Positions 1 to 64,000 of a DNA stretch of 64,000 nt are shown here, piece by piece (position 1 is the first letter of the stretch; each line of letters starts with the position of its first letter). The translations under genes and the position numbers were made by a program. The stretch is from Naegleria gruberi. Taxonomy: Eukaryota. Where the stretch lies: the NCBI GenBank assembly GCA_000004985.1, contig GG738896.1; one strand, 5' to 3'. Below the pieces are notes generated by a model that did not search any database, was not told the DNA's origin, and was given only the letters and a program-made list of their open reading frames with translations.

Positions 1-1
1 T

Positions 2-1177
2 TTGTACTACTTTTGACAACCAAAATTGTAAAATTAACATACAGAACCCAAGTGCAAATTGAACTAAATAACTGAAAATTCCAATGTTTGTAAAAGTGTT
101 AAAGTAAGCCATACATGTAAATAATGTAAATATAATAAAATAGTTCAATGATTGATATTCAAAAACAAAAACTCGTTGAAAGTTTTGACCTTCATTTTGA
201 TTTTCAACAACTTCACTTTCCACAACACTTTCATTCTTCTTTGTTACTTTGATATATGGAATTTGTTGAATTAGTGTAAAATAATTTTTCATTAAAATAT
301 TATATGGTATATAGAAATATTGATTAAATGTATGAAATAAAACTGTTGTAGTTTGACACATTAATGAAATCCAAAATAAAACCTTGAAATAATCTTCTCT
401 ATTTAAATCCAAGGATGTTAAAGAATGTCTAGTAGCAAATGTTAAATAAATAAATATATAGGAAAATAAATAATGTAAAATTGAAATTGTAAAATGAAAA
501 TCAGTTTCCCATTTCACAGTTTGTTTCATTTCAAAACTCATAAAACTCTTCCAAAAAATATTAGAAACTCTATCAGAAAATTGTAATAAATTAAAACAAC
601 TATAAAAGAATAAACTTTTAAAGTTTGAAAAAATTAAAGCACGTGATGAATATTTTGGATTTTCTTTAAAATGTTCTTCCATAATTGTAAGTGCCATTTT
701 CAGATCAATTACATTTGGTTTTGTAATAAAAATAGAATTTTGATCAATAAATTGATTAACTAATCCAATCATATTAAATATAAACATTGTAATTAAATAT
801 TCCATAAATATTACAAATAATATCAGTAAAATTAATGATTTGTTAAATAATAATGTTACAAAAGGAAGTAGGACAATAGATATTCCCATCATGGTTATTA
901 ATATATTGTTATTTTTCGAACAACAAGTCTTTTTTCTTTTAAAATCGTTATCCTTTCCACCCATCATTTGGTTCATATTAATTGAAACACTTCCAGAATT
1001 ATTTGTTGTTGATAGTGATGCTGTTGTTGTTGTTGTTGTATTATTGATTCCGATACTACCTAAATTATTGGGTGATTTATTATCATCATAATGATTGTAT
1101 GATGATGAATTCATCACTGATAAGTGATTCACTCTATGTTCGGGCATTGATGGAGTGAGAGATGGTGTACTACTCAT
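2..1177 (-). CDS. Partial CDS whose 3' end lies beyond the window start: polytopic membrane protein with a Ser/Thr/Asn-rich N-terminus
   Basis: Minus-strand ATG at 1177-1175. I translated the reverse strand codon by codon and found it stop-free for about 392 codons down to nt 2 (MSSTPSLTPSMPEHRVNHLSVMNSS...TTTTTTASLS...KRKKTCCSKNNNILITMMGISIVLLPF..., then at least 8 hydrophobic helices). The ORF track omits it because it has no stop inside the window. Track ORF 840..1091(+) is its antisense. Confidence 0.55.
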   Translation of the reverse strand, partial: MSSTPSLTPSMPEHRVNHLSVMNSSSYNHYDDNKSPNNLGSIGINNTTTTTTASLSTTNNSGSVSINMNQMMGGKDNDFKRKKTCCSKNNNILITMMGISIVLLPFVTLLFNKSLILLILFVIFMEYLITMFIFNMIGLVNQFIDQNSIFITKPNVIDLKMALTIMEEHFKENPKYSSRALIFSNFKSLFFYSCFNLLQFSDRVSNIFWKSFMSFEMKQTVKWETDFHFTISILHYLFSYIFIYLTFATRHSLTSLDLNREDYFKVLFWISLMCQTTTVLFHTFNQYFYIPYNILMKNYFTLIQQIPYIKVTKKNESVVESEVVENQNEGQNFQRVFVFEYQSLNYFIIFTLFTCMAYFNTFTNIGIFSYLVQFALGFCMLILQFWLSKVVQ

Positions 1178-1320
1178 TTTTTTTTAATATTAAATAAATT
1201 TATAATATTTAAATTCTTATTAAATATTATATTTATTAATAATATTGTTAAATTGGAATAATTATTGGATAAGTGATCATTGAGGTTTAAGTAAATAAAC
1301 CAATATGGATATCAAATTAC

Positions 1321-2640
1321 TCATTCAATTGATTTAATTAGAATGTCTGTATAAATTTGTCTATTGAGTGTCGAATAGAGTTTTGGAAAGGTTCTATAAA
1401 TTTTAAAATCATAAAGAGGATTCACTTGAATAACTATGTGGGTGTCTGTTCTTCTCTGTTCATCATATCCACCATAGAGATTGATGATACCTCTTTCCTC
1501 ATCAATAAATATTGAGCTACAATTGAGTGGAAGAATATTTTCAACCTCAAGTAGAGTCCATGTGTTATATTTCAAATTGTAAATATAACTGTCAGAGTAG
1601 GGAATGTAATCATCATTACATCCACCAAAAATAAACATTTCATCATTCGATATTTTACAAGTGGTTCCTGCATGTCCAAATAGAGGAGGTGTAATACTAT
1701 TGTCATAGGTTTTCCACACTAAAGTACTTAAATTCAATATACATAATTGGTTGGTAAGTGTTTGATTGTCCACACCAATATCACCTCCATAAATAACAAG
1801 CACATCAGTATTGTCTTTTTTCATGAGAATTCCACTCGAATATCCTCGTGGCACTATTTCATCTCCTGTTGTTGCTAACTTGGTCCATTTTCTGAGTGAA
1901 ATATTAAATTCCCATACATCTGAATAGGATTCATCTCCACATCCTCCAAATAAGAGTAATGAATGATTACTCTCTCTGTACAGAAATACATGACCTCTTC
2001 TTCTAGATGGCCATTCAGAATTTCCATCAGTTGGTTCTGTAAATTGCTCCCAATTCCACTGACAGGTTCTTCCATCTACACGTATTAAATCATTGTAATA
2101 TTTTGATTCTTGGTTATCGAGCCCTCCAAACATCCAAAATATTGGGTCATTCTCTTGTTTAGTAAAGCCATGATAGTATCGTGAATCTTTTTTATCCAGA
2201 TTGGAAGAAATTGGTTTCATCCATGTATATGTTCTCAAATCAAATCTATGAATCTTTCCATTTGTTTCATTTCTTCCTCCCCAAAAGTAAACAATTCCAT
2301 CATGATGAACCACACAAGTATGTGAATCTGAATCACCTATTGAAAATCGACCATCAAAATAATTGTATGCAGGCAACAATCTTCCAACTTTAATCATCAA
2401 TATTGATGGTGAAATATATATTAAAAACCTACCCTCTGATCGATCAGCCAATTCATAACCAGAAGTCTGCATCACTGGTTCCTTGTATTCATCCTCATCT
2501 TCAGTAGTTGTTGTTGTTGTTGTTGTATTCACTTCTTCTTCTTCTACTTTACGTAGACACAAACATCTCTGTCTGAACCAATTTACAGTCCCATCACGTG
2601 CAAGTAATTCCTTCTTCATTATTCTTTGTTTGGATATCAA
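1321..2640 (-). CDS. Kelch-repeat (beta-propeller) protein with a poly-Thr/acidic N-terminal region
   Basis: 439-aa ORF with repeated Kelch-blade signatures (VYFWGGRNETNGKIHRFDLRTYTWMKP; LLLFGGCGDESYSDVWEFNISLRKWTKL; VLVIYGG; MFIFGGCNDDY; LYGGYD). The track start is TTG; the true start may be the internal ATG (MKKELL...) or an upstream exon. Confidence 0.7.
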   Translation of the reverse strand: MISKQRIMKKELLARDGTVNWFRQRCLCLRKVEEEEVNTTTTTTTTEDEDEYKEPVMQTSGYELADRSEGRFLIYISPSILMIKVGRLLPAYNYFDGRFSIGDSDSHTCVVHHDGIVYFWGGRNETNGKIHRFDLRTYTWMKPISSNLDKKDSRYYHGFTKQENDPIFWMFGGLDNQESKYYNDLIRVDGRTCQWNWEQFTEPTDGNSEWPSRRRGHVFLYRESNHSLLLFGGCGDESYSDVWEFNISLRKWTKLATTGDEIVPRGYSSGILMKKDNTDVLVIYGGDIGVDNQTLTNQLCILNLSTLVWKTYDNSITPPLFGHAGTTCKISNDEMFIFGGCNDDYIPYSDSYIYNLKYNTWTLLEVENILPLNCSSIFIDEERGIINLYGGYDEQRRTDTHIVIQVNPLYDFKIYRTFPKLYSTLNRQIYTDILIKSIE

Positions 2641-3605
2641 ATGGTATTGATAATAGAATATATATTATAATTCCGTATTGGCAAGTTGATCAGTAAATTA
2701 TTGGCACCAAAATAATAATAGGCTTTGATTTGGTTCAATTTTTTCTTTTATTGTTTGCCTTGTTGTTATCCATCATATCGGATGAGAAAGGATGATGAAA
2801 ATTCCGAAGAGATGATGGTGATGGTGAATTTGTGATCAATAATCACAATACTCTCATGGTGTGGATGATGAAATTGCTCTTGCACAATTATCTAACTACT
2901 AAAATTGTTTTGCTTTTTATTAATAGAAGAATTTAAGAATACTACTTGAAAAGATGTGAGCAGAAAAAGCTTAATACCTTTAATGCAATAACACAAGAGT
3001 ATTGAATGGAATTAGGTTAATTGATTTCAATACCAGAAAAATATTGTAATGTTTCGGCAGCTTTCCAACGAAATAATTGAGATATTCAGTTTGCCTAGTT
3101 AAATCTTCAACATCCTTACCAAATGAAAAGATTCACCAAACAAGGTTAAACATGATTTCCTTCATGTTGTAGTGTTCAATTTTCTAAATGGAATAAGGTG
3201 ATGAATAAACTTTTTAATAAAGTGAATTTATTTCAAATTAACACAATATCCAACAAAATAAAGGATGGAAAATTACTGGTAATTCTCAACAAACAATCTA
3301 ATTAGAATTTATTATTAGAATTGATGATGGAAGCTTCTAGTTTTTTAATTTAATAAAAAAAATGTTTGCAAATGCTTTTGCCAACTTTGTAAATTATAGA
3401 TTCTATGTTGGATTTTTGTTTTCTCTAGTGTATGTACATACAATGATCATCACTAAATTATTGTGGACAAATGATCCTATCCGATAATATTTAAATATAG
3501 TGGAAGTATATTTTACTTTTTAGGCTTGGCAATATTAAAGTATGCCCATTTAAAAAACAGTGAACAAGTGATTGAATATAGGACTCATTATTTGAAGGAT
3601 AAAAG

Positions 3606-4732
3606 ATGGTGGACATTATTTTCAATGTTTGTATTCGGGTAGGTTTAATTTATTTGATTGGATACAAATTATTTAGTTGGATTTGCGAGATGGTTTCATT
3701 TGCATTTGTTGAATTGACACTTGTTGTTTCTGTTTTGAGTTTTGGTGTTTTTGTTGGAGTGTTTTATACTGCTTGGTATAATGCTGAGAAAATTACAATG
3801 AGAGATTATATTGGAGTATTTATTACAGTGATCGGAATTTTAATATCTGTCATATTTTCAGACAAAATAGTATGTATTTTGTGAATGGAATTGATTATTA
3901 GAAATAATAATAGTATCAACCATTACATCCAATTACAATCTCCTTCATTTCAGGTCAAATTCTCGACTTTAACATTCCAATTTTATTTGTAATTTTAATT
4001 GTGATTTTACCATTCATTTTGATTGTTTTGGGAATTTTCAGAGTTTTCAAAAATGTCTTTTTCAATTCATCCATTTCTGCAACGTAGGTTGACTTTATAA
4101 TTTTGAAATTTATTATTTTAGATTTGCTGCATCTAATTTTATTATATTTAAATTATTTATTGAACTTGTAAAGACATCTGTTGAAACTGATGATAATCAA
4201 TTCAAACATTGGGCCACTTATTTAATTTTGATATTATCCGTTGTATATACAATTTTACACACTCACTTTACTCAAGTAACTCTTGTCCAATATGAATTTA
4301 GTATGTTTTTAAACATAATTTATTGAAGAATATTCATAATAACTTTTATTAGCCATTTCAAATGTTCTCTATTATACCATCATGTCATTTATTACTGTTT
4401 GTGGAGGTGAATTAATTTTCCGTGAATGGTCAGATACTGAAATATTCCAATTAGTTTTATTATTTATTGGATGGTTTATTCAATTTATTGGAATTTTACT
4501 TTTATTGGGATCTCACACAAATACCAATTCGATTTATCCACTCACTCAACTTAATGATTCACACAATGGTCAACTAGTTAGAGTTTCCAATGTTGATTTG
4601 GACTTTGATTCTGATTCCGATAATGAAAACAGTAAATCTGAAAAACAACAATCTGCCCTTCTCCAAGATGAAGAAGACGAAACCATGTTGGAAGAAACAG
4701 AAGACTTGGAACAACCAAAAACCAATCACTAA
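3606..4732 (+). CDS. Four-exon gene for a ~330-aa polytopic membrane protein of unknown function (weak NIPA/DMT-like flavour)
   Basis: Exons 3606-3869, 3914-4083, 4122-4300, 4353-4732. Donors GTATGT, GTAGGT, GTATGT; acceptors ..aatag, ..ttttag, ..tattag; introns of 44, 38 and 52 nt. The summed CDS is 993 nt, divisible by 3 with consistent phases. The protein is hydrophobic and multi-helical (..GGELIFREWSDTEIFQLVLLFIGWFIQFIGILLLLG..) with an acidic C-terminal tail. Confidence 0.5.
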
Positions 4733-4875
4733 ATTTAATATAAAAAATATCTATTAACTTTTACAATATGAAAAATCTCACATGATAACTTCCATTAAGA
4801 AGTTCCAACAATTGATTCTCATAAACTTGAACAGACAATAGAAAAAATTGGAGTAACACAAACACACATGAAAAC

Positions 4876-6476
4876 ATGAACATACAGGAAGAAGTAAATC
4901 ATCAACAGCAACAGGAAACTTCTCCTAGAACACCACTCAGTGAATCTCCTCCTCTTCCTTCAACAACATCTCTTTTATCTGATAATCATCATGATGATAC
5001 TAACCCAATGAATAATAACAATAACAATAATAATACTAGTAGTGATGATAATAATAAGAATAATAATATAACAATTGATGATCCTATGGAAGAAAAGGAT
5101 GAAGAAGAAGAAGAAGAACATTTTGAAAGACCAAAAAACCTCTCCTCCTTTCTTTTATTATTAAAACAATCTAAAACATATAGGAATTTATTTAAGAAGT
5201 TTTTGGGATTATTATGTATATTGGTAGTGGTGATTTTGTGGACATTGGGAGGTGAAGCAATTCAATTAATTTATTCAGATATGGACTATGAGAAACCTTT
5301 TCTGGTCACCTATATTAGTACTAGTTTATTTTCAATTTACTTGTTGGGATTTATATTTGTTGGAACGTGGAGAAGACCATTGTTAAAAAGTGTATCTTGG
5401 TTGATTAGAGCTAGTTTAAATTGTTGTTTACCAAAACAGGTGTGTGAAAGAATGGGAATTTCACAAATTGATAGAAGAGAATATTCTAGAGTTGGGTCAG
5501 CAAGTCAAGATTTAAGTCAAACACAAGTTGAAAATCAATCAAATGATGTGGATGTTGGAAAAACATTTAGATTGGCTGTGATTGTGACATTCTTTTGGTT
5601 CTTTTCAAATACTGCTTATAATTATGCATTACTTTATACCAGTGTGGCCAGGTAAGTGTTCTTCCTGATCATTGATTCGACAATTTTACAATATTTAGTG
5701 ATACAATCATTTCTAATACTTCATGTTTATTTACATTTCTAGTTGGTTTATTAATTGGTGTGGAAACTCATTTCAGTGTTTTACGATTTATTGCAATTCT
5801 TGTGACCTTATCAGGTGTTGCACTTGTAACTTTATCAGATAGTCATCACAATGGAACAGGAATGAAAACAGATACTGTTTTGGGTAATATGCTTAGTTTA
5901 TTAGCAGCTATGGGATATGGTATCTATAGTTCAATATTGAAAAAGTATGAGGAAAATGTTTCAATGGCCATGATGTTTGGATTTGTTGGAATTTTGAATT
6001 TATTCTTCAATTGGCCAATTTTATTCATTCTTTGGGGATTGGATGTAGAAACATTTGAATTACCTTCTTGGAAAATATTCTTTGCAACAGTTGTTAATAG
6101 TTTAATTTCTGCTGTTTTGAGTGATTTATTATGGGCATTGGCAGTTGTCTTGACATCTCCAGTAATTGCCACAGTTGGTTTAACTCTAACAATTCCATTT
6201 GCCATCGTTTGTGACATGTTAATTCGTTCAGATTTTTCAGCGTTCAATGTAATGTATGCATTTGGTACTCTATTTGTCTTGTTTGGATTCATTGCTGTTA
6301 ACACATCATATTATCTTCCAAAGAAAGCTAGAAAATATGATCAACCATACTTTTGCAGTGTTGCCTATCTTGTTACAAAGGTAAAACCACTCATGCTTTC
6401 TTCCACCCCTGTTGGAGATATTGAGTCAAACAAAACTATTCGAAATTCCAATAACCAATCACCAAATTCTCATTAA
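4876..6476 (+). CDS. SLC35F-like (drug/metabolite transporter superfamily) membrane transporter, 2 exons
   Basis: Exon 1 is 4876-5651 and ends ..YTSVA+ag at a GTAAGT donor. The intron is ~126 nt with acceptor ..catttcag. Exon 2 runs to the stop at ~6476. It has an N-terminal poly-N/acidic region and then ~10 TM helices typical of SLC35F/EamA transporters. The track lists the exons as two separate ORFs (4876..5655, 5760..6476). Confidence 0.7.
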
Positions 6477-6702
6477 CATGATGATATTAAATTTGATAAT
6501 GGATTACAATAAAACCATTACCAATTTTCTTGAAATATTAGGTACCTACTTTGGTATTTTGACAAACTAGTTCATCATATCATCTGTTTGACAAGTCATT
6601 CGAAAGAATTGATTAAAAACATCCAAATGGGTTGTTTCTTAGGACACAAAAAAAACTTCATCACAACCTCTTTATTCAAACAACCCATATATTTCTTCTA
6701 CA

Positions 6703-9055
6703 ATGTTATTCAGAATTACAGTTGTTAAATGTACTGATCTTCCACCCATGGATGCCAATGGACTATCCGATGGTTTTTGTGAATTGTGGGTTGTCAATTC
6801 GAAAACCAACAAATACCTCGAACCACCAAAGAATCAAAATGAAATTAAACGTACACAAATTGTCATGAAGAATTTAAATCCAGTCTTTAATGAAACTTTT
6901 GAATTTGATTTTAGTGAAAAGTTGAAGAGACGTGAAATTGATTTTGCAACAAGAGTATCAGAGGAAGATGATATTGATGATGATTATATTCTTGATGATC
7001 CGATGGATAATTTATTAATGATTAGAATTGTTGATTATGACAAATTCACAAAGAATGATGGTATGTATTGAATGATGGTTGTTATATAGTAGCTATATTG
7101 TTCATGATGTTACTACTGATGATGTTATTGATGATGACGATCAAAACTTGTGGATTGTTGTGAAATTGTTGAATATTATGATTTTATATAATTGATTGAA
7201 TAATATAATTAATTGAATATGATGATATTGAATAGTAATTGGATTTGTTCTACTTCAAGTATTCGGATTGAATTTAAAACCAAATGAAAAGCAACGTAGA
7301 ACTTTTCCAATTGTTGGTTCTGATCAGGGTTCTATTGAATTGATTATTGAATCTGTTTATGATCCAAAATCAATGCAAGGTTCTAGTTTTGCTAATTTAC
7401 CAGCTGTTTCCTCACTTTCATATGAAGCTGATGCTCCTTCAAATGTTATCATGACAGTTGGTCCAGTGATTGGTTTAGTAAAGAGTACTAGTGCTAGAAT
7501 TCTTGTGGAATGTTCGAAAGATTTGATTAATAATAATGATTCCGAGTTGGTATTGGATGTGGTTTGTTATCCAATTTGTGAAAGATCTCATTTAGAGAAG
7601 AGAGATGATTATCTCAATAAGCGTTTATTGCATCTACATATGCATGATACTCATGGTTCTTATCATGAAGCTATTCTTAAACGTTCACTTTTAACAAAAT
7701 CAAAGAGGGAAACTCTTAAAGCAACTAATATAATCAAAAAGAAGGTCATTATTCCAAATGCCAACATTCCACACACCTTTACAATTGAAGGTTTATCTCC
7801 AGATTATGTTTATAGAGTTGAATTCCCTAATGTTGTTAATACCAAGACAAGAGTTGGTATTATCAAGACAATGGTTAGTGATAATTTGGGAAATCTCAAT
7901 ACTAGATCACACCATTTGAACACGGCAGCTGTTAGTTGCAATTTAATTGAAAGACGTATTCCTGATAAGGATGTTTGGGAAAGAATGTTAGAAAAAGTTG
8001 ATGAACTTGACATTTTAATGCATTGTGGTGATCAAATTTATAGTGATTGTGGTCACAATGCATTCGATGAAGCAAAAAGAATTTGTGATGGTAGAATTAA
8101 ACTTGAAAAGGATGAGGAAAATGAAATTAAGGAACTTTTTAGAAAGTATTACAGATTAAATTGGAATCACCCTCCAACTAGAAGAATCATGTCTCAAGTT
8201 TCAAATTTAATGATCTTGGATGATCATGAAATTAGAGATGATTGGGGATCTGATGAATGTGATAAGGATAAGGGATCTGTTGAATATTATATTGGTAGAT
8301 TGGCACGTGAAGTTTATTGGGAATATCAAAGAAGTCTCAGAGAAGATGTCCTCTCAATGAATTATGAGGAAACTTTCAAGAAACATGAAGGATATTATCA
8401 TGTGTTTGGTGATTATGCAATCTTATTCTTAGATTTGAGAGCTGCTCGTTCATTCAATTCAGAATTGTCAGGAGATAAACCATTCCTAACACAACCTCAA
8501 TGGGATGATTTAAATAATTGGCTTTTCAAGGATAATAATGCCCTTGCTTCTGAGAATATAAAGGCATTGATTTGTGTCTGTTCCGTTCCATTAGTTTTCC
8601 TTAATAAGAAGATGACTGATAGTTTACCAAAGATTACTTCTAAACTTTCAGATATGAGAGACCACTGGAATTATGGACATCAATTTAATGAACAAATTGG
8701 TATTCTCAACTCAATTAATAGATGGAAGAAAGAACAGCCAAATAGAGAAGCAGTATTTGTTGCTGGTGATGTACATATTGGAGGTGTTACTGAAATTATG
8801 TATAATAATGAAATGGTATTGAAACAATTAACCACTAGTTCTGTTTCTAACAATGAATTTTCATGGTGTTTAGGATTATCAATGAGATTTATGCTCACTA
8901 AGAGTTCAGAACTCAAAGAAGGTTGGACATTTAAACATCAAAAGTGGACAAGAAAACGTAATTATGGAATTCTTAATATTGCAACAGACGGTGAAAAAGT
9001 TACACCAGTGATGAATCCTTACTTGAATACTTACATTAAATCATATAGATATTAA
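6703..9055 (+). CDS. C2-domain protein fused to a PhoD-like metallophosphatase domain, 2 exons, ~717 aa
   Basis: Exon 1 (6703-7060) encodes a C2 domain (LPPMDANGLSDGFCELWV...NLNPVFNETFEFDF...IVDYDKFTKND). The donor is GTATGT at 7061 and the 199-nt intron ends at ..cttcaag. Exon 2 (7260-9055) continues in frame (VFGLNLKP..GSIELIIE) and carries metallophosphoesterase/PhoD-like motifs (GDQIYSD; DDHEIRDDWG; GDVHIGG). The total CDS is 2154 nt, divisible by 3. Confidence 0.7.
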
Positions 9056-9117
9056 ACAATTTCAATCTTCTTCACAACAATAAAATTGTAAATATTTCAA
9101 AGTTCATCTTGTAAAAA

Positions 9118-11587
9118 ATGGGCAACAAGGCATCAACACAGGGCAGAATTGGAAGATCTAGATTGGAAATAATTGATTGGAATGATGAGGAGGGAATCAT
9201 ACCACCACCATCATCGGTTATTAAAATATGGAATAGACACGATTTATTGGAGCAAACTTTGACCGATCGAGTAGATATTGACTATTACTATAGAAAATCG
9301 TTGGATAGCAAACCTTTCAAGGTAATTATTAAATATTATTATAATTATTTAATAATAATTAAAAGGTGAATTTATTGTCTGAAGGCTACACTAAGGATCA
9401 AGTTGCCGATTTTGAAACTCATCCCCATCCATCCTATAGATCTAATAATAGGAAAATTTGTTTAAGACTTAAAGAATTGTTTAACAGGATTGAATTGGAA
9501 AATCTGATGGAACATTTGGAAAAACTCCAGTTTCATTCTTTGGAAAAGGAATATCCAAAAGAATATAGAAATTGTAAGAGAGTTTTAATTAAGAGCAAAC
9601 CAATGGCAGATGCTATTTGGAATAGAATTAAACCAATGTTGAAGGTTTCAGATTTTAAAGATTTGAGACCTTATGGATTTGACAATGAAGGATTGTGGAA
9701 ACCTATTGGAATTAATGAAGTATTAAGAATTTCAAAATATGAGGAGGGTGGATATTTCAAACCTCATATGGATGGTCAATTTGTTATCGATGATAATCGA
9801 AAGAGTATTTTAACTGTATTAATTTATTTGAGCCAAAGTTTTAGTGCAGGAACAAATTATTATCATTGTATTGAAAAGAAAGATAATTCTCTATTATTGC
9901 AACACGTACTCTCTACTAATTGCAATATTGGTGATTGTATTCTTTTTAATCATGAAATTTTTCATAGCGGAGAGCCAGTAGATTATGGTACCAAGTATGT
10001 ACTCAGAACTGAAATTATCTTCCAACGTGTAGATGAGGATAATGTTTCTCGTACTGATTATAAACTCAGTCAAGAATATCAGAATATTAAGAACCTTGTT
10101 GAGGAAAGTGATAGATTGGAAAAAGAAGGGGATATTGAAAAATCTACCAAAGTTTACCTTGAAGCTCAATATTTACAAATGAACATTTCATCAAATCTTC
10201 AATGTAGTAAGCCAAGCTTTTTGGAAAGCACACTTCCATCAGAGGTCTTATCACTAATTTTCAGCTATCTTACTCCTACAGAGGTCTGTACGAGTATTGT
10301 CTATCTGAACAGGAATTTGAATGCGAGTGCAAGAGACCAATACACTTGGAAACAAAGATACAAAGACGAATGGTGCGACATCTCAAAAAATGGGTTTGAC
10401 TATAACTCTACCATTATGAAAATGGAAGAGGATATATTTCATGACCTCACAGATTGGTTTCATTTATTTGTTTCCAGGAAAAATCTTGATAAGGAATTTT
10501 GTGCATTTATTGTTAATCCAGGTCCAAATTATTTCAGGTATGCCCTCAAGAGTGATTCAAATATGAGATTTGAGATTTCATATAGTGGAATTGGAATACA
10601 TAGCCAGTAAGTTTAAATTCAAAGATCATGACCTAACATCACATCTTTGTAAATAGTTTTTTCTTTCCTGGAAAAGGGCTTAACGATCTATTTCTTGGTG
10701 ATGCAGGAAAGCAATACCAAAGACTTTATGATCCTATTGATTTATTCATAGATCAAGAAGCAGTTGATCCTATGATTTTAGCTTGTTTTATTGAGTACAT
10801 ATTGAGAGATTCTTTGGACTTGAGTTTGAAACAATATCCAGTACTCCTAGCCAAACCATTCATGTTTTCAAGTGAGGACGAGGAGATTTTGAAAGATATT
10901 CTTGTAAGTTATTAAGTTTATATAATGAAATCTAGAATTGGATAGTTTGGAGCTGGAATACCTGCACTTCATATCGAACACTCTTACACATTGATTTCCT
11001 TATATTATGGAATGCCTAATTGTACAATAATAGATATACGCCCAGATTATGTAGGTGTTGCAGTTGTAGAAAATGGAAAACCATTACCAACATCAACATT
11101 CTTCTCACCAGACTTGACTAATTTTAAACATCATATTAAAGCTCACTATGATATGGACTGGCCAAACAAGTTCGTCCAACAAAATGCAATAGTAAGAATT
11201 GATGAAGATGATAGTTCATCAGTTCAGTATGGATTTGGAGAGTTATTTTACACAACAATTTTACCATACATTGAGGAATTTTTACAAAAATTAGAGAATG
11301 CTCCTCCAAGTACAATTATTAGAGGTGAATTATCACTTGTTCCGGGGCTTGTAACAAGATTAATTAAGGATCTTTCTGGAAAATTTGTGGAGAAAAACTT
11401 TACATTCACTCACGACCCTGAAAATTGTGTTTGGGATATTTTGAAGGGAGGTAAAATAATGTCAAATCTAAGTGATTTCAAAGAAAAATGTCAAAAGAGT
11501 GGAAACTATGAACAAGTTTGCCATCCTTCGCAATATGCTACTTTTGATCAACTTTCTCAAAAAATCAAACAATCAAATAACAAGTAA
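9118..11587 (+). CDS. Single 4-exon reading frame: N-myristoylation-type start, a P4H-like 2OG-Fe(II) oxygenase domain, an F-box, and a divergent actin-related protein (Arp) domain; ~777 aa
   Basis: Exons 9118-9321, 9366-10606, 10657-10903, 10946-11587; introns of 44, 50 and 42 nt with donors GTAATT, GTAAGT, GTAAGT. The total is 2334 nt, divisible by 3. It starts MGNKAS. The P4Hc-type motifs are HMDGQ (HxD), ..NHEIFHSGEPVDYGTKYVLRTEIIF. The F-box is LPSEVLSLIFSYLTPTEV..W. The actin-fold alignment to actin is CAFIVNPGPNYFRYALKSDSNMRFEISYSGIG ~ [43 protein letters not shown] ~ SYVGDEAQSKRGIL; PVLLAKP ~ PVLLTEAP; LVPGLVTRLIKDL ~ MYPGIADRMQKEI; ENCVWDILKGGKIMSNLSDF ~ ERKYSVWIGGSILASLSTF. There is no stop codon between the F-box and the Arp N-terminus. 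Confidence 0.55.
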
Positions 11588-11684
11588 TCCTAAGTTCAGG
11601 AAGGCTGTTGCTGGTATGGGTAAATTGATTATTTCTGAAATTTACATCAATATGGTTGTTACAAAGAAGTTCATATCATAAAAA

Positions 11685-13280
11685 ATGGATCAAGTTAATA
11701 CATGTTCAATCTTGGATTTAGATCAAGATTACCTCGATCTTATTCTGTCATTCTGTCCGAATAGAGGATGTTATGAAATTCAATCGATGAGACATGTTTG
11801 TAAGGTTTGGAATTTGTTATTGACTGGACAGGGTTCTGAAAGCTCTTCCGATATTGCTTCCCTTCATCAAAGTATATCAAAAACAATTAAGGAAGTATTG
11901 AAGAATGATAATTTTCGTGAAAGAGTTGAAAAAGTCTATTTACCTCGATTGTATTATCAAATATTTCTTGATTTCTTGCCCAGAGATGAACCATTGGACA
12001 GTTTAATGATTCCTATCATGAATGCTTTTAAAAACAAATTTGGTGATGAGGCAGTTAGAAGAATTTCTAGAGTAGAATTTGAAGTTGATTTCATGATGGA
12101 AAACCATCAAGTTCTGGAGAATGTAGAACATACAGTGGATAAGACAATAATATTATCAAATGAAAGATCCGATGAAGAATTTAAAAGTATTGAAAATCCA
12201 AACAAGTTATTCCATGTAGACTTCGAAAAGAAGAACAATCCAGAAGAATTCTTTGCCAAGTACAAACCACTGGATGAGATATTCGGAGAATGGAAAAATC
12301 GACCATTCATAGATAATGATATGCTTGTTAATCCTTACAGATTATATAGAAAAGTAATTCTTCAGTTTAAAGTTTATAGTGAGGAGTTTTTCTCTAAGGG
12401 AGTTTTAAGATTACCAAGTACAGAAATATCAATTGGGGATTCGAGTAATATTTATGAAGAAACTGATGTTGCACTTAAAAGTTGCTTAATTCGTAATTAT
12501 TCATACCAAGAAACAACAGTGTACAAGTTTAAACCTATTGATCCTAGGAAAGATATGGAAAAATTGATGGAGTATACTATTTACTACTTTTTAAAACATA
12601 GATTACTGAGAAGAATGGATAAAATTAATTTGAGTTTGAAAGAATTATTGGAAGATAGTAAGATTAATTACCTAACTCAATTAAATAGGGAGGATCAATA
12701 TTACTTTCTGACAATGAGAGAATCTATGTTGAAGAAGTGTAGAGATTCATTAATATCTGATGTTCGACATTTCAATGGTCCTATTTCAGAAAAGATAAAT
12801 GCCTCTAACGCTTGGACTACTGTTGGTCATCGAATAGAACATTACCTTTCTTTAACCTGCTTAGATACAATGAACAATTATCAAAGAGTCAACTTTCTCA
12901 AACAATTTTTCAACTTTATGTACAAGGAAAAACTCAACATTTCGGAGAAAGTGAGGAAAGAAGTTTTCAAGAAATTTGGAATTGATCATATTGGGAAATC
13001 TTTCACATTCACTGAGACACCAAACAGCCTTAATTTAACTGATATTGTAATGAGCTTTGAGAAAGAATTCGATCACGACAAGAATACCGTTTATTGTCAC
13101 GAATTCATCTTCCCTTCTTTTCCTATAATGTCCATATGTGATGTTAAAGAAACTACTCCGTTCAATACAAGCAAAAAGACAACAAACGATTACAGTTCTA
13201 GGTGCTGCTGCTCAAACCTATTTCAATGTTGCAGAGCACTTTATGGTGTAATGTTTCACCCTGACAGATTTGAAGATTAA
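11685..13280 (+). CDS. Hypothetical 531-aa protein with an F-box-like N-terminal motif and a Cys-rich C-terminus
   Basis: Single long ORF with coding-like codon usage. The N-terminus (LDLDQDYLDLILSFCPNRGCYEIQSMRHVCKVWNLLL) resembles an F-box. I recognised no other domain. Confidence 0.5.
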   Translation: MDQVNTCSILDLDQDYLDLILSFCPNRGCYEIQSMRHVCKVWNLLLTGQGSESSSDIASLHQSISKTIKEVLKNDNFRERVEKVYLPRLYYQIFLDFLPRDEPLDSLMIPIMNAFKNKFGDEAVRRISRVEFEVDFMMENHQVLENVEHTVDKTIILSNERSDEEFKSIENPNKLFHVDFEKKNNPEEFFAKYKPLDEIFGEWKNRPFIDNDMLVNPYRLYRKVILQFKVYSEEFFSKGVLRLPSTEISIGDSSNIYEETDVALKSCLIRNYSYQETTVYKFKPIDPRKDMEKLMEYTIYYFLKHRLLRRMDKINLSLKELLEDSKINYLTQLNREDQYYFLTMRESMLKKCRDSLISDVRHFNGPISEKINASNAWTTVGHRIEHYLSLTCLDTMNNYQRVNFLKQFFNFMYKEKLNISEKVRKEVFKKFGIDHIGKSFTFTETPNSLNLTDIVMSFEKEFDHDKNTVYCHEFIFPSFPIMSICDVKETTPFNTSKKTTNDYSSRCCCSNLFQCCRALYGVMFHPDRFED

Positions 13281-13394
13281 TTTCTCATGATATAATCACC
13301 AAATTATTCAAGGTTGGAGTTATAAAGGAATTAAATGAGGAAACCTCAAAAGAGTTACACATGAATATTAATTTTGTAAATATCGGAATTGAAT

Positions 13395-14345
13395 TTATCT
13401 GAGTAACATTTTTCTTGCCTTATCTTGATCATTAGAGAAGGAAAATGTTCCAACAATTGTTTCAGCAGATTGTCTTCTATCATAAATTTGAGAACAAATA
13501 ACATCCAAAACCTTAATCTTATCATTGTCCATATCCAAAACGTTCAAAATTGAAACAGCGTCATTACATGACATTTGTGCAATATTATTTGTTGACTTCA
13601 ATTGGTTAATTACCTTGACTTGATCATTGGCAAAATCAAATAATTTAAGAATTGTCACTAAATCCATGGCCATAATTGGACTACATTCGGCAGATGAATA
13701 CGAAACAACTGCCTTGACCTTATCTGAATCGAAAGTTGAATTCTTACAAGCTGCAATAATTTTTTGAGCCAAACCACCAGATGAATAATTAGTGACAGGT
13801 GGAGGTGTATAATTATTTTGTGGAGGAGGTGTATATGTTGATGTGGAAGTGGTATGTGTAGAAACAGTCATATTTGGCATTCCCATGTTGAAACCAATTC
13901 CAACTCCTGGCATACCCATATTCATATTTACTCCAACAGTTGGTTGCACACCAATTGACATGTCAACGGTAGGTTGCATAGTGACAGTATTATAATTTGA
14001 TTCATAAGTTGTGGTATTCATTGTCATTCCAATAGTTGGTTGAGCATTCATTGTAGAATATCCATTAGAAACAGTCATTCCTACAGTTGGCTGAACATGT
14101 ACAGTTGGTTGTGCACTAACTCCTACACTCAATCCAACACTTGGTTGAGTACTCACTGTAGAATATCCATTATTGGTTGAGGCAGACACTGTCATTGTTG
14201 GTTGAACAGTGGTATGAACATTTCCTGACACTGTGACACTTGGTTGAACATGAACATTACCGGACACTGTTACTGTTGGTTCCTCATCATAGGCTCCAGC
14301 CAATGAATTTTCTAAACATTCAACAAATAATTTAGAACTAACCAA
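13395..14345 (-). CDS. Repeat-rich secreted or surface-type protein (tandem T-V-Q-P peptide repeats) with a conserved globular C-terminal domain
   Basis: 316-aa ORF. The N-terminal two-thirds is made of degenerate repeats (TVSGNVHVQPSVTVSGNVHTTVQPTMTVS...QPTVGMT...). The C-terminal ~120 aa are non-repetitive (..AACKNSTFDSDKVKAVVSYSS..DQVKVINQL..). The track start is TTG. A candidate upstream ATG exon (MSFFRSIF..) could not be joined in frame. Confidence 0.45.
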   Translation of the reverse strand: MVSSKLFVECLENSLAGAYDEEPTVTVSGNVHVQPSVTVSGNVHTTVQPTMTVSASTNNGYSTVSTQPSVGLSVGVSAQPTVHVQPTVGMTVSNGYSTMNAQPTIGMTMNTTTYESNYNTVTMQPTVDMSIGVQPTVGVNMNMGMPGVGIGFNMGMPNMTVSTHTTSTSTYTPPPQNNYTPPPVTNYSSGGLAQKIIAACKNSTFDSDKVKAVVSYSSAECSPIMAMDLVTILKLFDFANDQVKVINQLKSTNNIAQMSCNDAVSILNVLDMDNDKIKVLDVICSQIYDRRQSAETIVGTFSFSNDQDKARKMLLR

Positions 14346-14454
14346 AATTAACGAAACTTACGGTGACTAACACTCCTGAAAATACTTCTAAAGAATGACA
14401 TGAAGATGCTTAATGTTGTTGAATTGTTTTTTTGTTGTTAAAAGTTTTAAATTG

Positions 14455-14750
14455 AAAGCCAACATGATGGATTTGATGCACACAATCTTAACATGGCGTA
14501 CTGGGAGGTTACACCCTCGGTGTAGCATCATTAGAAACTTTGCAGTGTGACATTCAGATTTTTCCCATGCCGATTGCGGGGGAGGACCTACAGTACTGTT
14601 TTAACATTTGGCTCACAACGTTTGATTGCCGTTGTTTAGTACATACAGTAATACCAAAAATCTTGAGATTTGACTTTGCGTGCTCAGTACTATTAAAAAG
14701 GAAGACATTCGGGAAGTCCGTTATAATCGGACCGAAAAAAAAATGTGCGT
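14455..14750. ncRNA. Candidate structured non-coding RNA (class unknown; weak RNase P/MRP CR-I-like or SRP-like motifs)
   Basis: A ~300-nt segment with clearly higher GC and sequence complexity than the flanking AT-rich spacers. It has no credible ORF (track ORF 14540..14791 has a non-coding composition). There are local hairpins (gtccg-ttataat-cggac; gggagg..ccctc), a GGGAAGUCCG motif and an A9/T9 run at 14738-14746. Confidence 0.2.
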
Positions 14751-14851
14751 TATCAAAATATCTATTGAGAATGTCTAATGTTATTCCTTAAACTGTCTTA
14801 ATGTTCAATGAAATGTGGTCGCTCTGTATTAGAATCAGCTATCTTGTTGTA

Positions 14852-16120
14852 TCAATCTGAGCTGGTAAATTTAACATGAAAATTTAACATTCTTTCTGTT
14901 GCACAAATTACCAACTCAAAAAATCTGCCAACAGCACTCTTTAAATCAACACCAGAATCAATCATTGGTCTCCAAGCACTGAACATGGACATGTAGAGCG
15001 AGAGTTGAATAACAGCTGCTTTTCTTGTCTCTCTCTTCAATTGCTCTAATGAATAGGTTTTTTCTATTATTGGCTTATTGCAAATTAAACTATTCCAATA
15101 ACTCTCCATTAAATTATGAAAATTATCATTCACCTGTTCACTTAATAAACAGGAAGATATGAAAAACCCTAAATCATAACCACAAGAACCAAATCCAATA
15201 CATTGAAAGTCAACAAACGCAACAGATTCTTCCGAAACTTGCAACATATTGTCTAATCTAAAGTCACAATGATTGAGTGTCCTGTTGTTGGCGGTGAGTA
15301 CTTGGCATCCTTCTTCAACAATTTCGAAAATCTTTCCAGAAGAAACTTGCTCATCAATCACTAGTGCATTCTCTGCCAATTGTTTCATACCAGTTTGTGA
15401 AGAGAAGTACTTTAAAACATAATGATAGTCTTCCCATTTGTCTTTCCACACTTGTTTTACCTCCTCAACCACTTCCTCTACTGGTAGAATATTATTCTTC
15501 TTATTAATCATTGAAGTAACAGTGTGATGAAGTGGAGTCATAACATCATATCCATTCACAACCAACTGAGCCTTGAATTTCTCCTCATCCTCTGCAGTAT
15601 ACCAAAATTCTGATTGTATCAATGCCCACTCCTTCAAGATTAATCGAATCAACTCTGTAGAACATCCAACAATTTGATCTAAAGCCTTCCCTGATTTTCT
15701 CAAAATTAATATGAATTGATCCTTGTTGTTTCTATCAATTTCTGCTACATAAACCGGTGGAACAACATTTCTATTCAATAAATTATTTATACTATTAGTA
15801 TTTAATAAATATTGATAGAAGGCTATTTCCTTCTTGTAGGCTGATGTTTCTGCTAGAAAGTCTCTATCCACATGATGAGCAATACTCTTATCATTCTCAT
15901 CCTTTGCAAATTTAATAAAAACTTCATCCAGAATATTTCCCTCCGAATCTTTTAATTCAAATAAAACAACTTGACTGCATTGTCCCTGAATATTGGAATT
16001 ATTATATGAAACGGAAGCCAATTTATCAAGCCAAACCAACCTTCCATTCATATGTTGCTGATTCGAAAGTTTTTCCTTCAAATATTCAACTGTAATTTCT
16101 GAAGGTGTTTTTGGAATCAT
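14852..16120 (-). CDS. Kinase-fold phosphotransferase of the APH / choline-kinase / CHK (ecdysteroid-kinase-like) family
   Basis: The ORF contains the Brenner/APH motifs HCDFRLDNML and VAFVDFQCIGFGSCGYDLGFF. The probable start is the internal ATG at 16120 (MIPKTPSEITVEY...). The upstream part of track ORF 14852..16309 looks non-coding and would overlap the ABCC promoter. Confidence 0.65.
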   Translation of the reverse strand: MIPKTPSEITVEYLKEKLSNQQHMNGRLVWLDKLASVSYNNSNIQGQCSQVVLFELKDSEGNILDEVFIKFAKDENDKSIAHHVDRDFLAETSAYKKEIAFYQYLLNTNSINNLLNRNVVPPVYVAEIDRNNKDQFILILRKSGKALDQIVGCSTELIRLILKEWALIQSEFWYTAEDEEKFKAQLVVNGYDVMTPLHHTVTSMINKKNNILPVEEVVEEVKQVWKDKWEDYHYVLKYFSSQTGMKQLAENALVIDEQVSSGKIFEIVEEGCQVLTANNRTLNHCDFRLDNMLQVSEESVAFVDFQCIGFGSCGYDLGFFISSCLLSEQVNDNFHNLMESYWNSLICNKPIIEKTYSLEQLKRETRKAAVIQLSLYMSMFSAWRPMIDSGVDLKSAVGRFFELVICATERMLNFHVKFTSSD

Positions 16121-16295
16121 TTTTTTTCCATCTCCAATTTGAAGATTTTCAATTTTTACAATGCAAGTTAGTGCGCATAACCTTAATGAAGTTTGAATAT
16201 TAGATATTATCCTCACTGTAAACAACTTGATTTGCGGCATATAATTGATAACTAATAGTAGAATTAGTACATTTGGGAGTTTAACTTGTAAAAAA

Positions 16296-19200
16296 ATGGC
16301 TGAACGCACTAAGAATGAAGATGAGGAAAGCCTGATCGTTATTCCTTCGGCATTCTCATCTTCTCAACAAGATCAAGCACAACACCTTGAACAGGTTTCG
16401 GAAGAGAAAGATAATTGGAAGGATGGTGTAGATATTTCCTCTCCTGAACATTTAGATGGAAATGCTTCGTGGTTTTCGATATTGTTTTTTATATTTGTTG
16501 ATCCATTATTAAAAGTTGGATTTAAAAAGGCGGGAGATGGTCCAATGATGATTTGGATTAAAAAGTTGATTTCCAAATTGAAAATTAGAGATTTTGAAAT
16601 TAGAGAAAGTGAGGGAATGACTCATGCAGATATTCCTAAATTGGCAAAACAGTGGACCACTGAACATCAATTTGAAATATTTGAACCAATATTTAGAAAG
16701 AGTTTCATTAATGAAAGACAGAACTATTCAGAAAATGGAGGAATTACAAAGAATTTTGGAACTTTATTTTTGAAAGTTAGCGAGAGAACATTTAGATGGA
16801 GAGGATGGTATGGTGTTGGTCTGTGGAAATTAGCAGAAATGATTTTCCATTACGTTTCACCATTAATTTTATATTTGTTATTGGAATCTATCAAGTCAAC
16901 TGGTATTCAGTCCGATTCTAAACCCTCAAAAGCAGTCGAATCCATATCTATGTTTTATAATGTGCAGTATTCAGTTGTTGCTTTTCAAAATGAAACTCTT
17001 CAAAATGCTGCACTCATCACAAATTCAACATTTAATAACCAAACCAGTTGGCTAAATCAGAACCTTCCTTTAAGCAATGGATTTTTCCAATTTGGGATTG
17101 TAATCTTGCTGTTCTTGTGCAATATACTGCCAACAATTTTCATCAATCAGTATACCTATGGAGTGGGTAATCTTTGGTTTGCTTGGAGAGGTTGTATTCA
17201 AGCAGCTGTTTTTCAAAAGATTAACAGAATTACTAGCTCAGAAAGAAGCAAATTCAAAAGTGGTGAAATTACCAATTTATTTACCACAGATCCAACAAGA
17301 ATTGCAACTCTTATTCTATATTTTCATGAATGTTGGGTTGTTCCAGTTTCACTTTTGGTCGGTTTGTCCATGATTTGCATATTCTTTGGATATAGTGCCT
17401 TCATTGGAGTGGGAGCAATGTTATTAGTGAGTCCTCTTATTCCAGTACTAGCCAAGATTCTAACGAAGGTTGAGGGATGGCTCAGTAAGTTTAGAGATGA
17501 AAGAGTAAAGAATTTGAACGAATTACTGAATGGTATTAGAATTATCAAATTCTTTGTTTTTGAGGAAAAGATGAAAGAGAAAGTTATGGAGAGTAGAAAA
17601 AAAGAGTCCAAAGGGCTGTTTGCATCTGTCCTTACCATGAGTTCACAAAGATTTGCAGCAGTTTTAATGTCAATAGTTGTAAGTTGTAAATTGTTATTAG
17701 AGTTTTTTTTTACACTTTATTAAGGGAGGAAGCGTAACATTTATTTCATATGCTTACTTTGGTGGGCAGTTGACAATTTCAAACATGTTTACTGGCCTTA
17801 TTTTGTTTGATACTTTCAGAGTACCCCTCACAACCTTTCCACTAGTTCTTTCTGGATTAGTTTCTTCTTATGTGAGTGCTAAACGTGTTGGACGATTTCT
17901 TTACAGTGATGAACAGGTTCATCTTCCTCACGACCATTATAATAAGGCTCATTTATGGAATGAAGTTTCCAATCGCTCTTCTTCTGATCACTCTACTAAT
18001 TTGGAAGATAATGTTGCAATTGAGTTTGAAAATGCGTCCATAAAGTGGACTGAAGACGGTGAAACTATAGTTTCAAACTTGAACTTAATATTGGAAAAAG
18101 GAAAACTCTATTCAATCATTGGAGATACTGGTTCAGGAAAATCGACCCTCATTTCTTCCATAATTGGGGAGTCAATTGTCTCTGAAGGCAGTTTGAAAGT
18201 GAATCCTCAGTTGAGCCTTTCTTTATGTGATGAAAATCCATGGATGATCAATTCCAGTGTTAGAAACAATATCATTTTCGATAAGTCCTTAGAATTTGAC
18301 AGTGAAAAGTACAACAGGGTTTTGGAAGTTTGTCAATTGAAAGACGATTTGGAGCAATTCTCAAATTTTGATGAAACTGAAATTGGTTTCTCTGGAATTA
18401 ATCTCTCAGTTGGCCAAAGACATCGTATCAGTCTTGCAAGAGCTTGTTACTCCAATTCAGATATTATCATTATGGATTCTACACTTAATTCAGTTGATGC
18501 AAAGATTTGTAAGTCGATTTTCAGAGATTGTATTTGTGGCCATCTGAAAGGTAAAACCAGAGTGTTACTGACCCATTCACTTCAATTATTGGAGATGGTC
18601 GACGAGGTAATTGTTCTTGAAAAGGGTAAACTCATTGCAAAAGGACCACTTCATTCGATTATGCATGCCTATGATTTTTCAAAGTTAATTTCGGAAAAGG
18701 GAGAAGAATTCGAAAACAATGAATCCAACGACAAGGAGGAACAAGTGAAAAAAGATCCGAAATCCACTGAAAAAGATGACAAGAAGGGTAAACTTGTAAT
18801 TGCTGAAGATAAGAGCAATGAAACTATTAGCTGGGGAGTTTTTCTTTCGTTTGTAAAAGAATGTGGAATTATACTAGTTTTGTTTAGTATAATTTCATGT
18901 CTATTTTCAGTTAGCTCCAAAGCAGGTGGTCAAATATGGATATCAGTTATGAATAATGATTATCTCGGATTGGATATCTTTACTTATGTTTGGATTTTCT
19001 TTGGAATTGGTCTAACAGATGCTTTTTTTGCTTCTCTGAAGGAATTAGCTTTTGGTCTTGCCTCTCTTAAGGCCTCCAACAGTTTTCACAAAAAGATGTT
19101 GAATAATATTCTTCATGCCCCAACTAGATTCTTTGATCAGAACCCAACAGGAAGAATTTTGAATAGATTCACACAAGACGTAGTGGTATTGGACACACAA

Positions 19201-20580
19201 ATGATCTTTGCATTGCCACAATTTATCACAACAATTATTTCAGTTTGCTTTACACTTGTTATGATTTCAATTGTCACTCCACTATTTCTAATTGTAGTTA
19301 TTCCTATCGCTCTTGTATTCTTTGTGGTCCAGGAGTATTATAGAGCTACATCACGTGAAATTAGAAGATTGGAATCCATTTCTAGAAGTCCAGCAATGTC
19401 ACATTTTAATTCCTGTTTGGAGGGTGTTAAAACCATTAAGGCTGCTCTTATTCATGAAAGTATTTACAAGGACAATTTTATGAAGATTGATTTTACAAAC
19501 AAACATTCATACGGAAGATTTCTAATCAATAGATGGTTAGGTGTTAGAATTCAATTAGTTGCACAATTAGTTATTTTTTTTACAGCATTATTTGCAATTA
19601 TTACGAAACACTTTCAACATAATAACGAAGCTCTTTTAGCACTGGTTATTACTTACTCCTTACAATTGAGTGATACTTTCACAGAGTTTGTTCGTTCATT
19701 TGTTGATTTGGAAAGTCATATGACTAGTGTAGAGCGAATCATTCATTACAGTTCAAATATTGAACAAGAGGCCCCTTACGAACTCGAAAGTGATCCAATT
19801 CCATCACAATGGCCTTCTCAAGGGCATGTTCAATTCAACTCTCTTTCTGCAAGATACAGAGATGATCTAGACCCAGTTTTGAATTCCATTCAACTGGAGA
19901 TTAAACCAGGAACAAAAATTGGAGTTGTTGGAAGAACAGGAAGTGGAAAGAGTACCTTGCTAATTTCCCTGTTTAGATTCATAGAAGCAAGTGAAGGAAA
20001 TATAACAATTGATGGAGTGGATATTTCACAAATTGGATTGAAAACTCTCAGAAAATCTCTTTTAATTATTCCACAAATCCCTATTCTATTCTCTGGTACC
20101 ATTCGATACAATCTAGATCCATTCAATGAATTTCAAGACCATGAAATTTGGAAAGCCTTAGAGAGAGTTCATATGAAAGAGAAAATTCAACAAATTGGAC
20201 TCTCTGGAAATGTAACAGAGAATGGCAGCAATTTCTCAATTGGAGAAAGACAATTACTTTCACTTTGTCGATGCATTTTGAGAAGAGCTAAAATAATCAT
20301 ATTTGACGAGTCAACAGCTTTTGTGGATCACAATAGTGATGAGATTGTGCAAAAAGTCATTAGAGAAGAGTTTAAGGAATCGACAATCATTACTGTTGCC
20401 CACAGATTGGATACCATTATTGATTCTGATATGGTTGCATTTATGCAGGATGGTGAAATAATTGAAATCGGTTCTCCAAAGGAATTATTATCTCAGCATG
20501 ATAGTAACTTTTCAAAATTAGTGAATGAAACAGGTAAAAACTATTCAGCACATTTGAAAAAGAAGGCGAATGATAACTGA
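16296..20580 (+). CDS. ABCC/MRP-type full ABC transporter (TMD1-NBD1-TMD2-NBD2, no TMD0), 2 exons, ~1412 aa
   Basis: ATG at 16296 (MAERTKNED..), then the MRP N-terminal motif (SWFSILFFIFVDPLLKVGFKK). Exon 1 ends at 17678 (..MSIV) at a GTAAGT donor. The 46-nt intron has acceptor ..ttattaag. Exon 2 starts at 17725 (GGSVTFISYAYFGGQLTISNMFTGL..), in frame with track ORF 17770..20580. NBD1 has Walker A GDTGSGKST; NBD2 has GRTGSGKSTL with signature LSGNVTENGSNFSIGERQLL and Walker B IIFDEST. Confidence 0.85.
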
Positions 20581-21152
20581 TAGATTTAAAATAAGATTCA
20601 GATTGAGTAAATATACTGTTGAATCCTTTTGAAGATTGTAATCTCCAACAGTACAGTCTTCTTATTGTTTTCCTGCATAAATTAATTGTTGATACGAGGA
20701 TTACCCTATCTTTTGCTATAGTATCATTAGATTCCATTTCAATGGTGATTGTCTTTCCTGTCAAGTAAAATCAAAGTTATTAACTATATATTGCATCATC
20801 ATCTACTTTCAAAATTGAGGAGTTAAAAAGTTGTTCTGTGGACCATTATCTTCTCATGTAGTATAGGAGGTATTTGTGAAGAAATTTCAGGTGGAAACTG
20901 ATTGTGGTATACAACATCATCGGATGGACAAAATGTTGTTGAGTAAATGGGAGTAAGCCAACAATAGCAGCCGGAGTGGAAGTACCACTGGATGAGATAT
21001 CTGGACTATTTCTTTCTTTTAGATTTGGGGTTGTTTGTGAGAGAATTATTTGGACTAATCTCAATACAAGGACCTGATGACGTTGCAGCAGCTGAAACTG
21101 TGGATACAGTAAGTTTTGTTTCCCTCTTAATGCAAATTTAGAACTGAAAAAA

Positions 21153-21524
21153 ATGAAGAAGCAAAACAACGACTTTAACATCGTGCCATCCATGTTGGTG
21201 CTTATTGTCTGTCGTGCTTTCACCAAAGACACCAATGACTTCACCTTACTAGCCAGCTCAACTATTGATCAACTATTGCTATCGTATAATAAAATAGGCA
21301 AACAATGGCCTCAAAAAATGGTACAATTTATTACCAACAGAACATTGAAAAACTTTACGTATTGGCGAGAGTTGTTCGTTGATGAAAATATTCAACCTTT
21401 AATACAATTTTTATTGAATCAAGAGGATGTTGATCAGGCAACTAAGGCTTCAATTTATAAACTTGTTAGAAAATATAAGTTATCCATTGGTGGTGATGAA
21501 TTTCTACCTAACACCAGTTTCTAG
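21153..21524 (+). CDS. Small hypothetical ORF (123 aa), possibly preceded by a short intron in its 5' leader
   Basis: An ATG-initiated ORF with a higher fraction of C-ending codons than the flanks. A GTAAGT...tttag intron-like element lies at ~21109-21141, immediately upstream. No homology was recognised. Confidence 0.25.
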   Translation: MKKQNNDFNIVPSMLVLIVCRAFTKDTNDFTLLASSTIDQLLLSYNKIGKQWPQKMVQFITNRTLKNFTYWRELFVDENIQPLIQFLLNQEDVDQATKASIYKLVRKYKLSIGGDEFLPNTSF

Positions 21525-22181
21525 ATTACAGCGATCACTATTCATGACAAATCAATAATTTGATGGGATTGTAAAGTATTTTAACATTTCCAATACGGTT
21601 TACAACATGACACTTATTTCAGAAGCATCTTTACAATATAATCAGCTAAATCTAACAAATGATATCATCAAGAGTCAATTATGATCTTCTTCATGCTTTA
21701 AATGTGATACTATTTCATGTGTTTCTGAACAATAGGGACCAGACACTTTGAATATTGTAATAGTTTCGGTTGGAATAGCTTTCAGATCACCAGTCGTCTA
21801 TTGAAAGAATGGAATCATCTTCTTGGCCACCTTTTTCAATACTTCCATTTCAGAGTTGGATCTATTTTTAAAGAAAGAAATATACCATAATGAAATGAAT
21901 GTTTTCAACAATCTGAAGCTAAGAGAGATTGTAAATCATTACTGAATTTGAGGCATGTAGTGTAATTCTAACATCACGATCAGCTCATTTCTCTGAAGTG
22001 TTGGTGGCGAAACTCCACCCATGCCTTTTTTACAAAAATTTCATTAAGAATTTGAATGGAACTTTGGTATAAGTTTTATCTGGTTCAAAACCATCAATTT
22101 TCGAATGGTCTTTTAGTACTCACAAATTAAACTATAACAAATTAAGAGATAGCTCATTATCTTAATTTTTATATCAACAAT

Positions 22182-22250
22182 GGCTACGGCCATATCACGA
22201 TGAATGCACCTCATCCCGTCCGATTTGAGAAGTTAAGCAGTAGTCTTTTT
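22182..22250 (+). pseudogene. Internally deleted 5S rRNA copy (5' ~58 nt plus 3' terminal GTAGTC and the T-run terminator)
   Basis: GGCTACGGCCATATCACGATGAATGCACCTCATCCCGTCCGATTTGAGAAGTTAAGCA is identical to the 5' part of the full 5S copy at 25621-25739(-). It then jumps to ..GTAGTCTTTTT, so ~55 nt of the middle (including the box C region) are missing. Confidence 0.6.
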
Positions 22251-22786
22251 GGGTTTTTTAACAATAGTTTGGAAACATTTTTAATAATTCTTGGTCAATT
22301 CTAATCTTTTTAAACAATTTTTAACTCTTACCACTCCATTTATCAAATAATTCAGTCTTGTAAAGCTTCCTTATTTGAATCTTTGTGACATGACGATTTT
22401 TTGATGATTTCAAAGGATTTAATTTGTCCACACTGTATCACGCTTGATCCTTTCTACAAAAAGTTGATCTTTCTAATGGAACTTCAGTAATTCTCTCAAT
22501 AACTTTCTTAATTTTCAAATACTCATTTTCATTTACAGTACTATGATTGAAATATTTCACTTTCGTTTACAAACAGTATCTTACCTGTCCAAATAGGATT
22601 ATCAGTTCAACTTTTAGAGTTTCCTGTAGGAAAGTTTAAAGGGTTAAACTTCTATAACGTTAAAATATAATAACTTTTTAACAATAAAATACTCAACTGA
22701 TAGTGGAATAGTTGCTTAGTATTGGCATTATTGAAATTCCATAAAAAAATATATTTAGCATTATGAAAGTAATTGAGATCTTAACT

Positions 22787-23899
22787 TTAATCAGCAAATC
22801 CTGAAGTACCTCCATAATCACCTCCTCCTCCTCCACCACCATAATCATATCCACCACCACCAGAGTAGTCTCCACCACCACCATATCCTCCAGAATAATC
22901 ATAACTTGGTGGCTCATACTTGTATGTTTCTTCAACAGTGGTTGTTGAATATCCTCCATATGGTTCACTTGTAGTAGATGGAGCGTAATAACTAGTTTCT
23001 TTTTGTCTTGTTGGTTGGTCGACCTTTGTAGATGGGGCTGTTGTCGACATTGGAACATCAACTCTTGGATGTGCTGAAACACTTGGTTTGTAAACTGAGC
23101 TAGTTCCCCAATTCTTCTTTAGGAAATAGATTGTGACAGCACCTATTAAAATTATTGCTATAACTCCTACTATAATTAATGGGATTCCAATAGCTTGAAA
23201 ATAAAAATCTGATTTCATACTAGTACCAAGTCCAATTATCTTAATTTCTGGTTTGAAATAAGAATTAGAATTTAATCCTGTCATGTTGAAAGTGGCCTTA
23301 TACTGATTGTCAATTGTCGAGACTTGACCATTGACACAAGTCAAATTATAGGATGAGATTGATGAATCAAATAGGATTGTGGTTGAAATGGATGAAATAA
23401 AGGAATTATCCTGATAGTGATATCTCCAAACAGTGTCTGTTGACTAGTTTTCTCATTGTAATGATTAATAAAATTGTAAACTTACAACTTCAAGATTTGG
23501 AATTAGGGAAAATGATATTCTGAATGAAAACTTGGTTAGTGCATTTGAGGGAGTGGCAGGACTCAAAGTCGAAACAATAAAATAGGATTCAGAACCACTT
23601 TCTAACTTGGAAGAAATCGAATAGGTTGAATCCGAAATAAATACCTTGATTGATAAAGGATCAACACTTGTTGCAATGTCACGTGGAATAGGTCTTCCAA
23701 TCCTTGAGTAACTTCCGTTAAAATTATATTCAAAGTCTTCAACAATGTTCATGGATGATCCTTTTTCCAAGAATTGAATATTCGAAACGATAGAAGAAAT
23801 GGAATATGATTTTTGAGCATGAATTGATGAAAGTTGATACAAAAGTATCATCAAGATAACAACAACCTTCATCATCCCACCATCCGTGTATTCCAACAT
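22787..23899 (-). CDS. Type I membrane glycoprotein: signal peptide, extracellular domain, one TM helix and a Gly/Tyr-rich cytoplasmic tail; 2 exons, ~356 aa
   Basis: Exon 1 is 23486-23899 (MLEYTDGGMMKVVVILMILLYQLSSIHA.., a signal peptide) and ends ..PNLEVV at a GTAAGT donor. The intron is 42 nt. Exon 2 is 22787-23443 and starts STDTVWRY.. in phase 0. The TM helix is GIPLIIVGVIAIILIGAVTIYFL; the tail is ..GGYGGGGDYSGGGGYDYGGGGGGGDYGG. Exon lengths are 414 and 657 nt, both divisible by 3. Confidence 0.6.
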
Positions 23900-24240
23900 T
23901 TTTTTTGATGTTCAAAAGTTTATTCAAGTTTATCCACAGCTCTGATAACTTGCTTTATGTGGGTACCTCGCAGTGGAATTGGTGAGACAATGTCCAAGTT
24001 TGTCCTAGCTGGAATCAGAGTGGAAAGGATCATGAAAAGAGATCAGTATCTTGGAAAGTTCAATGTGAAAACTGGTTGTTGGATTTAATCTGACATGTAT
24101 TGAAGAGCCACTATACGTTATGAATAATTGACTCAAAACTTCATTGGTGTTATTCTTTATCATTCCAATTTTAATATCATACCTGTCCATATTCTTATAA
24201 TCCTCGATAGAATTCTTGACAAAATGACACAAATTCCACC

Positions 24241-24291
24241 CAAGGTACAAGGTTTGATAACTTGGGTGACAAGGTACAAGGTTTGATAACT
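24241..24291. repeat. Short tandem direct repeat (22 bp x2 separated by 7 bp)
   Basis: caaggtacaaggtttgataact tgggtga caaggtacaaggtttgataact. Confidence 0.8.
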
Positions 24292-25620
24292 GATCTTTTT
24301 GAATTTCCTTATGACTATTGCAGTAAACGCCAAACTCAATTGCATTTCAGTAATTAATGGGATGAAATCATTGTGCAAAGTATGCTGTTGACCTGTTGAT
24401 AAAAAACTTGAAAGTTTTGGGAGTTTTTTCAATCTGTTGGCCAAGGTAGTGAAGAACTCTTTCATTTATGTACCTAAAATGCAAAGAAAGTTCCAAATAG
24501 ATCTGCATGTTCACATGATGAGTGCAAACATATTTTAAATGCTGCCAAAGGACATTTAAATTGTTTAAGTTTCTATTAATTATTAAAAAAATTAAGGTAC
24601 CAATCTGCATGTTCACAAATCCCCCATTCACAAACCATGGCTGGTAAGGAATGCAGCAATCATCTATGAACGAGGAAACCTACAGCGAAGCATGTTTCCA
24701 GTTCGATATCATGCTCAAGATATGTGACTACAGAGTCTTCATCTTGGTTAACCTCAAAGGTCAGATTGACTCAAAAAAGTCGAGTTTATGTATTCCTACA
24801 GAAAAGATCCTGTAGAAGTACAGTCAATGGTTTTATCAAGTTTCATTTGTGAGGTTTGTGATATTGGTTTTGAATGTGTGAAAAGTGAGGTTAAAAAATT
24901 GTGGTACTTTTATGTGAAAAATATAAATTTCGATTCAAGAAAATAATTGAATGTTGATGGCTTCAAGATCAGCTCACAATTTTTAAGAACTTCCTCCTGA
25001 AAGTTGTAAGAAACAACTAATTAAGTGAAGAATTTCCTCATTCCTTGCACAAATACTATTATAATCTGTGAAATGACAAAAAGACAGGTTCCTAATTGAG
25101 ATGAGGTGATATTGATCCTCCCTATGAACTTGTTGATCAAATGAAAATTACATTCATGAATGTTTGCTTCAAAAGTTGAAAGTGGCATTTCCTAAAATAT
25201 AAATAGAAAGAGAGCTGGCTTGAATGTGACAAAATTGTCTCTTGTTCAATTAAAAAAAAAGAAACCTCCTGCAATGAATCTTCAGTCGAGTATTTTCATA
25301 GATTCATTGAGCCCTCTTGTCCAATCAAATCGTTCTAGAAAGAGTGGCGGAGGGCTGATAATTAATGTAGAGGGAGGAAATCCCTGATTGTAACCAAGTA
25401 TTTGCAGTAATGTGAATCCACAGCAGTTAAAAGAGTCTCCTTAATAGTAAACAACAACCCGAACAATTTGGATAAGATTGAATTTACAAGTTTTTCAATA
25501 AAGTTCTTTAAATTGTCAAATGATTTGTATTTAATTTTCTTCAATGTTTGTACATTTCCATTTCAATATTCTCTACATTTCAATATTTAAAGCTGTAAAA
25601 ACAATAAGGTGAAATTAAAA

Positions 25621-25739
25621 AGACTACAGCTTCACAGGTTCCCAAGTTGTCTCCAACCTCAGTACTGATGTGGCTCGACGATGCTTAACTTCTCAAATCG
25701 GACGGGATGAGGTGCATTCATCGTGATATGGCCGTAGCC
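25621..25739 (-). rRNA. 5S ribosomal RNA gene (full length, ~119 nt) with a downstream T-run terminator
   Basis: The reverse complement reads GGCTACGGCCATATCACGATGAATGCACCTCATCCCGTCCGATTTGAGAAGTTAAGCATCGTCGAGCCACATCAGTACTGAGGTTGGAGACAACTTGGGAACCTGTGAAGCTGTAGTCT, followed by TTTTT. This carries the conserved 5S motifs (..CCCGTCCGAT.TGAGAAGTTAAGC..AGTACTG.GG.TGGGAGAC..TGGGAA..). The 5'/3' ends pair as helix I (GGCUAC/GUAGUC). Confidence 0.8.
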
Positions 25740-26014
25740 ATTCACTACTTCAAAATGTATAATTTCAATGTACCTTCCATAACAGTTCATCCTTGCAAAA
25801 TCCTTAGTACCTTATTCAGACCAAAAACTTCAATCAACAAGAAGGTTATTCCAGTTGACAATTTCTGACTTAATGAATTGAACAATTCAATGTTGACTGT
25901 ATTTTCCTTTCCAAACAAAGACTCAATTATTCCATATTTGCACTGATATCGGGAGATTAAATCTGGTAATGTAATTCTTCATGCAACATCATCAGCACAA
26001 CGTTACCTGTTCAT

Positions 26015-28288
26015 TTGCAACTGAAGGTTCTTCTTCAACCCCAAGATGATCATCCTCGAAGTTTCAATATAAAAATGTCCTCACTCGTTCTTGCATTGTC
26101 CCTCACCCTGGTTGTGATGGTTGTTGTAGTGTGGTTGGTTTTATTCAAGGAAACACCAGAGACTGATCCATTGAGTATCATGTTCAATGATGATCCGAAC
26201 AGCATGGATAAACATCAACATGTTGAATATCAGGATCCTAACGAAGTATTGGAAAAGGGAGAATACATGGAAGAAACCAATATTTACAAGTTGAGATTGT
26301 GGAGTAAGCAAATGCCGAATAGGCCTGCTCTCTGGTATAAGAATCAATCAAGTCAGGCAAAGGAGTACATTCCTATCACTTTTAAAGAGTACAATGACCA
26401 TGTTCAAGAGGTTGCCAAATCACTTCTTGCTCTCGGAATTAAAAGAGGTGAGACTTGTTGTATCATGTCTGGAAATAACAAGGAGTGGAATTATTTAGAT
26501 TTGGGTTGCTTGACTGTTAATGTTATTTGTGGAGGAATTTACTTTTCATCATCAGAACTTCAAGTATTGCACTTGTTGAATCACTCAGAAGCAAAGATGG
26601 TTGTTGTGGAAAAGAAGGATCATTTTGAAAAAGTTAAGAGATGTATTTCCAAGTTGACTGATTTGCAAAAAGTTGTGTTTATTAATGAAAGTGTTTTGAA
26701 TGAGTGTTTGAAGGAAAACCCAGAGCCACTTTTGAATGCTTCTGGTATTCAAGTTCAATTGTGGAGTTGGAGCGATTTTATCAAACTTGGAGAAAATATT
26801 ACTCAAGACCAAGTTGATGAAATTTTCAAGTCAATCAAGACAAATGATGTCTGTACCGTGATTTACACAAGTGGTACAACAGGTGCACCAAAAGCTGTTC
26901 AATTGACATATAGAGCAGTTACCTCAGCTACTCTTGCAGCTAGAACAATTGCTAAATATAATGAAACTCATCCAGATTTTGATATTGAGAATCATAATAA
27001 TACCTATCTCAGTGTTCTCCCACTTGCTCATATTGCTGAGAGATTGTTAACTATTTATATACCTTTGAGATGCGGATATCAAGTTTATTTTGCTGAAAGT
27101 ATTTTCACTTTGTTGAATGATTTACAAGTTGTAAGACCTCATATTTTCTTTGGAGTACCAAGAATTTATGAAAAGATCAAATCTGGTATTGAAACCAATC
27201 TCAGCAAGGTCAATCCAATTGTTAGATATTTAATTCAACACTGTATGAAACAAGTATCCAAATACAATACTTTGGTTGCTATGGGAAGAAGCACTAGTTC
27301 ATTGTTGGATTTCAGAGCTAAATTAATTTACAAGTTCATTGTTGGACCATTGAAGAGAAAAATTGGATTTGATAGAACAAGAGTTTTCGGAGTTGGAAGT
27401 GCACCAATTTCAAAGGATGTTATGATATTCTTTTCTGGATTGGATGCCATGTTAATTAACATTTATGGTTCTTCTGAATCATCAGCTATGGGTATGTATA
27501 GATAGTTCAATTTGAAAATTCCTTAATATAATTATCTGCATAATTAACAGGTTCATCCATTAGACCAAGAGCTCTCCATTTCGATAGTGGTATGTTTAAT
27601 AATTGATTTGACATTTCTTAACAATGAAACAGTTGGTGTTCCAATGCCAGGTACAGAAATTAAAATAGATGTCGATGGTGAAGTGTTAATTAAGGCACCA
27701 TCAACAATGGTTGGATATGCTAAAGATGAAAAGTCAACCAAAGCTGCTTTCACTGAAGATGGATTTTTGAGAACTGGTGACTTGGGTATATTAAGGAATG
27801 GTTTCTTAAAGATTACTGGTAGAAAGAAGGACATTATCATGACTAAGAATGGTAAGAATGTTGCCCCAGCATATTTTGAATCATCATTGCAACATGACAT
27901 TATCAATGGAAGCTTAATGATTGGAGATGATAAAATTTTCCTCTCTGCCATTGTTTCCCTTGAACCAACCCAATTAATGAAATATGTCAAAGATCACCAT
28001 AAGGAATTTGGTGTTGAAAATGTAGATTCTCTATCAGATTTAACACCAGAAAGAGCTCTGAATACCTACCATAATCATCCAATTATTTATAAATTGGTTG
28101 AATCTCTCATCAAACAAGTGAATAGTAAGGTATCAGATGCTGAACAAGTTAAAAAGTTCAAAATTCTGTCCAAATCCTTCTCAATAGATGGCGGTGAATT
28201 TACTGCAACTTTGAAAACCAAAAGACATGAAATTTTGAAAAAGTATGAAAAGGAAATTGATGAAATTTACTCTGGTGTTAAGGAATAA
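26015..28288 (+). CDS. Long-chain fatty acyl-CoA synthetase (AMP-binding family), 3 exons including a 39-nt micro-exon
   Basis: The AMP-binding motif is IYTSGTTGAPKAV. Exon 1 ends at 27491 (..SAMG+g) at a GTATGT donor. The micro-exon is 27551-27589 (GSSIRPRALHFDSG), followed by GTATGT. Exon 3 starts at 27633 (VGVPMPGTEIKIDVDGEV..GFLRTGDLG..). Introns are 59 and 43 nt. The total CDS is 2172 nt, divisible by 3. The probable start is MSSLVLALSL (a signal-anchor). Confidence 0.85.
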
Positions 28289-29630
28289 TCAACAAACCAC
28301 CTTTACTAAATTAATATTGTAAATAATTATTTAATTGTAAATATTCTCTAGTACATGCTATCATTAATGTCGCAGTGTCTATCAAAGTTATCGATTAATT
28401 CTAATCAATTGATGAGCATCACCAACAAATAAATATCTACATATAAAAACCTCCTAGGTTACGTTTGATCAAGGTGACCAATAATAACTCGGACCTCAAG
28501 TATTAAATAATGTTATTTTACATTAACTTTCATCAATTTAATATATTTGAACTTCCGAAGTGCAAACATCTTGACAATAATAGCCAAGAGATCTGATCCA
28601 CCCAATGCTATCACTCTAAGTTTGAACAATATGTATTGAATTAGAATAAACTCCAGATATCAATTTCATTTACCTTATTTTGAGTGAACAATTACATCTT
28701 CAACGTATCTGTCTCATTAATTTGTAGATGAGTAGCGCCAACAAACACGGTAACGGTTTTGTATGGAAGGCAACAATGTAACGATTCCCGAAATAAACAG
28801 TTTGAAATAACAAGCGTTCTATTCAAGAACTAACAAACAATGAAGTTGCAGTTGTTTCATCTTGTTAGTATTGTTGAATAGACGTTAATTTCATATATTG
28901 ACGTTATCAAATCCTTTTGCTAACTCATCAACAAGCTGGCTCGAAAACATCAAGACTTGCACAAAATAGCGCAGCCAATTGCGTTTTTGAATCTCTCGCC
29001 CATCTTCGGACGGCACCACTTTAAAAAAAAACAAATAGGATCAAATATATTATTTTGCTGTAGGTTGATTTTCCTTCAAAAGCACTTTTACCAAGTAACC
29101 TCAATTTATAAACACCTCTCCAAATGAATCTCTCCATCTTTGAACGTGTTGCAAATTTAAACACTTCCCAACTCGTACGATGACTATTAAACTCACCACC
29201 CAATTATGACAACACTATTACAACAACAACTATCCCTACAACAACAATTAATTATTATATATTATTATATTACATATGCATGTAATATAATTACATGTTG
29301 TTGTTGTACCTCCTTCATCATCACACCAACAATAATTTCTTCCTTTGATATTGATCATAATCATCAAATAGATAATGTCCACCCAAGATCAAGAACAAAA
29401 GAATGGTGCTGGTGACTCCAACATCATGATGATGATTCATTCTCAATCTAACCAAAACCAAGGGTATGTTGTGAATATATATTATCAAATTGGAAATATT
29501 AATTTAAATTATTATTATTATGATCATCACAAATGACAACAACAATTACGATCATCACCATAAACACTGTTGATCAACTAACTACCACAACATTTTGTCT
29601 TGACAACATTCATATTGTCAACCTGTAATT

Positions 29631-30484
29631 ATGTCTTTTTATACAAACAGTATGGCCATGACCCAAATGACTCAAGGAGCTGGTGCCACACAATCAACAC
29701 AAGTTACCAGTGAAGTTGAATCACCACCACAATCTGGAAGTAACTCCAAGAAGAGAGCAGGACGTAGGAAAATTAACATTGAATTCATTCAAGATAAATC
29801 TCGTAGACACATTACTTTCTCCAAGAGAAAGGCAGGTATCATGAAGAAGGCTTACGAACTTTCTACATTGACTGGTACTCAAGTTCTGCTGCTAGGTAAG
29901 TATTTACTGTAATCTACATCCTTATTTAAAATCCAAATTTAGTTGCTTCTGAAACTGGTCACGTTTACACATTTGCTACTCCAAAGCTTCAACCTCTCAT
30001 CACTCAAACTGAAGGTAAAAACCTTATCCAACAATGTCTCAATGCCCCAGAAGCTTCCCAACAACAAATGATGGGAGGTGGTGATGAAGACGAAGATGAA
30101 GAAGGTGACGAAGATGAATATCAAGGAATGATGGGAAATCCACAAATGATGGGCAACCCTCAAATGATGGGAAATCCTCAAGGAATGGGTAATCCACAAA
30201 TGATGAGTCAACACAGTGGTCAACCAATGATGAATCAACAAAACCAACACATGGCTGGAGGTATGCCTCAAACTCAACACATGGGACAAGGCTCTCAACA
30301 GGTTCCTCAAAATCAAAATCAATACTATAACCAACAATCCCAAGCTCAACAATCCACTTTGCCACCACAACGTATGATGAACCAACAAGCCAATTCAAAT
30401 AATGGTATGGGACATTTTCAAGTTCCAATGAACAACCAATCTCAAGCCCAAGGTGGTGGTCATCAACCTCATTATAACTTCTAA
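29631..30484 (+). CDS. SRF: SRF-type MADS-box transcription factor (SRF/Mcm1 family) with a Gln/Met-rich C-terminal region, 2 exons
   Basis: The MADS/SAM domain is GRRKINIEFIQDKSRRHITFSKRKAGIMKKAYELSTLTGTQVLLLVASETGHVYTFATPKLQPLITQTEGKNLIQQCLNAPE, nearly identical to animal SRF. Exon 1 is 29631-29895 (GTAAGT donor), the intron is 47 nt, and exon 2 is 29943-30484. The total is 807 nt. MMGNPQ repeats follow. A possible extra 5' coding exon at ~29375-29463 is described in the findings. Confidence 0.8.
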
Positions 30485-30624
30485 GCTAGATTCATATGTG
30501 TACACTAAAGTATTAAAAAACAAATAAATTATTATTCTCTAAAATGTAAAATATGTCATTAATCATCTCAGCATATTTCAGTGATAAAAAAATATCTAAA
30601 CATCTCAAATAAACATATCTCAAA

Positions 30625-32491
30625 ATGGGACAGTTAGAGAGCAAAAGTCTTTCTGATAATTCAGACCACAATAACTTTCAAATGCTTCAACAAAGACAGC
30701 AAAGAAGAGGTTCAAATGTTGGTCAAATTCATGCAACAAGTCCTCCAACTTCAACAACAACTTTCGGAGCAAATTTACTTTTCAGTAGTAGAAGTGATGA
30801 TTTATTTGATGAGTTGGAAGATGATGATTCAAAATCATCTCAATCTTTCCAAACCTCTACACAATTTCTCTCACTCTTGGGTCATAACATTTTGGATCAG
30901 GCAAAAAAAGTTAATGACCTTCATACAACACAAGTACAATCAATTCCAATTTATGGAAATAATAGAAAGGATAGTGTTGATCTTTCAAAGGCTCCAAAGT
31001 TAGTTCTTGTCGGTACTGGTAGTTCAGGTTTGTTTTAAATTCTTTTTAACATTTCTTCTTATTGGAATAATTTCGTTTTTTATATTCGAATAATATTAGG
31101 AAAGACATCACTTTCAAAGTTATTGAAGATACATTCATCTGATTATTCAATCACTAATTTTGATATTAAGAATTGGAGAAAGATTCTCGTAAAGAATATT
31201 TTCCAAGGTTTGTTTTAATTATAACTGATTATTCGAAACCTGACTAGCATTCCGTGTTCTTTTTGATGTTAAGAATAACCTATTTCCAAATGTGCCGTAT
31301 CTGAAAAAAGAATCAGAAGAATTTAAAACTAAATTCTCTCAAATTCCTTCAGATAGTATTGACAATATTCTTGGAGATACCACTTTTTTGAGTGATGAAA
31401 TTTGTGAAAGATTGGTTGATTTTTGGATGGATGAACCAATTATTCAAATGTGTTACTTTTTTGCAAGTATTGCTTACAAATTTATTGAAGGATATGGAGA
31501 TTATTCTAGAAATAGAGCTGAGAAATCAGTTTATATTCGTCACTTGAATCTTGAAAATTTACCAACTCTCATTGATCAATTGGAAGATGTTTTGAGTTAT
31601 GAAACTGAAGGAGATGATTTACAGTCAAAGTTTTCAAGTGCCATTAAGGATGATTCACACATTGTAACTGAGCTCATTGTTAGTACCTATGTAAAAACAA
31701 CTGGTATTATTGAAATTCCAGTTAAATTTGGTGATAACAACCTGATTGGGTTGTATGACACTGGTGGTCAGGTAAGAATTCAATTTAATGAAATATTCTA
31801 ATATTAATTAATATCATTACAGAGAAATGAAAGAAAAAAGTGGAAAAATATCATGAATGATAACTCTCAAACACTCTCTGGAGTTTTGTTCCTTGTTCCT
31901 CTCTCTGAGTATAATCAAATTTGCTATGAAGATGATTCAATTAATAGAACTATTGAATCTTTGAATTTATTCTCAGAACTTGTAAATAGAAATACTTTTG
32001 GATCACTTCCATTCTTTTTGATTTTCACTAAAAAGTTGGTCATGGAGGAAAAGCTCAAATTATACGATTTGACCTACGTCCCATTCAAAACAGAACTTCC
32101 ACAGGATTTAAAAGTTGAATTGAAACTGAATGAAGAAAATAAGAAGGATTTATTGGTTAACATTTTGAAAATGAAAAATAGTCAAATTGATAATCTCACA
32201 CCTAGAGAAATTCAATTGATTGATAGATTTTCATCTGATACACGTTATTCACCATCTCAATTATTGAAAATCATTGGAGGTGATAAGACTATTGAAAGCT
32301 CCTCAACTGTGAAACATTCCGAATTTGTAAATAAGAATATTGAATTCTTTAAGGAACAATTTTTCAATGTGATTCAAGATCCAGAAAGAAAGGAACAAGT
32401 TATTCGTGATCATCAAATTATTGATGTTAAAGATTTTGATCATACCATCCAATCCATGCATTCCATTTTCAAAAGTATTTCAAATCACTAA
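30625..32491 (+). CDS. Divergent heterotrimeric-G-protein alpha-subunit-like protein (probable pseudo-GTPase), 4 exons, ~567 aa
   Basis: Exons 30625-31027, 31100-31207, 31248-31771, 31823-32491; introns of 72, 40 and 51 nt. The total is 1704 nt, divisible by 3. It starts MGQLESK (a myristoylation-type start). The P-loop is GTGSSGKTSLSKLLKIH (compare GAGESGKSTIVKQMKIIH). Switch I reads ..IVSTYVKTTGI, so the catalytic Arg is absent. Switch II is DTGGQRNERKKW. The G4 motif NKKD is replaced by FTKKL, and the G5 motif TCATDT by SSDTRY. A ~130-aa C-terminal extension follows. Confidence 0.7.
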
Positions 32492-33002
32492 TTTATTGAG
32501 ATTCATTTATCACTCAAATATTTACCAAATACAAGTGCAAATAATATAATAGAGGATATATAAATCACAACTATATATCTCAATATTAGTAGAATTGAAA
32601 AGAAGGTTGTTTTATCCAATAATAAAACTTGTTCATGTAAAATATTTAAATTTAATCCCCAAATAATTAAATCAAAACAAGAATTTAATATTAATACAAA
32701 AATTAGATAGATATTCATTTTACGACACGATTTACTCATCATCATTGATCCGAATATAAAAGAAGCGAGTATTAAATAGTAGGAAATTAAAAAGGTTGTC
32801 TCTACATCATTTGTAAAATGTATCCAATTTACTTGATGTAATATTTGATCCTTGATTGCAATCCTCAAACTTTTAAAAAATACAAGAATGGTATCATTGT
32901 ACAGTGATGACATTTTTTTTAAATATATAATTAAATTTAAATTCATTACAAAATAATATTAATTATTAATATTGTTGATATTTAAAAAGAATTTAAAAAA
33001 AA

Positions 33003-34009
33003 ATGCGTAAATTCCTTCCGAACCTCAAAGTTGATAGTCCATTCAAGAAGAAGGCTACACAAGTACCAGCCCGAAGTACAGACAGCCTTGATGATGATGA
33101 TGATAGATCGGAACGTTCCAATCGATCCAACCGATCAACAGTTTCAACTCCAAAGAAATTGGTTGATAGTTCTCCATTAGTTGGTTCTGAGAAATCATCT
33201 AGTCTTCCATTTACATCAGTTTCTGAGGTAAAACGATCGATACAACAGGAAAAGGATTTGTATGTCTTTATATTAGCAGATAACTTATTAATTATATTAA
33301 AGATTAATTGTTTTGGGATATGGAGTGGAATATATAACTCCTACAAAGACTAGTTTGGAGGCTTTGTTGGAATTTGGAAAGGATCCAGGTCTTGAATATA
33401 AGGATAGAGTTAAAATTATATTAATTGATGAGGAAGTTAATGTATGTTAATGAAATTTGTGAATTGGAATTAATATTTGGAATTTAATAGAGAAAATTTT
33501 GTAATGAGAATAATCTGGTTGTTGGAACACCAATTTTACAAATGTATTACAATTCAAAGAATATTAAATTTAGATTTGAAGATAGTGTAGGAAAATCAAT
33601 GGGTGAAACATCGTCACAAAAGGGATCTAAAAAAACAATTGATGAGGACAATGAATCAAGACCTAGAAATGTATATATTGGACAACTTCACTATTCAATT
33701 ATTCATACACTTGTTGTTTTAACATTTGAAGCAATTAGTGATGCAGAGGAAGAGGAGGCCGAAGAAATTATTGTAGAGGTAGATATGGCCATTTTGAGAG
33801 GAGAAAAAGAATTGGATGCTGAAGCAGATGATAAATTTGATTCATCTGTAAGTGATGAAACTGACAGTGGAGAAGAAACAGAGGAAGAAGATAGTGACTC
33901 TGAAAGTGTAAAATTAGCAAATAGTGCATCAAATGCTAAATCATTAGATCAAGATGATGAAGATGGTGATTTTGACGACGAAATGTCGAGAGCAACAAAT
34001 GTAAAGTAA
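33003..34009 (+). CDS. Hypothetical ~304-aa protein: Ser/Arg/Asp-rich N-terminus, a small ubiquitin-fold-like middle and a strongly acidic C-terminal tail; 3 exons
   Basis: Exons 33003-33259 (GTATGT donor), 33303-33441 (GTATGT donor) and 33491-34009. Introns are 43 and 49 nt. The total is 915 nt, divisible by 3. Track ORFs 33003..33353 and 33542..34009 read through into the introns. Confidence 0.45.
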
Positions 34010-34179
34010 ATCTCGTAATTTATTTGAACAACAACTTGTTGCCTTTCTTTTCATTGAATACTAAATAGTTAAACAGTGAAGAGAAATGATCTGGTACTGG
34101 GGCAATGACAACCATATTTTCACCCCTGTTATTAAGTAGAATAGTTTGTTTAAAATGTAAATGAACTATTTCATAAAAC

Positions 34180-35457
34180 TTACTTTGAATTAAGATATGG
34201 AAGCTTCATAGCTCTGTGATGTAAATGAAGTCTCTTTAAGCTCTTATCTGGAACTACGTGTGTCAAACTTTCTGGCACACCTTCACCATACTTGTAATCA
34301 CCTAAAATTGGAGCTCCCAAAGCACTAGCACAATGAACTCTAAGTTGATGTTTTCTTCCTGTCACTGGATAGAGAGCTACCCAAGCCAATTTATCAGTCA
34401 TGTGGTCGATGGTCTTGTATTCAGATACAGAGATTTTTGACGAGTCTGTCTTATTATCCACAGGAACTACTTTTTCTACTCCATTTGCATCTTTTTGAAT
34501 GTCGATTACCATCTTAATTCTTCCAGTAGTTGGTGTTGGAACGCCAACAGTGACAGCCCAATAACACTTCTTAAGTGGAACAGTTGATTCCTGTAACCAT
34601 TGTTGCATTCTTATGGCACCAGCTCTATTTCTAGCAACAATCAACACACCAGTTGTATCTCTATCCAATCTGTGAACAAGTTTTGGTCGCACATTGAATC
34701 CGTCCAATCCAGTCAGTGCATCCAAAAGTGCATCGATGTGGAATGTTTGATTACTTCCTCCCTGAACACAAATACCATATGGCTTGTTAAGTGCAATAAT
34801 TTCATCATTCTTGAAGAGGATCCAACTTCTAATTTCCTCAATTTGTTCCTGTGTTAATTCGAGTTTCATTTTACCTCCATTCTTACTATAAATTGGATTT
34901 CCCAAAGTTTCTGATGAGATGGTATCCATTTCATCATCTCTGTCTATTTTATCAGTTTCTCTTTGTGCCTTATTGAACTGTTCTCTTTTTCCTGTTATAT
35001 GCTCGTCAATTTCCTGTCTCTTTTCACTATCAATGAAATCTTTTGGAATTTTAATAATGTCTCCCTTAAAAACTCGTTCATTATTTTCCTTAACAGCAAT
35101 TCCATTCTTGAAAAGTTGCTTCTTTCTCGTAATTTTCTGTATCAGACCAAAATTAATGGCAAGAGTTTTTGTTAGGAATTTATCCAATCTCATATCATCG
35201 TGTTCCTGTGAAACTGTTAATGTGACATATTTCTTTTTTAAGGAGCTAGAATTGACCTCGTTTTTGGAAGTAGATTTATCTTGATTGGATTCAACAATTG
35301 GCATAGAAGAGGCCTGGTGATCAGGTTTCACACTTGTTGTTGGAGTATTTTCAAGTAATGTTGAATCTTCTTGTTGTTTATCATTTCCTATTTTACAATT
35401 CAAATAAATTTCATCAAATGAACAAAAAGTTTGTAATTTATATGCCGATAATATCAA
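34180..35457 (-). CDS. RluA-family RNA pseudouridine synthase with an N-terminal S4-like RNA-binding region (RPUSD-like)
   Basis: The catalytic motif is HRLDRDTTGVLIVARN, with an S4-like segment (RLDKFLTKTLAINFGLIQKITRKKQLFKNGIAVK) upstream and the conserved C-terminal core (HQLRVHCASALGAPILGDYKYG). The track start is TTG, so the true N-terminus is uncertain. Confidence 0.8.
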   Translation of the reverse strand: MILSAYKLQTFCSFDEIYLNCKIGNDKQQEDSTLLENTPTTSVKPDHQASSMPIVESNQDKSTSKNEVNSSSLKKKYVTLTVSQEHDDMRLDKFLTKTLAINFGLIQKITRKKQLFKNGIAVKENNERVFKGDIIKIPKDFIDSEKRQEIDEHITGKREQFNKAQRETDKIDRDDEMDTISSETLGNPIYSKNGGKMKLELTQEQIEEIRSWILFKNDEIIALNKPYGICVQGGSNQTFHIDALLDALTGLDGFNVRPKLVHRLDRDTTGVLIVARNRAGAIRMQQWLQESTVPLKKCYWAVTVGVPTPTTGRIKMVIDIQKDANGVEKVVPVDNKTDSSKISVSEYKTIDHMTDKLAWVALYPVTGRKHQLRVHCASALGAPILGDYKYGEGVPESLTHVVPDKSLKRLHLHHRAMKLPYLNSK

Positions 35458-35505
35458 AAATTAAGTAACAAACCATAAGAAATGGTTAGTTAAGGAAGAA
35501 TATGA

Positions 35506-35883
35506 TTACACACCCTTTCCGAATGGTTTTCCTCTAGTAGCAGCTTCCTTCTTTTGTTCTTCAAAAAGTTGTTGGTCATATTCATCTTGGAACAATGGAG
35601 CTTCATTTCCCCACTGTTGCATCATTTCATCTCCAAAATCTTCACTCAAATCAGTTTCAGCCTCGGATTGAAGATATTCCCACAAGAATTGACGAAGTAA
35701 ATCTTCATATTGTCTAGAATCCATCCCCGATGCAAATTGTTGAATATCCTTATTATTATTATTCATTTGCGTAACATTTTGAGAGAAACATCTAATGATG
35801 GAATATTGTTGTTGGTTTGCTGCTGATGAAGCAACTTTTGAAATCAAAGGCTTTGAGAGTTTGGAAATGTTTTTGAGCATTTT
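35506..35883 (-). CDS. Small protein (~125 aa) with a mitochondrial-presequence-like N-terminus and an acidic middle; function unknown
   Basis: ATG-initiated MLKNISKLSKPLISKVASSAANQQQYSIIRCF.. (basic, hydroxylated, no acidic residues), then ..EDFGDEMMQQWGNEAPLFQDEYDQQLFEEQKKEAATRGKPFGKGV. Coding-like, but no family was recognised. Confidence 0.4.
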   Translation of the reverse strand, partial: KMLKNISKLSKPLISKVASSAANQQQYSIIRCFSQNVTQMNNNNKDIQQFASGMDSRQYEDLLRQFLWEYLQSEAETDLSEDFGDEMMQQWGNEAPLFQDEYDQQLFEEQKKEAATRGKPFGKGV

Positions 35884-36062
35884 TTTTATTTTCAATTTTT
35901 TGAAAAATTTAAAATTGATTGAATTTAAAAATTTAAATTGTTTGAAGTTAATTATTGAGAGAGCTTGTTAATGGTGGTGAGTGAGAATGAGCTTTTCAAA
36001 AATGGAATACAAGATAATGGATAGCAGAAAATTGTGTTTATTCTTTCAAAACTCCACATTCA

Positions 36063-37129
36063 ATCATAAATTCTAATAGAGGTTAAAATTATTGAAATGA
36101 GAAAGAGTACTTACTCTTAATGTGGTTGGTGAGTTCTCGTAATCCGAGGACTTCTCTCAGATCATTGTGTCCAGCATTCTTGATCCATAAGGCTGGATAT
36201 GGATTTTTAACATGTTTGTGAATATAAATGCCATGGTCAACTCTGTAAAATGTTGATAAATATTTTTGTAAACAATTTGATGATAACTTACGGAACTAAC
36301 TCATCATTTTCACCATGAATAATAAAAACAGGAGCTTCAATAGCACCAATTCTCATATAACTTGGGAAAATATCAACCAATCTTCCTGCAAATACATTTG
36401 TAACAGTTCTTACAATACTTTCGAATGGACTTTCTAAAATTACACCAGAAACTCTACGATGATGAGCTGCCAAATAGATGCTAGCTGCAGTTCCCATCGA
36501 TGTACCATATAGAATAACATTTTCAGGTGAAACTTTCAAAGAATTCACAACATAATCAAAAGCAGTCAATGCACATTCATAAACACCTTCTTCACTTGGT
36601 TCTTCAACATTTGACAAGACTCCATATCCAAAATACTTTACAATTCAATCAATTATTATGAATAATAGCTAACGTACTTCATAATGAACAATATTGACAT
36701 TCAATTTATCTCTCAAAATTGTTAGATAATCATAACTCATTCCAATATCCATTCCATTTCCTAAATTTTACAAGAATTTTTCTTCAAACCATGCGAAATT
36801 TCACTTAAATTACGTACCATGACTATAGAGAATGGTTGTTTTTACACTTTCAGTCTTTGCTTTAAAATAATACAGTGCCACTTCCTTTCCAGTTTTAATT
36901 CCTATTAATAATTATGATGATGATGACAATATAAATTGATTAATGATAAACGATGATAATTAACGATAATTGATGAATACGATGATGATGAAGGAAATAT
37001 AACATGATGAGGAATGTGATGAAATTTTTAATATTTACCTGGAGTGTAGATGACAGGATGTGGTTTTTCGGTTGTGTAGGATGCTGGTTTAGGAGGTTGA
37101 AAAGTTAATGAAGAAACAACTGAACCCAT
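36063..37129 (-). CDS. ABHD17-like alpha/beta-hydrolase (depalmitoylase-type), multi-exon (at least 5 exons)
   Basis: ATG at 37129 (MGSVVSSLTFQPPKPASYTTEKPHPVIYTPG). The exons encode ..YYFKAKTESVKTTILYSHGNGMDIGM.., ..YDYLTILRDKLNVNIVHYEYFGYG.., ..ILYGTSMGTAASIYLAAHH..PVFIIHGENDELVP (GxSxG nucleophile), then VDHGIYIHKHVKNPYPALWIKNAGHNDL. The whole protein lines up with ABHD17 (FSHGNAVDLGQM..YDYSGYG..ILYGQSIGT..LVIHGTEDEV..WVEGAGHND). Introns are 40-130 nt with GTAAAT, GTACGT and GTAAGT donors. Only one exon (36288..36617) appears in the ORF track. Confidence 0.65.
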
Positions 37130-37325
37130 CCTCTCTCTCAATTATTATAATTTTTTTATGTCACTGATCAAGAAATGTAGTGACGGGTAATGATTTTAGT
37201 TAGTTCATTTGTTGTTCAGTAGAAAATTTCACTTTTTTACTATGGAACTATTCATACAAAAGTTCAACAAATGAAATGTTTGGTATTTAATATTTAAATA
37301 TATTTAATAATTGTAAAATAATTAT

Positions 37326-37949
37326 TTGATGAATGGAAAAATGAAAAAATTACAATCATTGAAAGCACCCACTTGTTCATTCAACAAGACTAAAAATTGC
37401 CTACACTCAAAATTTATCTTCAATTCCAAGATTAATCAAAGTTTTGAATTTTCCATCCCGAAGAATTTTAATCAAATTTTAAATTTTCATCAAACAAGCC
37501 TTCGTCAATTTTCTCATCATTCAATTAATTATATTAATAATAATAACAATACAAAGGAAGAAAGAACGATGGAAGAATTATTAAAAACATTTACCAATGG
37601 AATTATTTCGAAAAAGCAATTGAAAGAATTAATTGAATCGTCATCACCATCTTCTGTAAAATATTTTCTATTTGATGTTAGAAGTGAACAGGAAGCTAAT
37701 GGAATATTTCATCCAATATTACCAACTGCTGTAAATATTCCGATTTATCATTTGGAACCAATTTTTGAAATGGATGATGAGGATTTTAAGAGTCAACTCG
37801 GAATTGAAAAACCAAAATCTGATGATTTAATTATTGTCTATTGTGAGCATGGTATTAGAAGTGCAATGGCACAACAAGTATTAATAGAAGAGTATGGATA
37901 TTCAAATGTTATTAATTATAGAGGATCTGCTCATGATTGGTACTCTTAA
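37326..37949 (+). CDS. Single-domain rhodanese (sulfurtransferase/Cdc25-like) protein with an N-terminal presequence-like extension
   Basis: The rhodanese fold signatures are LFDVRSEQEANGIFHPILPTAVNIPIYHLE and the active-site loop IIVYCEHGIRSAMA (Cys-x-x-Gly-x-Arg). The N-terminal ~80 aa are basic and Asn-rich; an alternative start MEELLKTF is possible. Confidence 0.7.
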   Translation: MMNGKMKKLQSLKAPTCSFNKTKNCLHSKFIFNSKINQSFEFSIPKNFNQILNFHQTSLRQFSHHSINYINNNNNTKEERTMEELLKTFTNGIISKKQLKELIESSSPSSVKYFLFDVRSEQEANGIFHPILPTAVNIPIYHLEPIFEMDDEDFKSQLGIEKPKSDDLIIVYCEHGIRSAMAQQVLIEEYGYSNVINYRGSAHDWYS

Positions 37950-38212
37950 ATCATATTGTTTTTTGAATGAATAGTGAAATAATTAATTCATTAATCAATC
38001 GAATTTACATTTTGAAACAAAGTCCCCAATAGGAAGCAATATTCATATTTTGTTCTTTCAGATAGGTACCAAACGAACCAATCAATAGTTTTGATCATTG
38101 TAACTTATGAATTTTCAATAAATAACATTGTAAATTTGCTCTCAGTCCCCACCAGGTTTTAAGCTTGCAGCCACGCAACATTGTAATTTCCGTTTAAAAA
38201 AAATACAACAAA

Positions 38213-38711
38213 ATGTCCTCTGAAAGAAGTACGTATAATTCTATGATAAAATATATTAAACTTTGAAAAAGCTTTCATTGCTTTGAAGCCTGATGCCGTC
38301 CAACGTGGTTTGATTGGTCCAATCATTACCAGATTCGAACAAAAGGGATTCAAGTTGGTTGCTATGAAGCTCATCACTCCAACTGCTGAATTGGCCTCTA
38401 AGCATTACGCTGAACATGATGGTAAGCCATTCTTTGCTGGTTTGGTTGAATTCTTGACTTCTGGTCCAGTCTGTGCTATGGTCTGGGAAGGTCAAGGTGT
38501 CATTGCTGCTGCTAGAAAGCTCATCGGTGTTACCAAGCCATTGGAATCTGCTCCAGGTACTATCAGAGGTGACTTTGCTATCAACGTTGGTAGAAACATT
38601 ATCCACGGTTCTGACAGCACTACCTCCGCTGAAGCTGAAATTGCTTTGTGGTTCAAGCCTGAAGAAATCTCCAACTGGACTCCAGTTGCTAACAAATGGA
38701 TTTACGAATAA
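38213..38711 (+). CDS. ndk: Nucleoside diphosphate kinase, 2 exons
   Basis: Exon 1 is 38213-38228 (MSSER+a) with a GTACGT donor. The intron is 43 nt with acceptor ..gaaaaag. Exon 2 starts at 38272 ([33 protein letters not shown]...[20 protein letters not shown]), the canonical NDK sequence with the active-site His (NIIHGSD). Track ORF 38283..38711 lacks the first exon. Antisense ORFs 38256..38744(-) and 38159..38377(-) are spurious. Confidence 0.9.
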
Positions 38712-38968
38712 ATAGTTAGTTACTACTCTAACCTTTAATAGCAAACATGTTCAATAATATTGTATTAATATTAAGAATAATTAAAAAATATTTTAAATTG
38801 TATTCGGAATTGAAAAACAATGAAGGTTACCTCCCTCTCGATGATCAGGTACCACAACTCCTATTAGAAATTAAATTAGAGGGGTTCCATTTCCCCTCTC
38901 TATTTGTGTTGTTTTGCCAACAGGTAAAAACGATCAAAACAAATTACAGATATTATTATTTAAAAAAA

Positions 38969-40087
38969 ATGTGTGAGTATTCCGATGATCGACTCGTAGA
39001 TATTATCAATCTTGAAATTAAATTACAAAAGGAATGGTATAGTGATACGATAGAGGGTGATATTCGTTTAGAAATTAAAGAAAATTGTAATCAAGTTATT
39101 CGTATTAAAGATATTACTCTCTTTTTGCAGGGATTAGAAAAATTAGAGTATCAAGTGGAGGGTCCGAACCGATCTTTGGCTTGGAAATCTGATGAAAAAA
39201 AGGTACTACAAAGTGAGGTACCGATCGCTGGAGATGGGAAATTAACAAAAGGTCCTCATGTTTATTCTTTTTCAGAAAGATTACCAACCGATATTCCTGG
39301 ATCATTCTTTGAGGAAACCACTTATCTGGGAAAACAGATCAAGGCTCAGATATCTTACTTTGCATCATGTGTTGTTGAACTAAGGGTGGGAAATGAAAAA
39401 GAGTCTCAACATGTTACAATTCACAAACAATTTGAAATTTTTGAAAAATTAGGTGATAGAATGGCTAACAATTTGTTTGCAAGCAGAAATAATCAATCAT
39501 GTGGATTATTGTGGAAAATATCATCGAGAAGAAATATTTACTGTCGAAGAGACAAATGCCAATTTTATTCAGAAGTATTGAACGAAGGCATCTCTTCTGT
39601 ATCATTTATTACTGTCAGATTGCTGCAGATTTTAAAGCTTAACATGGAGAAACAAAATACATCAGAGAATATTATGTTAGAGGTCTATAAAAAGACCTTT
39701 AATGGTATCCTGCCAAAATGTAAAGATTTGAGAAATATCACATTTGATTTACATCCAGATCTTGTTGATTATTTCCTCTATCCACAAACAACTTATGGAA
39801 GTCTTATCAGAGTAGAGTACATGCTCCAATTTTCACTAGATAATTTGATTGAGATCAATATTCCAATAGAGGTTTTATTCAAGCAAGACATTCCAGTAAG
39901 ACCTTTATCTAGAAACACAATATCATTGACTGATCATGAAAAGTCCAATAGAAGAAAATCAAAGAGCTACTACGGAGAGCTTGAAGATTATGAGGAATCT
40001 GTCGTGTTAAATGATCCAAAAGATCAAGATAATTATCACGAAGTAATTTCATTAGAGAAAAATACTGGCTGTTGTACTATTCAATAG
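38969..40087 (+). CDS. Arrestin-domain-containing protein (arrestin N and C domains)
   Basis: Arrestin-like strands appear: ..ITLFLQGLEKLEYQVEG..KGPHVYSFSERLPTDIPGSFFEETTYLGKQIKAQISYFASCVVEL.. and ..YMLQFSLDNLIEINIPIEVLF. The probable start is MCEYSDD; the track ORF 38747..40087 extends upstream into AT-rich sequence. Confidence 0.6.
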   Translation: MCEYSDDRLVDIINLEIKLQKEWYSDTIEGDIRLEIKENCNQVIRIKDITLFLQGLEKLEYQVEGPNRSLAWKSDEKKVLQSEVPIAGDGKLTKGPHVYSFSERLPTDIPGSFFEETTYLGKQIKAQISYFASCVVELRVGNEKESQHVTIHKQFEIFEKLGDRMANNLFASRNNQSCGLLWKISSRRNIYCRRDKCQFYSEVLNEGISSVSFITVRLLQILKLNMEKQNTSENIMLEVYKKTFNGILPKCKDLRNITFDLHPDLVDYFLYPQTTYGSLIRVEYMLQFSLDNLIEINIPIEVLFKQDIPVRPLSRNTISLTDHEKSNRRKSKSYYGELEDYEESVVLNDPKDQDNYHEVISLEKNTGCCTIQ

Positions 40088-40237
40088 AGAGATTTTATGA
40101 TTTCTAAACATGTCATCTTCTAACTCTAATTATTTCTCTTTTCTTTGTTTTGCTATCCACACTATCTACAAGCAACTGTTTTCTTGACCTGAAAAGATAT
40201 AGGGTAATCTTCTACACTATCTTTTTTTGAACAAGAA

Positions 40238-40310
40238 GCCGACATAGCTCAGTTGGGAGAGCGTAAGACTGAAGATCTTAAGGTCCCTGGTTCGATCCCT
40301 GGTGTCGGCA
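40238..40310 (+). tRNA. tRNA-Phe (anticodon GAA), 73 nt, no encoded CCA
   Basis: GCCGACA-TA-GCTC-AGTTGGGA-GAGC-G-TAAGA-CTGAAGA-TCTTA-AGGTC-CCTGG-TTCGATC-CCTGG-TGTCGGC-A. The acceptor, D and anticodon stems pair perfectly. The anticodon loop CUGAAGA gives GAA. The sequence is close to other eukaryotic tRNA-Phe, with one T-T mismatch in the T-stem. It is followed by a T5 Pol III terminator. Confidence 0.85.
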
Positions 40311-40312
40311 AA

Positions 40313-40318
40313 TTTTTA
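40313..40318 (+). terminator. RNA polymerase III terminator (T-run) downstream of tRNA-Phe
   Basis: ..GGCA aa TTTTT acaatt immediately 3' of the tRNA. Confidence 0.6.
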
Positions 40319-40637
40319 CAATTCGAGATTTATTTGATAATAGAGAGCAACTTGATTGTTTTTGAATTTGTAGAAACCTAAAGAATTTTTGTCAATTTTC
40401 AAATTTCTTTTTTGCATAATCATAGTTTTGTTGTCTCAATTCGGTAGATATTTCCTCTACCAAATAATCAGGGATTGAATAGCAGTGATAGGATCTGAAT
40501 GTGGATGATCCACCAGTATATTGTGTGGAACAGGTTTAGTCGAGTTTCATTTTTTACCATAGTTGATAAGTTTCTTGATAAAGTTGACAATAGGAGCTGT
40601 TGATGAAGCTTTGATTATGCTTCTAGTAATTGGAGGT

Positions 40638-42248
40638 TTACCAATAGTTATTACAGCTACAAATTCCATTCTTAAAATGATGAAATCTCTTGGCATCCCT
40701 GACAATAATTTCGCAATCCATCACTTTAGAAATAAATGCTGTTGCTGAATGACAATCATTGCAAACCCTCAGGTTTGTGGTTAATAATATTTTCTTGCGA
40801 TCCTTATTCAACACAAAAGCATGAGCAATTGCTGTTTTTTCTGAATGCCTTAACAGGGCTTTAACTCTTTCGTCTTTAGTCTTAAACTCTGTATTTGGTA
40901 CCCATCTTACATCTGGCACATAACCTGCTTTGATGATTTTTCTGAAAATTTCATCTCTCATTTGCTCAACCTCATTGAATCTGTCAAAATTATCATTGCC
41001 AGATACAAATTTGTAGGTTATTCCATTTTCTTCGTGATACACAATGCCGGGCATTACCTGAATACCCTTTTCTTTCATTAGCTCTCTAATTTTATTTGCC
41101 TTTTCAACAAGTCCATAGTTCATGTAAATATGTGATAATAAATAGGCAGAAGGTTCCAATTCATCGATGGATATCATTATTTTGAATACTCTTTCTCCTA
41201 GCTCTAGGTTATTGAATTTTCTACAACCACACATTAAAGTATTCCAAAGTATATAACTATCATCATGATCAATTACACTTTCTGCCTGTTCTAACAGTCC
41301 TTTTCGTGCCAATGCATCTACCATAGCACATTTATTATGTATGGATGGATGCTTAATTGAGGAAAATACTGAATATACATGCTCTACCATTCCAGAATGA
41401 GAAAGAGCATTCAGCAGAATTGTGAAAGTTTTTTCTGTAGGTTCAATATTCTTTTCTATGAATGAAATGTAAAAATTGAATGCTTCAGATCCCTCACCAT
41501 GATGTGCGAAAACAGAAAGGATGTTATTGCATGTTTCAATTGAAAGAGCTTTTTCATATTTCAACAATTCATCAAAAATCTGTTTGGATGCTTCTAACTC
41601 TCCAATTTTTGAAAAATAAAGAGCTATCGAAGATTGTATTATTTCATTATTGTACAACCCATTATCTTGAATGTGTTTTATCACTCGGTTACCACTGTCG
41701 GTTGATACAAATCTAGAACATGCTTGTAACAAAACAAGATATGTTACAATATTGGGTTGAAAATTTTGCTTCAGCATTTCGTTAAAAACTGTAAAAGCTT
41801 CATTAGCATCACCTATCTCAATAAAAGCCTGTATCAAAGCAGTACAGGTTCCGACATTAACTAGACCTGCCTCACAAAACTCATCGTATAAATCAACTGC
41901 CACATATGGTTTACCACACTTTGTGTAAAAGTTCATGATGGATGTTGCGAGCTCAGTAGTAATATTCTCAATAACATCTGGAATCATTCGGTGAATTTCT
42001 ACTCCTTCCTCATATAATCTATTATCTGCACATCCTTTCAGTAAAATTGTAAATTTAATGTCATTTGGTGATATGTTGTTTCCTTGCATTGTTGTAAAGG
42101 TTTGAATAGCTGTTGAAATGTTTCCAGCGCTAATATATGCTTGGAGTAAACAATTCCATGAACCAATATCTACTCCTCCTGTCTTTTTCAGTTTTTCAAA
42201 CTCCTCCATCGCGAGTTCAGGATGGCCACATTTTGTGTAAAATGACAT
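40638..42248 (-). CDS. DYW-type pentatricopeptide-repeat protein (PPR + E + DYW cytidine-deaminase-like domain), a putative organellar C-to-U RNA editing factor
   Basis: The 536-aa ORF has ~10 PPR/PLS-like motifs (..FYTKCG..A..F..M...G..P...T..), an E-like region and a C-terminal DYW domain with conserved HSEKTAIAHAF and CNDCHSATAFISKVMDCEIIVRDAKRFHHFKNGICSCNNYW (the zinc-binding HxE and CxxCH are intact; the terminal NYW replaces DYW). It starts abruptly inside a PPR motif with no targeting peptide, so it is probably continuous with the upstream PPR ORF 42419..43537. Confidence 0.85.
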   Translation of the reverse strand: MSFYTKCGHPELAMEEFEKLKKTGGVDIGSWNCLLQAYISAGNISTAIQTFTTMQGNNISPNDIKFTILLKGCADNRLYEEGVEIHRMIPDVIENITTELATSIMNFYTKCGKPYVAVDLYDEFCEAGLVNVGTCTALIQAFIEIGDANEAFTVFNEMLKQNFQPNIVTYLVLLQACSRFVSTDSGNRVIKHIQDNGLYNNEIIQSSIALYFSKIGELEASKQIFDELLKYEKALSIETCNNILSVFAHHGEGSEAFNFYISFIEKNIEPTEKTFTILLNALSHSGMVEHVYSVFSSIKHPSIHNKCAMVDALARKGLLEQAESVIDHDDSYILWNTLMCGCRKFNNLELGERVFKIMISIDELEPSAYLLSHIYMNYGLVEKANKIRELMKEKGIQVMPGIVYHEENGITYKFVSGNDNFDRFNEVEQMRDEIFRKIIKAGYVPDVRWVPNTEFKTKDERVKALLRHSEKTAIAHAFVLNKDRKKILLTTNLRVCNDCHSATAFISKVMDCEIIVRDAKRFHHFKNGICSCNNYW

Positions 42249-42418
42249 AACAGTATTATGTTAGTTAGTACTAATATTCAGTAGCAGTTTTTGAGCTTGG
42301 TTATGTATCCTTTTACCCTCATCAAATAGTCTGTGGTGTGTGCAAGAAGTTAATAAAATGGATTCATCGATACTATATCTTGGAACTGTGTAATCCAAGC
42401 ACATTTAAGTAGAAAAAA

Positions 42419-43537
42419 CTACAAAAAGGCCCTTATGGTTTTAAGCGAAATGGAAAAAAGAACTGGCTTACCACCTGACAGTACTACATACGGTTTATTA
42501 CTTGGAGCTCTTGGAGAAAACAACTTATACTTATATGGAATAGAGCTTGTTAAATGTATTCCTTTATTGAATATTCCACAATCTGGTTTGATCCCAGTCT
42601 CTATCATTTCATATAAACTCTCTATAGCTTTCTTCATATTATTCATTTCTATAAAAGATTGAATTAAACATGTCCAAGAAATTACATCCATTTTTCCATG
42701 TTTTTGTAATTTCATGCACTCCTCATTCGCCAAAGAGTGGTTTCCACATTTGGAAAAGAATGAAATTAGACTTGAAGACAGTTGCAAACTCTCAACTTTT
42801 GATTTCTGGATTATTTCGTATAACTTCATTCCTACACAAACATTATTGCATCTAGTTGCTTCTTTTAGAATGGGAATGTAAACTCCAAAATTAGGTTCAA
42901 TTCCATTTTGTTGCATTTTGAGTATAGCACTAATTGTTTCATTTAATTGACCGTTCTTGATCATACTCGAAATCAGAGATATAAACGAATAGACTGTACA
43001 TTGTCCTTTCTCAATTAAAATATCAACAACTAGTTCACATGATGAGGTATCTCCAATTTTGGAGTAATACTGTAAAATTGCATTGTAAGTAAAGTAGTTT
43101 GGAGCAGCCAAATTCTTGTTTACAATTCTTTCGAATAACCTTACTCCTTGTTTTTCATAATTTGGATGACTAAGTAAATGTTGAATGGCAAAATTCCAAG
43201 ACTTTTCTTTAAGTTTTAGTTCATCATCTTGGTTTAGGCAATCAAACAAGTTTGACAAATCAAGTAAACACTCTTCTAGCTCCTTTTTTTGATTTCCCGA
43301 CACTTTGCACTTGTGAGTCATTGCCAAACATATTTCTATCATGTTGGTTGGTAATAAGTCTTTCTGTTGTTTTGATTTTCGGTAGATTGTAAATAAATTA
43401 TCAAACGAAGCCCCATAGCCCACTAATTCTCGGAAGGTGCTGCTGTTGGTAGTGGTAGAATAATATTTCTTTCCTAAATTCTCAAGAAAGGCTTTCATAG
43501 ATGTGCAAGTCTTCCCTTTGAAAAGTTGTGATATCAT
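42419..43537 (-). CDS. PPR protein with a presequence-like N-terminus; probably the 5' portion of the DYW-PPR gene
   Basis: 372-aa ORF. It starts MISQLFKGKTCTSMKAFLENLGKKYYSTTTNSS (basic/hydroxylated, mito-presequence-like) and carries ~8 P-type PPR motifs (..TYNAILQYYSKIGDTSSCELV..; ..VYIPILKEATRCNNVCVGMKLYEII..; ..MKKAIESLYEMIETGIKPDCGIFNKGIH). The last ~40 aa are non-PPR junk, so the real exon probably ends near 42535. Confidence 0.7.
   Translation of the reverse strand: MISQLFKGKTCTSMKAFLENLGKKYYSTTTNSSTFRELVGYGASFDNLFTIYRKSKQQKDLLPTNMIEICLAMTHKCKVSGNQKKELEECLLDLSNLFDCLNQDDELKLKEKSWNFAIQHLLSHPNYEKQGVRLFERIVNKNLAAPNYFTYNAILQYYSKIGDTSSCELVVDILIEKGQCTVYSFISLISSMIKNGQLNETISAILKMQQNGIEPNFGVYIPILKEATRCNNVCVGMKLYEIIQKSKVESLQLSSSLISFFSKCGNHSLANEECMKLQKHGKMDVISWTCLIQSFIEMNNMKKAIESLYEMIETGIKPDCGIFNKGIHLTSSIPYKYKLFSPRAPSNKPYVVLSGGKPVLFSISLKTIRAFL
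42435..42550 (+). pseudogene. Antisense PPR-like gene fragment (~1.3 PPR motifs) lying between the two minus-strand PPR ORFs
   Basis: The plus-strand reading MVLSEMEKRTGLPPDSTTYGLLLGALGENNLYLYGIELVKCI fits the PPR consensus (..M...G..PD..TY..LL.A..). The same DNA read on the minus strand gives non-PPR sequence. Confidence 0.3.
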
Positions 43538-43987
43538 TTTTTTATAATATTCTTGTATACTAAGAATTAATAAGCTGAAATGATTTTAAGATTTACTTTT
43601 ATTAACTTTTTAAGTAGGGTTATAAGAGAGTATTATAAGAGATCGATCTATTCATAACAATAGAAGCCAATCCCTCTTTGGTCCTTTCCATTAACTTTCT
43701 GGTTATTTCTAAAAACAAGAAATGCTTTATGTTTCTTAATAAAAGGTTCGGAATGATGCAACTAGTACACTGGTTGGAAACATTTACATCTACATCACTT
43801 CATTCCGATATTCGATTCGACACTTCATATCATCATGATTCCGATCCAGAATCAGCAAATTCCGAAATGCTTTTAAAAATGCTACAACACACCCATTTCC
43901 TACCCAAAATCCAATTAAAAAAAATTTCAAACATTCTCTGTACATACACACTCTCAGCTGTTCGCTTAGTAAATAACATACGTAAAA

Positions 43988-46111
43988 ATGGCCCAAGTTG
44001 AAACTTACAAATTCCAAGCCGAAATCAATCAATTGATGAGCTTGATTATTAATACATTCTACAGCAATAAGGAAGTCTTTTTGAGAGAGTTGATTTCCAA
44101 TGCTTCAGATGCTTTGGATAAGATTCGTTATATGAGTTTGACTGAACCTTCAGTTTTGGATACTGAAAAGGAATTGTGCATTCATTTAATTCCTGATAAG
44201 GTAAACAAGACATTGACAATTAGAGATACAGGTTGTGGTATGGCCAAGCACGATTTAATTAATTGCTTGGGAACTGTTGCAAGATCTGGAACTAAACAAT
44301 TTATGGAAATGCTTCAAGCTGGTGCTGATGTTTCCTTAATTGGTCAATTTGGTGTTGGTTTCTATTCTGCTTACCTTGTTGCTGATCGAGTTGTTGTCAC
44401 AACTAAACACAATGATGATGAACAATACATTTGGGAATCATCTGCTGGTGGCAGTTTTACAATTACTTTGGATGAAAGTGGTGAAAAATTGTCACGTGGA
44501 ACCAAGATTGTTCTTCACATGAAAGACGATCAATTAGAATATTTGGAAGAAAGAAAGTTGAAGGATTTGGTAAAGAAGCACTCTGAATTTATTGGTTATC
44601 CAATCTCTTTACAAGTTGAAAAGACTGAAGAGAAGGAAGTTGATGAAGATGACTCCATGTCAGATGATGAAAAGAAGGACGAAGACAAGAAGGAAGATGG
44701 TCCAAAGATTGAAGAAGTCAAGGAAGTAGATGACAAGAAAAAGAAGAAGGTTAAAGAAGTCAAGAAAGAGCTCGAATTGTTGAATAAGAACAAGCCATTG
44801 TGGACTCGTGATCCAAAGACTGTCACTAAGGAAGAATATTCCAGTTTCTACAAGGCATTGACAAATGATTGGGAAGAACATTTGGCTGTCAAGCACTTTT
44901 CAGTTGAAGGCAACTTTGAATTCAAGAGTTTGTTGTTCACACCCAAGAGAGCTCCATTCGATCTATTCGAACCAAAGAAGAAACTCAACAATATCAAACT
45001 CTATGTTAGAAAGGTCTTTATTATGGATAATTGTGAAGAGTTGATTCCAGAATATTTGAATTTTGTGAAGGGTATTGTTGACTCTGAAGATTTGCCATTG
45101 AATATTTCCCGTGAACACTTGCAACAAAACAAGATTATGAAAGTTATTAGAAAGAATTTAGTCAAGAAGTGTATTGAAATGTTCACTGAACTTGCTGAGA
45201 ATAAGGAAGATTTCAAGACTTTCTATGAAGCATTTGGAAAGAATTTGAAATTGGGTATTCATGAAGATTCTCAAAATAGACAAAAGTTGGCCGAGTTATT
45301 GAGATTCCACTCCTCTCAAACTAAAGGTGAAGATTGGACCAGCCTCAAGGAATATATTGAACGTATGAAGGAAGGTCAAGAATTTATCTATTACATTACT
45401 GGTGAAAGCAGAAAGGCAGTTGCTAGCTCACCATTCATTGAAAAGTGCACCAAGAAGGGAGTTGAAGTCTTGTACATGACTGATCCAATTGATGAATACA
45501 TGGTTCAACAATTGAAAGAATTCGAAGGCAAGAAATTAGTGTGTGTAACAAAGGAAGGATTGAAATTGCCAGAAACTGAAGAAGAAAAGAAGAAGAAGGA
45601 AGAATTGAAGGCCTCATTCGAAGCATTGTGCAAGTTGATGAAGGATATTTTGGGAGATAGAGTTGAAAAGGTTGTTGTTTCTGATAGACTTGGTGATTCT
45701 CCATGTTGTTTGGTTACTGGTGAATATGGTTGGAGTGCAAATATGGAAAGAATCATGAAAGCTCAAGCTTTGAAGGACAATTCTATGGCCTCCTACATGG
45801 TTTCAAAGAAAACAATGGAAATTAATCCAGAAAATTCTATTGTCAATGAATTGAGAAAGAAGGCTGAAGCTAATAAGGCTGACAAGACTGTCAGAGATTT
45901 GGTTTGGTTGTTATTCGAAACTGCCTTATTGACTTCTGGTTTCAGTATGGAAGAACCTCATACTTATGCTTCCAGAATTCACAGAATGATCAAACTTGGT
46001 TTGAGTATTGATGAAGAAGATCTTGCCTCTGAAAAGACTGAAACAACAAGCCAAGAAAATAAGGTTGAAGAAAGTCCAGCTGCTGAATCCTTAATGGAAG
46101 ATGTTGATTAA
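43988..46111 (+). CDS. HSP90: Cytosolic heat-shock protein 90 (HSP90), intronless, 707 aa
   Basis: Full-length alignment-quality match to HSP90 ([22 protein letters not shown]; [39 protein letters not shown]; a charged linker; [18 protein letters not shown]). The C-terminus is ..MEDVD, a variant of the MEEVD TPR-binding motif. Codon usage is biased toward highly expressed codons (GGT/GCT/TTG/AGA/AAG). Confidence 0.95.
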
Positions 46112-46121
46112 AATAAATAAT

Positions 46122-49100
46122 TTATCTCTTTTCCTTTACAAAGAATCTCAATAAGAGACCAGCTAAAACAATAAAGAAAACAGCAAAGCTTGCAGTGAAA
46201 ATGATATCCGCATAGAATCTTTCGTGGTCCATTCCCAATTCTTTCAGGAAAAAGTCACCATCACCTGGGAAGCTTGGGAAACCTTTTGGATCAATAACGA
46301 TTGGGAATCCGTGCAATTCATTGATGAGAAGGGCTTCATAGGCATAACTAAAGTATGAAAAGTATTTAATCCATGAGAGGTAGACTGGAAGTGAATCAGT
46401 ATTCAACAAGAATCCAGCAAACAACATATTTCCAAGAATTAACAAAATTGAAATCAAGTTAGCAGAAGCAACACTATTAGCAATTGTACCAATACAAATA
46501 CAGAGAGCTCCACTTGCTAAATTGAATAAAATTAAAATGAAAATAAACCAAAAGAAGTGTGAAGTGATTTCTCTCAAACCAATCATCCACTAATAATATT
46601 TTAGATAATTATTTCTATTGTCAAATAATCAATATTGAAAAATACTTACATAAGCAATAGATCCCATAATAATTGGTGGAATGACACGGAGTGGAATTAA
46701 ATCAAAGAAAGTCTTTGAGAAAAAGTATGAAATTGAAAGATAGTATCCATTTGCTCTTTCTCTCACATAAATTGTACGTTCTGTAATAAATAATTCCAAG
46801 CTAGACATGGCAGCAAAGTTCAACAAAGCACACATGAAGAAAATACTACCCATTCTGTTTTGACAAGCTTGGATATTGTTACTTTGCTGGAAGTAAATGG
46901 CACCAAGTAAAAGACCCATGATAATAGCACTCAAATAGTGAGCTGGCATAAGGTAGAAATTTCTGTAAAAGTTACGGAATGATCTCTTAGATAAAATGTA
47001 AAGTTGCGTATAGAACGAGGTGGCATACTCTTGAACCTTCTTGGTGTAAATATTATCTTCTGTCTTTACCAAGAGATTTTGTGATTCTTGATTTTCAGAT
47101 CCATAACCAGATTGTTTGAAAATTGGTTGTTGGTAAGATAAAGATTGATTATTTTGATTAATAGAAGTTCCTTGAGTCTCATTTTCTGACATTTCTGACA
47201 TGACATCTAATAAAAAGTCAGCAGGATTGTATTGAGATGGACAGTCATGACCAAGTTTTGACAAATAATCCAATGATCCTTCAGCACTTCCACTATAGAA
47301 TATTTTACCATCCTTCATTAAGAGTAAATTATCAAATTGTTGGAAAATATTAGAACGAGGTTGATGGATAGAGAATACAATAGTTCTGTTATGTTTAGTG
47401 GCCAGGTCGCAAATAGTCTTGATGGTTGAGACTGCGTGATATGAATCCAATCCCTTAAAAAGTTTGTCATTCATTAATAAAAGTAAAATTACTAACACTT
47501 GTAGGTTCATCCAAGAAGAGAATTTGTGGTGCAATGACTAATTCACAAGCAATACTGACACGACGTTTTTCGCCTCCAGAAATACCTTAAAAAGTTTGTT
47601 ATTCATGAAATAAAAGTAAAATTACTTACCTCTTGTCATGGCATCACCAATCTTTCTATCACGAATATGTGAAATTCCAAGCTCTTCCATAACAGACTCA
47701 ACACGTCTCTTCTTTTCCGTATATGGGACAGTATCAGGTAAACGAAGCTCCGCACTAAACATGATTGATTCAAAAACTGTCAAGGTACCCATTAAATGAT
47801 CATCTGATTGAGATACATAACCAGCAACTCTCTTATATTGGTTATAGTCAATTGGTTTGTTATTAACCAATAATTCTCCAAAAACATCTCCAGATTTAGA
47901 TCTACCAGCAATAATATCCAATAATGATGTTTTACCAGCTCCAGAAGGACCCATAATAGCAGTAACAGTTCCCGGTTTAAAGGTGTGACTCAATCCATGA
48001 AGAAGTGTAATTCTATTCTTGCTCTTGAGATGGAGAGCCCTTTCTCTTTCCTCCTCCTTTTCTTCCTTTGCAATATCTTCCTCATTGACTCCACTAACTT
48101 CCTGGAGAGAATTGATTTTCTTAGCAGTAGTTCTGATAATATAGGTCAAGTTACGAATTTCCAACTTGGCTCCAAATTCATTATTTCCTGTCTTCATCAT
48201 ATCCTCATATTCATGTTTAACCTTTCTAGTTTGAAGTTTAGAATAAATAATACTGAAAATTAATACAATCATGATAGCAACAAAAATTACTGAACCAACA
48301 GCTCCAGCAACAATTTTAGGTAAATCATTTTGTTTTGGTGGTTGAGGTGCAGGAACGTATACATCAACACACTCAGCAGCATGATCACAAGTTGATTGAA
48401 TAACACCAGGGAAGTTTTCATGTTGAACTATTAGAAAAATATTAACAGGTAAATATTTTAACATTGGAATTGAAACTTACTTGAACAAGACTTGGTTTCG
48501 TTATTACACTGTACATTTGCATAACCAGTCATGTGTTCTAATATATACAATACAAACTGGTTATAACATTTTGGAGAAATCATTGAACATGCACAGCCAG
48601 TAGTATATCCACATTTGTATAATACTTCTCCTTTTTCTGGAATTGATAAGACACAATCGTGGAATGTACAATAAAAAGTTTCAGCAAGAGAAGTATCAGA
48701 CTTGTCAAATGATCTGAAATAACAATTTCCACCAGCTGTCTTATTTTCCATTCCATTACAGTCAATTGTGAAATAATTTCCCATGAGAGGTATCATTCTT
48801 TCCGAAGTAACTTCACAACTATAAACCTTTTCTTTCTGTGGAATGTATGATTTATCACAAAAAGCAGCCGAATTGTTCAATCGTTGTTGACAAACGTAAT
48901 CATTACTACACATTCTACAATCCAATCCTTCCCATCCAGGTTGACAAGAACAAACTGGAGATTTATCGTCATCACTACTCGTACTAAATAAATTTCTTCT
49001 TGTGTTCGAATCATCATAAACTTTATCTGTCAATGATTTTCCATTTACACAGTCAATCAAAGAACAATTTCTAATTCCCATGGATAAATCATTCTTGAAA

Positions 49101-49372
49101 CCAGGCAAACAAACACATGTTGTATTATCTGTCGAACAATATCCAGCATTCATACATCTCGCATCACTATCACAAATTGTCCAATCGTATTGTTGTTGTC
49201 CAACAATTAGACTACCACTACTCATCATTATGATCACTAGGAAAATAAATAATACTAAACCACTACCACCGAATTTGAATGAATTATTGTTTGGGTTCTT
49301 CCGAATCCTATGTAGACCATGAGAGATCCCACCATTGGAAGAAGATAATGGGTTGGATAGCGATATCTGCAT
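46122..49372 (-). CDS. ABCG (White-type) half-transporter with an N-terminal signal-anchor plus an EGF-like cysteine-rich ectodomain and an extra TM helix; 5 exons, ~1016 aa
   Basis: Exons 48481-49372, 47630-48427, 47497-47585, 46650-47453, 46122-46589; introns of 53, 44, 43 and 60 nt with donors GTAAGT, GTAAGT, GTTAGT, GTAAGT. The total is 3051 nt, divisible by 3. Exon 1 has a signal anchor ([19 protein letters not shown]) and ~230 aa with more than 30 Cys, including EGF-like [12 protein letters not shown] and [15 protein letters not shown]. Exon 2 has a TM helix, then NBD Walker [18 protein letters not shown]. Exon 3 has the signature [12 protein letters not shown] and Walker [10 protein letters not shown]. 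Exon 4 begins [20 protein letters not shown]. Exons 4-5 carry an ABC2-type 6-TM domain. Confidence 0.8.
47454..47496 (-). repeat. Intron 3 of the ABCG gene, a near-identical copy of intron 2
   Basis: On the minus strand this is gttagtaattttacttttattaatgaatgacaaactttttaag. It is about 85-90% identical to intron 2 (47586-47629: gtaagtaattttacttttatttcatgaataacaaactttttaag). Confidence 0.8.
47586..47629 (-). repeat. Intron 2 of the ABCG gene (paired with the 47454-47496 copy)
   Basis: See 47454-47496. The two copies are separated by the 89-nt exon that encodes the ABC signature and Walker B. Confidence 0.8.
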
Positions 49373-49656
49373 TTTTTTAATTTTTTTGAAAAGATTTGAA
49401 AAATCCTTTGTTCCTTGTCGAACCGTTTTTATTCTTTTTGCAAAGTTCTAATGGGTAAACAATGTTGATGTATCAAGGAGGTAAGGATTCGATGGTTGGT
49501 TTTTATTAAGGAATTTTTTAAAGGAAATGTTGGAACAGGACACAAAGTGGAATTAAAGTGGAACGGTAAAGAAAATCTCCAGTTGAACCTTCACAAAGAT
49601 ATAAAGTTTACAAAGGTATGATGAAATTTACAATTTTTTTATTAACAGTTTTTTTT

Positions 49657-51057
49657 TTAAAAATTGAAAGAAACATCCGAATAGGATCCATTCATAAGAT
49701 TCTTAAGGAAGTTTTCAACTCTAACATTTGGAATTCTGATAAAGAATGCAGAATCAGAGAATGGTGAAGAACATACTTTCCATCCTTGAGTTGTTAAATA
49801 TTTAAAGTCATCAAAGCATTCCATTCTTTGAATAACTCTGAAGGACTCATCATCTCTGTCGAACCAATTCTCTTCATCTTCACTATCAGCATACTTGCTA
49901 TGCTCAATATGACCTAGGGCACCATAGCTATTAGCTCCAGCTCCATAAACATCTCCATTGTGAGTTGTAAAGTAAGCAACATCTGAACCACATTCTATGG
50001 ATGTAATTAAAACATTCTTCGAGTCGAAATAGGTAATCTTAATTGGTCTACAACTGGTCATATTTTCAGAATCGTCTAAATGTGGAGTTGTTGAAAAATT
50101 GAAATATCCTGTTACGAATACTTCACCTGATGCATTTAAAAACATTGTGAAATTTTCTCCACATTTTACAGAGACAATTTCTTGATCTGTGAATGGTTCT
50201 ATAAGAACAGGTCCAGCATGTAGTTCAGTTGAACCCAATCCTAGTTGACCAAGTAAATTATTACCACATCCATACAATGATCCATCTGTCTTCTTAAAAA
50301 TAGTATGTGAAGATCCGCAATATATATCCTCAATATTATTCATAGTTGGAAGCATTAGTGGCACAGTTATCACATCTTTGGCATTATAGGTTCCTAGTTT
50401 ACCATAATTATTTAATCCTGAAGCAAATACATAATTTGCAGAAGTAATAAAGAATGTACACGATTCACCACAAACAATTTTTCTAATAACTTCACCATTA
50501 TTAATAGTGATCCTTGAAAGTTGATCGTACATTCTCTCCTTAGGTAGACCCAACTCAAAACATTTGTTTGACCCGAGTCCATAAATTTTACCCTTATTTG
50601 TTAATACAAATAAATGCTCACTTCCAAGAGTTATCTTATCTATAAAATCCTCTGAATCTTTCCAAACAAATGGTAACTTGGTTGGAGCAGTTGTTTCAGG
50701 AAATAATTCATCTGGTTGTTGTTTCTTCTTTTTCTTTTTCAAATTTTGAGTTGATCCACAAACAAACAAGTGTTTTCTACTACTTGTCAAGAAAACTGAA
50801 TATCCACGTGTATCATTACTAACACAATAAACGTGTTCTACCTTTTCATAACCCTCTTCTAATCCATTCATTCTCAGTGTTGGATTTAAATATTTTGGAT
50901 AGTATATTGATTGTGCATTTTGATTGCTAAACCCTAATTGATGACAATGATTTCTTCCCATAGAAAGAACCAATGTTTTGGAAAATTCTTTTTTTCTTTG
51001 TTCCGATCGTGTGGTTGCTGTATTACTGGCAGAAGCAGCAGAATGTGTTTGAGACAT
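49657..51057 (-). CDS. RCC1-repeat (regulator of chromosome condensation-like beta-propeller) protein
   Basis: 466-aa ORF with repeated RCC1 blade signatures (..VCGSTQNL..; KIYGLGSNKCFELGLP; VFASGLNNYGKLGT; LYGCGNNLLGQLGLGS; VFVTGY; VYGAGANSYGALGH). It starts MSQTHSAASASNTATT... Confidence 0.75.
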   Translation of the reverse strand: MSQTHSAASASNTATTRSEQRKKEFSKTLVLSMGRNHCHQLGFSNQNAQSIYYPKYLNPTLRMNGLEEGYEKVEHVYCVSNDTRGYSVFLTSSRKHLFVCGSTQNLKKKKKKQQPDELFPETTAPTKLPFVWKDSEDFIDKITLGSEHLFVLTNKGKIYGLGSNKCFELGLPKERMYDQLSRITINNGEVIRKIVCGESCTFFITSANYVFASGLNNYGKLGTYNAKDVITVPLMLPTMNNIEDIYCGSSHTIFKKTDGSLYGCGNNLLGQLGLGSTELHAGPVLIEPFTDQEIVSVKCGENFTMFLNASGEVFVTGYFNFSTTPHLDDSENMTSCRPIKITYFDSKNVLITSIECGSDVAYFTTHNGDVYGAGANSYGALGHIEHSKYADSEDEENWFDRDDESFRVIQRMECFDDFKYLTTQGWKVCSSPFSDSAFFIRIPNVRVENFLKNLMNGSYSDVSFNF

Positions 51058-51603
51058 TTTTTCAAATCAAGAAGGAAAATCCGAGAAACTGATGCAGATT
51101 AAAAATCGGAATGTACAACTCCACAATCAAATTGAATCTATTTTTATCTATTACTGATAATTATTTTTAGATTTTTAGAAACACAAGGAGGAAACTGTTG
51201 TTTACAACTCCTGTGAAATATCTGATCAAAATTCCATACAGTATTCATTGTAACACCTCGTACATTGAAAGATATGTTAAAATAAATTTAATATTCTTAC
51301 TTTTGAAATAGTGTTTGTTAGTAATGTGTTATCATGTAACTATTTCATTTCTAAAAGGATATGGGTAAATGAAGTTGATGGAACAGCAACAAATCATTTC
51401 AAGTCACTTTACAATTGCCTTTCCCAGACCTTCCGGTTGAAAGATTTTTGGTATTATTATTGCAAAACGATTGGTCAGCAAACCCTTCTTCCAATTTATT
51501 GTGGAGTTTCTACTTTCCGTTTCTTTCTTGCACCTTCTAAATTGAAAGTAATGAAAACTTCAGCACCAACATTGACATTTGTCTTTCTATTAGTAAAAAA
51601 ACC

Positions 51604-54600
51604 ATGTCATCGTTATTTGAGGGCTTTCTCCTCAACAACACAACAAGGAGGAAACTGTTGTCATCAACAACATCTCTTCTCTTCTTCCTACTCTTGTGCA
51701 TTACATTCTTCTTTTCAACAACGTGCCTTGTTGATGGTGAAAGAATAGATTTTTTTCCATCTACTATAGTAAGCTATGGTGACCAATCTTTTTGCTCTTC
51801 CATGTCCAGTAATTCCTATGTAAGTTTTAAAGAAGGATTTTCTTGTTATTAATCGGACTTTATGGTTTTTCCCTCCAAAATTTATGATTGTCTTGACAAT
51901 GAATTTGAAAAAATGTGTTGATATTAATTTTATTTGGCTTGCTATCATTGGATTTTCTCTGATCATGTGAACAATATGATGATAAATAATAATATTACTT
52001 TCGGAATGGTATAGAAATCATTTAAAAATCCAGTTTCATATCCAACACCTGGATGGCAATTATTATATTTCCAAGGATTTAATTGCCCAAAGAATGGAGT
52101 TCCTGAAGGAATTAGTGATCGTAGTTATGGACAATTGCGTGTTGGATATAATCACATTATTGCTTTTCAAGTGAAAAGTAATAATGGAACACAAAAATTA
52201 AATATTGTAGGAAAAGGTGATAATACAGTTGGTCAATTAGCTATTGATAGATATATTTCTGGTGGAGTCAGATATTTTGCCAATATTACATTTGAAATTA
52301 ACTGGGGAGAGATGGTTAGATTAGTACAAATTGAAGATTTAATAACATCAAGAACTATTGCAAATAATCAAGATGTTGCTAAACTTCAAACTTATGATGC
52401 TTGGGATTCTAATCTTTATTTTGATAATATTAAGGGACACTATTTCCCTGATAATATTATTATTCAAGATATTAATACTTGTTATTTAAATACTTTTATA
52501 ATTTTAAAGAATCAAGAAATTTATGGAACTGGTTCAAATATTTACAAAAGTTTAAGTTTATCAAACGAAAATAGCAAAAGTAACTCTCCTATAAGATTAA
52601 CAATTTTGGAAAATTTTTTAAAATCACAAAGTGATTGGATTGATCAACTTTATTGTGGTTATTCATCTGTTTTTATTAAAACAAAAGCTAATAGAATTAT
52701 TGTATTTGGTAGAAATGATGTAAATCAATTAGGTCTTGGATCTGAATTTAGAGCAAATTCAATTACTCCAACAATTCATCCATTTTTAACATATTATTCA
52801 CAAAATATTGCAAATCTTGATACTATTTCATTTGGTTTAAATTTTACTTTAATTTCATTCAAAGATGGTTCAGTTTATTGTGCTGGTTTAAATAATCACC
52901 ATCAATGTGGTCTTGGTATTAATGAATATACAATTTCAAATTTTGTTCAAGTACCAATACCAGAAAAGATTACAAAAATATCAACAACAGCATATGCATC
53001 ATTTTTTGGTATTGAAACTGGTGAAATATTATCTTCAGGATGGAATTTAGGTTTTATTTTAGGACAAAATATTACTGATGAAAATTATGTTTCATCTACT
53101 CCAGTTAAAATTGAAAATTTAATTTCTCCAAATGATTATCAACTTTCAAAAGGTTTTCAATTATTTCATATAACTTATCAAAATGCAACATCAACTATGG
53201 CATGGGGATCAAATCAATTTTATAGTTCTGGTATACTTTATCAGGGTACTGGAACAGCTGCTTATCCAACTATTTTAGCATTGGGCAATGTGGAACGTGC
53301 TGTTTTAGAATCTATTGCAAATCCATCTGAATGTATTTTAGTTGGTGGTCATGCTGCTGCTAATGGTTGTTCCAATAGTTTATTACAAAGAATTAATTTA
53401 AAAACAGGATTTAATACTACATTTGGTGAATTTCGTTCATATTGCAGTAATTTTGGTACTTTTAATTATTCTACAGAAGTTTGTTCATGTGATGAAAAAC
53501 ATTATGGATATTCATGTCATTTAATCAAACCAGAATTTTTAGGAAATTGTAACCAATCAAGTTTAGAAAATTTTGCTATTGCTCCAAATACATGTTATTG
53601 TGGTGGAGAAGGTTTTTATGGAACATCTTGTGAAAATAAGGCACCTCCTAGATCTGTTTACAGTTTTACTAGATCTTTAAATATTCAAAAATTTACTCTA
53701 AAAAATAAGATGTTTGATTTTGGTTATTTAATAAGTGGTCAATCACATACATTTTTAAAATCTCAATTGAATAATAATAGAGTTTATGTATTTGGTAATG
53801 GATTGAATACAAATGATAAATATGGAATTGGTTTGGCTAGTAATAATATGATAAGTGATACTATTCAAATTTCAACATTATTTGAAAGATTATCAAAGAA
53901 ATTAACTTCTTCAATAAGAAATATTTATCCAATGAAAATTCAATCAGTTGCATTATTTAGTAATGGAGATATTTATAAGACTTTAAATAATTCAGATTTT
54001 GAAATTATTGCAAGTAATGTTAAATATTTAACATGTTCAGATATTACATGTTTTTTTATTACTAATGATAAGAATGTTTATGGTATTTTTGATAATCAAT
54101 ATAATCAACTTGGTTTAACTGATTTTGCAACAAGACAAAAAGTTTATGAATCTCAACCTGTTTTAGTATCACTTTTAAATAATAATTATCATAAGGAGAT
54201 TGTTAATATTTATCCTTCAAATTATTTTACATTATTTGTTAATCAATTTGGTAATTTATTTGGTATTGGTAAAAATACAGAATATCAATTAGGTATTGGA
54301 CATAATTTAAATATTGATAAGTTTATTATTCCATTAATAATTGAAAAACCTGTTTCACATGTTATTGTTACAGAATCTATTACATATTTTAAAGAATTAA
54401 ATTCTGTTTGGAAAACAATGGGTAAAGATATTTTAAATATTGCTCCAATTTCTCAATATTTAATTTATCCAACAGTAATAACATCTTTACAAGAACAAGA
54501 AAATATTTATAGAGCTAAAGGTGATATTATTATTACTCAAACAACAACTAAATTTAGACAATTAACACTTAATCAAGACCTTTCATATGGTCAAGAAAAA

Positions 54601-57600
54601 ATTATTGATGTTAATATTATGGGAGATGATATTATTTTAGTTACAATTCCAAGTAATTTTAATTCTATACTTTGTTATAATGGTTATTTAGATATTACTG
54701 GTACTTCATGCATTTGTGATAAAGGTTTTAGAGGAATTGATTGTAATTCTTATTTATGTGATAGAGTAACATGTAATTCATGTATTGGACCAAATATATG
54801 TTCTAAAAATCAATCTACAACAACAAATGAATTGAGATTATTCTCAAAAAATTATGGAATGATACAATCAAAGTTTAATGTTAAACATCATACTATTGGT
54901 GATAATTTTGCTATATTTATAGATTATGATGGTGAAACTAAATTTATTGGTGATAATTTTTATGGTGAATTAGGAATGGGTGGTTATTCTTCAATTAGTA
55001 TTAGTACCTCAAATTTACAACTTTTAACAAATAATATTTTACTTTTACCAATTTATTTAGCTAATGAAAATGTTAAATCAATTACATCTGGCAATAATTT
55101 TATTATTGTTTTAACAGAATCAGGTAATTTATTCTCTGTTGGTGATAATAGATTTGGTCAATTAGGTCAAAATGATACTATTAGTAGATATTTTTTAACT
55201 AAAATAGAAAGTACAATAACTTTTACAAGTGTAACTTGTAATTCTTTTCATTGTATTGCCTTAGGATCAAACAACAAATATTATGGTTGGGGAGATAACA
55301 CATTTGGTCAATTATGTTTAGATTCAACAACTAAAAAGGTTGTTTACACACCTTCACAAATTATATTTGATGTTATTATAGATGTTGTATCTACTTCAAT
55401 TATGTCAATTGGTCAAAACTCTTCAATATTTTATAGTAATAGTGGAGATGTGATTGCTTGTGGTAAAATAACAGTACCATCAAATTATGCTGATAAATCA
55501 GTAAGACAAAGAGTTTTACCAAATTTCAATATTGATTTACAAGCTATGGAACAAATACCAAGAAAATTCTATACCGATTTATGTTTAAAAAATTCTAATG
55601 AAGAATATTACTGTTTAGGTGAAAACAAATTTGGTACTCTAGGTTTTGGTCATGCTTTACCTCTTTATGGAATTTTTTTATCAAAACATTTTGGTGTTGA
55701 TGGAGGATTATTTTTCCATACTCACACTAATAAGATTAATTTCTATTATTCTAAAAACAAAATTTTAAATTATTTTGGTAATGGTGATTTATTGAATGAT
55801 ATCAACAATATGAATCCAGCAAGACAAACAAATGTTTTTCAATCAATTGGTAAATTTAGTTTCATAACATCAAATGAGAAATTTGGTTATATAATTACAA
55901 ATACTAGCAATTGTTTTAATAGAGGATATTTTTCTAATGGAATTTGTACTTGTAATAATATTAAATATTTAGGTGATGAATGTCAAACAAATACTAACAT
56001 TCCACAAGGTACAACTTCTCAATTCCAAATAATTGATACTTTAGGTAATAATTTTAATTTTACTAATAAGTTTGGAAGTATGTCAAAAATTGAAACATTT
56101 GGTAATTTACCATTTGGTTTTAATAATACTAGAAATAATTTAAGAGTTGTTAGTACCTTTAATTTGGCATTAAATCAATCCACTTCTCAACTTGCACTCA
56201 TTTTTGCTATTGATAATTATGCTAATTTAAACGTTGACATTCAATTTCCAAATAGTGGGAAAATTAGTAAACTTCAAACAAGATTGGAGGAAGGATCTGA
56301 TTACATTTATCATACAATTACTACTGATAATATAGATACTAATGCAATTATTCAAGTAACATATACAACAAATAATTCAGTAATTTTAGATAGTGATATG
56401 AAGAACCAATTTCTTAAAGTTTATACAAGAAATGAAAAAAATAATATTATTCCTATTGGATTGAAATCTAGCTCTGAATTATTATCTGAAGTACTTGCAA
56501 GGTTGAATTTCCTTTTTTCTATTAATGGTCCACATACTGCAGAAATTTCCTCTATTGAAGAATTTCCATGTGATCTAGATGGTAATAATAATGTGATAGG
56601 TCTCAGATTAGATGGAAATTTTTTCAATTATACATTTTATCCAATTCTAAAAGATGAATCTTTCCGTACTTTAAAGAACTTTTACAGCTCAAAAATTTCA
56701 TCAATTAGATATCCTATTCATGAAACATTTAATTTTGCAGAAAGTGATATTAGTCTCATTAATTTATCTAATAATAATAATCTTGAACAATCTGCAGGTT
56801 ATTATGATTTATCACCAGTTAAAAGAACAAATATTTTAATTAATGTTTCAAAATCAAAGATTTGTGATATTCCATTTGCTGATTTATTTATTAATCCTTC
56901 TAAATATAATTTTACAAATACTAATATGTATTGTATGAAACCAATTTTTGATAATTCTTGGTGTAAACCATTAAGTTTTAGAGAAAGTACTTTATACTTG
57001 ACTCAATTTTTTGTTTCTACAAAATTAAGTATTCCACTTGCACTTTGTGACTCATGTTCTATTTTAAATTGTTTTGATTTTTTAACTCAAAATACTTCTA
57101 GATTATCCTATTATTTTGTTTACCCAGATAATAATAAGATTATTTCTAATAATTTTAATATATTTGAAACAAGAAAGGATGTAAATGTTGATTTATTATT
57201 CAATGAATTTAATGAAAATAATTTCCTTAATTTTGATTATATTAATATGGGTATTATTTATAAATATGATTCTCCTATTGGAATACAAGAATTAAAAGGA
57301 ACTATCAAATTACAATATTTGAAATATTTACAAAGTTTCAATTTTACACCTATTGTACTTGCTAGAAATAGTGATAATATTGTTACAATTAAAAGTGAAA
57401 ATATGAAAGATTTCATAAAATATAATCAAGTTTATTGTAAAACAAGAATTAGTGAAGAAATAATTACTTTGGATGACAATGATAAATCAACTTCCTATTG
57501 TAATATTAGAACTGGTATTGAATATAATCAAAATATAACAGTTCAATTAATGGCTTACCCTATATCAGGAAATAATCCTTTTAAAATTGGAGAATTTAAT

Positions 57601-60600
57601 GTTTATGTTTTAAATATAACACTTATTCCAAATATTATCAATAAGTATTCTACAAAATATCCACAATTAATATTTATTAATTCTGATTTTACAACAGGAA
57701 GCTTTTTATCAAATTCTAAATTAGAATTTATGGAAAATGGTGAAACTGTTTATAAGATTGATCAACTAAAAATTAGTTATTTCAATACTTTATCCATTAC
57801 TGCAGATATTTATAAACAAAATCTTGACATGTATTTAGATAATGTAAATTTAGGATATTTTACTTCTCAAATTGTTTATAAACAAGTCAATTTAGAAAAA
57901 ATTATTCCATCCTTAAGTTTTAATACTGAAGAGATGCCTACAATTTATTTAGATAGAGAAATTTATTCAAATATTCATTCAAATATTCAGTATAGATGTT
58001 TAGATACTTTAACAAATACTTCATATTCTGCTCAATACTTAAATTCTAGAATAATATGTAATATTAATAATTTACCTACAAATAATGTAAAATTATTAGA
58101 TTTAATTGTTCAAATAAGAATTTATTCATTTAATGATAATGAATGGTTTACATATAGTAGTAATAGTGTTAAGTTTTATCATTTAATTTCTAATATGAAT
58201 ATTTCTTTAGCAGAAGGATCACAAACCTTTTCAAAATGTCATTATTTATCTTCTAGTACAACAGGTTTCACTCCAAGAATTAAATTAAATGAAATTGTTT
58301 TACCTGAAAGTGAAACTTATAGATTTTCAATATGCCATTATAATAGGTTAAATGAAATTGTTACCTATAGATCTAATTATTATAGAGATAATTTATTTGA
58401 AGCATCAGGATTTACTTTATATCTTAAAAGTGGTTATTCTAATATTTATTTATGTGCTGACTCAATGATTGTATCAAAACCAGTTGTAGTTTTTGTTATT
58501 AATCAAACAGATTATGATTCCAAACCAATTTTTGGTTTTATTGGTTCTGATATTTGGTCTGGTTATATTTTCCATCATCAACCACTTTATTCTGATTCTC
58601 TCTTCAATTTAACCTATTCTTGTGCCTTATTTGGTGATGTTCAAAATTATACTGTTTATTCAACAGATTTAATTACAAACAAAATTGATAATTATTATGT
58701 AACAAGATGTATTTTCACTGGTTTAAATAATATTATCAAACAAGAGGCAGGTTTTTATTTTTCATTACTTGCAAAGAGAGGATCAGAAACTGTTCAATTA
58801 CCAGCTACTTTTATTAATTTCATTTATGGACCAAAACCTACAAATTATTCTACTCCATTTATTTCTCATATTCCATATTCTGGTTATATTTCAACAACTT
58901 TATTAACACAAGATCAGGATAGAGATTTATTTGTTTCTAAAAATCAAAATGGATTTTTTAGATTAACTCTCCCAATTGATTGTTTGTTATTTAAAGTTGG
59001 TGGTACTTATCCTATTGCATCTGCACCACTTGATACAACATCATCAACTCTAAAATGTGATTTAACTAAATATACAGTTACAAGCAGTGAACCATTCGAA
59101 ATATCATTAGGTTCACTTGTTACAGAATATTCTTATTTTGTAGAATTTACATCAAGAACTGTACATTTCACATATTTGAATAAGATAGAATTTAACTTTG
59201 AAGGCTATCCAATTTTAGAAACTGGAAAATCTATTCTTCTAAATTATTATACTAACAAACTTCCTCAATACAAACAAACCCAATTGAATGTTACTATGTC
59301 TGCATTAGGACAATACCCCATTATCAAGTCATGTGATTTTGAACTTACAGGATCTTGTATAGTAGATTATAATTTAACAATTCCAATTACTCCAGTTTTA
59401 CAAACTTACATACTTCAATTTTCATTTATTATTAATGAATTTTTATTGAAACAAACATTGAACATTGAAAATACATTGTTCAATAACAGATTTAATGTAA
59501 TGTACTATTCACCATTCCTCTTTGATTTTAAAACTGATTCAAGCATTTACAATTTCAAGTTACAAATTGATAATGGATTAAATCCTGATTTCAATTTTGA
59601 TCTTGATACTGATGGTATTAGAAGAAGCATTTTTTATGGTTTGAATAATGATAGTATAACAGAAGTTACTTGCTCTAGAATTAGTAATTATAGTACTAGT
59701 ATAGCATCTAATTTAGAAACAAGAATTGTATCAACATTTAAAGGAATTACATTTTCTGTTGATAAGAAACCATCAACTATTTACCTTAGAGAACTTTACA
59801 CTACACCAAATATTGTCTCTCAATCAATTCAAAAAACTATTAATATTACTCTTACTACAGATATTGCTATTCAAAAACCTCTAAAGAAGTATTATATTTC
59901 TTTATTAGATAATAAGTATGAATGTAGTATTGAATCAACATCTTTGATTTGTCCTGTTTTAATTACATATATTGGTAATCCTTTCTACAAGGAAGTTCTT
60001 AAAATTTTAGATGGTGATAATGTTGTAACAAGGATTGGTTTACCATTTATCCTATTCAAACCAATTTCTATTCGTGAAGTTAAACCAACACTTCTACTTC
60101 AAGATAATAACTCTGTTAATACTACAGTTTTAATGGAGCAAACAGTTTTTGAAGATTTAGGAACAGAATTTATATTTTCTTGTTCCATCGAAGATGGTAA
60201 CTTCTCAGCTATTGTTGGTGATTCTAACTCTGTTAGATGTAATTTCAATAACTTGAATACTGGAAGAAAGAGTGTAAAAATTTATCTTTCCTCTAATAAT
60301 CAATACAGATCCATCAAGGAATTATTATTAACTGATATTAATCCAGCAAAAGATTTTGAAGTTATTAAGAATCCAACCATAGCTCTTGATAATTCTATTG
60401 AGCAAAAAACTTTATTCTATACTTCTGAAACCTTTTCATTAACAACTCTTAATATTCTAGTTACAAATACTGAATTCACTTTGAATAATATCTTGTATAA
60501 CATTTCTACTGAAATTGGTTTTTATGGAAAAAACAGCTTTGTTGAAAGTACTACTTATTTGGGAAAATTTGATACATCATACAAATTCCAAGTATCATTT

Positions 60601-63600
60601 TATGCTTCAAATAACTATGAAGGATTTGTTCCTCTGAGATTAACAAAAGTTTTATCAGGAACTACTAAAGAATCTAGAGCTCTTACTTCTGATGATTACA
60701 TTTTAACAAAGATATCTGATTTGGTTCTAACTTGTGTAACAAAGGTAACTTTATCAAAGAGTGTTCCAGCATTTGGTGTTGAATCTAATTTACCAAGATT
60801 AGTTCAATTATATTCAAACTTTAACTTTTTAAAATTTATTCCTGATTCTAATCTTTTACAAGATGGAAAGGTTAATTTTAAGTGTGTTTATGAATATTTA
60901 CCAAAATCTAATAAGGCAATTAGTAGCACTACTAGAATTTATAATAACGAAGCATTCGAATGTAATATGACAACACCAGATGTTGGTCAAGTTCAAATTG
61001 ATCTTTATGTTGAAAAAGATGGACATTCATTATCTCTTAATATTAATTCATGGAATTATATTATTTATGATGGTTTATTCTTACAACCTTCTTATGGTTT
61101 GAGAACTATTGAAAATTCAAGACTGGTAAATCCGTTCAAGATTCAAAAATACTCTGATTTGTCTGGTATTAACTTGAATCAATTTACAAAGTTTAATGGT
61201 AAAATTACTGAACCTGATGTTTCCTTTACTTGTGAAAAGGAATTAAGTTCAGATGGTATCTATCCATTATTGAACTGTACTATTCCTGTTTTACCATCTA
61301 CAAATATTATGTCTTTCAAACAGTATGAATTAAGACTTTACACAAATCCAAGTATGCAACTAATTTCAAATTTCTCACTAGGTTGGCTTCCAACAAGTTC
61401 TCTCTATATTAGTAATATTAATCCAAAAATTATTCAAAAATCTACTAGTAAGACTGATATGAAAACAATTTATGTAGATATCTCGGGAGATAGTAATGTT
61501 ATTTCAAGAACCTTACCTGAAGGTAACTTTGCTATTTATACAAGAAGTGCAGGTGTTGCCCTTTTACAATCTGCTAGACCACCTTATGTTGCTCAACCTG
61601 CATCTATTGCTATTCAAACTTCTAATTTTGAAGAAACTGTAACATTACAATATGTGAACTATAACTTACTTACACCTGTTATTGATATTCCAAAACCAGA
61701 CCTTGTCGATTTTATGAAACTCACTGTGAATGATGTTGAATTGAATAGTATTCAATATTCATCCGACAGTATTAAAGGTTCTAAGGCAAGTGGTGCAACT
61801 ATCTTTTTCACTGTAAGCAAGAATACTGCCACACTATTCATGTTAAATAATGGTGGTTATAATGGTTCTATCAAATGTGTTCAAGATCCAATCACTAGTA
61901 ATAGTGCAACATTTGTGTCTGAATCAACTGATACACTCAAGTTCAAATGCGTTTTAGCAAAGACAAGCTCAATTACAAATTCCTTTATTCTTTCTAAAGT
62001 TGAAATTTACTATAATAATCCAATGGCAGAGAATGGAAATATGAAGGTTTCATCTAGTGCTTTAGATTTTATTTGGTTACCTTCTACTTTACCAATAGAA
62101 CAACCTGTACCATTTGCATTTATCTCCAGAGTTGGTTCTTTTGATATTTCACTTTCAGATAAGAAGGTATTTATTTCCTCTGATAATTTTGTTTGTTATT
62201 TGGCTGATTCTACAAGTACCAATGTAGTGAAAATCAAAGCCATTTATAATCCATCAGGAACTCTCACATGTCCATTCAGTTTTAGCTATTCTATATCAAC
62301 AGTATTTAAAATTTCTATTTACTTTAGTAATGGTCCAAGTGATGTTCTTTTAACAACAACAAGAGATGTAACCTTTATCAATGCACCTTTGGAAATTTCA
62401 TACATTGACCCATTCATTACTTATCACTTACCAGCACTTACTGGTAGTACAACAGATATCAATTACAAGGTCAGCAAATTGAGTTTTATTCCTCAAGGTT
62501 TATCTTGTACTTTTAGAGAAGTTACATCAACAATACCAAGTATTGGTCAAGTTAGAAAAATAACACAAGCTCAAATTCAAGACGGTTTATTTGTTTGTCC
62601 TTTCTTGATTGATCAAACATTCTCATCTTATAATTTACTTACCAAATTAGTGATAGATTTAGGAAGTAATCTTTTAGACATTTCTAGCAATGAGCTTGAA
62701 TTGATTCTTTACAAAAAGAAGCTGACATGGAATATCAACTCATATTTGACAGCATCAAATTTGAATACTAGATATGAACTACGTAATTATGAAATTCCAC
62801 ATTCTTCAAGTTATAGTCTTCAACAATCTGTTGTTGCTACTCCTTATTTAAGATCTCAAAAAATACAAAACTTGAAAACAACAACATTAGATTGTATTGG
62901 AGCTGATCCAGCTAGTTGTACATTTGTTGGTATTGAACCAATGGTTAACAAAATACCTTCATACATGACCACTGCTATTGAATTTATCAATGTTGAAAAT
63001 CAAAGAAAATCTTACATTATTGCTAATGACTTGACATTGTTCCTTAAAAAGTCTTCATTCAATGTTTCTCATATTTCTCCATATATTGCAGACTACAGAC
63101 AAAGTCATGCATCTAATCAAAATTTCCTCTTTACCAGTGCTAGTTTAAATGCTGAGGACTTTGATATTACATGTCAATTCGATAACAAAAAGACAAATAT
63201 GACAAGAAATCAATTTTGTGTTGTTAAACCACCAACTTTACCAAATGGATACCCAAAAACTGGTATTCAAAATGTCACTTTAACTTGGAATGGTATTGAT
63301 TTATATTCTAGAAGTTATCCAATAGATTTCATAGAAGCCTATCAAGTTAATAATTTGATAACTTTTTATTCATATAGATCTAATATTACATTGATTGATA
63401 ATCCTTATGTTCCTCTACCTTTCAGTGGAGATTTTTCTGGCTATACTTTTTCAATTGGACTTTTTGAAAAGAATAGATTAATAGGTGAAGCAACTTGTAA
63501 ACAACTATTTGCTAATAATGCCCAATTAGAATGTGTAAAGGGACCTTTTAGTTATTCAACATCTTATCCAGTTACTTCTATTGTGAAATTATTGATTAAC

Positions 63601-64000
63601 GCTCAATCTGCTTTCCAGATGAAAGGAGAAATTGTGTTATATTCTGCTCCTACTATTCAAAGTCTCAGTACTAATTATTTCAGAATTAACCAAATTTATA
63701 CTATGGAAGTCTATGGATCTGTATTCTATCAAAAGGATACGCCAACCCTTGAAATATATTCCAATACTACTTTCAATTCATATCCTACCATGGTTGTTGA
63801 TTCCAATACTATTCGCATTCAAAACATTGGCTTCAATGACCTACAAGAAACTCTAAGAAAATCCAGATTGAAATTTAGTTCAGGTGCCTATTTAGATCTA
63901 CCAGATATTTCTATTTATAAAGGAGTGAAAGAAGATTTCTCGTTGCAATCCATCAATTCAGAAGCATATGATAATGGTGTTATTACAGCAACCACAACTA
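51604..64000 (+). CDS. 5'-partial giant gene (more than 4,000 codons in the window, continuing past the window end): a signal-anchored extracellular or surface protein with RCC1-like repeats, EGF-like modules and a long array of beta-sandwich (IPT/TIG- or Ig-like) repeats
   Basis: Exon 1 is 51604-51819 (MSSLFEGFLLNNTTRRKLLSSTTSLLFFLLLCITFFFSTTCLVDG..SNSY, a hydrophobic signal-anchor) with a GTAAGT donor. The intron is 195 nt with acceptor ..ggtatag. Exon 2 starts at 52015 in the same frame. I spot-translated that frame at 52.0, 54.0, 57.0, 60.0 and 63.6 kb and found no stop in any of them. It has RCC1-like blades (VFGRNDVNQLGLG; VYCAGLNNHHQCGLG; VYVFGNGLNTNDKYGIG; LFGIGKNTEYQLGIG; LFSVGDNRFGQLGQ; YYGWGDNTFGQLCLD) and EGF-like modules (CSCDEKHYGYSCH; CYCGGEGFYGTSCE; CICDKGFRGIDCNSYLCDRVTCNSC). 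From ~56 kb on it has Asn/Ser/Thr/Ile-rich ~100-aa modules (..PKIIQKSTSKTDMKTIYVDISGD..; ..PTIQSLSTNYFRINQIYTMEVYG..). It is absent from the ORF track because it has no stop codon in the window. Confidence 0.8.

Follow-up and report, generated by a model that had tools for sequence, protein, structure and literature searches.

Toxoplasma cannot invade host cells, nor Plasmodium progress through its life cycle, without cysteine repeat modular proteins (CRMPs). The CRMPs of the Alveolata have been described from Toxoplasma (CRMPA/B), Plasmodium (CRMP1-4), Tetrahymena and Paramecium, and follow a common plan: a signal sequence, a large and variable modular ectodomain, Cys-rich Ephrin-receptor-like and EGF-like modules, a conserved multipass core, and a cytosolic tail (PMC9815656). 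Their N-terminus lies outside the cell, as was established by experiment for TgCRMPa, and their C-terminus is cytosolic. They play a role in exocytosis, and those of Toxoplasma and Tetrahymena, which are needed for rhoptry and mucocyst discharge, have been proposed to sense contact (PMC9670195).

The same overall plan is predicted for a giant protein of Naegleria gruberi, a member of the Heterolobosea (Discoba). Its gene begins in the 64,000-nt stretch of contig GG738896.1 analysed here (hereafter the window) and runs off the window end. From comparison of sequences we read the protein as a surface-exposed contact sensor of the CRMP type whose ectodomain is new, and give this reading a probability of roughly 0.7. 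The N-terminal 4,700 aa would then all face outward, with Ig-like domains forming a long stalk and RCC1 propellers at its tip serving as ligand- or surface-binding heads, and the multipass core would pass on to the cytosol any contact made with prey, a substrate or another cell.

One gene with two exons

The 5′ three quarters of a single two-exon gene of N. gruberi occupy positions 51604-64000 (Table 1). In the forward frame concerned (position%3==1) the last stop lies at 52012-52014, and no other follows up to nt 64000; the remaining two forward frames contain 614 and 290 stops between 50 and 64 kb. With a stop-codon probability of 0.084, taken from the base composition of the region, log10 of the probability of 3,995 stop-free codons is -152. 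At the third position of its codons T accounts for 53% and G+C for just 12%, so the bias to T-ending codons is real. The listing of open reading frames of at least 80 aa is empty at 52-64 kb because frames running off the sequence end were omitted from it. On all these points the initial annotation was correct: it had proposed a single giant gene whose frame has no stop between 52015 and the window end, with T-ending codon bias and invisible to the ORF finder.

The exon-2 translation shows 0 mismatches in 3,995 aa against residues 7-4001 of N. gruberi XP_002672584.1 (D2VTD0), a 5,338-aa "ATS1 domain-containing protein". This record, P0051 in our set, provides the amino acid numbering for the C-terminal part and for the modelled unit described below. 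The gene model is thus already public in GenBank and UniProt, and the ORF itself is not new. In our literature search XP_002672584.1 was mentioned nowhere. A homologue search with the last 995 aa of the window translation gave no match; the source record surfaced solely in an exhaustive representative search, which returned two relatives alone, this record and one orthologue. The orthologue of Willaertia magna is full-length and collinear (35% identity over 5,260 columns), and so is the one on metagenome contig L001 (43% identity over 4,066 columns).

The 5′ end deserves separate consideration. Exon 1 lies in an open stretch at 51541-51849, preceded by a stop at 51538, and has two in-frame ATGs, the first at 51604 and the second at 51802. 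XP_002672584.1 starts at the second, without the leader. Translation from the first adds an N-terminal leader with a Kyte-Doolittle peak of 2.5 at aa 17-46, and the position of this leader is conserved in both orthologues, as a classical signal peptide in Willaertia and as an in-frame RRKR followed by a hydrophobic segment in L001. These equivalent leaders support the upstream start with its hydrophobic leader, which had been suggested from the window alone and which may serve as a signal peptide or as a signal anchor. In the public model the first 198 nt (66 codons) of the coding sequence are therefore probably missing, and with them the signal sequence, an omission that would mislead any localisation prediction; with the corrected start the gene would have about 5,404 codons. 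The intron, likewise predicted at the outset, is supported by the identical splice junction in XP_002672584.1 (MSSNSY joined to KSFKNP) and by the alignment of the spliced product with the intron-less L001 orthologue, which is gapless and collinear across the junction. Four in-frame stops lie within it.

Table 1. Features of the giant N. gruberi gene within the window
Feature	Position	Strand	Description
Exon 1	51604..51819	+	72 codons; probable true start, basic n-region (RRK), hydrophobic leader
Leader hydrophobic core SLLFFLLLCITFFFSTTC	51673..51726	+	from translation and hydropathy scan
Intron	51820..52014	+	195 nt, GT..AG, phase 0, GTAAGT...TATAG
Exon 2	52015..64000	+	3,995 codons, open to window end; collinear with orthologues
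RCC1-like domain 1	52132..53349 (approx.)	+	exon-2 aa 40-445
Cys-rich EGF-like stretch 1	53368..53634	+	10 conserved Cys, two CxC...C modules
RCC1-like domain 2	53692..54669 (approx.)	+	aa 560-885; PF25390 8.2e-15, PF00415 6e-9
Cys-rich EGF-like stretch 2	54673..54804	+	8 Cys
RCC1-like domain 3	54862..55899 (approx.)	+	aa 950-1295
EGF-like module 3	55912..55986	+	C-x10-C-x-C-x9-C; Cys conserved
Region of ~445 aa	55987..57321	+	7 conserved Cys (three-species alignment)
Array of ~105-aa units	57322..64000, continuing past window end	+	conserved Cys pair in each unit
Modelled unit	62074..62397	+	P0051 aa 3360-3467; modelled as 7-strand Ig-like beta-sandwich

RCC1-like domains, Cys-rich modules and putative Ig-like units

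Eukaryotic RCC1-like domains are classically intracellular. The RCC1 domains first noticed in this protein were confirmed by profile search, with scores far above the Pfam gathering cutoffs: 274.4 bits for PF25390 (WD40_RLD; cutoff 150), 107 bits for PF00415 (RCC1; cutoff 21.7) and 73 bits for PF13540 (cutoff 22). They form three separate RCC1-like domains (RLDs), and behind each lies a small EGF-like module rich in Cys; the segment lengths of 325-405 aa are compatible with seven blades. The first, scanned as aa 1-470, gave E-values of 1.3e-31 (PF25390), 4.5e-14 (PF00415) and 1.1e-8 (PF13540). The third was the top stretch of the whole-protein scan (PF25390 9.1e-34, PF13540 7.5e-19, PF00415 1.3e-14), and the blades of RLD2 cross-match those of the other two. 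Self-BLAST and a five-seed repeat HMM detected no repeats besides the RCC1 blades.

An ordinary cytosolic-type RCC1 protein is encoded by the neighbouring gene at 49657-51057. The suggestion that this 466-aa gene is a recent duplicate was dropped, as the identity is just about 25%.

The modules following the RLDs have the CxCx(8-9)C pattern of EGF-like modules, conserved in three species. All Cys residues of the first stretch are conserved in the three species, as are seven of the eight in the second, the eighth being conserved in two. The EGF profile matches were limited to PF25024 (EGF_TEN), at 16-20 bits vs a cutoff of 65: E 0.0037 for the first stretch, and 4.3e-4 (whole protein) or 0.0069 (piece) for the third module. 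The second stretch has no HMM match of its own, and a PDB sequence search with the first stretch found no match. Of the EGF modules proposed initially, the conserved Cys pattern thus holds, and the profile matches are sub-threshold (E 4e-4 to 7e-3). For the region of about 445 aa that follows there was no Pfam match; its second half looks leucine-rich-repeat-like to the eye.

In the alignment with L001, 76 of 80 Cys are conserved, and 104 are shared by two or more species, the pattern that would be expected of disulfide-bonded extracellular modules. The EGF-like modules between RCC1 domains, together with 18 conserved Cys pairs and the Ephrin_rec_like domain described below, argue for an oxidising, extracellular location. 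Enrichment of NxS/T sequons, considered as further support for such a location, failed in this role (49 observed vs 68 expected).

The remainder of the window is occupied by the array of units, whose chain runs about 620 aa past the window end in XP_002672584.1. Fifteen recognisable Cys-pair units lie in the window, and the gaps between units are one unit long; if these gaps are domains as well, the spacing would give about 21 units. A unit HMM of 54 sequences recognises its 18 training units in all three species, and no significant match falls in the gaps, which presumably hold Cys-less units. Divergence among the units is so great that profiles hardly link them: when unit profiles from the three species were compared with each other by hhalign, the probability never exceeded 21%. 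The units have no Pfam match, and PDB sequence and profile searches with a five-unit stretch and with the unit family returned nothing significant.

What fold may these units have? One unit, built with a self-assembled alignment of paralogues, models as a generic Ig-like sandwich, for which FN3 and cytokine-receptor domains match equally well as TIG. For TIG itself (PF01833) the best E-value was 0.45 in the window, at 11 bits vs a cutoff of 20.9, and 0.27 in the L001 orthologue, and the unit profiles found no TIG chain in the PDB. The initial annotation had spoken of dozens of IPT/TIG- or Ig-like repeats; this was too strong, for the window has 15 Cys-pair units, one of which models as Ig-like, and the HMM searches lend the repeats no support.

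The C-terminal part and its CRMP-like core

The C-terminal part of the protein lies 3′ of the window and is tied to the window DNA solely through identity with the public protein record. It consists, in this order, of an Ephrin_rec_like domain, a juxtamembrane CxxGYxGxxCxxC module, a multipass core and a charged tail of about 135 aa. The Ephrin_rec_like domain (PF07699, E 4.1e-10; DUF7630, 4e-4) lies directly N-terminal to the core in P0051 and likewise in L001, and hydropathy gives about 8-9 hydrophobic segments at aa 4785-5203. A simple signal-anchored protein, as envisaged when the open frame was first noticed, is at odds with this ending.

The core was compared with the conserved multipass core of CRMPs as defined by Singer et al. 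2023. The CRMP-core HMM scored 62-72 bits against aa 4653-5205, and at most 5 bits in 200 local shuffles. The reciprocal profile scored 44-47 bits against PbCRMP2, Cardiosporidium CRMPA and TgCRMPA, and at most 5.5 bits in 210 shuffles. Detection of this match required a multi-sequence CRMP HMM, and no single CRMP core shows more than low identity: pairwise BLASTP against TgCRMPB gave two short collinear HSPs, and hhalign of the TM profile vs the single TgCRMPB sequence matched the Cys-rich juxtamembrane part alone, with 56% probability. Common to both sides are CxxGYxGxxCxxC before TM1, a Cys-containing loop, and the motifs (K/R)(Y/F)xFL...Y(W/Y)(Y/W)E..xxxRK and L.L.P(F/Y).K. The TM core has no Pfam or PDB-sequence match, and its AF2 model (pLDDT 49) was too poor for use in a fold search. 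Judged by the profiles in both directions, this C-terminal module is a homologue of the core that alveolate CRMPs have in common.

With an Ephrin_rec_like domain and a multipass core of this ancestry, the protein looks receptor-like rather than like a Tgr-type allorecognition protein. We consider it improbable that the protein is a passive molecule for adhesion or allorecognition, of the Tgr or plexin-IPT kind, in which the Ig/TIG-like chain and the propellers bind other cells or the substrate and the membrane part merely anchors. Naegleria is a solitary amoeboflagellate and not a dictyostelid, TIG is not matched at threshold, and in the exhaustive search each species had just one orthologue, with no sign of a polymorphic paralogue family; moreover, a conserved CRMP-like core of about nine segments with a conserved tail is far more than an anchor requires. 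The likeness to social amoebae that had been drawn at first is abandoned on the same grounds, the source being a heterolobosean.

We give still less credit to the core as a channel or transporter, where the protein would be a mechanosensor of the polycystin-1/PKD type and force on the ectodomain would gate ion flux. The C-terminal 1,337 aa have no match at E <= 1 to PKD_channel, REJ, GPS, TRP or other channel families, and the sole detectable relatives of the core are CRMPs, with no channel activity reported in PMC9670195 or PMC9815656. Such an interpretation draws on the analogous plan of a giant Ig-like-repeat ectodomain followed by a multipass C-terminus, and neither Pfam nor PDB sequences assign the core to a family that would speak against it.

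It is very improbable that the deposited start at 51802 is correct, that there is no signal sequence and that the RCC1 domains are cytosolic GTPase-regulating propellers tethered to a membrane protein, as the usual location of such domains in eukaryotes and the adjoining RCC1 gene might suggest, since the frame is open upstream to the ATG at 51604, which adds the leader, both orthologues start with a hydrophobic leader, the RLDs are interleaved with conserved Cys-rich modules and followed by the Cys pairs and Ephrin_rec_like, and TgCRMPa has its N-terminus outside.

Comparison with known systems

If the Naegleria protein is a CRMP-type sensor, as we prefer, then we can ask: How does it differ from the CRMPs of alveolates? 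The ectodomain is built of other modules: where Kringle, MAR, C-type lectin, furin-like and PbH1 are listed for CRMPs (PMC9815656), the Naegleria protein has three RCC1-like propellers and a chain of about 27 putative Ig-like units. RCC1 is absent from the CRMP domain tables examined; one CRMP likewise has an Ig-like domain, He_PIG, just ahead of Ephrin_rec_like and the TM segments. In the literature searched, CRMPs are treated solely within alveolates, and no paper joins them with Naegleria. CRMPA forms a complex with CRMPB. We know of no heterodimer partner and no MIC15/TSP1-type partners in Naegleria, and, to our knowledge, it has no rhoptry- or mucocyst-like organelle, so that the function of alveolate CRMPs is not simply transferable.

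A clear homologue of the CRMP core in Heterolobosea would mean that the family arose earlier and that one ectodomain can be freely exchanged for another; the core could then also be studied in an organism that is not a parasite. It may even be, although we regard this as doubtful, that CRMP-type sensors are an older eukaryotic receptor class, present also in Discoba, and that Naegleria recruited extracellular RCC1 propellers to it as ligand-binding heads, such that touching prey or substrate triggers a cell response, for example regulated secretion or the formation of a food cup. If true, this would provide a free-living, tractable model for CRMP signalling and a rare example of RCC1 propellers that function on the outside of a eukaryotic cell. 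Extracellular RCC1 propellers would be unusual in a eukaryotic receptor.

Bacterial secreted and surface proteins combine RCC1 repeats with Ig-like, FN3 or CBM domains in a single chain, likewise in an extracellular multi-domain setting, but are without the CRMP core. They are the top-scoring non-orthologous matches to the N-terminal 1,400 aa, and a recent bacterial origin of the RCC1 domains was considered and dropped. Per domain the bacterial matches score no better than the eukaryotic neighbour (for RLD1, 35 bits for the neighbouring RCC1 protein vs 34 for the best bacterial match; for RLD3, Cryptosporidium gave 31 bits), and thus nothing points to recent transfer.

Plexins, MET, PKHD1/PKHD1L1 and TgrB1/TgrC1 contain IPT/TIG, whereas the Naegleria protein has no PF01833 match at threshold, and the membrane part of plexins and Tgr proteins is single-pass in contrast to the multipass core of Naegleria. 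The Tgr allorecognition proteins are dictyostelid, carry TIG repeats, are single-pass and occur as polymorphic paralogues, and none of these features was found in the Naegleria protein. An analogy of CRMPs with adhesion GPCRs was proposed by the CRMP authors (PMC9670195). Adhesion GPCRs have GAIN/GPS and a seven-TM core of family B, whereas the C-terminal 1,337 aa of the Naegleria protein have no Pfam match to a GAIN/GPS or 7tm family at E <= 1, and its core has about nine hydrophobic segments. The logic would nevertheless be similar in function: a long adhesive ectodomain coupled to a multipass signalling core.

One giant gene and its start

The ORF track is blank over 52-64 kb because it omits ORFs that leave the source sequence, and the initial annotation rightly read a single giant gene there. 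In the + frame with position%3==1 the final stop lies at 52012-52014, and the frame is open thereafter through nt 64000 (3,995 codons from 52015); the remaining + frames hold 614 and 290 stops in 50-64 kb. With a random-codon stop probability of 0.084 at the base composition of this region, log10 P for such an open run is about -152. Codon third positions are 53% T, as the proposed T-ending bias implied, and 12% G+C. Farther upstream this frame is free of stops between 51541 and 51849 and contains in-frame ATGs at 51604 and 51802. The intron (195 nt, GTAAGT from 51820, TATAG ending at 52014) has four in-frame stops inside.

Exhaustive representative protein search with aa 2640-3839 (exon-2 numbering, as hereafter unless P0051 is named) matched exactly two proteins. 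P0051 is Naegleria gruberi NEG-M XP_002672584.1 (EFC39840.1, UniProt D2VTD0; "ATS1 domain-containing protein", 5,338 aa), and P0052 is Willaertia magna KAL9642939.1 (5,394 aa). The window translation has 0/3,995 mismatches to P0051 residues 7-4001 and is therefore the protein of N. gruberi, a heterolobosean amoeboflagellate rather than a social amoeba. The giant ORF is already public as an uncharacterised database entry, and XP_002672584.1 is cited nowhere in the literature searched (mostly without subscription journals). A third orthologue, P0001, was found on the metagenome contig L001 by a search with the N-terminal part. L001 carries a single 5,075-codon frame running off the contig end, interrupted by one TAG, at an assembly coverage of 1.5x. 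This TAG (7268-7270, codon 1877; contig ERZ2098899 NODE_312), where the gene caller split the frame into 1,876 + 3,180 aa, is a sequencing error or else a genuine break in the gene. Identity to the window protein is 43% for L001 (one HSP of 4,066 columns) and 35% for Willaertia (across 5,260 columns). Taken per 100 aa, identity is 27% or more throughout. The P0051 identity and the collinear orthologues support one conserved coding unit running past the window end.

The public model starts with MSSNSY at ATG 51802 and shares the junction 51819/52015, so the predicted intron is independently supported; the spliced product also aligns gaplessly over this junction to the intron-less L001 (GDQSFCSSMSSNSY/KSFKNPVSYPTPGW vs GSHVSCSLLSTQTI/TIYPNPHKYPEPGW). 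With the start at ATG 51604 the protein gains MSSLFEGFLLNNTTRRKLLSSTTSLLFFLLLCITFFFSTTC, in which a basic stretch leads into a hydrophobic segment. The N-terminus of the Willaertia orthologue, MRNITFFLIVFLFIYQYVNFVYSQ, reads as a textbook signal peptide, and L001 carries its leader in frame without an intron (...RRKRMTSSCIGSLSSSGLTSLLLFLFACTFLLLSIIMNIF). Since leaders are present in both orthologues, 51604 is the likelier start, with the leader hidden by the public model; the annotated start of XP_002672584.1 is probably placed 198 nt (66 codons) downstream of the true one and so leaves out the hydrophobic leader. The signal-anchor exon proposed at 51604-51819 is upheld in its upstream ATG and leader, which may be an anchor or a cleaved peptide. 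The corrected start appears new.

The neighbours upstream are a single-exon cytosolic Hsp90 at 43988-46108 (+; PF00183, E 1e-233) and, at 46122-49372 (-), an ABCG-type transporter with several exons, whose ABC_tran and ABC2_membrane pieces are spread over four ORFs that follow one another with very short gaps. At 49657-51057 (-), divergent from the giant gene, lies a 466-aa RCC1 protein without a leader (PF25390, E 8.5e-56). Its identity to the giant's RCC1 domains is only ~25%, which rules out a recent duplicate.

RCC1-like domains and the Cys-pair array

Pfam finds three RCC1-like domains, with scores above its cutoffs (PF25390, 274 bits, cutoff 150; PF00415, 107 bits, cutoff 21.7), in support of the predicted blades. 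A short Cys-rich stretch with a CxCx(8-9)C signature follows each. We call these stretches EGF-like, not proven EGF: the expected cysteine pattern is present, but EGF_TEN matches are sub-threshold (E 4e-4 to 7e-3) and a PDB sequence search gave no match.

Features of the giant protein (exon-2 residues unless P0051 is named)
Feature	Position	Strand	Source or match
RCC1-like domain 1	aa ~40-445	+	Pfam
RCC1-like domain 2	aa ~560-885	+	Pfam
RCC1-like domain 3	aa ~950-1295	+	Pfam
Further Cys-pair-type units	~620 aa, just past window		P0051 record
Ephrin_rec_like module	past window		PF07699, E 4e-10; weak DUF7630 match
Juxtamembrane module	past window		CxxGYxGxxCxxC...C..C
Hydrophobic segments	P0051 aa 4785 to 5203
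Tail, charged and Ser/Thr-rich	C-terminal end of P0051

No family was found for aa 1325-1769. The second half shows, by eye in the three-species alignment, a leucine-rich-repeat rhythm (window ~56590-56995, aa ~1525-1660, e.g. LINLSNNNNLEQS; zero Pfam matches), and the conserved Cys after it resemble an LRR C-terminal cap.

From aa ~1770 to the window end Pfam search was empty. This region is an array of Cys pairs, 8-30 residues apart and repeating each 85-215 residues, with 15 of the full protein's 18 pairs inside the window. All three species keep 16/18; the remaining two pairs each have one Cys that only two species keep. Gaps between recognisable units equal one unit length, in one case three, and these lengths suggest ~21 units in the window and ~27 overall. 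An HMM of 54 units found nothing significant in the gaps, and self-BLAST of the protein found no array units. The units are extremely divergent: hhalign between three-species profiles gives <=21% probability, though alignments are in register. The dozens of IPT/TIG- or Ig-like repeats initially proposed find no support in HMM searches, the best TIG match being E 0.45.

The C-terminus and the CRMP core

Identity of the window protein to P0051 allowed the 1,337 aa beyond the window to be read from that record; L001 has the same C-terminal module order. Pfam search of the membrane part gave no family. Searching with it recovered a few metagenomic proteins with a TIG-like domain, a Cys-rich module and the same multipass region.

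This plan resembles that of the cysteine repeat modular proteins (CRMPs) known from apicomplexans and ciliates (Alveolata). We built an HMM of the CRMP core from seven sequences given by Singer et al. 2023 (PMC9815656, S3 Table). Against the isolated giant-protein C-terminus it scored 72.3 bits, with 200 shuffles at <=5.0; shuffling inside 12-residue windows kept hydrophobic segments in place. It also matched truncated L001 and the metagenomic proteins P0050 (E 1e-8) and P0048 (1e-7), and none of 46 RCC1 background proteins. A reciprocal profile of N. gruberi, Willaertia, P0047, P0048 and P0050 scored PbCRMP2 at 47.5, Cardiosporidium CRMPA at 47.0 and TgCRMPA at 43.7 bits (210 shuffles, <=5.5), and pairwise BLASTP against TgCRMPB gave two collinear HSPs. 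The AF2 model of the core (pLDDT 49) was too poor for use. At the profile level, homology of this C-terminus to the CRMP core is established.

P0052 scored poorly (E = 24) because its model has no equivalent of N. gruberi aa ~5060-5160, including the conserved 'RFKFLF..YFYYE..IRK' motif; this stretch, missing around its aa 5100-5130, is probably a mis-called intron. P0047, P0048 and P0050 are GC-rich metagenomic proteins in which a TIG-like or Cys-rich module precedes a CRMP-like multipass core, P0047 giving no match to the HMM. The core family may be widespread among protists beyond Alveolata and Heterolobosea.

Possible role and relation to known CRMPs

CRMPs are multipass surface proteins with variable adhesive N-termini outside and cytosolic C-termini, the topology of TgCRMPa being experimental. 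Toxoplasma needs them to trigger the discharge of its rhoptries, and Tetrahymena that of its mucocysts; the authors of this work propose a GPCR-like contact-sensor role (PMC9670195; PMC9815656). Homology and anatomy make a contact sensor of this class the most likely reading of the Naegleria protein. The data themselves show its gene structure, domain make-up, conservation and core homology; we infer its topology, a binding function for its propellers and any link to signalling or exocytosis: the leader would take ~4,700 aa outside the cell, the three propellers with EGF-like spacers would form a distal binding head on a long stalk of Ig-like units, and the conserved core and tail would relay the signal.

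A purely adhesive or allorecognition protein, the kind suggested earlier by likeness to social amoebae, is less likely: it leaves the conserved multipass core unexplained, and both the heterolobosean host and the TIG test run contrary to the Tgr analogy. If the public start were correct, the N-terminus could be cytosolic; this is unlikely, as orthologue leaders and disulfide-type modules speak against it. Near-total Cys conservation (76/80 with L001; 104 in at least two species) supports an extracellular location. Sequon counts do not: NxS/T sites in 52015-63999 are under-represented (49 observed vs ~68 expected; the protein is 9.7% Asn). A channel-type mechanosensor has no positive evidence and is improbable.

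Reading the contact-sensor candidate as a CRMP-family member outside Alveolata appears new, and 'cysteine repeat modular' and 'Naegleria' occur together in no paper of the mostly non-subscription literature searched; PANTHER and similar automated family classifications may already place these proteins together. The RCC1 + Ig-like ectodomain also appears new for a CRMP-type protein, because the CRMP domain tables compared contain no RCC1, whereas the Naegleria protein has three RCC1-like domains.
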